Shown: positions 1-34,397, numbered from the stretch's first letter. The stretch is DNA of 34,397 nucleotides from a bacterium (GCA_963638955.1 CAVHTL010000003.1:6310-40706), one strand, 5' to 3'. Notes: generated by a model not told the origin, from the sequence alone. A program made the numbers and translations.

Positions 1-120
1 GGGGAAGACCGCAAGACTCTCAAAGTCGCCGGCATGCTTACCCGCAACGCTAGAAGCAAAGAAAGAAAGAAGTACGGTCTCAAAGCAGCTCGTCGCGCAC
101 CGCAATTCTCCAAGCGTTAA
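1..120 (+). CDS. rpsI: 30S ribosomal protein S9, C-terminal 39 codons (5' end outside window)
   Basis: Frame 1 reads [39 protein letters not shown] then TAA at 118-120. The ERKKxGLxxARRxPQFSKR tail is the conserved S9 C-terminus. Confidence 0.85.
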
Positions 121-141
121 TCAACTATTATCGCGCTTCAA

Positions 142-168
142 AAGGTCTGGAAAATCCAGGCCTTTTTT
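142..168 (+). terminator. Intrinsic terminator after rpsI
   Basis: Stem AAGGTCTGGA / TCCAGGCCTT (one G-U pair) followed by TTTTTT. Confidence 0.6.
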
Positions 169-206
169 GCATGAAAGACAGGCATGAAAGTTCGTGATTT
201 TGCGTC

Positions 207-235
207 TTGTTTCCCTCTTGCCATAGTTGTATATT
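207..235 (+). promoter_or_regulatory. Candidate sigma70-type promoter for tRNA-Ile
   Basis: TTGTTT (207-212), 17-nt spacer, TATATT (230-235), about 20 nt upstream of the tRNA 5' end. Confidence 0.3.
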
Positions 236-256
236 ATTAGGGCACTTTTGTGCGAC

Positions 257-333
257 GGGCCTTTAGCTCAGCTGGTTAGAGCGTGCGCTTGATAAGCGCA
301 AGGTCGATGGTTCAAACCCATTAAGGCCCACCA
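257..333 (+). tRNA. tRNA-Ile (anticodon GAT), CCA encoded
   Basis: Hand-folded cloverleaf: acceptor GGGCCTT/AAGGCCC, anticodon stem TGCGC/GCGCA with loop TTGATAA, T-arm GATGG-TTCAAAC-CCATT, 3' ACCA. Confidence 0.9.
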
Positions 334-344
334 ATTGCATTTAT

Positions 345-369
345 CCACTCCCATGCAGAGTGGTTTTTT
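345..369 (+). terminator. Intrinsic terminator after tRNA-Ile
   Basis: CCACTC / GAGTGG stem with 7-nt loop, followed by TTTTTT. Confidence 0.55.
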
Positions 370-448
370 ATTTGTTTGTGAGGATCGATAACTAATTTAA
401 TCCTCCTTTCATTGGATGCAAAAAAGGGGCGAAGAGGGCAACTCGTTC

Positions 449-477
449 TTCAAACATTCCGCAAGGAGTAGTAATAT
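449..477 (+). promoter_or_regulatory. Candidate promoter for the tRNA-Val/tRNA-Thr pair
   Basis: TTCAAA (449-454), 17-nt spacer, TAATAT (472-477), ending 10 nt before the tRNA-Val 5' end. Confidence 0.35.
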
Positions 478-486
478 TTTCCTCGC

Positions 487-561
487 GGGTGTTTAGCTCA
501 GCGGGAGAGCGCTTCCTTCACACGGAAGAGGTCGGAGGTTCGACACCTCTAACACCCACCA
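487..561 (+). tRNA. tRNA-Val (anticodon CAC), CCA encoded
   Basis: Acceptor GGGTGTT/AACACCC, anticodon stem CTTCC/GGAAG with loop TTCACAC, T-arm GGAGG-TTCGACA-CCTCT, 3' ACCA. Confidence 0.88.
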
Positions 562-562
562 T

Positions 563-638
563 GCCGTCTTAGCTCAATTGGCAGAGCAATTGATTTGTAA
601 TCAATAGGTTGGTGGTTCGATTCCGCTAGACGGCACCA
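563..638 (+). tRNA. tRNA-Thr (anticodon TGT), CCA encoded
   Basis: Acceptor GCCGTCT/AGACGGC, anticodon stem ATTGA/TCAAT with loop TTTGTAA, T-loop TTCGATT, 3' ACCA. Only 1 nt separates it from tRNA-Val. Confidence 0.88.
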
Positions 639-651
639 ACGCGCATATGTG

Positions 652-675
652 GCTTCCGTAACGGAGGCTTTTTTC
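652..675 (+). terminator. Intrinsic terminator after the tRNA pair
   Basis: GCTTCCG / CGGAGGC stem (one G-U pair, 3-nt loop) followed by TTTTTTC. Confidence 0.55.
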
Positions 676-941
676 TTTTTCTTGCATGTTTTTAGAAAAA
701 AGGAATTTCGGTATACAACTATCTTAGAAGTGCGCAAAAAAGTTTATAAGCGACTTTTGCAAGGATTTATGAAAAACACCATCATAATCTCCGGCGGCGT
801 ATCGTAGTTCATCTCTAAAATACCGTGAGACAGTCCAATAAATACGGAGAAATCGCAAACGTGGGGATTTCTAGAGCATAAAAATTTATTGATGGATACG
901 AAAGGTCGGACGAAGCGGTGCGGCTGTAGTTATTTTGAGAG

Positions 942-977
942 AAAAGAAAAAGCGCCTCGCTGTTTTCCAAGGCGCTT
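942..977 (-). terminator. Intrinsic terminator downstream of upp
   Basis: On the minus strand, AGCGCC...GGCGCT stem followed by TTTTCTTTT, starting 7 nt after the upp stop. Confidence 0.5.
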
Positions 978-983
978 GTGGTT

Positions 984-1631
984 TTATTTGACGGTTCCGA
1001 AGATCCTGTCGCCAGCATCTCCCAATCCAGGGCAGATGTAGGCGTTTTCATTGAGCTCGCGGTCTAATGATCCGATATAAAGAGGGACTTCCGGGAACTC
1101 CTTCTTGAAGGCGGCTACTCCTTCTGGAGCGGCAATGATGCAAATGAAGGAGAGTTTTTTGGCTCCGTGCGCTTTAAGCATCTTGACAGCATCAATCGCA
1201 CTTCCTCCGGTAGCGAGCATCGGATCGAGGACGTAGACGTCCATATTCTCTAAGCCGTTAGGGAGTTTGCAGTAGTACTCGTGCGGTTCGTGCGTGACTT
1301 CGTCGCGGTATAAACCGATGTGGCCAACGTGAGCCGTTGGCACTAAATCGGTGAGGCCGTCGACCATGCCCATCCCAGCGCGGAGAATCGGCACGAAGCA
1401 GAGCTTGCTGCCCTCGATGATCGGTTCCACGCTGTCTTCAATCGGAGTATGGACTTCGGTTTCGACGGTTGGAAGAGAGCGAAGTGCTTCGTAGCCTTCC
1501 ATCATGGCGATTTCCTTGACGAATTGGCGAAATTCGCTCGTCGGGGTCTCCTTCATGCGGAGATGCGAGATTTTGTGTTTGAGAAGCGGATGGTTCAATA
1601 ACGTTACGTTTGGATAATCTTTAATATTCAT
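984..1631 (-). CDS. upp: Uracil phosphoribosyltransferase
   Basis: 215 aa. N-terminal LNHPLLKHKISHLR, PRPP-binding stretch VYVLDPMLATGGS and C-terminal YICPGLGDAGDRIFGT are hallmark UPRT motifs. Confidence 0.93.
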   Translation of the reverse strand: MNIKDYPNVTLLNHPLLKHKISHLRMKETPTSEFRQFVKEIAMMEGYEALRSLPTVETEVHTPIEDSVEPIIEGSKLCFVPILRAGMGMVDGLTDLVPTAHVGHIGLYRDEVTHEPHEYYCKLPNGLENMDVYVLDPMLATGGSAIDAVKMLKAHGAKKLSFICIIAAPEGVAAFKKEFPEVPLYIGSLDRELNENAYICPGLGDAGDRIFGTVK

Positions 1632-1644
1632 TTTTTACCTTCTT

Positions 1645-3186
1645 TTATTCGGCTTTGGCCGCATTGTCCTCTTTTTTATCACGAAGCATTACGTTCATCA
1701 AGATACCAAGGAACATAGAGATGGCGGTGGAAGTGATGGTGACGGTGGTTGATTTGATAACAAAGCTTATGATGAGCCCACCAATTCCGGATACGAGGAT
1801 GACGGAAGCGACGAAGATGTTTTTGGTCTTCGACATATCGATTTGCTCATTGATGAGCATCTTGACTCCGCTTGCGGCGATGAAACCGTATAGGAGCAAG
1901 GAGACTCCGCCTGTGACGCAGGTTGGGATAGTCTCGACAACGCACATGATCGGTGAGAGGAAACCTAAGAGAATGGAGACGATGCATGCCAAGATTATGA
2001 CTTTGACGCTTGCGACTTTCGTGACGCCGACGACAGCGACGTTTTCTCCGTATGTAGTATTGGCGGCTCCGCAGAGAATTCCGCTTACGGCCGTGGCAAT
2101 TCCGTCGCCCGCGAGGGTTCTCGATAAGCCAGGATCTCTGAGAAGATCGCGATCGATGATGCCAGAGAGGTTCTTGTGGTCGCCGATGTGCTCGCAGACC
2201 GTGACGAGGGAAACAGGGATGAATAGGAGAGCGATGCTTCCGATTTGTCCGCCTGTTAGAGCGACAGAAGCCTCATAGTTCTCAGGTAAGAAGATGAAAC
2301 TCGGCAAGTCGATGAAGCTTCTCACGCTGAGATTCGAGAAATTATTGACGATCGGCGAGAAGTCGATGATATGGAAGTAGTCGTTGTGGCAGCCATAGTA
2401 TCCGATCGCGGTGAAGATGGCAGCGGTTAGATAGCCTGCGCCCATGCCGATGACGAAGGGGATGAGTCTGAGTGTCTTTTTGCCGTAGTGGGCGCAAATT
2501 GCCGTTACGGCCATTCCGACCAAGCCAGAGAGAATGGCGATGAGATTGTAGCTTGAGCCATTGCCGCTGCTCGACATGAGGTTATTGACGGCGCTGACAC
2601 TCAGCCCTAAGCCAATGACCATGATGACTGGTCCGATGACGACGGTTGGAAGAAGCTTATTGAGCCAGGCTACACCAGCGAAACGAATGACGAGGGCGAT
2701 GATTACGTATACAAGCCCAACCATGGCCATGCCGATTGGAAGAGCCCATAAATTGCCCATATAGCCGATGACCGTATCACCAGCGGCAGCGGCAACGATT
2801 GACCCATCTGTGCCCATTTTCACCGGAACTGCGCCAAGAGCGAGAGCGCCGCACATAGGGGAGATGTAGGCAAAGCTCGAAGCCAAGAAGACGGGGCTTT
2901 TCATTTTGGTGAGGAGTATATAGATAAGAGTGCCGATACCAGCCGCGACAAGCGTCGGGGCGATCATCGTCTGGGCGAGTGATGTGCCGTACATATTGAC
3001 GTAAGGGACGCTTGCGCCGGAATTTGCGAATCCGCTTCCCACTGTAGCGGATGAATAAACTAGAAGCGGGACAGTGATGCAAGCGACGAACATCGCTAGG
3101 ACGTGTTGAATTGCCAAGATGATCCACTCGGAGATCTTCTTGGGGCTCTCATTCACATCGAGAATGAGTTTTTTGGTTTCGGCCAT
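1645..3186 (-). CDS. uraA: NCS2-family uracil (or uracil/xanthine) permease
   Basis: Polytopic membrane protein with NCS2-type segment NTTYGENVAVVGVTKVAS. It ends 13 nt upstream of upp, suggesting co-transcription. The likely true start is ATG 3184-3186 (MAETKK), with AAGGAG 7 nt upstream, not the ORF-track start at 3219. Confidence 0.8.
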   Translation of the reverse strand: MAETKKLILDVNESPKKISEWIILAIQHVLAMFVACITVPLLVYSSATVGSGFANSGASVPYVNMYGTSLAQTMIAPTLVAAGIGTLIYILLTKMKSPVFLASSFAYISPMCGALALGAVPVKMGTDGSIVAAAAGDTVIGYMGNLWALPIGMAMVGLVYVIIALVIRFAGVAWLNKLLPTVVIGPVIMVIGLGLSVSAVNNLMSSSGNGSSYNLIAILSGLVGMAVTAICAHYGKKTLRLIPFVIGMGAGYLTAAIFTAIGYYGCHNDYFHIIDFSPIVNNFSNLSVRSFIDLPSFIFLPENYEASVALTGGQIGSIALLFIPVSLVTVCEHIGDHKNLSGIIDRDLLRDPGLSRTLAGDGIATAVSGILCGAANTTYGENVAVVGVTKVASVKVIILACIVSILLGFLSPIMCVVETIPTCVTGGVSLLLYGFIAASGVKMLINEQIDMSKTKNIFVASVILVSGIGGLIISFVIKSTTVTITSTAISMFLGILMNVMLRDKKEDNAAKAE

Positions 3187-3221
3187 GTTTTTTCTCCTTT
3201 TCTTTGTTGTCTCTTTCATTA

Positions 3222-3384
3222 GAAAAAAAGGGACCTAGATAACTAAGTCCCTATAACTAACGAATAAGACGGATTGGGAAGAAATGGGCCCCAATAAAGA
3301 AAAACACCCCTTGCGTTTTTTCTTTGCTAGGGAGTTAACCATCCGGAGTTCCATAAATTTCTTTCCGGGAAAAAACTCTAGCAA
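3222..3384 (-). promoter_or_regulatory. Structured 5' leader with intrinsic terminator (attenuator) of the uracil permease-upp operon
   Basis: Minus strand: outer stem TTGCTAG...CTAGCAA enclosing CCGGA...TCCGG, a second hairpin ATTGGG...CCCAAT, then terminator AGGGAC-CTAG..CTAA-GTCCCT plus TTTTTTT about 35 nt before the start codon. Confidence 0.55.
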
Positions 3385-3561
3385 GAAGCAAAAAAGCATT
3401 CAATGTTTTTTTCTGTCTAAAACAAATATTGAAAATTAACGTTTCAGATTTTATTGGCTTCTTTTCTACGAAAAGGGTTCAAGTGTTGAAAAATAGTGTC
3501 TTTGGTGAAAGTGCTTTCAAGCCAAATAGGTCTTTTCGTAAGGTAAAATTAGGCAGTCGAA

Positions 3562-3625
3562 GTCGTATATGCCGGTAAGATGGTCCAGCAGTCTCTACGC
3601 CCTTGCCTTGCTAGGGCACTACGAA
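3562..3625 (+). promoter_or_regulatory. Purine riboswitch aptamer candidate (guanine/hypoxanthine type, C at the specificity position)
   Basis: UCGUA-UA-UGCCGG-UAAGAUGG-UCCAGCA-GUCUCUAC-GCCCU-UGCCUUGCU-AGGGC-ACU-ACGA aligns segment by segment with the three-way-junction purine aptamer (P1, P2/L2 ending AUGG, J2/3 GUxUCUAC, P3/L3 with CC, J3/1 ACU). It lies about 100 nt upstream of a purine permease gene. Confidence 0.6.
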
Positions 3626-3723
3626 AAAACGAAAAAGGCGGATATTCGCCCTCTTTGTCTTTTCTCTCCTGAACGCTTGCCCCTTATGCAACGGATGGCA
3701 TTCTTCATGTAGGGAGGAGTTTC

Positions 3724-5268
3724 ATGGAAGAAGCAATCAAAGCCGAATCACCGTCAAGTGGAAATGGCTCTTGGTCCCCGAAAACGTCTTTTGGGCATTT
3801 CTTGGACAAGTATTTTCACATTTCCGAAAGGGGCTCTAGCATCGTTAGAGAGCTAGTAGGGGGTCTCATCATCTTTTTGGCGATGTTCTACATCTTGCCG
3901 CTCAATAGCAACATGCTCGCCGGCGACTGGGCCAACATCCTTTTTGGTGTCGAAGGAGCCAAAAACGTCCAAACGATTGAAGGAACTGTCTATATATGGA
4001 TTTATGGCGACAATTGGGCGACTGTTGATCAGGTTCGCGCGGCTGTTTTCGCTGCTACTGCGATTAGCGCTGCTGTCACCACTATCCTTATGGGTATCTA
4101 CGGCAAACTGCCGGTTGGCCTTGCTAGTGGCTTGGGTATCAATTCTTTGATCGCCTATACCGTTATGCTTGGCATGGGTTTCAATTTTGCCCAATCGATG
4201 TGCATCGTTTTGCTTGATGGCATTTTGTTCCTCATCATTTCGATCACCCCGCTTCGCGGATGGATTGTCAGAAACATTCCAAAGTCTCTTAAATTCGCCA
4301 TTTCTGCCGGTATCGGATTTTTCATTGCCTTTATCGGATTTCAAAACATTGGCATCATCGTTCCTAGTGACGCCACTGCCGTTGCCTTCGGCGATTTCAC
4401 CAGCCCAAGCGTTATCATGGGCATTATTGGCATCGTGATCGTTTTGGTTCTTTCAAGCATTCCGCAGAATAAAAAATGGGCGTTTTGGGTTTCTAAATTC
4501 GCCGTCATTATCTCGATCGTTTTGATGGGTATTGTCTGCGCTTCGATGGGACAAGCCGGCGTGGATGGCATGCCGAAATTCTACGATTCGTCCTATCACA
4601 TCAGCGAGATTGGCAACATCTCAAAGATCTTCGGATGCGCCTTCATGGGTTTCGATGCGTTCGCCAATCCAATGGCTTACGCTTTCACTTTCGCTTTGCT
4701 TTTTGTCGATTTCTTCGATACGACCGGTACTTTAGTTGGCGTTGAGGCAGGCGCTGGAATGGTGAACGATGAAGGTCGTATCACAGTCAATGATCGCCCA
4801 GCCATGATAACTGACGCAATCGGTACCTGCTTTGGCGCCGTTTGCGGAACCACGACCGTTACCTCTTTCGTCGAGAGCACCACTGGCGTTGCTGCCGGCG
4901 CCCGCACTGGTTTAGCGGCTGTCACCACTGGCCTTCTTTTTGCTTTGTCGCTTGCTATATATCCAGCTCTTGCTATGTTCTCTTCTAGTGCCGTCACCGG
5001 TTTAGCCTTGGTCTACGTTGGCGTTTGCATGTTCAAGAACCTTGAGAAAATCGAATGGCATGACTGGATTGCCGTTGGAAGTGCCTTCTTCACCGTTTTG
5101 GTCATGACGATTTCCTATAGCATCAGCGATGGCATTGCTTGGGGATTCATCACCTATACCATCATGACTTTAACCGCTGGCAAATTCAAAAAGAGCGACA
5201 TCACCGTCGCTTGCTGCTCTGTTGCCTTCTTGACTCTTTATATCGTGAAGGCCGTGCTTGAAATCTAA
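3724..5268 (+). CDS. NCS2/AzgA-family purine (adenine/guanine/hypoxanthine) permease
   Basis: 514 aa, polytopic. GTTTVTSFVESTTGVAAGARTGLAAVTTG matches the conserved AzgA/PbuG-type segment. RBS GGGAGGAG precedes the ATG. Confidence 0.85.
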   Translation: MEEAIKAESPSSGNGSWSPKTSFGHFLDKYFHISERGSSIVRELVGGLIIFLAMFYILPLNSNMLAGDWANILFGVEGAKNVQTIEGTVYIWIYGDNWATVDQVRAAVFAATAISAAVTTILMGIYGKLPVGLASGLGINSLIAYTVMLGMGFNFAQSMCIVLLDGILFLIISITPLRGWIVRNIPKSLKFAISAGIGFFIAFIGFQNIGIIVPSDATAVAFGDFTSPSVIMGIIGIVIVLVLSSIPQNKKWAFWVSKFAVIISIVLMGIVCASMGQAGVDGMPKFYDSSYHISEIGNISKIFGCAFMGFDAFANPMAYAFTFALLFVDFFDTTGTLVGVEAGAGMVNDEGRITVNDRPAMITDAIGTCFGAVCGTTTVTSFVESTTGVAAGARTGLAAVTTGLLFALSLAIYPALAMFSSSAVTGLALVYVGVCMFKNLEKIEWHDWIAVGSAFFTVLVMTISYSISDGIAWGFITYTIMTLTAGKFKKSDITVACCSVAFLTLYIVKAVLEI

Positions 5269-5298
5269 GGTTTAACGTTACTCATCTAGGAGTTCGGA

Positions 5299-5325
5299 AA
5301 AAGGGGGGTCAACCCCTCTTTTTCG
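5299..5325 (+). terminator. Intrinsic terminator after the purine permease
   Basis: AAGGGGGG-TCAA-CCCCTCTT hairpin followed by TTTTTCGTTT. Confidence 0.6.
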
Positions 5326-5469
5326 TTTGCTCGCAATTTAGGCGGTCAACGAAACAATCACTCCTTGGCGCTCTTTTACTACTCACATCCCGCTATCTTT
5401 CACTTCCTCTTTTCTCTTAAAACAACAAGCGTATGATTTTAGTTAGTTACAACTAATAGGAGGCAGTTT

Positions 5470-6246
5470 ATGCGCTTTGTCACGATGGGGGAGAAGAAGA
5501 ACGAGGCCATACTCTTCTTCCATGCGATGGGAGTTATAGGGGAATCTAGCGAACGGGTCGCGAGGTATCTAGGAGACACATACTTTTGCATCATGCCTAC
5601 TTCGACCGTTTATTGCAAGAATCAACGATATGTCTCAAAAAACGAAGAATCGAAGCAAATCGAGGCTTTTTTGAACGAAAACGGGATAAAGAAAGTAAAA
5701 CTTGTGGTTGCTTCCTCTTTAGGAGCCGATTTGGCGGTATTTTTCATGAAAAATGGCAAAATCCCCGTTGAAGCCGCCTTCTTTGATGGAGGACAATTCG
5801 CAAAAATTGGTTTATTCACGAGGAGAATTTTGACGCCGATTCTCTACGGAGCCATAAAAAGCCTATATAAGAAAAACGGGGAGAACCTTGGCAAAATCAT
5901 GTGGTGCGACGATGAGGAAATCAGGCCGTATTTCGTGGAGGCTGGGAAGAATCTCACATACAGGAATATGCGCGCTCAGCTTTCCGATAGTCTTGAGAAG
6001 AAACCTTTCCTCTCTTTCGATGAAGAGATGCAAAAGCGTATGTATTTCGAATTTGGGAGCGATGAGGAGCACTACAAATACAGAGATAGCCTCATGAAGG
6101 CTTACCCCTTCGCCCATTTCCCGGTTTTCGAGGGATATAACCATATGCAATATCAGATTCGCGATCCTGAAGGGTTTGCGAAAATGCTTCGCTCAATCAT
6201 TGAAGAAGGGAAGATGGGAGACCTCAGCTTTCTGAGAAAGCGATGA
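5470..6246 (+). CDS. Alpha/beta-fold hydrolase (putative)
   Basis: 258 aa. Oxyanion-like FFHAMG near the N-terminus, nucleophile-elbow-like VVASSLGADL and a late GYNHM histidine. RBS AGGAGG. Substrate unknown. Confidence 0.5.
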   Translation: MRFVTMGEKKNEAILFFHAMGVIGESSERVARYLGDTYFCIMPTSTVYCKNQRYVSKNEESKQIEAFLNENGIKKVKLVVASSLGADLAVFFMKNGKIPVEAAFFDGGQFAKIGLFTRRILTPILYGAIKSLYKKNGENLGKIMWCDDEEIRPYFVEAGKNLTYRNMRAQLSDSLEKKPFLSFDEEMQKRMYFEFGSDEEHYKYRDSLMKAYPFAHFPVFEGYNHMQYQIRDPEGFAKMLRSIIEEGKMGDLSFLRKR

Positions 6247-6361
6247 ACTTTGTTTTTACGCTTTTCTCTCATGAAAACCCTTTCTTTGAGCGTTTCCCTT
6301 TATCGATTCGCGTAAGGGTGTTATTGTCTTCCGGGCCCCACGAAGAGAGGGGCGATAAGCA

Positions 6362-7105
6362 ATGCTAGGAAACGTTCATTCCATAGAGACATTCGGTTCA
6401 GTCGATGGGCCAGGGATACGCTTCGTCATCTTCTTGAAGAGATGCGCGATGCGTTGCCTCTTTTGTCATAACCCTGACACTTGGGTAAAAGAAGGCGGTA
6501 CCCCCATAGATTCTGACGAGTTAATCGAAAAAGCCCTTCGTTATCGGCCGTACTGGGGTAAGGAAGGCGGAATAACCGTCTCGGGCGGTGAGCCACTCCT
6601 TCAAATCGATTTCTTGATCGCTTTGTTTAAAAAAGCCAAGGAAGAGGGGATAAACACATGCATCGACACGGCAGGGCAGCCCTTTTCAAGAAAAGATCCC
6701 TTCTTCTCCAAGTTTGAGGAACTCATGAAATATACCGATCTCCTTTTATTTGATATCAAGCATATCGACGAAGAGAAGCACAAAGAGCTGACAGGGCACC
6801 CCAATCAGAACATCATCGATATGTTTCGTTACTTAGACGAGATTAATAAGCCAATATGGATAAGACATGTCTTGTTGCCTGGCTACACAGATAATGACGC
6901 TTATCTATATAGAACGCGTGCGTTTATAAAGACGCTTAGTAACGTGAAACGAATCGATGTGTTGCCGTTTCATAAATTGGGCGAGTACAAATGGGAAAAA
7001 CTAGGTTATCCGTATAAACTCAAGGAGGTAGAAGCGCCGAAAAAAGAACGAGTGGAATTCGCTAAATCGGTATTAAATGGCGAAAAAGACGAAAAGTTGA
7101 TTTAG
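6362..7105 (+). CDS. pflA: Pyruvate formate-lyase activating enzyme (radical SAM)
   Basis: 247 aa. GSVDGPGIRFVIF then CAMRCLFCHNPDTW (CxxxCxxC cluster), GGITVSGGEPL. Immediately upstream of pflB. Confidence 0.93.
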   Translation: MLGNVHSIETFGSVDGPGIRFVIFLKRCAMRCLFCHNPDTWVKEGGTPIDSDELIEKALRYRPYWGKEGGITVSGGEPLLQIDFLIALFKKAKEEGINTCIDTAGQPFSRKDPFFSKFEELMKYTDLLLFDIKHIDEEKHKELTGHPNQNIIDMFRYLDEINKPIWIRHVLLPGYTDNDAYLYRTRAFIKTLSNVKRIDVLPFHKLGEYKWEKLGYPYKLKEVEAPKKERVEFAKSVLNGEKDEKLI

Positions 7106-7171
7106 GGCAAGTTTTTTATAAGCCAAGCCCTTACAATATGCGTTGCGAAAAATAACGGAAGGAGAAAATTA

Positions 7172-9421
7172 ATGTTATTCGATGCATGGAAAGGATTCAA
7201 AGGTGGCCACTGGACGAAAGAAGTGAACGTCCGTGACTTCATCCAAGAAAATTACAAGCCGTACGATGGCGATGCCTCATTCTTAGAGGGACCGACAGAG
7301 AATACGAGCTCATTGTGGAACAAGGTGCAAGCCCTTCAAAAAAAGGAGCGCGCGAAAGGTGGAGTGCTTGACATGGAGACGGAAATCGTCTCGAGCATAA
7401 CCTCTTATGGCGCCGCCTATATCGATCAAGATACCAAGGGAAAAGAGAAGGTTGTCGGACTTCAGACTGACAAGCCGCTCAAGCGCGCCTTCATGCCTTA
7501 TGGCGGTATCAAGATGGCTGAGCAAGCCTGCACGACCTATGGCTACACCCCAAACCCTGAGCTTCATAAAATCTTCACCGAGTACCACAAGACCCATAAC
7601 CAAGGCGTCTTTGATGCTTATACTCCAGAAATCATGAAGTGCCGTCATGCCAAAATCTTGACCGGGCTTCCCGATACCTATGGCCGTGGCCGCATCGTCG
7701 GCGACTATCGCCGCGTTGCTCTTTACGGCATCGACTTCCTGATTGAAGAGAAGAAGAAAGACCTCGTTAACTGTGGTGACGGCTCTTTGACCGACGAAGT
7801 TATCCGCCTACGCGAAGAGCTTTCTGAGCAAATCCGTTCCTTAGAGGCAATGAAAGTCATGGCGAATAGCTATGGCTATGACATCTCTAAGCCAGCCACG
7901 AATGCAGCTGAAGCGGTGCAGTGGCTCTACTTTGGCTATTTAGCCGCCATCAAGACGCAAAACGGCGCCGCGATGAGCGTCGGAAGAGTCTCCACCTTCC
8001 TCGATATCTACATCGACCGCGATCTTGAAAACGGAACTATCACCGAGAAAGAGGCCCAAGAGCTCGTTGACCATTTCGTCATGAAACTCAGAATGGTCAA
8101 ATTCGCCCGTATCCCATCTTATAACCAACTCTTCTCCGGCGACCCAGTGTGGGCAACCCTCGAAGTGGCTGGCTTAGGGCAAGACGGCAGAAGCATGGTC
8201 ACCAAAAACGATTTCCGTTTCCTCCATACTTTGGAGAATATGGGACCAGCCCCAGAGCCAAACCTCACCGTCCTTTATTCCAAACGCCTTCCGGAGAACT
8301 TCAAGCATTATGCTGCGAAGATTTCCGTCGATACCTCAGCCATTCAATACGAGAATGATGACGTTATGCGTCCGGTGTGGGGCGATGATTATTCGATCTG
8401 CTGCTGCGTTTCCGCCACCCAAACCGGGAAAGAAATGCAGTTTTTCGGGGCTCGGGCAAACCTCGCCAAATGCTTGCTCTACGCGATCAATGGCGGAGTC
8501 GATGTGAAGACACGCGAACAAGTCGGGCCAGCTTATACTCCAATCAGCTCCGAATATCTTGATTACGATACGGTCGTAGCCAAATACGACAAGATGATGG
8601 ATTGGCTTGTTGGCGTTTATGTCAATGCCCTCAACCTTATTCACTACATGCACGATAAATATTATTATGAGGCCGCCGAGATGGCTCTTATCGACACCGA
8701 TGTGAGACGTACTTTCGCCACTGGCATCGCTGGCTTCAGCCACGTCGTTGATTCCTTAAGTGCGATCAAATACGCCAAAGTCAAGACCGTGCGCGATGAA
8801 ACGGGAATCTGCGTCGATTATGAGATTGAAGGCGATTTCCCACGTTATGGCAACGATGATGACAGGGCTGATGATATCGCCGTGTGGTTGCTCAAAACCT
8901 TCATGGAAAAGCTCAAGAAGCATCATACCTATCGCAATTCCGAACCGACCACTTCGATCCTCACAATCACTTCGAACGTCGTATACGGGAAAGCCACTGG
9001 CTCAATGCCTGATGGAAGAAAAGCGGGCGAGCCGCTCTCTCCGGGCGCTAACCCAGCCTATGGAGCCGAGAAAAACGGGCTTCTTGCCTCGCTCAACTCC
9101 GTCGCCAAGCTTCCTTATGAGTATGCCTTGGACGGTATCTCCAACACTCAGACGATTTCTCCTAACGCTTTAGGCCACAACGAGGAAGAGAGAGTCAATA
9201 CCCTTACAAATGTCCTCGACGGTTACTTTGAGAAAGGCGCTCATCACCTCAACGTCAACGTGTTTGGCTTAGATAAGCTCAAAGACGCGATGGAGCATCC
9301 TGAGAAAGAGGAATACGCCAACTTCACGATCCGTGTCTCTGGCTACGCCGTCAAGTTCATCGATCTTACAAAAGAACAACAGCTTGACGTCATCGCAAGA
9401 AACGCTCACGAAAGCATGTAA
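7172..9421 (+). CDS. pflB: Formate C-acetyltransferase (pyruvate formate-lyase)
   Basis: 749 aa. N-terminal [23 protein letters not shown], active-site CCVS, C-terminal glycyl-radical motif [20 protein letters not shown]. Confidence 0.96.
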
Positions 9422-9908
9422 AGCGAAAAAGGAGGTCTTCAGAATGAAGAAGGCCTTCTTTTCTTTTTACTCTCTTTGTAGAAGGTGCAACTTCCTTTTT
9501 GCGCAACGTTTTTAGGGACGACCTATCTAGCAGCCGATGGTTTCTTAATGGCGACGGTGAAAAGAGACTTAAACAGCTAAATAAAGCACGTGAATAAGCA
9601 AAATCCGGAAATTAGAGCCGTTTTTGCATTCTTTTAGTGATTTGAATCCGTGAGCGCCATTTTGGTCGCGTCAAATTCGGCATTTGCTCCCCTCGAAGCC
9701 AAGTCATCGTTTGATTGAAGCGGTGGCCTTTTAAAAAAGGTTTTGCGGCGTTTTTTGAATCTAGACGAGGATTAAGCGACATCTTTGTATTTGACGGACG
9801 CTTTTCTTTTTCTTCGCAAAAAGGCCTCATTTTTAAAAGAGGGAATCAAAAAAACATAATGATTACGCAAATTTGGTTCGTGTTTTGAGGGGATTTATAT
9901 TTTGAAGC

Positions 9909-9935
9909 AAAAAAGCCGTCTCGCGTTGAGACGGC
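9909..9935 (-). terminator. Intrinsic terminator at the end of the opp-protease operon
   Basis: Minus strand GCCGTCTC-AACGC-GAGACGGC followed by TTTTTT, about 20 nt after the stop of the 9958-11667 gene. Confidence 0.8.
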
Positions 9936-9957
9936 CATTCTCATTCAAGTTGCCGAA

Positions 9958-11667
9958 TTAGATTAGTTTGACTTTGATGGTGGCAACGGCTCCGTAAGTG
10001 GCATCTTCTTTGATGTTTGTCACGCGGAAGCTGTAGTCGCAAGTCATCGTCTCGTCAATGGTATATTCTTGATTGAGTTTTTTCTTGTTGGTTATTTTCT
10101 TGGCTTTATTCCAAAGAGCGCTTTGGCTCGGCATATAGACGGTTGCTCTATCTTTTCCGCCCGTATCCTTTAAATTGAAGGTGCTGTTTTTGCGGAAGAG
10201 GGAGGAATTGGAAGCTTTGTAAGTCGAATTGGTTTGAGCATTCACGTCGCTCCATGTGGCTTCGAGGATGGAAAGCTGGCTATAGCTGCGTTTGATGTTC
10301 TTCTCGGTCGTCCAATAGTCGCCGTCCTTTCCGCGCCCGAATTTGGAGTTGTCGTTTCTTAAATCAAAGGCGTTTTGCCCGACTTCATCCGGCGTGGAGA
10401 ATACTTCTTCCTCGGCAAAGCTCTTGACGGAGGTGGCTCGCGCATCAACGTGCCACACCCTGATTCCGTATTCGGTGAAGCCGTATTTGTTGGTGTAGTC
10501 TTTCTTGCACAATCCGTATGGGCCGACGAGTTCAACCATCATGTATTCGTCAAAGGCGGTGCCGTTATAGTCAGGGGAGGCCAAAACGAGGCAATCACCA
10601 GAAGTAGTGGCAAGATTTAAGGTGATTTCGGCTTCCTTTCCGCCTTCAAGATCCTCTTCTTTGAGGACCCATGGGTTGACCCAGCCATAAGCGAATTTGC
10701 TGTAGCTATTGTGGTCGCCGACATTCTGATCCATATAGTCGATTCCGCCTGCAGGGCTCCACTCATGGTTATAGTCATAATAATCGTCCATGCCCAAGGT
10801 ATGACCGGTTTCGTGGATGAAGGTGCGCGATTCGTAGCCATTGCTCCCTTCGGCAAGGAAATTGGTACTAGCCCAAGCCAGAGTCTGGACGGTTGGGCTC
10901 GTTATCGTTCCCTTGGCGTTTCCCGTATAAGTCACATAAGCCCACCAGAAATTGGTGTCGTTTGATGTGTAAGGATAAGCGTAGACGTTCCAGATAAGAT
11001 CGATAAAGCCGTCATCATCGCTGTCGAGATCATCGAGAGAATAGGCATCTGCCCCGAGTGCTCCGTGATTTTCTTTGGCATATTCTGCGATATACCATGT
11101 CCTGACTCTTTCGGCAGCTGAAACTCCAGCTTGCCCGCCGGATGATTTGACGTATTCGGTCGGGGTTTCGCCGAAGTCAATCCAGGTTGGGATCATGACG
11201 ACGTCGAAGGCACCGTGGCCGAACGAACTTTGCTCGTAGAAACTTTTGACGGAAATCGTGCCATTGACCGCAGCTACTTCTTCATCAGTGCCGGTGAACG
11301 TTATGCGGATTCTCTCCAAAAGGGCATCGTTGGCGTCAATCGTGTCATTTACGTCAGTCGCGTCTTTCTTGAATTTGATCGGGGCCACGAGCAGTTTTTG
11401 TTTTTTGCCATTTGTCGGATAGCTATTGACGTGCGGGCTTCCTGCGTTGGCGTAAAGCTGGGAGCGGGTAAGTTTTTGCGTTTTGCCGCTTGCGTCGGTG
11501 TATTCGGTCACACCTTTGCTGAGGTCATCGTTTGTGATGACGCTTGTAGCTGAAGAAGAGCTGCTTTTGGAGCTCGAAGAGGAGGAAGAAGATTCCCCGC
11601 TGCAGCTAGAAAGGGCGGCCATGACCCCGAAGAGGGCCAATAAGGTGACTTTCTTGATGTTTTTCAT
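9958..11667 (-). CDS. Lipoprotein zinc metallopeptidase (HExxHxxGxxD; M6/InhA-like domain)
   Basis: 569 aa. Signal peptide with lipobox ALSS-C22, a poly-Ser linker, then FIHETGHTLGMDDYYDY (His codon at 10813-10815). AAGGAG RBS. Paralog of 23635-25374. Confidence 0.7.
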   Translation of the reverse strand: MKNIKKVTLLALFGVMAALSSCSGESSSSSSSSKSSSSSATSVITNDDLSKGVTEYTDASGKTQKLTRSQLYANAGSPHVNSYPTNGKKQKLLVAPIKFKKDATDVNDTIDANDALLERIRITFTGTDEEVAAVNGTISVKSFYEQSSFGHGAFDVVMIPTWIDFGETPTEYVKSSGGQAGVSAAERVRTWYIAEYAKENHGALGADAYSLDDLDSDDDGFIDLIWNVYAYPYTSNDTNFWWAYVTYTGNAKGTITSPTVQTLAWASTNFLAEGSNGYESRTFIHETGHTLGMDDYYDYNHEWSPAGGIDYMDQNVGDHNSYSKFAYGWVNPWVLKEEDLEGGKEAEITLNLATTSGDCLVLASPDYNGTAFDEYMMVELVGPYGLCKKDYTNKYGFTEYGIRVWHVDARATSVKSFAEEEVFSTPDEVGQNAFDLRNDNSKFGRGKDGDYWTTEKNIKRSYSQLSILEATWSDVNAQTNSTYKASNSSLFRKNSTFNLKDTGGKDRATVYMPSQSALWNKAKKITNKKKLNQEYTIDETMTCDYSFRVTNIKEDATYGAVATIKVKLI

Positions 11668-11681
11668 AATGCTTATCTCCT

Positions 11682-12137
11682 TTATTTCGTTTTGTAGATG
11701 ATGTAGAGAACGATTCCTATGGCAAGGAAGAATGCCCCTACGAAGAGGAGAGCGAAGGCCGGCTTGCGGGACTCGCTGTCCTTTAAGAGCTTATAGTCGT
11801 AATAAGTCGCGGGGAAACCCTGGGCTTTGAAGTGGGGCTTGAAGACGGTGTAGATGATTGTCTTCAATGAATAGGCGAGGAAGTCGAAGGCTCCTAGAGT
11901 CGAGAAGAACTGAAGGAGGAAGAAGAGAATCATTAGGAGTCCAGACAAAGCGAAGCAGTCAACGGATATCGCTAGAGCGTTTGTTTGATATCCTGCGGAT
12001 GTCTGGGAGAAATATTCGATGATTCCGATGATAAGGCCCACGATAGAGGCAAGGAGGAAACTTATGGCGAAGCTTATCCAGAAACCTCTGCTGAAGAAGG
12101 GCTCTTTTTGCTTTTTGCTCTCGTCCTTCTCGCTCAT
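11682..12137 (-). CDS. Small integral membrane protein (about 4 TM, DUF3899-like), function unknown
   Basis: 151 aa with four hydrophobic segments. Its ATG overlaps the oppF stop (ATGA), and it ends 14 nt before the protease gene. Confidence 0.6.
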   Translation of the reverse strand: MSEKDESKKQKEPFFSRGFWISFAISFLLASIVGLIIGIIEYFSQTSAGYQTNALAISVDCFALSGLLMILFFLLQFFSTLGAFDFLAYSLKTIIYTVFKPHFKAQGFPATYYDYKLLKDSESRKPAFALLFVGAFFLAIGIVLYIIYKTK

Positions 12138-13618
12138 TTCTTTAACTCTTTGAGGTAGCGTTCCGCTTCTTCGTCATTGCACCTGACGAAGTGTCCGGGC
12201 GCTAATTCGCGGAATGTTGGCCCTTGCAAGGAATAGTCGTGGCTTTCCGCAGGGTTATAGAGGATTCTTTGCCTATTGCTTTCCGTGATTGGATCAGGGC
12301 AAGGAACGGCCGAGAGAAGCGATTTGGTGTAAGGGTGGAGAGGATGGGCGAAGAGCTCATCGCTGCTCGCTAACTCAACGAGATTGCCATAATACATGAC
12401 GGCGATCTTGTCGCAGAAGTATTTGACGACGCTCAAGTTGTGGGCGATGAAGATAATCGTTAGACCCAAAGTGTTTCTGAGACTATTGAGAAGGTTTATG
12501 ACCTGCGCTTGGACAGATACATCAAGGGCGCTCACCGGTTCATCGGCAACGATTAACTCAGGATTCATGATAATCGCGCGAGCGATGCCGATTCTTTGCC
12601 TTTGCCCTCCTGAGAATTCATGGGGGTAACGGTTTGCGTGCTCAGGCACCAAGCCGACGAGCTCTAAGACGCGCGAAACTTCCTTGTTGATGAATTCCTT
12701 GTCGTGGCAGCCTTGAATCACGAGCCCTTCGGCAATGATGTTGCGTACGGTCATGCGTGGGTCAAGAGAGGCTATTGGGTCTTGGAAGATCATCTGGATT
12801 TTAGAGGCCAGATTCGCGTGCTTGGCTTTATGCATCTCCTCTTTGTAGAGCTTATAGGAAGCAAGGTCTTCTTCGGAGAGAGCCTCGGTGCTTGTTGCAT
12901 TCACTCTTTCAAGGAGGTCATGATATTTGTCGTTGACCTTCTTTATCTCTTTCTCGGCGATGTTTTTGTCGTAATTTTTGTTGTCTTTTTTGGCTTGCGC
13001 GATTTTGTCGCGTTGAATGGAACAAATGCCTTCCGCTTTCTCTTTCTCCTCTTTTATTCTTTCGTCGATAGAAGAGATGGCATAGGCGTATTCATCGTGA
13101 AGCGCCTTTTTCTCATCGTAAGAAGGGATGGAAGGATCGGATAATTCTTTCAGAGCCTTTTTCAATGTTACTTGAGCGCCAAATTTAGAAGCGTAGGAAG
13201 CAAGATACTCGTTTCTTTTACTCTCCTTCTCCTTATTGAGGCTCTTTAGGGCTTCTTTTAAGCGGATGTTGGTGTACTTGATTTCCTTTTCGTTCCATCT
13301 AGTGCCTGCCGCGATGCGCGTCCCCTCAAGCCAAATGTCGCCTGAGGTTATTTTGTAAAGTTTCATGATGTCGCGCCCGGTGGTGGTTTTCCCGCATCCC
13401 GATTCGCCGACAAGACCGAATACCTCTCCTTTGTAGACGGAGAAGGAGACGTCGTGGACGGCTTTTAGGTACTTATTCGGCCCTTTGCCCCCCGCAAAGC
13501 GGAAGTATTGCTTCAAATGGCGGACTTCCAAGAGTTTTTCCGCGTGCTCGTAATCGAATTTTTTCTGAAATTCCTTCCTTTCAGGAGATTCTTTTTTCGT
13601 GGTTTTTGTTTCAGCCAT
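12134..13618 (-). CDS. oppF: Oligopeptide ABC transporter ATP-binding protein OppF with K/E-rich insertion
   Basis: 494 aa. Walker A GESGCGKTT, Q-loop IQMIFQDP, signature FSGGQRQRIGIARA, Walker B LIVADEPVSALD, and a C-terminal oligopeptide-type extension. About 200 aa separate Walker A from the Q-loop. Confidence 0.88.
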   Translation of the reverse strand: MAETKTTKKESPERKEFQKKFDYEHAEKLLEVRHLKQYFRFAGGKGPNKYLKAVHDVSFSVYKGEVFGLVGESGCGKTTTGRDIMKLYKITSGDIWLEGTRIAAGTRWNEKEIKYTNIRLKEALKSLNKEKESKRNEYLASYASKFGAQVTLKKALKELSDPSIPSYDEKKALHDEYAYAISSIDERIKEEKEKAEGICSIQRDKIAQAKKDNKNYDKNIAEKEIKKVNDKYHDLLERVNATSTEALSEEDLASYKLYKEEMHKAKHANLASKIQMIFQDPIASLDPRMTVRNIIAEGLVIQGCHDKEFINKEVSRVLELVGLVPEHANRYPHEFSGGQRQRIGIARAIIMNPELIVADEPVSALDVSVQAQVINLLNSLRNTLGLTIIFIAHNLSVVKYFCDKIAVMYYGNLVELASSDELFAHPLHPYTKSLLSAVPCPDPITESNRQRILYNPAESHDYSLQGPTFRELAPGHFVRCNDEEAERYLKELKK

Positions 13619-15422
13619 TGTGTTTCTCCTTCTTAAGGTCGTTCAAAATCGAATTTTTGCGATTCGTTGGTTGTGGGGTGAATTCCGGGTGGGCGCTCAA
13701 AGCGTTTTGGATACGTTCGATGACGATGTCGCTTGCTTTGAAATCCGGCGCATCTTCATGGAGGTTCCATGTCGCAGCGTAATGGGTCGGGGAGACCTCA
13801 AAGAAAGGAGGCTGCTTCTTTAAATCGATCGCTAAAGCATGCGGGTTGCGCGCGGCGAAAGCATCTCCTTTTGGAGGAAGAAGCATATTCGGCGGGGTGC
13901 CAGGGATCGCGCTCAATTGCTCTTTGGTGTTTAAATCAGGCATGGAGCCAAGCAAAGCCAAAGTGTAGGGATGACGGGGGTCGTAGAAGATTTCCGTATC
14001 GGTGCCATATTCGACGATTTTGCCAGCGTACATGACGGCGATGTCATCGGCCATATTGGCGACGACTCCTAAATCGTGGGTGATGAAGACGATAGAGAGA
14101 TTCCTCTCCTTTTTGAGTTTATTGATGAGTTCTAGAATTTGCGCTTGGATAGTGACATCAAGAGCGGTGGTAGGCTCATCGCAAATGAGAATCTCGGGCG
14201 AAGAGCAGAGAGCGATCGCGATGACGATGCGCTGCCTCATTCCGCCGGATAGCTCGAATGGGTACTGCTTAAAGCGTCTTTCAGGCTCAGCGATGCCAAC
14301 CTCGCCCATCATTTTGATGGCTCTTTCCTTGATTTGCTTGCTCGATTCGATATGGGTGGCTTTTTTGATGGCCTCTTCATATTCTTTGACCGCTTTATCG
14401 GTAAGATCGTCAAGCTTGCTCATTCCGTCTTTTTTGAGCTCCTCGAGATGGGAGATTAACTCATTTAGGGCGGTGCGGAGACGGTTATCGAGCTCTTTTT
14501 TGCTCGGAATGATTTCCGGCAGTTTGGCGCGCTCAGAAGGGGGGAGAGAGTAAAAGTCATCCACGCCCGCTTTTTTGTAAGCCGCTTCAAGTCTAGTAGA
14601 GGCCTTCGCGTATGATTTTGCGGAAACGAGGATGTCTTTGAGGATGACGGGGAAGACCTCAATTACGTTATCCTTGTCGCTTAAGATATTGAGGCTGCAG
14701 GAAAGGATGGCTTTGTATAACGGCTTTATCTTCGCGATGGTGAGAGGAATATTAGTCTCGCCGTCTTTGAAAGCTTCATCGACAATGGCGATGAGTTTTG
14801 GATAAACATCATCGATGGCTTTTAAGCGTCTTGATAAATCTTTCTTGACCGCCTCAAGGAAAAGGGGACGGTGCTTGGCTGGAGCAACGGATATCGAGTA
14901 GAGAGTCTCTCCGTTTGAGGTTTTCTCTTTATGGACTTTGCTTCCCTTCACGAAAGCGAGAGTCTCTTCGTCTTTGTTTGAAAGAAGGAGAAGCTTATTG
15001 AGGCGTTTGATGTCTTTATGCGCCTCTTTGAGGTCGCTTTTTTGCTTCAAGACCATGGCCTCGGTGAGCTGTTTTCCCACGATCATGATCGGATTGAGGG
15101 AGGAGAGAGGGTCTTGAAAAATCATTGAGATCTTCACGCCCCTGATTTTGTGGAAGTGCTCTTCGTCGATCTTCAAAAGATCTTGCCCGTTATAGACTAT
15201 CTGCCCGCCTTCGATGATTCTGTTTTTCGCCAAAATGCCCAGAATCGCCTTCGAGGTGACGGATTTGCCTGAACCCGATTCGCCGACGATTGCAAGCGTC
15301 CTGCCTCTAAAAAGAGAGAAAGAGATGCCGCGTACGGCCTTGACCGTGCCGCCATTCGTTTTGAAGGAGATGCGAAGGTCTTTTACTTCGAGGATTTTAT
15401 CGTTCGTGTAGTTCTGTTCCAT
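13611..15422 (-). CDS. oppD: Oligopeptide ABC transporter ATP-binding protein OppD with large helical-domain insertion
   Basis: 603 aa. Walker A GESGSGKSV, Q-loop ISMIFQDP, signature LSGGMRQRIVIA, Walker B ILICDEPTTALD. About 288 aa separate the Q-loop from the signature. Overlaps oppF by 8 nt. Confidence 0.88.
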   Translation of the reverse strand: MEQNYTNDKILEVKDLRISFKTNGGTVKAVRGISFSLFRGRTLAIVGESGSGKSVTSKAILGILAKNRIIEGGQIVYNGQDLLKIDEEHFHKIRGVKISMIFQDPLSSLNPIMIVGKQLTEAMVLKQKSDLKEAHKDIKRLNKLLLLSNKDEETLAFVKGSKVHKEKTSNGETLYSISVAPAKHRPLFLEAVKKDLSRRLKAIDDVYPKLIAIVDEAFKDGETNIPLTIAKIKPLYKAILSCSLNILSDKDNVIEVFPVILKDILVSAKSYAKASTRLEAAYKKAGVDDFYSLPPSERAKLPEIIPSKKELDNRLRTALNELISHLEELKKDGMSKLDDLTDKAVKEYEEAIKKATHIESSKQIKERAIKMMGEVGIAEPERRFKQYPFELSGGMRQRIVIAIALCSSPEILICDEPTTALDVTIQAQILELINKLKKERNLSIVFITHDLGVVANMADDIAVMYAGKIVEYGTDTEIFYDPRHPYTLALLGSMPDLNTKEQLSAIPGTPPNMLLPPKGDAFAARNPHALAIDLKKQPPFFEVSPTHYAATWNLHEDAPDFKASDIVIERIQNALSAHPEFTPQPTNRKNSILNDLKKEKHNG

Positions 15423-17092
15423 TAATCGTCAGCTCCTTTCAAAGACGTATTGAAGGCGTCGCGCAAACCGTTGCCGAAGAGATTGAAGCAGATCATGAGC
15501 AAGGAAATGATGATGCAAGGGAAGAGCAAAACGTGAGGGTTAGTGCTCAAGCCAGCCGTTTGCCCTTCACTTAACAGGGTGCCAATCGAGGAGAGATTTG
15601 ATTTGCTGAAATCAACGATACCCAAGAAAGAAAGGGTGGATTCGGAGAAAATGACGCCTGGGATCATGAGGACGCTGCTAGTGATCAAAGTGCCGATGGC
15701 GTTCGGCAAAATGTGGCGGAAGATAAGACGAGCGTCTTTCGCGCCCAAAGTGCGGGAAGCCAAAACGTATTCCTGACCTTTGAAGCGGTAGAATTGCATA
15801 CGCGTCGTGCCCGCTACGCCAATCCAGCCTGAATAAACGAAGGCGATGAGGAAGGCCAAGATAAGGACCCCTGACTCGCCAATGCTCGCTTTGAGGGCGA
15901 TATTGTTGGTGAATTGAATCGAGCAAATGGTCAGAATGATGATTGAAGGAATATTCGAGATAATGTCGGTGACCCGCTCCATTGTCATATCGACGTAGCC
16001 GCCGTAATATCCGGAAATCGCGCCCCAGATGAGGCCGATAATGAAGTTGATCGCGCTGATGACGATACCGAGGAGAAGGGAAAACCTCGTCCCTTGAGCT
16101 AGGCGCAGGAAAATGTCTTGCCCAGCGCCGTTGGTACCAAATAGGAAGCGCGGCTCAAAGCCGTTTTTCCAGGTGAAATAATCGTAATAGTCCACGCGCG
16201 CATTGTATTTTCCACCGGCTGAGGTTGGTTCGGCATAAGTGCCGTCATCGTTCATTTTGTAAATCGAGACGGGCTTATTGTCTTTGTCAAAGACCGGCGT
16301 AAAGACGGAGGAATTGTAGACTCCGGAGGCGCTTTTCGCGGTCAAAGCGTAATAGATGCGTTTGTTGTTGTTGTAGTATGAGGTCATGTTCTCGATGATG
16401 TTGCTGATCATCGAATCGCTGAGTTCTGCCCCGGCTTCTTTCTCTTCGAGGAGTTGTGCCCTATAAGAGACAAGATAAGAAGCGCTGTCGACAAGATGCT
16501 TGAGGATGGTCGGCTTACCTTCCTCTACGCGCTTGGCATCATATTCTTTAAGCTCGGTGTATTCGCTTTCGCTTAGCCTCACTTCCTTATTGCCAACGGC
16601 ATATGTGTCGTAGCGGATCACGTAGGTGGTGAAAGTCACGGAAGCCACTTTTCTGACGCTGCTGCTTTCCGTTTTCACGTAGTAAGGGTGATTCGAATCA
16701 TCGTAGATAAGGGTGTTAAGCTCATCCTCGGCAATCGTTTTCGTTTTGGTGCCATCCCAGAAGCCAGTCCCCGCAAACCAGGAGCAATAGGGAGTGGCGT
16801 ATTGGAACTCCGCATCGCCAAAACCGTTAGGGTAACTGACGGCGTCAACATGGGCCGTAGGCATTATAAACGGCACGATAATGCCGTATAGGGCGATGAT
16901 AAGGATGATGGCGGCCCCGATGATGGAGGCTTTGTTTTTGGCAAAGCGGTTGAAGGAGTCGCGCAAAAAACTGACGGGTTTTGTCTCAAAGGCCTGATCG
17001 TGGAGATTGTCATGGTTAGGCACTTCTTTGAAGAGCGATTTATCGAGTTTCTCTTCAGTTGCGGGTTGCATGATTCTGTTCTCGTTTTCCAT
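15422..17092 (-). CDS. oppC: Oligopeptide ABC transporter permease OppC with about 250-aa extracytoplasmic loop
   Basis: 556 aa. TM1 near residues 56-78, then a long hydrophilic stretch before the conserved GTNGAGQDIFLRL motif and the BPD-transporter core. 1-nt overlaps (TAATG) with oppB and oppD. Confidence 0.85.
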   Translation of the reverse strand: MENENRIMQPATEEKLDKSLFKEVPNHDNLHDQAFETKPVSFLRDSFNRFAKNKASIIGAAIILIIALYGIIVPFIMPTAHVDAVSYPNGFGDAEFQYATPYCSWFAGTGFWDGTKTKTIAEDELNTLIYDDSNHPYYVKTESSSVRKVASVTFTTYVIRYDTYAVGNKEVRLSESEYTELKEYDAKRVEEGKPTILKHLVDSASYLVSYRAQLLEEKEAGAELSDSMISNIIENMTSYYNNNKRIYYALTAKSASGVYNSSVFTPVFDKDNKPVSIYKMNDDGTYAEPTSAGGKYNARVDYYDYFTWKNGFEPRFLFGTNGAGQDIFLRLAQGTRFSLLLGIVISAINFIIGLIWGAISGYYGGYVDMTMERVTDIISNIPSIIILTICSIQFTNNIALKASIGESGVLILAFLIAFVYSGWIGVAGTTRMQFYRFKGQEYVLASRTLGAKDARLIFRHILPNAIGTLITSSVLMIPGVIFSESTLSFLGIVDFSKSNLSSIGTLLSEGQTAGLSTNPHVLLFPCIIISLLMICFNLFGNGLRDAFNTSLKGADD

Positions 17093-18123
17093 TATTTTTT
17101 GCTCCCCATTCTGATGCGTGGATCCACTAAACCGTAAGAAACGTCGACGACGAGAGTGCCGACGAGTCCAATCGCGATATAGAACATCGAGACGAATTGG
17201 AAGACGTCGTAGTCGCGTTTTTGAATCGAGGCAAGGTATAAAGCGCCAACGCCAGGGACGTTGAAGATGTTCTCGATGATAAGCGACCCTGACAAAACGC
17301 TGATGATGGTGCCGAGAATCATCGGGAAAATCGGGACCAAAGAGTTGCGGAAGGCGTGACGGATCGTGGCTTGCGAGCGCGTTAAGCCTTTGGTTCTAGC
17401 AAGCAGCATGAAATCGCTTGTGAGAACCTCGGTTAGCTCAGCCCTCGTGTAACGGGCAAAGCCGGCGATGGAGCCGAAACTCATCGCGAGGACTGGCAAA
17501 ATCATCGCCTTGAACATCTGCGGGTCAAACCAGCCGCCCGGGAGTTCGCTCACGACTGGCAAAGTGGCTGGGAGCTTGAAGGCGTCCGAGACTTGATAAG
17601 CGAAGATGTTCTGCAATAAGAAGGCATAAACGAAACTTGGCACGGATATAAATAGCATGACCACGATATTGAGGACGTGATCTTCCCATTTGTTTTTCTT
17701 AAGCGCCATGAAAATGCCTAGGCCAATGCCTAAAGGAATCGAGATAATCATCGAATAGACGTTGATTAAAATAGTCGGCGGCATCTTCGAGAAAAGGATG
17801 TGCTCTGGGGTGTCGAGCCACTGAATGTAGTAGGAATAGCCCCAAGGCGCTTCGTTTCCGGGCGTGAAAAGGCCCTTCAAGAATGAGCCGAGCTGCTCAA
17901 AAACCGGAACGGTGACGTAAGAAGAGGTGGCTTCATCGTACTTCATCCTGCCTTGAGCCACCATGCGGAGATAAAAGACCTCAGGGTCTTTCATGCCAGT
18001 GTCAATGGAAATTGGTAGCATCCTCACCATGATGAAGCAGATGAAGAAAATGACGATGAAAGTGAACGCCATAAGCACAAGGCGCTGCAGGATATAAATT
18101 AGTGTTTGTTTTGTCTGTCTCAT
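17092..18123 (-). CDS. oppB: Oligopeptide ABC transporter permease OppB
   Basis: 343 aa. N-terminal YILQRLVLM-type start, EAA-like region ARTKGLTRSQATIRHAFRNSLVPI, and typical OppB/DppB topology. Confidence 0.88.
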   Translation of the reverse strand: MRQTKQTLIYILQRLVLMAFTFIVIFFICFIMVRMLPISIDTGMKDPEVFYLRMVAQGRMKYDEATSSYVTVPVFEQLGSFLKGLFTPGNEAPWGYSYYIQWLDTPEHILFSKMPPTILINVYSMIISIPLGIGLGIFMALKKNKWEDHVLNIVVMLFISVPSFVYAFLLQNIFAYQVSDAFKLPATLPVVSELPGGWFDPQMFKAMILPVLAMSFGSIAGFARYTRAELTEVLTSDFMLLARTKGLTRSQATIRHAFRNSLVPIFPMILGTIISVLSGSLIIENIFNVPGVGALYLASIQKRDYDVFQFVSMFYIAIGLVGTLVVDVSYGLVDPRIRMGSKK

Positions 18124-18149
18124 TTTTAACTATGTGATGATACTACAAT

Positions 18150-18184
18150 TTCAAAGAAATAGGCGACCGAACTCGGCCGCCTAT
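18150..18184 (-). terminator. Intercistronic hairpin / partial terminator between oppA and oppB
   Basis: Minus strand ATAGGCGGCCG-AGTT-CGGTCGCCTAT (11-bp stem, one mismatch) followed by TTCTTTG, starting 16 nt after the oppA stop. Confidence 0.5.
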
Positions 18185-18199
18185 TGATTAACAAGGAGG

Positions 18200-21043
18200 T
18201 CAGTTCCTCCAACCAGCGTAGAGGTCGGAGAGTTTGCCCCCGTTAGAGGAGACGAATTCCTTCCACCCCGCATTGGTGTAATTGAAGCGGAGGAAACGGA
18301 TTCCGCCGTAACCGACGAGGTTGATGTAGTTCTTCGTCGCGTTCTCGACTTTGAAGCCGGTGAGCGATGAAGAGCCTCTAGCGACGATCGGGATGGCTTC
18401 ATATCGGTTCACGATGCCAGCCTCGGTCCCAGCAAGGACGGTGAGCTTCTTTTCGTGAAGCTCTTTCCATTTCGCGTGCTCGGCTTGTTTGGCTTCGGAA
18501 AGAGATTTGGCGTCTTCGTCATTGACTTTGACATCATCTGAGTATTCGCCTTCTGCTAAATCATCATTCATGACGTGGTACCAGCCGTCGTAAGTGTTGA
18601 CTTCGTCGTCTGTCTGCTTTCCATCGCCATTCAAATCAATCCAGAGATCTTCTTGATCCTGTTTGCCTTTGAAGCCGTATTCGCAGCAATTGGTGAAGGT
18701 TTTATCGAGATATACCTGCATGAGTCCGTAAGGATCGATGGCGGCTCCGCCCCAGATGGAGAAGATCATATCGCTTCCGCCATTGCGGGCGGTGGTGTAG
18801 TAGTCTTCGTCTTTGACGAGGCTGATGTTGATCGATAATCCTTTGCCGTTCAATAAGGAAGCATCTTCCTCGTTTAACTCACTCACGGCATCGGCAAGGA
18901 GGGTGCTCCAAGCGGTGCTGATGAAGGTGTGCATCTCTTTGGTGGTATCGCTCGTGTTATCGTAGACACGGAACTCGATATCGATTGTATCGCCTGGCTG
19001 GAGATGCTTGCTTGCACTGCTCTTGATTTCCTCTTTGATGCCCTCTTTGAGGTAATATTTGGCCCAAGCGTAGTTATAGCCGTTTTCGCTCTTGCTTAAG
19101 GCAGAGGTCGTTGAATCGGTTGGCTCTCCGCCGAGCTCGCCATAGATTTGATTGTAGACGGACTGGCCTTGCGCGGTGTCGCGATACATCTCGCCAGTCA
19201 CGTTATTGGCGAGATATAGGCTATTGAGAAGACCTGTGAAAGCCTGTGAGCCAGCGGTGGTCTGCGAGGCAAAGTTGTTGCGGTCTAAGCCGAGAGAAAG
19301 GCCTTTGCGGAAATTCTTGTTCGCGATGACGGTCTTGTTTTTGCCGCTTTCGAGTTGACGGTCCGCGAGTTTGCTGCGATCGGTATTGAAACTGATTTTT
19401 TGGGTGTAAGACTCGAGAGTGGTGGTGCGGCGAGTGGAATTGCCGTAGGTCTTCATGTTGTCTTTGTTGAGGTCGATATCGTCGAGGTTGCCCGCCATGA
19501 ACTCGCTGACCGCGGTGTCATGGGTTTTGATGATGCGGGTGTAGATTTTCGTCATCTTGTATTGCTCGGCATCATCTCCTGTGTATTCGGAGAATTGGGC
19601 TTTGTAAGATTCGTCGGTATAGCCATACCACTGATCGTTTTTCTCGATGGTGATGGCTTGGTCTGTCACGAAAGCCGTGAGCTTATAGGCGCCGTAGGAT
19701 TTGTAGTTGTCGGTGCTAGCAGAAGCGTAGGAAGTCATCCAAGAGGAAGAGGAATTCTTCTTGGTGAGCCTCTCGTAGAGTTCTACATTGACGAGCCAGT
19801 TGCTCGAGAGCTGGAATTTGAGATCGAGCTCGGAGATGGATTTGCTTAGATATAGGCGCAATGTGTAGTCGTCTTTGGCTTGGACGCCGACATTATCCAT
19901 TGTCACGCCGGTTTTCTTATGGGTAACGTATTCACAAAGCGGGATTTTCCAAACCCAGCTCTTCGAGGCCCAGTTGGCGGAAGAAGAAAGTTCCGAGACA
20001 ACGGTCTTCAAATCGTTTTTGAGCTTGGTCGTGGTGTAGCGTTCAGTGGTATCGCTGCTATTGCGGGAAGAGGTGGTGAAAACCTCATTCTTGTCGAAAT
20101 CGTCGATGCAGAAAGGCTTCATGGTCGCAAGCATTGTCTGAGTGACGCTGTCGGCCTTCTTGATATCGTCCCACTTGTCTTTGTTGTCGGATTTCTCACT
20201 TTCGTTTCCGAATTTCCAATAGTAATAGGAGACGCCGAGCGTGATACGTTTCGCGGCAAGCTCAAGAGCGTCGCTCCCTGGAGTGCTGCGCGAATTCAAG
20301 ACGGTGTAGAAAGTGATGGTGTCGCTCGAGCCGCTTGAAGAGAAAATCGAATTGCCGTAAGTCGATTCGCCTTGGGCCAAGTCAAGATAGTATTTGCCTT
20401 GGGAGTCAAGTTTATCGCCGTTCTCGTCGTAAAGGTTGCCATCGGCGTTGCCGGCGGTGAGATAACCGAAAATAGGCTCAAGGACCTGACGGCCGTTCTT
20501 GTAATAGTTTTCGGCGTTAGCGATGACGAAATTGCCGTTGTAGTAGCTATCGGCGCGGTAGTTGGCGTATTGCGGTTTAAGAAGGAGATCCATCGAATCG
20601 ACGTAATCCTTCGCGGTGATGGCTTTGCCGTCTTCCCATTTGGCCGTTTTCCTTAAAGGAATATCCCAGATCATGCCGTTAGATGGCTCGCGGCCGTTGA
20701 AATAATTCGCCTTGATGGAATCGTATTCATCGGCATCGAGATCGGAAGGATCGATGGCGATAGGCATTTCGCTAGCCATTTCGCTGACGAACTTGTAGCC
20801 ATCGTGGGTGGCATTCATGACAACGTCATACAAGCCATCTTCGGTGAAACTTTGGATATAACTCTCATCGCTTGTCTCCCAGTTGTGGACGTTCCACTTG
20901 GAAGGGGAGGTAGAGAGATAGGTGTTGTAGGTGTAGCCATCTGGGTCATCGCTCTTCTCGCTCGAGCAGGCTGCCAAAGCGGCGACGCCTGCTGCGGAGA
21001 GAAAGAGGAAGCCAATGACTTTGTTTCTTTTCTTTGCGTTCAT
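18200..21043 (-). CDS. oppA: Oligopeptide-binding lipoprotein OppA (family-5 SBP, enlarged)
   Basis: 947 aa. Signal peptide with lipobox LAA-C26. Position directly upstream of oppBCDF, with SBP-5-like segments (e.g. KFQLSSNW, YGAYKL, RKGLSLGLDR). AAGGAG RBS. Confidence 0.75.
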   Translation of the reverse strand: MNAKKRNKVIGFLFLSAAGVAALAACSSEKSDDPDGYTYNTYLSTSPSKWNVHNWETSDESYIQSFTEDGLYDVVMNATHDGYKFVSEMASEMPIAIDPSDLDADEYDSIKANYFNGREPSNGMIWDIPLRKTAKWEDGKAITAKDYVDSMDLLLKPQYANYRADSYYNGNFVIANAENYYKNGRQVLEPIFGYLTAGNADGNLYDENGDKLDSQGKYYLDLAQGESTYGNSIFSSSGSSDTITFYTVLNSRSTPGSDALELAAKRITLGVSYYYWKFGNESEKSDNKDKWDDIKKADSVTQTMLATMKPFCIDDFDKNEVFTTSSRNSSDTTERYTTTKLKNDLKTVVSELSSSANWASKSWVWKIPLCEYVTHKKTGVTMDNVGVQAKDDYTLRLYLSKSISELDLKFQLSSNWLVNVELYERLTKKNSSSSWMTSYASASTDNYKSYGAYKLTAFVTDQAITIEKNDQWYGYTDESYKAQFSEYTGDDAEQYKMTKIYTRIIKTHDTAVSEFMAGNLDDIDLNKDNMKTYGNSTRRTTTLESYTQKISFNTDRSKLADRQLESGKNKTVIANKNFRKGLSLGLDRNNFASQTTAGSQAFTGLLNSLYLANNVTGEMYRDTAQGQSVYNQIYGELGGEPTDSTTSALSKSENGYNYAWAKYYLKEGIKEEIKSSASKHLQPGDTIDIEFRVYDNTSDTTKEMHTFISTAWSTLLADAVSELNEEDASLLNGKGLSINISLVKDEDYYTTARNGGSDMIFSIWGGAAIDPYGLMQVYLDKTFTNCCEYGFKGKQDQEDLWIDLNGDGKQTDDEVNTYDGWYHVMNDDLAEGEYSDDVKVNDEDAKSLSEAKQAEHAKWKELHEKKLTVLAGTEAGIVNRYEAIPIVARGSSSLTGFKVENATKNYINLVGYGGIRFLRFNYTNAGWKEFVSSNGGKLSDLYAGWRN

Positions 21044-21092
21044 TGATTGCTCCTTAATTTATATAGGATTTATAGATGCGTGAGGGTGAAAA

Positions 21093-22958
21093 TTAGGCAA
21101 CGGTCGTCGTGACGTTATCGTAAGAAGAGAAATCATTCGTGGTGGTGCCGATTTCACTCACTGCGTATTCGAACATTATGTAAGGTTGGTCGATGCCGCT
21201 GAAGGGCAAGCCCACGAGAGCGTTGACGACGATTTCGTTAGTCGAAGTATTGACGGAGACCAAGGAATAGGTCGCGGCGAAGGTAAGTGAGCCCGTGCTT
21301 CCGTCGGTGTATGGGACGCCGCCATCTTCAGTCAAAGAGGTGCCGGTACCGTTTGAGTATGGCGTGTATGACATTTGATCGAAGAGCCCAGCGAAGAAAC
21401 CGTTGGTTTGGACGCCACCAACGTTATCGCCGACGTTTCCGGCATAGAAGACATAATCTCCTTCGGTCAACTTCTGGCTCCAGTCGACGTCATCGATCGT
21501 ATCGAGATCGACGTTGTCGGCCATGTAAGTCTTGAATAAGCTGAGAAGCTTGCCCTCGCCATCTTCCGTCTTGGTGATTTCTTCCGGGACTTCCTTGTCA
21601 TCTTTGTCAGTGGTGGCAGCAGAATAGGTTCCCACATAATATTTGCCGTCCTCGTCTTTCCAATAAGCTGCGGACGAGACAAGCTCATCGTCTAGATAAG
21701 CGACTGTTTCGATATCGGTCGCGCTTGTGATGGTGTTCTCTTCTTTAATGGCGCTCTTAGTCCCTAAGAAGTAATACATCGCGCTCGTATCTGAAATATC
21801 GTCTATATCTAAAGCGTCGCCATTCTCGTCGCAAGCATAGATTTTCATCGTGGTCGTGTAATTCGCTTGTTCGATGATGGATTTGAAGGCGATGGCGATT
21901 TCTGGCGAGGAAATCTTCGCTGGGACATAAGAATCGTTCTTGGTAGCGACTTCAAGCGAATCCCAGGTGCAGCTCCCGACTTCAGAGATTTTGACCGAGC
22001 ACCATTCTTGATCGGTGTAGATTGTTCCGTCCGTTCCAGGCCCATCGACCGTGAGTCTTGCGTAGAGAGCGTCAGTCTCTCCGTCTCCGTCTTCGTCGAC
22101 GAGGTCTAAGACGTAGAAGCTATTTTCGGTATAGCCGCTTCTGTCCGGGAAGCTAGAGACGCCGTAATTGAGCAATTTTCTGACTTCGGTGGCTCCGCCG
22201 ATGAGTATTTCTTTGCCAGAGACATCATCGATAACGGAGGTGAAAGATCCGCCATCGAGGATCAACGAACCGCCGATGTAGTAGTTATCCATGCTGACCT
22301 TCCCGTTTTGGAAGACCGGCTTCTCATCGGCGTCGAAATAGCCAAAGTAACCATTTCCGTCGCTCAAATTGGCGATGATGAAGGATTCGGACTCGCCGTC
22401 TTTGTCCACGGCACCCACGTCTTCGGCGTCGAAAGCAGCGACGTAGTTCGGATTGTGGATGATGGTCTCGTTGCCATAGGTCCATTCGCCGCTGTCATCA
22501 TCGTATTCGCCGATGTCGAGGCGGTAGTTCTTGCCATCGCTTTCCTCAAATTTGGCGAAGAAGTTGATGAGCTTCATGTTGTAGGCGCTCTTGACGGAGA
22601 GAGTGATGTATTTGTCTTTGTCGTTGACGGCGAGCTTCAATTCGTATTCGCCGACCTCGCTGGCTTTGACTTTATGCCCGTCGATAGTAACCTTCTCATC
22701 ATCGCAGAAGACGGTGTATTTGTGAGTGATGGAGCTATCCGCATCGTCCATGACGACTTGGAAATACTCATCGAGATCGACTTCTTCATTGACCGCGACA
22801 TAAGAAAGCGTCTTATCTGTTGAAGAGATGGCATAGACATCGCCATCGACTTGGATGACGCCGTTGCTGTCGTATTTCTCTCCGGTGGTGCAACCGGTGA
22901 GCAGCCCGCCGAGCAATGTGAGTCCGGCAAGCACGAATAATTTCTTATTTAATTTCAT
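21093..22958 (-). CDS. Acidic lipoprotein of unknown function, first gene of the opp operon
   Basis: Likely start is ATG 22956-22958 (MKLNKK; GAGAAAGGA upstream) rather than 22991. Lipobox LTG-C23. 621 aa, very D/E-rich, no motif I recognise. Confidence 0.6.
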   Translation of the reverse strand: MKLNKKLFVLAGLTLLGGLLTGCTTGEKYDSNGVIQVDGDVYAISSTDKTLSYVAVNEEVDLDEYFQVVMDDADSSITHKYTVFCDDEKVTIDGHKVKASEVGEYELKLAVNDKDKYITLSVKSAYNMKLINFFAKFEESDGKNYRLDIGEYDDDSGEWTYGNETIIHNPNYVAAFDAEDVGAVDKDGESESFIIANLSDGNGYFGYFDADEKPVFQNGKVSMDNYYIGGSLILDGGSFTSVIDDVSGKEILIGGATEVRKLLNYGVSSFPDRSGYTENSFYVLDLVDEDGDGETDALYARLTVDGPGTDGTIYTDQEWCSVKISEVGSCTWDSLEVATKNDSYVPAKISSPEIAIAFKSIIEQANYTTTMKIYACDENGDALDIDDISDTSAMYYFLGTKSAIKEENTITSATDIETVAYLDDELVSSAAYWKDEDGKYYVGTYSAATTDKDDKEVPEEITKTEDGEGKLLSLFKTYMADNVDLDTIDDVDWSQKLTEGDYVFYAGNVGDNVGGVQTNGFFAGLFDQMSYTPYSNGTGTSLTEDGGVPYTDGSTGSLTFAATYSLVSVNTSTNEIVVNALVGLPFSGIDQPYIMFEYAVSEIGTTTNDFSSYDNVTTTVA

Positions 22959-23634
22959 AATTAATAATTGCGTCCTTTCTCCGCAAAACAATAAGTAAGA
23001 ATATGCGCAGTCTTTGAATTTTCAATTTTTATTTTCGTTTTTTGCATATCGTTACAGTGTAAGGGCTTACATCATGCATTTATAAGCGTTTTTTCATTTT
23101 TAAAACGCTCGGTAATTTTCTGTTTTTTGGGTTAAAAATGAGCAATCGCCTAAAAAAGATAATTTAGAGAAAACGGTTAAGCAAAAACCATTCCATCAAA
23201 GTAGCGAAAACCGCGATTGAAAAGAAGGAAAATCGTTTATTTCTCAAAAAACTAATTTAAGAAAACAGATTTATTTCCGCTTGTTTAGCGGAGCGTCAAA
23301 ATCTCGCCTTATCCATCCTTTTTTCTTGATTGGGATGACGCATCGCTTAGATCACTAAAGCCTCCTCTATCGTTGGTGGTTTGTCTCCTGTTCTGGGTCG
23401 ACAAAGCCAGTCTCCGTTCCATTTTGAACGCTCAAAACAGTCAAAACATCAAATAACAGGTCCCTTGAGTTCGTTAATGAAATGACGAACTTCATGAAAT
23501 CGGATACCAATGAATGAAAAAACGATTTCTGGAATTTGAACGTTTGCTTGCAAAGTAACGAGAAAGAGGCAAATTGCTTGCAATAAGAGACGCCTCAAGG
23601 ATAATTATGCGAGTCGCTTCGAGGTTAGAGAATT

Positions 23635-25374
23635 ATGAAAAAGAGAAACACGCTGCTAATTATGGGTCTATTTGCTTCATCTTTGACTCTTTCAAGCTGC
23701 GATGGTGGTTTCTTTCCGAGTTTCTCTTACAAGAGTTCATCCGTTTCTTATAGCGGCTCATCCGCCTCTATTAGCGGCTCATCTGTTTCTTCTAGCGGTT
23801 CCATCGGAAATGTCTCTTATTCCACTAGCCTTGTTGATGAGGCGTATTACGAAGCTAGCCTATCCTCTTTCCAGAAAATGAGTTTCGTGGAGCACGGCGA
23901 ATACGGATCGCTTGGCGCGGGAAGTATGCCCTCAACCGGAACGACGAAACTGCTTGTGATACCGGTCTATTTTAATGGGCTTTTGGATCCTAAGCCGAGC
24001 GATGATGATATCGCTAATATCGAATCGGCTTTCTTTGGGGCAAAAGAGGAAACGGGCTGGGAGTCGCTCAAAAGCTATTACAAAACCTCTTCTTACGGGA
24101 ATCTCGATATCGAAGGCGTGGTCACCGCGCCTTATAAGTTCTCTTATTCTTCCGACTCCTTTCAAAGCGCCTGCAAAAGCGGGAGGCTCGGCACCGACGA
24201 TTTGCTGAGCGCAGCAGTCAGCTGGGCCGAAGGGGAAGGATATGTCGACGATTCTTTTGACGCGGACAAAGACGGATATCTAGATGGGGTCGATCTCATT
24301 TATTTCACCAACAAGACCTATAACGATTATTCGGATCTCTGGTGGGCTTTCACGACCAACTACAGCGAAAACGAAGGGAAGGCGGATGCTTCTTCGCCTG
24401 TCCCATACCGTTATTTCTGGGCCCCGATGAGCATGATAAGCAATGGATATTATTCGCCTGATATCGATACCCATACTCTCGTCCACGAAACGGGTCACAT
24501 GATGGGGCTAGATGACTATTACTCCTATGATACCGTCGAAATAAGGAATAGCACCTATTCTTCCGAAGCCCCGTGCGGTATGGTCGATATGATGGATTGC
24601 AACGTCGGCGATCACGATGCTTATAGCAAGATGATGCTCGGCTGGGCGGCGCCGAAAGTGGTTCTTGGCGAAGGGAGTTTCTCTATTACCTTGAACAGTT
24701 TCACCGAGACTGGCGATTTCTTGCTCGTGCCATCAGGCTCATGGAATGGCACCCCATACGATGAATATCTGATCCTCCAATATTACACGCCGACTGGCTT
24801 AAACGAGGGGGATAGCGATGGCTACGAGGAATTCTCCAACGCCGCATATGGGCATGGGGGCACCTACTCCTATAGTGGTCTTCAGGTTTATCACGTCGAT
24901 GCCCGGCTTGCGCAGTATGATGCAGTGAGCGAAAGAGGCGGCTACGTCTATAAAAACCTCCGTTACAGCGATGATCCTTTGACTTACCAAAAAGACAACG
25001 GCGATTCCACCTATACCTTTAATCTGCAGATTGCGGCGAGCAACACCGGCTCTTATTCAATCGATGTGGGGAAAGGGCTTAGCTACAACAGCAAGACAGA
25101 GCAATACTACCTCAATTACCTCTCCGAGAACCGTCTTATCACTTTCATCCCAGGCGATGGATCGGACGATTTCTTAAGCTACGGCTACGAAGGTAATTTC
25201 GGAAAAAGCGGGCTGCTTTTCACCGAAAACGGGAATTCGACCTACACGAACGAAAAGATGCATGACTGTTATCAAAACGATGGCAAGTTCAATAACGGGA
25301 CGCTCTTCCCGTATACTTTTTCAGTGAGCGAGCAGACCTCTTCCTCGATCAAAGTGACTTTCACTCATTTGTGA
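23635..25374 (+). CDS. Lipoprotein zinc metallopeptidase, paralog of 9958-11667
   Basis: 579 aa. Lipobox LSS-C22, Ser-rich linker, LVHETGHMMGLDDYYSYD (His codon at 24484-24486). Shares blocks LLV(A/I)P, D(L)I(W/Y), WWA(Y/F), NVGDH..YSK...GW and VxHVDAR with the other protease. Confidence 0.7.
   Translation: MKKRNTLLIMGLFASSLTLSSCDGGFFPSFSYKSSSVSYSGSSASISGSSVSSSGSIGNVSYSTSLVDEAYYEASLSSFQKMSFVEHGEYGSLGAGSMPSTGTTKLLVIPVYFNGLLDPKPSDDDIANIESAFFGAKEETGWESLKSYYKTSSYGNLDIEGVVTAPYKFSYSSDSFQSACKSGRLGTDDLLSAAVSWAEGEGYVDDSFDADKDGYLDGVDLIYFTNKTYNDYSDLWWAFTTNYSENEGKADASSPVPYRYFWAPMSMISNGYYSPDIDTHTLVHETGHMMGLDDYYSYDTVEIRNSTYSSEAPCGMVDMMDCNVGDHDAYSKMMLGWAAPKVVLGEGSFSITLNSFTETGDFLLVPSGSWNGTPYDEYLILQYYTPTGLNEGDSDGYEEFSNAAYGHGGTYSYSGLQVYHVDARLAQYDAVSERGGYVYKNLRYSDDPLTYQKDNGDSTYTFNLQIAASNTGSYSIDVGKGLSYNSKTEQYYLNYLSENRLITFIPGDGSDDFLSYGYEGNFGKSGLLFTENGNSTYTNEKMHDCYQNDGKFNNGTLFPYTFSVSEQTSSSIKVTFTHL
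23749..23811 (+). repeat. Three imperfect 21-bp tandem repeats inside the Ser-rich linker of the protease lipoprotein
   Basis: TATAGCGGCTCATCCGCCTCT / ATTAGCGGCTCATCTGTTTCT / TCTAGCGGTTCCATCGGAAAT, encoding YSGSSAS-ISGSSVS-SSGSIGN. Confidence 0.6.
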
Positions 25375-25432
25375 TAGGCGGTTAAAAGAACTTATTAGCA
25401 GCGCTTTGCTTAAGCTCTATCGGTTATTTTCA

Positions 25433-26116
25433 TTATGAATAATCGAATGTGCTGACGGTCAAAGCGCCAGCGGAAGAGCCACCGATATAGAATCCGGTTT
25501 TGGATGCCGTTATGTCGTAATCCTTAAGAGAGATATCGATGGTTTGCGCGCTTCCGCCGTTTGAAAAAATAACGAATGTGGATTCATCGGCGAAGTGCTC
25601 TGCATCGATATCGATTTTGTATTGATTCTCGCCATAGGCGTTTTTGCTTATATGCTCCATTCTTTTCCCTGGCCAATCAGCGTTTTTGTTCGCGCCATTC
25701 CAGATATAGGCATAAGGCGTCCACCAATTTCGGGTATCGGTGAAGTAAAGAGAATAAGTAAGCGAAATGGATGCATCGGCAGGGGAGTAGAGCAAAGAAT
25801 ATGTCCCTTTGAAATAAAGGCTCAACGAGGAGCTTATCTTCTCTCCGGCTCCGGATTTGATGGCGATATTCGTTTTCGAAGCCTTGCTTCTGCTTTGCGA
25901 ATATTCGATTGAATACTCGCCGTTTTCTTTTAGGCTCATCTCCCCGTATTTCATCTCGTCCACCCACAAATAAGCGGAATCGCAGAGCCTTATTCTCGCT
26001 CCGATAGGATTCGCTTTATCATCCACAGTCAAGGAGGCGTAGACGCTCCCGAATAGCAAAGCGCAGGAAAGTAAGAGGCCGCTCAATAAGATGGTTTTCC
26101 TAATTCTTCGCCCCAT
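25433..26116 (-). CDS. Secreted protein with SipW-cognate-like N-terminus and aromatic carbohydrate-binding-like module
   Basis: 227 aa. Signal region ends FGSVYASLTVDDKANPIGARI, parallel to the 26802-28010 product. C-terminal YAYIWNGANKNADWPGKRM...FVIFSNGGSAQTIDI block. Its start overlaps the signal peptidase gene by 17 nt. Confidence 0.65.
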   Translation of the reverse strand: MGRRIRKTILLSGLLLSCALLFGSVYASLTVDDKANPIGARIRLCDSAYLWVDEMKYGEMSLKENGEYSIEYSQSRSKASKTNIAIKSGAGEKISSSLSLYFKGTYSLLYSPADASISLTYSLYFTDTRNWWTPYAYIWNGANKNADWPGKRMEHISKNAYGENQYKIDIDAEHFADESTFVIFSNGGSAQTIDISLKDYDITASKTGFYIGGSSAGALTVSTFDYS

Positions 26117-26738
26117 CTATTTTCTCCTCGCCTTCTTTCGTTTTGCTTTTCTTTTTCTCTTTGCCGAGAAAGAAATCGAGCAAGAGAAGAATGAATATGG
26201 CTCCGACCCCGAATAGCATTCCGTAGAACGATTGGAGGAAGGCTAGGACGTAGCCCATTTTCGGGAGCATGCCGACTTTTTTGGCTATGAGCATGCTGCG
26301 CGGGAAAGCGCCATCTCCGCTTGAAGAAGAGGCGGTATCGGCCCGTAAGAGATAACGGGTGGTTCCATCTCTTTCGATGATGTCCACGATGCGATGGATT
26401 GTTAGATTCCCGGTGTCTGGATGAAGGAACATCACGCAGTCATAGACATTTAATTCGGTATTTTCATCGATTTTCACCGAATAGACGATATCGCCCTTCT
26501 CGAACTGGTCATCGTGCCCGCTTAAAAAGGACTGGATATCGCTATCGGGGTTTTTGCTCGACATGGAATCGCTTGCGACGACATCGCTTCTTATGCCGAA
26601 CAAATATATGGAATTGCCGCTTAGCTTGACGGCGATTTCGTAAGAGATAAAAAGAAAGAGAAGCAAGGATATCGTAACGGTGAGAATATCGATTGCTTTC
26701 GCTTTCTTTTTGCCTTTTTGAAGTTTCTTTTCATCCAT
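26100..26738 (-). CDS. sipW: Signal peptidase I, ER/archaeal (SipW) type
   Basis: 212 aa. N-terminal TM, catalytic-Ser box ASDSMS, His box LTIHRIVDI, LLRADTASSS (in place of KxKGDNN), LPKMGYVLAFL and a C-terminal TM plus K/E tail. This is the SipW architecture as I recall it from B. subtilis. Confidence 0.75.
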   Translation of the reverse strand: MDEKKLQKGKKKAKAIDILTVTISLLLFLFISYEIAVKLSGNSIYLFGIRSDVVASDSMSSKNPDSDIQSFLSGHDDQFEKGDIVYSVKIDENTELNVYDCVMFLHPDTGNLTIHRIVDIIERDGTTRYLLRADTASSSSGDGAFPRSMLIAKKVGMLPKMGYVLAFLQSFYGMLFGVGAIFILLLLDFFLGKEKKKSKTKEGEEKIDGAKN

Positions 26739-26745
26739 AAGAACG

Positions 26746-26773
26746 AGAAGGGGAGAAAATCGCCTCCCCTTCT
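26746..26773 (-). promoter_or_regulatory. Perfect 10-bp stem hairpin between the TasA-like gene and the signal peptidase gene
   Basis: AGAAGGGGAG-8 nt-CTCCCCTTCT. On the minus strand it ends 7 nt before the sipW ATG and is followed by CGUUCUU. Confidence 0.5.
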
Positions 26774-26801
26774 TTAGATCGCTTTATTCGTCAGCGGCTA
26801 T

Positions 26802-28010
26802 TTAAGAAGACGATTTAACCACGTATATGTGCTCGTCTTTTGAAAGATAGACGTCATAGGCTCCATCTTCCGAGCATTCGTAATTGGAATCACTTCCGGA
26901 AACGCCGTAATATTGGCTATCGTTTGAGCTCGAGATGGCTTTTATGGAATCACCCGCTTTAAGGGAGAGGCCGTTGAATTGGGCTAAATTCTGCGTGGCG
27001 TCATCTGGTTCACTCATCGCGTATTCTTGAAGCAATCCAACGGATGAATACCACCGATTGACCCCTTCTATGACTCCGGTGATGTAATAATCGGCGAGGA
27101 TTGTTGGCTTATCCGCGCCCCAGGTAACGGTGTATTTTTCGTTATCAGAAGCTTTTTCGTCGATCGTGGCGTAAGGCTTACTGGAATCATATTTGAGATC
27201 AACGGTTTGGTATGCGACTTCGCCGTCTTTTTTCGCCGAGAATATGATGTTCGTATAATCTTTAAGCAAGTCGAAACTGTAGAACTTGTCGGCAACTTTG
27301 TTCATGGCTTCACCTGGGAAGGTAGCGTTTTGCTTTGAGCCATTCCAAGCGTAGACATAGATATCGCCATCCCAGACGTTACTTTCGTTATACAAATACA
27401 CAGGGTTGGTGCTTGCCTCTTCATCGTTCCCGGATTTGTTCCAGTCGAAGGAGAGATAAACCGATTGCGTTTTCACGGTTTCGTAATACGGAGTGACGCT
27501 TTCATCGAGCGTCACGAATATTGAATAAATAGCCCCTTCAGCGTTTCCTGTAACGCTTATGGATGAAGAATGATTCGTTGCGCCGGCTGCAATTCCTCCG
27601 ATTCTCTCATCATTCGTTTCCGGTTTTGTCTCCAAAGAGCCTTTGTATACGTCGATGGTGAGGTAATCGTAAAGATAGGCGTCCGGCGCTTTTTCGCCAT
27701 AATCCGTCAAATCGGAAAGATCGAGTTTCAGGATACCGGTATATTCTTCCTCGTCCATCCCGCTCGCCTTCAAGGAGAGTTCGCCTACTTTTTGCGTGCT
27801 TCCAGAGGTGAGCCCAGAAACGGGAGCAATGGTGTTGTTGCCCCATTCAAGGGTGATTTTCTTGACCGTCTCATCAGTGAGCGAGCCAGGGGTGATCTTC
27901 GTGCCAAAAGGATTGGCGTTGTCATTGACGGCGTAGGCAGCATAGGTAATGCCGCCAAGCAAAGCAACGGCGCCTGCAGCGCCGCCTATGAGCATAAGCG
28001 AACGTTTCAT
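26802..28010 (-). CDS. Secreted TasA/CalY-like protein fused to carbohydrate-binding-like modules
   Basis: Likely start is ATG 28008-28010 (MKRSL; AAAGGAG 8 nt upstream). N-terminus ...ALLGGITYAAYAVNDNANPFGTKITPGSL resembles the TasA signal/mature junction (GGGTWAAFND...SGTL). Mid block IYVYAWNGSKQNATFPGEAM...IIFSAKKDGEVAYQTVDL. A further W/Y-rich C-terminal module. Confidence 0.6.
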   Translation of the reverse strand: MKRSLMLIGGAAGAVALLGGITYAAYAVNDNANPFGTKITPGSLTDETVKKITLEWGNNTIAPVSGLTSGSTQKVGELSLKASGMDEEEYTGILKLDLSDLTDYGEKAPDAYLYDYLTIDVYKGSLETKPETNDERIGGIAAGATNHSSSISVTGNAEGAIYSIFVTLDESVTPYYETVKTQSVYLSFDWNKSGNDEEASTNPVYLYNESNVWDGDIYVYAWNGSKQNATFPGEAMNKVADKFYSFDLLKDYTNIIFSAKKDGEVAYQTVDLKYDSSKPYATIDEKASDNEKYTVTWGADKPTILADYYITGVIEGVNRWYSSVGLLQEYAMSEPDDATQNLAQFNGLSLKAGDSIKAISSSNDSQYYGVSGSDSNYECSEDGAYDVYLSKDEHIYVVKSSS

Positions 28011-28101
28011 CAAAAAAGCTCCTTTCTTGGATTTGCAACGTTTTTCTTTGTCTTTATCCTATAACGCCTTTCTTCTCATCGCAATGGGCTCGAACTTATT
28101 T

Positions 28102-28130
28102 TTAATATGCGTTTAAAAATAGGATTTGAA
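28102..28130 (-). promoter_or_regulatory. Candidate promoter of the three-gene secretion cassette
   Basis: Minus strand TTCAAA (28125-28130), 17-nt spacer, TATTAA (28102-28107), about 90 nt upstream of the start codon. Confidence 0.3.
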
Positions 28131-28249
28131 CGCAATCGAAAGAACACCCATGAAATGCCTGCTTTTTATAGGAAAGGAACATTCCGCGGTCGCTTAATCT
28201 CTTCATGCAAGTGATATTACGAACTGGCTCTTTAGTACAAAAATCTATG

Positions 28250-28318
28250 GCGTAACCTCTAAAGCGAGAAAGGCATATTCCTCTTCTCGCCGCCTTTCTT
28301 TCGCTTTAGGGGTTACGC
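28250..28318. repeat. Long imperfect palindrome (about 25-bp arms, 17-nt spacer)
   Basis: GCGTAACCTCTAAAGCGAGAAAGGC ... GCCTTTCTTTCGCTTTAGGGGTTACGC. The arms are complementary apart from a 2-nt bulge and one mismatch. Confidence 0.7.
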
Positions 28319-28485
28319 TCTTTGGATCAAATAGAGGAAAGAACCTTCGGAGAGGTTTGATGAGTCTAATAAAGCAAGGAGTATAAAATCATACACAAAT
28401 ACCGATAATGACTAACTTTTCATTGATTTTGAGCCGTGATTATGGTAAAAAACCTGAATTTAGAAGAATCGTTGAAAATCTTGTG

Positions 28486-30192
28486 CTAAAGTTTGAATTT
28501 AGCAAAGTTTTGGATATCTTTATCAGTGAAATAATAGTTATCAATAGGCAGATTAATTAAATCGAAAATTGGTTTGTCTTTTCCCTTTTTGGTTAATAGA
28601 TTTATGTAATGGTTTTCGCCTTTGGCAACGTTGAATTTTCTGCAGAACTCAAAGATGCTGTTGGCGGGTATTTTGTCTTTCAGGATCTTCAGCTCCAATA
28701 TCCTCATCAAGAACAATGCGGTATAGCAAACCAGGAAATGGCCGTAGATCGTTTCTTTTTTCGATACATGCACGGGGCGGGAAACCAAATTGGTTTTGAG
28801 TATCCTGAACGATTCCTCGATTCTCCATAGGTTTTTGTAAACCGACAATATGCTTTCGTCTTCCATCTTGATTTCGGAAGTGACGATCATGTTGTAGCCG
28901 CAATATTTTAAATCCTCGTCGATCTTTTCCCGATTGATCAAGGCGGTGATGTTTTTGGAATTGATTTCGCCGTCTTCATCAACGGAAGCGATTTTGACGT
29001 ATTTGGCCAAATCGCCGAGATCTTTTCTTTTGATCGTCGACAGAGCCGCGTTTCGCAAGCTCTCTATTTCGTTGTTTATTTCCAGCCTGTGCTTGTCTTC
29101 CAAAGGTTTCGACCAATAGACGACTCTCTTTTGGGTTACGGCAAACGAGAGCTTCCGGCCGTTATCGTCGACAAAAGAATAAGGGAATTCGTCGACGCAT
29201 GACTTTATCTTGAAGACGGTCTCGCCGTTTTCTTTGGTTTCTTTGTACTGGCCTTGGATATCCACCCACACTTTTTCCTTGGCCGAGAGCTTTTTTACCG
29301 ATTGGGAATAGATGTATCCGTCGTTTTCTTTCGCCGCTTCGTAGATATTCCTGGCGCAATTCAGGCCTTTGTCGGCCACTTGAATGGTTTTGCCGGCGAT
29401 TCTGTTGGTGGATTTCATTTTGCTGATGATGTCTCTGATCTCTTGCCTTTCCGATTGATTGCCCGGATACATATGCATCGACAAAGGGATTTGATCTTCG
29501 TCCAAAAGCAAAGCCATGCCGATGATGGGGTCTTTCCTGTTTTCCTTGGAAGGCCCTTTCTGCTTGTCCTCAAACGGTTTGTCGATTTCGAAATAATAAT
29601 TGGTGCAATCGAAATAGACGTTGTTGGTTTTCCTTTTGTAAAACTTTTGGTAATGCGCATTCAGCATTTCGATGACCGACGGATAATTCTCGCCGAGGAT
29701 ATTCAAGCCGCCGAGCAACGAATCATAAGTCAAATCGAACCCATGGATTAAGGTGGGGATGGTTTCTTCGTAGGTTTTGCGGTTGGAAGAGGGGGCAATG
29801 ATCCTGGAAGCGATCAAGGCATAGTAGACATCGTATAGCGAATATTTGTTCTTTGAGCCGAAAGTAAGGTAAGAGAAATCCCGTTTGATGTCGAGCTTCT
29901 CCAAAATGGACAAAGGCAATAGATAGCCAATGTTCTTGATCGGCGATTCTTCGCCGATTTTTTTGGTTTTCATATTGATGGCGATTTCCTTTCTCTCGTT
30001 TTCCATTTTGCCAACGAGATCTTTGGCGTACTGCAATGGATCGGAAACGCCTTGCCTGATCAAATCGTCATGGTATCCGATGACTTTGATGGATTTTTGG
30101 GTGGCATAGCCCTTGTCTGGGTTATGAACGCCTTCATAAACTTGATAATAGACACCTTTTTTGGTCGCGGATTTTTTAAGGAAATAGCTCAT
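28486..30192 (-). CDS. IS1634-family (IS4 superfamily) DDE transposase
   Basis: Likely start is ATG 30190-30192 (MSYFLKK; GAGGTG 5 nt upstream). N-terminal KKGVYYQVYEG...KSIKVIGY pattern, YPGNQSE, VADKGLN, and YKNLWRIEESFRILK (Y-R-E-K signature region). Confidence 0.8.
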   Translation of the reverse strand: MSYFLKKSATKKGVYYQVYEGVHNPDKGYATQKSIKVIGYHDDLIRQGVSDPLQYAKDLVGKMENERKEIAINMKTKKIGEESPIKNIGYLLPLSILEKLDIKRDFSYLTFGSKNKYSLYDVYYALIASRIIAPSSNRKTYEETIPTLIHGFDLTYDSLLGGLNILGENYPSVIEMLNAHYQKFYKRKTNNVYFDCTNYYFEIDKPFEDKQKGPSKENRKDPIIGMALLLDEDQIPLSMHMYPGNQSERQEIRDIISKMKSTNRIAGKTIQVADKGLNCARNIYEAAKENDGYIYSQSVKKLSAKEKVWVDIQGQYKETKENGETVFKIKSCVDEFPYSFVDDNGRKLSFAVTQKRVVYWSKPLEDKHRLEINNEIESLRNAALSTIKRKDLGDLAKYVKIASVDEDGEINSKNITALINREKIDEDLKYCGYNMIVTSEIKMEDESILSVYKNLWRIEESFRILKTNLVSRPVHVSKKETIYGHFLVCYTALFLMRILELKILKDKIPANSIFEFCRKFNVAKGENHYINLLTKKGKDKPIFDLINLPIDNYYFTDKDIQNFAKFKL

Positions 30193-30232
30193 AAAAGCAC
30201 CTCGAAGATATTGTAGCACAATATAGCACAAG

Positions 30233-30261
30233 AATAAATAGCATTACAAAAAAATTGTCAA
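30233..30261 (-). promoter_or_regulatory. Candidate transposase promoter
   Basis: Minus strand TTGACA (30256-30261), 17-nt spacer, TTTATT (30233-30238), about 40 nt upstream of the transposase ATG. Confidence 0.35.
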
Positions 30262-30272
30262 ATATCAGAATG

Positions 30273-30302
30273 AAAAAAGTACCTATTTATTATTAAATAG
30301 GT
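30273..30302 (-). terminator. Intrinsic terminator shielding the transposase from read-through
   Basis: Minus strand ACCTATTTA-ATAA-TAAATAGGT (perfect 9-bp stem) followed by ACTTTTTTC, upstream of the transposase promoter. Confidence 0.5.
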
Positions 30303-30443
30303 AACCTCTATATCAATCCATATTTCCTTCTAAATTTTTCTTGTGCTAAATTCTAAAAACGGGGATAAGGTCGAGAAATGGGCCGCTTTTCTTTATAGCG
30401 CTCTATCTTTTTTCTTGCCTTTTGCCTATAATACCGGGTGATT

Positions 30444-31733
30444 ATGACGTTTTTAGAAAGTTTAAAGACATACTTGAGCGATGAAGAGGCGGAGAATCTA
30501 GTTTCTGCCATCGAAAAAGGCAGTCTCACCCATGGTCTTATCTTGAACACGAAAAAGATGAGCGATGAGGAATTCCTCTCCCGCTTCCCGAACGTGAGAA
30601 AGCATCCTTTCGTCGAGCACGCCTATCTTTATGACAAGAGTGAATATGAATTCGGAAAGAGCATGCTTTACGAAAACGGCGTCTATTCCATCCAAGATCC
30701 CGCCGCGATGATGCCGGTTTATTTCCTCCATCCAGAGGAAGATGACGTCATTCTTGACATATGCGCGGCACCGGGCGGGAAATCCATCGGCGCCTCTTTA
30801 TCGATGAACGACAAAGGTTGCATCGTCAGCAATGACATCTCCTATCCTCGCGCTAAGGCCATGAGCCAAAACGTCGAGAGAATGGGTAGAGGCGATATAA
30901 TCGTGGCGAGCAACGACTTCGTCTTCAGCCACATCCACTTCAAAGACACATTCGACAAAATCATCGTCGATGCGCCTTGCTCAGGCAGCGCGATGATGAG
31001 AAAAAACGAAATGGCGAAAAAAGAGTGGAGCTATAACAAAGTCAAAACAAACAGCAAGCGTCAGATCGAGCTCTTGGAGTTAGCCTACGGTATGCTTAAG
31101 CCAGGCGGATGCATTTCCTATAGCACTTGCTCATTCAATATCGAGGAAAATGACAACATCATCATCTCCATGAAAAATCGCCATCCGGAGATTGAACTCG
31201 TGGATCTTCCTTCTGACCCATCTTTCTATAGGACGAAAGAGGTTCCGGAAGCCGTCCACCTCTTCCCATCTCGTTTCGAGGGCGAAGGGCAATTCGTTTG
31301 CCTTTTCAAAAAGCCTGGAGAATTAGTGAAAAACAAGCGCGAGGTAAGGGAATATCCGCGTTACAAGGATTTCCTTGCCAAATATAACCTCTCTGATAGA
31401 AGCAATGAGGAAATGCGGCACAAATTCTATTCTCTTTACCAGCATTTCGATGCTTCTCATCTCAATGTGCTCCGCTACGGCGTGAAGCTTTTCGAGATGC
31501 GCGATATCTTTATCCCCGACCATCATTTGGCTCACTTCCTCTCGAGCGACTACAGCATCGAACTCTCTTTGGAAGACGCCAAAAAATACGTCCATGGCGA
31601 CTCTTTCCCGCTCGATAGAAGCGATGGCTTTTATATCGTGAGCTACGACAAGAGGAATCTAGGGTATGTCAAAGTGAGCCAAGGCACGGCGAAAAACCAT
31701 TACCCTAAAGGATTAAGAAGAGACTGGGAATGA
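30444..31733 (+). CDS. RsmB/RsmF-family rRNA cytosine-C5 methyltransferase
   Basis: SAM motif DICAAPGGKS, catalytic DAPCSGSAMMRKN and YSTCSF. ATG 30444 preferred over the GTG at 30438. No Shine-Dalgarno sequence seen. Confidence 0.85.
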   Translation: MTFLESLKTYLSDEEAENLVSAIEKGSLTHGLILNTKKMSDEEFLSRFPNVRKHPFVEHAYLYDKSEYEFGKSMLYENGVYSIQDPAAMMPVYFLHPEEDDVILDICAAPGGKSIGASLSMNDKGCIVSNDISYPRAKAMSQNVERMGRGDIIVASNDFVFSHIHFKDTFDKIIVDAPCSGSAMMRKNEMAKKEWSYNKVKTNSKRQIELLELAYGMLKPGGCISYSTCSFNIEENDNIIISMKNRHPEIELVDLPSDPSFYRTKEVPEAVHLFPSRFEGEGQFVCLFKKPGELVKNKREVREYPRYKDFLAKYNLSDRSNEEMRHKFYSLYQHFDASHLNVLRYGVKLFEMRDIFIPDHHLAHFLSSDYSIELSLEDAKKYVHGDSFPLDRSDGFYIVSYDKRNLGYVKVSQGTAKNHYPKGLRRDWE

Positions 31734-31758
31734 CGGGTTAACGCCCGTCTTCTTTCTT
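31732..31758 (+). terminator. Hairpin / possible partial terminator after the methyltransferase
   Basis: GACGGG-TTAACG-CCCGTC followed by TTCTTTCTT. It overlaps the TGA stop and lies just before the next gene's RBS. Confidence 0.4.
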
Positions 31759-31772
31759 CAAGAGGAGGAATC

Positions 31773-32534
31773 ATGATCACTGATAGCTATAAAGAAAACG
31801 AGACGCCGATAATATCCCCCAAGGATTTCTGCGCTGAAAAAGGGGAATACGCCGATATCTGCATAATCTTTTTTTCATCAGACGTTTACGAAAAAGCCGT
31901 AAGCGAATTCTCTACCACTCTTATTGGAACCGTAAGTCCATCGATCGCTAGAGAAAAGCTGCATCTAATTAACGGCACCCGCATCGCTTTTTACCGTTCC
32001 CAAATGGGGGGTGGAAGCGCCGCGATGATGATGGATGAAGCCGCATATATGAGTGGAGCAAGGAAATTCGTCCTCTTTGGGAGTTGCGGAATCATCGATA
32101 AAGAAGTAGCCAAAGGCAAAATCATCGTGCCGACAAGCGCTTATCGCGACGAGGGCTTATCTTATCACTACATCCCGAATTCCGATTACGTGGATATCGT
32201 CTCTTCTTCCTTCACCACTTCTTTTTTTCTTTCTATTGGGGTGCCCATCGCCCAAGGCAAAATATGGACGACCGACGCTTTCTATCACGAAACGAAAGAG
32301 CAAATGGAATTAAGGAAAAAGGAAGGCTGCATCGCCGTCGATATGGAAATTGCCTCTTTGGCCGCTCTTTCTATTTATCGTGATTATTCTTTCTACCCTT
32401 TTTGCTTTGGAGGGGACTTGCTTGATGCGCCTAGCTACGATTCGAGTTTCATCGCCGATAGCGAGGAGAAAAAGAGTCAAACCGGCGCCTTCTATTTGGC
32501 TTATCTGCTCGCTAAGAGACTCTCTAACGAATAG
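31773..32534 (+). CDS. Nucleoside phosphorylase, PNP/UDP family 1 (uridine- or purine-nucleoside-phosphorylase-like)
   Basis: 253 aa. FGSCGIIDKEV, PTSAYRDEGLSYHY and AVDMEIASLAAL resemble the family-1 phosphorylase active-site blocks. RBS GAGGAGG. Confidence 0.7.
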   Translation: MITDSYKENETPIISPKDFCAEKGEYADICIIFFSSDVYEKAVSEFSTTLIGTVSPSIAREKLHLINGTRIAFYRSQMGGGSAAMMMDEAAYMSGARKFVLFGSCGIIDKEVAKGKIIVPTSAYRDEGLSYHYIPNSDYVDIVSSSFTTSFFLSIGVPIAQGKIWTTDAFYHETKEQMELRKKEGCIAVDMEIASLAALSIYRDYSFYPFCFGGDLLDAPSYDSSFIADSEEKKSQTGAFYLAYLLAKRLSNE

Positions 32535-33372
32535 AGACGGCTTTTTTGCCTTTAAGAGGCACTTTCTCTTCGCCTGCGATGAAATAAGACGAGAGAAGGA
32601 AGCGCTCATTATAGACCTCTTCGGCGATCATCTTCTCAAATAGAGGGGCGAAATCGACGGGGAGGTATTTTTCGTATTCCTCTTTATATATAGGAGGAAG
32701 GAAAGTCAAATAAAGCGGATAACGCTTGTAATTGTTGTCTTTCTGAAGCGGCAGCTGCGTCCCGAAATTGGCGACACCGATCACGGGCACGCCGGCCTTA
32801 TAAAGGCTTTTGAATGAGCCTGGATGAAAAGCAAGAAGCGGCCCATCGGGCTCGCGGTTCCTTGTTCCTTCTGGGAAAATGAGGACGCTGCATTTTCCGC
32901 TTGCGAGTTTATCGGCGGTATCCTTCATCATCCTGACGCCATCTCGTAAATCGCCTCTATCGAGGAAATAACCATCCGTGGCCTTGATGACTTTGCCGAC
33001 GAAGGGGAATTTAAGCGTCTCTTTTTTGGCGACGAAGCTCACAGGCTCCTCGCACCAATAAATGATGCAGATGGCATCTAGATCGCTTAAGTGATTGGGG
33101 GCAAGCAGGAATCTTTTTCCCTCTTTCTCGAGCTTTTGGAGATTCTCAAGGCCCTTTATCTTCCAATCGAGTCGGAAATGGTCCAGAACGAGAATAAAAA
33201 GCTCTCTGACTTTGTCGTATCTTTCCTTGAGAGGATAACGCTCAGGATGGGCGGCGTAGCGTCTAATATAACGGAAGAAGATCCACAATATCTTCCATCC
33301 GCACTGCAAAATGATCCGTAGGTATTTAAACATCGCCACGATTCTAGCACTCCTCGCGCCTTTTCGCCCCAT
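32524..33372 (-). CDS. plsC: 1-acyl-sn-glycerol-3-phosphate acyltransferase
   Basis: Acyltransferase motifs APNHLSDLD (HxxxxD) and IFPEGTRN. The true start may be internal (GTG/ATG near 33330-33336, MFKYL), so the N-terminus is uncertain. Confidence 0.8.
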   Translation of the reverse strand: MGRKGARSARIVAMFKYLRIILQCGWKILWIFFRYIRRYAAHPERYPLKERYDKVRELFILVLDHFRLDWKIKGLENLQKLEKEGKRFLLAPNHLSDLDAICIIYWCEEPVSFVAKKETLKFPFVGKVIKATDGYFLDRGDLRDGVRMMKDTADKLASGKCSVLIFPEGTRNREPDGPLLAFHPGSFKSLYKAGVPVIGVANFGTQLPLQKDNNYKRYPLYLTFLPPIYKEEYEKYLPVDFAPLFEKMIAEEVYNERFLLSSYFIAGEEKVPLKGKKAVSIR

Positions 33373-33643
33373 TTTTTAGATAAAGACGTCCATAGGCTTC
33401 TAAAGAGGAATGGCAATCATCTCGCTTTCGGGAGAAATAGATCTTTATGGTTACACTCGAGAAAAGTGAAGCGTGTTTTTCAAATTCCGAAAGCTCTCGC
33501 TCGATTAAACGCATTTACGCTTATTCGCCTTGTCTTATCGAAAGTTGAAGCATCGTTTTTCATCTTTTCAGAGCGAAATCGCATGTTTTTTATCGTTTTT
33601 CGCCCGAATTGGTTTTCGCTGGGCTATTTCGCCATACAAAGAC

Positions 33644-34397
33644 TCAAAGGAACAGATCATCGATGGTAAGGATGTTTTGAAAAATGGAGCTGTATTCGTT
33701 TTTGTTTACGCCAAAAGCGGTGATAAGGGTATTGTGCACCGCCGTTTTCTTAGAAATGAACTTCCTTATTTCCTCGTCTCTCTCGAGCACCTTCAAATAA
33801 AGATTCTTATCGACGGAAAATGTTTTTCCATAGAATTTGATTTCGCATACATTCACGACATTGTCATTTCTATCGATGATGAGGTCGATTTGGCCTGACC
33901 CGTCTTCGTTATTGTAGTCCCACGAGGAATTCCTGCTTATAACGCTCCCTACCCCTAAAGCCTTTTTGATTTCATCGACGTGATTTAGGCAAACATTCTC
34001 AAAAGCCAAGCCTCTCCAAGAGGAAAGCTCTTGGTTTGCGATGCCTTTGCTCCAAAAGTAAGGGTCTCTGCTTTGATTATGGCAAAAACGCAAATAGAAT
34101 AGGCAGAAGGGGTCGATTAGACGATAAAAGGGTATCTTGCTTTTGCTTCCAAACGGTATGTATTTCTCGATGAAATCGCTTGAGAGCAAGGCATTGATGG
34201 CTTTTGTGAGATTTCCGCCATCGCTTATGAGGAGTTTGGCGGCGATTTCTTTACGCGTGAAGCCTTTTCGTTTTTCCGACAATAGATGCACGATTTTCTC
34301 CGCAAAATCCCCGTTTTCAAAGCTCGAAAGGAAAAGTCTGTCGAACTCAAGCTTCAAATGGGCGTTTTTGCTGAAAAAGAGCTCGTCGATGTTGAGA
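33644..34397 (-). CDS. COG1672-type AAA ATPase, C-terminal part (wHTH plus DUF234/PD-(D/E)xK-like module); 5' end outside window
   Basis: The reading frame stays open to the window edge (LNIDELFFSKNAHLKLEF...). GFTRKEIA...GGNLTKAINAL wHTH-like region, then GQIDLIIDRNDNVVNVCEIKF and terminal TIDDLF, typical of this ATPase family's C-terminus. Confidence 0.65.
   Translation of the reverse strand, partial: LNIDELFFSKNAHLKLEFDRLFLSSFENGDFAEKIVHLLSEKRKGFTRKEIAAKLLISDGGNLTKAINALLSSDFIEKYIPFGSKSKIPFYRLIDPFCLFYLRFCHNQSRDPYFWSKGIANQELSSWRGLAFENVCLNHVDEIKKALGVGSVISRNSSWDYNNEDGSGQIDLIIDRNDNVVNVCEIKFYGKTFSVDKNLYLKVLERDEEIRKFISKKTAVHNTLITAFGVNKNEYSSIFQNILTIDDLFL

Follow-up and report, generated by a model that had tools for sequence, protein, structure and literature searches.

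The question raised by this locus is whether a signal peptidase gene enclosed by two genes for secreted proteins constitutes a dedicated secretion and assembly module and, if so, what the module serves. The locus lies in a 34,397-nucleotide stretch of bacterial DNA (GCA_963638955.1 CAVHTL010000003.1:6310-40706), hereafter the window, and consists of three co-oriented ORFs on the minus strand, with g1 and g3 flanking the peptidase gene g2. Our main reading, to which we assign a probability of roughly 0.6, is that it encodes a self-contained module of the tapA-sipW-tasA kind that has been repurposed for starch capture; the formation of fibres is inferred in this reading and has not been shown.

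The g1 ORF spans positions 26802-28013 from a TTG start, whereas initiation at the ATG at 28010, which is preceded at a distance of 8 nt by the ribosome-binding site AAAGGAG, yields the 402-aa product considered here. The g2 and g3 ORFs overlap by 17 nt. The intergenic region between g1 and g2 contains a hairpin with a weak T-tail, possibly an attenuator or an mRNA-stabilising element, and a promoter scan of positions 25200-28600 identified no sigma-70-like promoter. The other exported proteins of the window carry lipoboxes (LLTGC, ALSSC, ALAAC and LSSC). A preliminary description, made from the sequence alone, had reported three co-oriented minus-strand genes, the peptidase motifs, a segment common to the flanking proteins and classic lipobox lipoproteins elsewhere in the window, all of which were confirmed. 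Its description of the gene order as tapA-sipW-tasA-like needs refining, since the major subunit comes first, followed by the peptidase and then the minor subunit.

Table 1. Positions of the features of the locus, counted from the first nucleotide of the window
Feature	Coordinates	Strand	Basis
g1, major substrate, 402 aa	26802..28010	-	ORF; 131 family representatives at 50% identity
g1 signal peptide, aa 1-24, ending GGITYA	27939..28010	-	Predicted cleavage A24|A25; G20 and A24 invariant in 71 sequences
g1 conserved mature N-terminal segment AYAVNDNANPFGTKITPG, aa 25-42, candidate donor strand	27885..27938	-	Position-specific counts, 107 sequences
g1 TasA/AbpA/CanA-like jelly-roll (predicted), aa ~47-195	27426..27872	-	Domain model pLDDT 89, pTM 0.81; Foldseek
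g1 CBM26 starch-binding module, aa 204-272	27195..27401	-	PF16738 E 7.8e-9, 36.0 bits
g1 C-terminal beta-sandwich, aa ~300-402	26805..27113	-	High-pLDDT strands
GC-rich hairpin, 11 bp, g1/g2 intergenic	26746..26773	-	Terminator-like scan; dG -22.9 kcal/mol, z -2.4
g2, probable SipW/SEC11-type (S26B-like) signal peptidase I, 212 aa	26100..26738	-	ORF, profile matches
g2 Ser58 codon, predicted nucleophile, in VVASDSM	26565..26567	-	S58-M59 invariant (11 members); aligned with SEC11A VVLSGSM
g2 His115 codon, predicted general base, in THRIV	26394..26396	-	H115-R116 invariant (11 members); aligned with SEC11A VHRV
g2 Asp134 codon, in RADTA	26337..26339	-	R132-A133-D134 invariant (11 members); aligned with SEC11A GDNN box
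g3, minor substrate, 227 aa	25433..26116	-	ORF, alignment of downstream-type proteins
g3 conserved mature N-terminal segment SLTVDDKANPIGARI, aa 28-42	25991..26035	-	Predicted cleavage A27|S28; BLASTP against g1 N-terminus
g3 CBM26 starch-binding module, aa 124-195	25532..25747	-	PF16738 E 3.1e-13, 50.1 bits

The two flanking proteins share a segment that reads Y23-A-A-Y-A-V-N-D-N-A-N-P-F-G-T-K-I39 in g1 and Y26-A-S-L-T-V-D-D-K-A-N-P-I-G-A-R-I42 in g3. The two N-termini resemble each other (BLASTP, E=1e-6), and when all six frames of the window were scanned with a regex, the motif was retrieved only from g1 and g3, apart from one spurious match outside any ORF; the overall pattern is far beyond chance. 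A strict regex was satisfied by 117 of the 131 family representatives, and A27, D33 and A35 were invariant among the downstream-type (g3-type) proteins. The family consensus at the signal end is GGTFA|AWAVTDNADPFGIKITPG, and its T-aromatic-A|A-aromatic junction is the one at which mature TasA begins (8aur: AFNDIK). Compared with the Bacillus pattern GGGT(W/F)A(A/Y)F(N/S)D, the consensus GGTFAAWAVTD has the same T-aromatic-A|A-aromatic core with two extra residues before the Asp. An hhalign comparison with TasA residues 3-67 gave a probability of 91% (E 9e-7), most of it carried by the signal peptide. TIGR04088 matched neither g1 nor g3 at E<=1, nor any of 8 N-domains at E<=10.

Conservation extends 18 residues beyond the cleavage site of g1 and is stronger there than in the domains themselves. 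The conserved segment is disordered in the monomer model (pLDDT <50), and the residues F, I and I alternate in it in a strand-like manner. It also co-varies between the two substrates of a locus, with 4.6/8 positions identical as compared to 2.7/8 across loci, a level reached in 1 of 20,000 permutations, for which peptidase P' specificity or gene conversion are possible explanations as well. The predicted cleavage site is also in keeping with the -3/-1 rule for ordinary SPase I, and dedicated processing is therefore inferred from the genomic linkage. Two other types of signal were considered and ruled out: a lipobox in g3 (LLSC, aa 15-18), the Cys of which is not conserved in a 58%-identical orthologue (locus L001), and a type IV pilin-like class III signal, for which the hydrophobic stretch would have to follow the conserved motif rather than precede it.

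The g2 protein contains SDSMS at aa 56-60 and TIHRIVDI at aa 113-120; a hydrophobic stretch near either end, at roughly aa 17-39 and aa 160-190, is a putative membrane segment. It matched the SipW model NF046067 with an E-value of 1.2e-10 (41.3 bits; curated cut-off 190) and the archaeal SPase I model TIGR02228 with an E-value of 8.5e-6 (25.7 bits; curated cut-off 51.85), while no match of g2 to Pfam S24/S26 was obtained at E<=1. All members of the g2 family (11/11) matched TIGR02228, and the best E-values in the family were 3e-18 for SipW and 4.5e-12 for TIGR02228. A profile of the family also matched SEC11A (E 5.7e-5). Using MAFFT --add, the SEC11A boxes VVLSGSM, VHRV and KGDN were placed on g2, and an HMM alignment agreed with this placement for the His and the Asp. 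The C-terminal hydrophobic stretch aligned with the C-terminal segment of SEC11A. The Ser box is followed by a 16-aa insertion in g2, and some paralogues have an insert of about 130 aa. We regard g2 as a divergent ER/archaeal-type signal peptidase, supported by significant E-values that nevertheless fall below the curated cut-offs; that it cleaves the signals of its neighbours is inferred.

The linkage of peptidase and substrates was examined across loci. Every gene flanking a peptidase homologue carried the motif at its N-terminus in about 17 independent loci, the outer flanks of which were otherwise unrelated. A substrate adjoined a SipW-type peptidase in all loci sampled by the peptidase and in 2 of the 3 loci sampled by the substrate; in one locus (L018), substrates were present without a peptidase within 5 kb. 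Peptidase and substrates were duplicated together in five loci (L003, L011, L016, L019 and L025), each of which contained 2 peptidase paralogues. Conserved counterparts of the ORFs occur in numerous metagenomes, the hosts being uncultured ruminant-gut Bacilli, and the g1 family comprises at least 131 clusters at 50% identity.

The g1 protein is composed of the signal peptide, the conserved N-terminal segment, a TasA-like jelly-roll, a CBM26 and a C-terminal beta-sandwich, as judged in part from an AlphaFold (AF2) model with a pLDDT of 86 and a disordered N-terminus. In Foldseek searches, the best match of the jelly-roll domain was AbpA (7ueg; E 1e-4, prob 0.99), followed by CanA (9h8b/9hdi/7uii; prob 0.99-1.0), so that the four best PDB matches all were donor-strand fibres of the TasA superfamily, AbpA once and CanA three times. 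The full-length model matched the TasA fibre 8aur at prob 1.00. The Foldseek E-values are modest (1e-4 to 3e-3), the TM-scores are low (0.29-0.43), and the domain also matched generic beta-sandwiches in integrin, ephrin receptor and sialidase modules. No match to Pfam PF12389 (TasA/camelysin) was found in g1 or 71 relatives, and sequence and profile searches of the PDB with g1 and family queries did not recover TasA, AbpA or CanA. The resemblance of the g1 N-domain to TasA, AbpA and CanA is a model-based prediction at the level of the fold only. We make no claim that the mature domain is homologous in sequence to TasA; an hhalign comparison without the signal was rated as not above shuffles (20.6 versus a shuffle maximum of 19.0).

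The g3 protein consists of the signal peptide, the conserved segment, a small beta domain and a CBM26. A TasA-like domain was not detected in it, as the N-core HMM matched only the CBM26 part. Since g3 has the common N-terminal segment without the TasA-like domain, we consider it TapA-like; the absence of the jelly-roll from g3-type proteins is in line with the published model of TapA (PMC9674648). An inspection of the C-terminal regions of both substrates revealed no sortase signal, dockerin or transmembrane anchor, and no cell anchor was visible in either protein.

Both substrates carry CBM26 modules, the PF16738 scores being above the gathering threshold of 28.1 bits. In Foldseek searches the g1 module matched the CBM26 structure 2c3g and Sas6, and in a PDB sequence search the g3 module matched the CBM26 repeats of Ruminococcus bromii Amy16 (E 9e-8). 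The module was present in 66 of the 71 family members. At the profile level, the C-terminal beta-sandwich of g1 weakly resembled modules of amylases and CBM20 (E 0.08-0.17), and a few relatives had matches to SusF_SusE, X25 and CBM25; the sandwich is likely to be a second starch-binding or Ig-like module. Some relatives have a GH13 alpha-amylase domain fused to the N-domain scaffold, and in some loci genes for amylase, GlgB and phosphorylase are neighbours. Binding of starch or maltooligosaccharides is inferred from the modules, without binding data.

With these results, the core of the preliminary description, namely a SipW-type peptidase with two dedicated substrates that carry starch modules and possibly form a glycan-binding fibre, is supported with four refinements: the negative HMM results, the restriction of the TasA-like fold to g1, the gene order and the cleavage rule. 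Its claims that Y-A-(A/S)-x-x-V-(N/D)-D-x-A-N-P-(F/I)-G-x-(K/R)-I is confined to the flanking proteins and that both contain carbohydrate-binding-like modules held, and the conservation of gene neighbourhood that it proposed to check was observed, with co-duplication in addition. It would have been refuted by a middle protein without aligned catalytic Ser and His, which is not the case, since Ser, His and Asp align with SEC11A. Ordinary SPase I cleavage predictions had also been listed against it, and the -3/-1 rule is indeed obeyed, leaving dedicated processing to be inferred from linkage. The comparison with TasA structures that it proposed returned a fold-level resemblance for g1, and no TasA-like domain was detected in g3. 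Of the family models that it suggested, TIGR04088 and the Pfam TasA/M73 model (PF12389) were negative, as was Pfam S24/S26, and the S26-type profiles reached significance below their cut-offs. What carries the case is thus the fold, the genomic context and the motif rather than membership of a family model.

In the mechanism that we propose, Sec would export pre-g1 and pre-g3, and membrane-bound g2 would then use Ser58, His115 and Asp134 to cut after T/V-Tyr-Ala, at A24|A25 in g1 and A27|S28 in g3; for this step the catalytic residues and the genetic linkage are shown, and cleavage is inferred. By analogy with TasA, AbpA and CanA, cleavage would free the conserved amphipathic segment A-Y-A-V-N-D-N-A-N-P-F-G-T-K-I-T-P-G, which would serve as a donor beta-strand that enters the jelly-roll of the next g1, producing a head-to-tail fibre without a chaperone. 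Each subunit would project its CBM26 and the second beta-sandwich, giving a putative multivalent binder of alpha-glucans or starch granules. Because g3 has no acceptor jelly-roll it could only donate a strand, and it may therefore nucleate or cap the fibre, as proposed for TapA, while adding its own CBM26. Given the relatives with GH13 on the same scaffold, the system resembles a fibre that displays starch-binding as well as starch-degrading modules.

The most serious rival explanation, which remains possible, involves no polymerisation: g1, g3 and the amylase-fused relatives would be ordinary monomeric secreted or surface starch-binding proteins whose unusual signal peptides require a common dedicated SipW-type peptidase. 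The post-cleavage segment would then serve as a linker or in extended recognition, and the N-domain would be one more beta-sandwich, either a spacer or a CBM. This explanation is favoured by the absence of any resemblance in sequence between the mature domain and TasA, by the modest Foldseek scores with generic beta-sandwiches among the matches, and by the fusion of the N-domain to GH13, a normal architecture for multi-modular enzymes; P' specificity of the peptidase would explain the within-locus co-variation equally well. It is opposed by the four top structural matches, all to donor-strand fibre subunits, with the TasA fibre at prob 1.00, and by the 18 conserved post-cleavage residues, as recognition by signal peptidases normally needs no such stretch. 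The pairing of an acceptor-bearing with an acceptor-less protein also mirrors TasA/TapA (PMC9674648).

It is very unlikely that g2 is a general type I signal peptidase located by accident between two secreted proteins. The fit of the cleavage site to the generic -3/-1 rule and the one substrate locus without a nearby peptidase are compatible with such a housekeeping role, as is the absence from the 34-kb window of any other SPase I gene, all other exported proteins there being lipoproteins that need SPase II. However, the peptidase is always flanked by motif genes in the roughly 17 loci with otherwise unrelated outer flanks, it is duplicated together with the substrates in five loci, which is not expected of a housekeeping enzyme, and its affiliation is with the SipW/SEC11 branch, not with that of LepB. 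That the three ORFs and their common segment reflect coincidence or a gene-calling error has only the shortness of the motif in its favour, and is all but excluded by the recovery of the ORFs from many metagenomes, the significant domain matches, the confident structure models and the presence of the motif in every locus.

Returning to the module as a starch-capturing fibre, TasA-type fibres are scaffolds of the Bacillus biofilm matrix, archaeal bundling pili or cannulae, and to our knowledge none with carbohydrate-binding or glycoside-hydrolase cargo has been described. No papers treating TasA or SipW together with CBM26 were found in the full-text literature searched. A bolder reading, on which we would not lean either way, is that the locus represents a new class of starch-utilisation apparatus in uncultured ruminant-gut Bacilli: a cohesin-free 'amylosome fibre' of TasA-superfamily donor-strand subunits, each with a CBM26 and in relatives with GH13, which a SipW-type peptidase of its own would mature and an analogue of TapA carrying a CBM would nucleate. 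If g1 and g3 polymerise, this would be a third way in which gut bacteria capture and degrade starch extracellularly, beside Sus-like outer-membrane systems and cohesin-dockerin amylosomes, in organisms whose physiology is inferred from MAGs only. Because existing HMMs for TasA and for SipW-type signals fail to detect the g1 family, its members presumably are unannotated or named merely as starch-binding proteins. A donor-strand fibre with a cargo domain would also be a natural modular scaffold for protein engineering.

Among known systems, the eukaryotic SEC11A/C and the signal peptidase I of archaea (MEROPS S26B) align with g2 in the Ser, His and Asp boxes (VVLSGSM, HRV and GDN) and in the C-terminal hydrophobic segment, whereas g2 differs in being a stand-alone bacterial protein with RADTA in place of GDNN and the 16-aa insert. 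Starch binding by CBM26 in a gut anaerobe is exemplified by R. bromii Sas6 (7UWU/7UWW) and Amy16 (9QF9); the g1 CBM26 together with the beta-sandwich after it can be superimposed on Sas6, and at the sequence level the CBM26 modules match Amy16. The R. bromii amylosome relies on cohesin-dockerin pairs and sortase anchoring, whereas our locus has no dockerin or cohesin and donor-strand assembly after SipW-type cleavage is proposed instead. In structure, the g1 N-domain is matched best by the archaeal AbpA bundling pili (7UEG, PMC9245690) and the CanA/CanX cannulae and AbpX (PMC12518558). Filaments of the AbpA/AbpX/CanA type polymerise without a chaperone by means of an N-terminal donor strand (PMC9245690, PMC12518558), and AbpX homologues often adjoin a dedicated signal peptidase I gene (PMC12518558), but these proteins are archaeal, hyperthermophilic and single-domain, have no carbohydrate-binding or catalytic cargo, and reach TM-scores to g1 of only 0.29-0.43. 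The tapA-sipW-tasA operon of B. subtilis (Böhning et al. 2022, PMC9674648; Roske et al. 2023, PMC10151520) differs in that there is no detectable sequence homology between the mature domains, with PF12389 and TIGR04088 negative, and in that our locus has the order major-peptidase-minor, a longer and different post-cleavage segment (AWAVTDNADPFGIKITPG), CBM26 on both substrates, GH13 amylase in relatives, the peptidase insertion of 16 aa and uncultured ruminant-gut Bacilli as hosts. In both systems, an ER/archaeal-type peptidase is encoded between two substrates, the signal ends in G-G-T-aromatic-A|A-aromatic, and a major subunit with a jelly-roll, predicted in the case of g1, is accompanied by a second protein that has an N-terminal donor-like segment without the fold of the major subunit.

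The cassette comprises three co-oriented reading frames on the minus strand, encoding an upstream major substrate (g1), a SipW/SEC11-type peptidase (g2) and a downstream minor substrate (g3). Two hydrophobic stretches in g2 enclose the sequences SDSMS and TIHRIVDI. Both g1 and g3 start with a basic and hydrophobic signal followed by the segment Y-A-(A/S)-x-x-V-(N/D)-D-x-A-N-P-(F/I)-G-x-(K/R)-I, here called the motif, and their N-termini are similar to each other (BLASTP, E = 1e-6). According to a six-frame regular expression scan, the segment is absent from all genes in the window except these two, and the remaining exported proteins carry classic lipoboxes. The gene arrangement, the layout of the middle gene and the restriction of the segment to the two flanking genes had been proposed from sequence alone in the preliminary description of a tapA-sipW-tasA-like cassette, and all three claims held. 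So did its claim of carbohydrate-binding-like modules in both substrates, since CBM26 domains scored above the Pfam cut-off of 28.1 bits in g1 (residues 204-272, 36 bits) and g3 (residues 124-195, 50 bits). Further matches of these domains are CBM26 repeats in Amy16 and Sas6 from Ruminococcus bromii. The domains are established by the HMM searches and binding to alpha-glucans is inferred from them, which we consider likely.

The g2 protein matched the NCBIfam SipW model NF046067 (E = 1.2e-10) and the archaeal-type signal peptidase I model TIGR02228 (E = 8.5e-6) with scores far under the curated cut-offs, and a Pfam search gave no match. Its family in the word-indexed database is small, with 11 clusters, all of which matched TIGR02228 (best E = 4.5e-12) and 10 of which matched the SipW model (best E = 3e-18), and the family profile retrieved human SEC11A (7P2P, 9RJB; E about 6e-5). 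Invariant positions in the family are S58-M59, H115-R116, R132-A133-D134 and D142. When a SEC11A fragment was added to the alignment, VVLSGSM was placed on VV(A/L)S(D/G)SM, VHRV on THRI/V and KGDN on RADT, and the sequence VVLSGSME itself is present in one family member. We attribute the weak scores of g2 to an insertion of 16 residues behind the Ser box that characterizes the family. We conclude that g2 is a divergent member of the ER/archaeal (SipW/SEC11) branch and probably active, catalysis being inferred. Long-form paralogues of 330-370 residues have an insertion of about 130 residues between the His and Asp boxes and often represent the second peptidase in tandem arrays of substrates and peptidases.

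We used residues 1-200 of g1 as the query in an exhaustive HMMER search, which yielded 131 representatives at 50% identity (E < 1e-10 for 90 of these), nearly all of which open with the same signal and motif. The consensus of 107 sequences is G-G-T-F-A-A-W-A-V-T-D-N-A-D-P-F-G-I-K-I-T-P-G, with an invariant Ala at the predicted -1 position, Thr, Ala or Val at -3, and invariant Asp and Ala residues further on. CBM26 was identified in 66 of the 71 members of about 400 residues, SusE/F, X25 or CBM25 matches in a few and PF12389 in none. Longer members combine a GH13 alpha-amylase catalytic domain with the signal, the motif, CBM26 and the N-domain, a jelly-roll domain located after the motif that is TasA-like by fold.

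For the synteny analysis, eight peptidase homologues were traced to their contigs and further loci were collected from GTDB genomes and JGI metagenomes; the related contigs are labelled as MAGs of uncultured Bacilli, sampled from reindeer, roe-deer omasum and rumen. Genes starting with the motif bracket the peptidase gene in every locus with enough flanking sequence. The upstream partner always contains a g1-type N-domain; in the downstream partner the motif is directly followed by variable CBM-like modules (CBM26, CBM20), and the match of these proteins to an HMM of the N-domain core was confined to the CBM26 part. Two peptidase paralogues alternate with substrates in five loci (L003, L011, L016, L019 and L025). 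The outer flanks vary from locus to locus, indicating that the cassette is a self-contained unit, and in some loci it is adjoined by genes for amylase, branching enzyme or phosphorylase. Sampling from the substrate side showed an adjacent peptidase in two of three loci; the third (L018) contained two substrates, one of them amylase-fused, and no peptidase within 5 kb. It is very likely that the three genes form a peptidase-substrate module, in which proteolytic cleavage is inferred.

Features of the window and of homologous loci (coordinates in the window unless another contig is named)
Feature	Contig	Coordinates	Strand	Remarks
g1, major substrate	window	26802-28013	minus	from TTG; 402 aa from the ATG at 28010, which follows AAAGGAG
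g2, peptidase	window	26100-26738	minus	212 aa
g3, minor substrate	window	25433-26116	minus	227 aa; 17-nt overlap with g2
GC-rich hairpin between g1 and g2	window	26746-26773	minus	11 bp, -22.9 kcal/mol, weak T-tail
Inverted repeat, 18 nt	window	28250-28318		94% complementary, 33-nt spacer; GCGTAACCTCTAAAGCGA / TCGCTTTAGGGGTTACGC
IS1634-family transposase	window	28486-30231	minus	NF033559, E = 2.5e-85; DDE_Tnp_1
Repeats of TCTTGTGCTAAA	window	28479-28495, 30217-30233, 30335-30352		near both IS ends
tRNA cluster	window	257-638	plus	Ile(GAT), Val(CAC), Thr(TGT)
Purine riboswitch RF00167	window	3543-3641	plus	41.7 bits, gathering threshold 37
Xanthine/uracil permease-family gene	window	3724-5268
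Pyruvate formate-lyase gene pair	window	6362-9421	plus
Oligopeptide ABC transporter operon	window	9958-22991	minus
M6-family metalloprotease lipoprotein	window	23635-25374	plus	lipobox LSSC; TIGR03296, E = 3e-20; HETGH motif
Long-form peptidase paralogue	L003	8116-9114
Long-form peptidase paralogue	L016	2404-3471
Long-form peptidase paralogues	L019	822-1925, 3631-4623
Long-form peptidase paralogues	L025	3989-5086, 6562-7665
Long-form peptidase paralogue	L026	423-1472
GH13-fused family member	L018	9032-11332		PF00128, E = 1e-12 to 1e-15
GH13-fused family member	L025	1709-3985		PF00128, E = 1e-12 to 1e-15
GH13-fused family members	proteins P0056, P0081, P0108			PF00128, E = 1e-12 to 1e-15

A confident AlphaFold2 model of g1 built from a 71-row alignment (pLDDT 86) predicts three beta-rich domains after residues 1-46, which scored below 50. 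In Foldseek searches against the PDB, the full-length model matched the TasA fibre 8AUR (probability 1.00), CanA (0.99) and AbpA (0.85), as well as Sas6 and the CBM26 structure 2C3G. The N-domain modelled alone (residues 25-200; pLDDT 89, pTM 0.81) had as its four best matches the AbpA bundling pilus 7UEG (E = 1e-4, probability 0.99) and three entries for the cannula protein CanA (0.99-1.00). The scores were modest (TM 0.29-0.43), with generic beta-sandwiches next in the list. In the literature, TasA, AbpA and CanA are grouped in a single TasA superfamily, whose filaments form by donor-strand complementation (PMC12518558; PMC9245690). The predicted models support a TasA-like N-domain at the level of the fold, short of proof. 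At the sequence level, we compared the N-domain profile with a TasA sequence verified against 8AUR, the chain of which begins at A28 (AFNDIK). With the signal peptide included, hhalign aligned the profile to TasA residues 3-67 (probability 91%, E = 9e-7); without it, the score of 20.6 was no better than those of 30 shuffles (maximum 19.0), so the similarity to TasA resides in the signal and cleavage region.

Of the checks proposed in the preliminary description, neighbourhood conservation was confirmed and the structural comparison recovered TasA for full-length g1, with AbpA and CanA the best matches of the N-domain alone. Assignment of g2 to S26B was supported by significant E-values and aligned Ser, His and Asp boxes, yet without reaching the curated cut-offs or any Pfam model. 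The searches with TIGR04088 and PF12389 gave no match, and membership of the substrates in either family is not supported.

The transposase gene is the immediate upstream neighbour of the cassette. An identical cassette occurs in a second assembly, on a contig that stops about 575 nt (~0.6 kb) upstream of g1 and so does not reach the IS position. The 18-nt inverted repeat between the transposase gene and g1 may act as a terminator or be an element associated with the IS. The hairpin between g1 and g2 is possibly an attenuator, and might set the ratio of the major subunit to the peptidase and minor subunit. Convergent with the cassette is the gene for the metalloprotease lipoprotein, which has a long Ser-rich linker. 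The components of the oligopeptide transporter are unusually large (OppA-like lipoprotein, 947 residues; OppC, 556; ATPases, 603 and 494), and the operon also encodes two lipoproteins of 569 and 632 residues without Pfam matches; the enlarged Opp proteins and many lipoproteins may recall Mollicutes-like Bacilli. Further away, the riboswitch precedes the permease-family gene, and the pyruvate formate-lyase, which has a PFL-like and a glycine radical domain, is paired with its radical SAM activating enzyme, indicating that the host is anaerobic and fermentative.

That the cassette is an artefact of gene calling is all but excluded, the same arrangement recurring across contigs. It is also very unlikely that g2 is a general signal peptidase I, as the peptidase has been co-duplicated with the substrates. 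Two readings of the substrates are considered. In TasA, residues 28-38, straight after the cleavage site, act as the donor strand by which the next subunit is completed, and TapA, with a similar N-terminus, is the proposed supplier of the first strand (PMC9674648). In the g1 family, the 18 residues that follow the predicted cut are conserved and show an alternating F-x-I-x-I pattern; the monomer model predicts this segment to be disordered. In the two substrates, the eight residues after D-x-A are more alike within loci (4.6 of 8) than between loci (2.7 of 8), a value reached by 1 of 20,000 permutations. This would be expected if both segments fit the same groove, and is explained equally well if both fit the same peptidase, as would hold for starch-binding proteins that stay monomeric and simply require a special peptidase. 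We hold this monomer hypothesis to be the less likely one. The TasA-like logic of the cassette and the within-locus similarity lead us to favour a donor-strand fibre, with a probability of about 0.5-0.6, polymerisation being inferred by analogy. In the fibre model, g1 subunits would polymerise with CBM26 displayed on each, and g3 would nucleate or cap the fibre by donating a strand.

The full-text literature searched contained nothing on SipW or TasA together with CBM26, and the terms TasA, carbohydrate-binding module and donor strand retrieved only a general review from 2013. The individual parts are of known kinds; the sequence family is likely undescribed and unrecognised by current models, and the same probably applies to the combination of starch-binding or amylase cargo with a TasA-superfamily scaffold and a SipW-type peptidase. 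The cleavage junction reads T-W-A before and A-F after the cut in TasA, versus T-F/Y-A and A-W/Y in the g1 family. The cassette resembles the TasA system in its parts: a SipW-type peptidase dedicated to it, a major protein that bears a putative TasA-like acceptor domain and, as for TasA and TapA, a second protein that has only the N-terminal segment in common with the major one.
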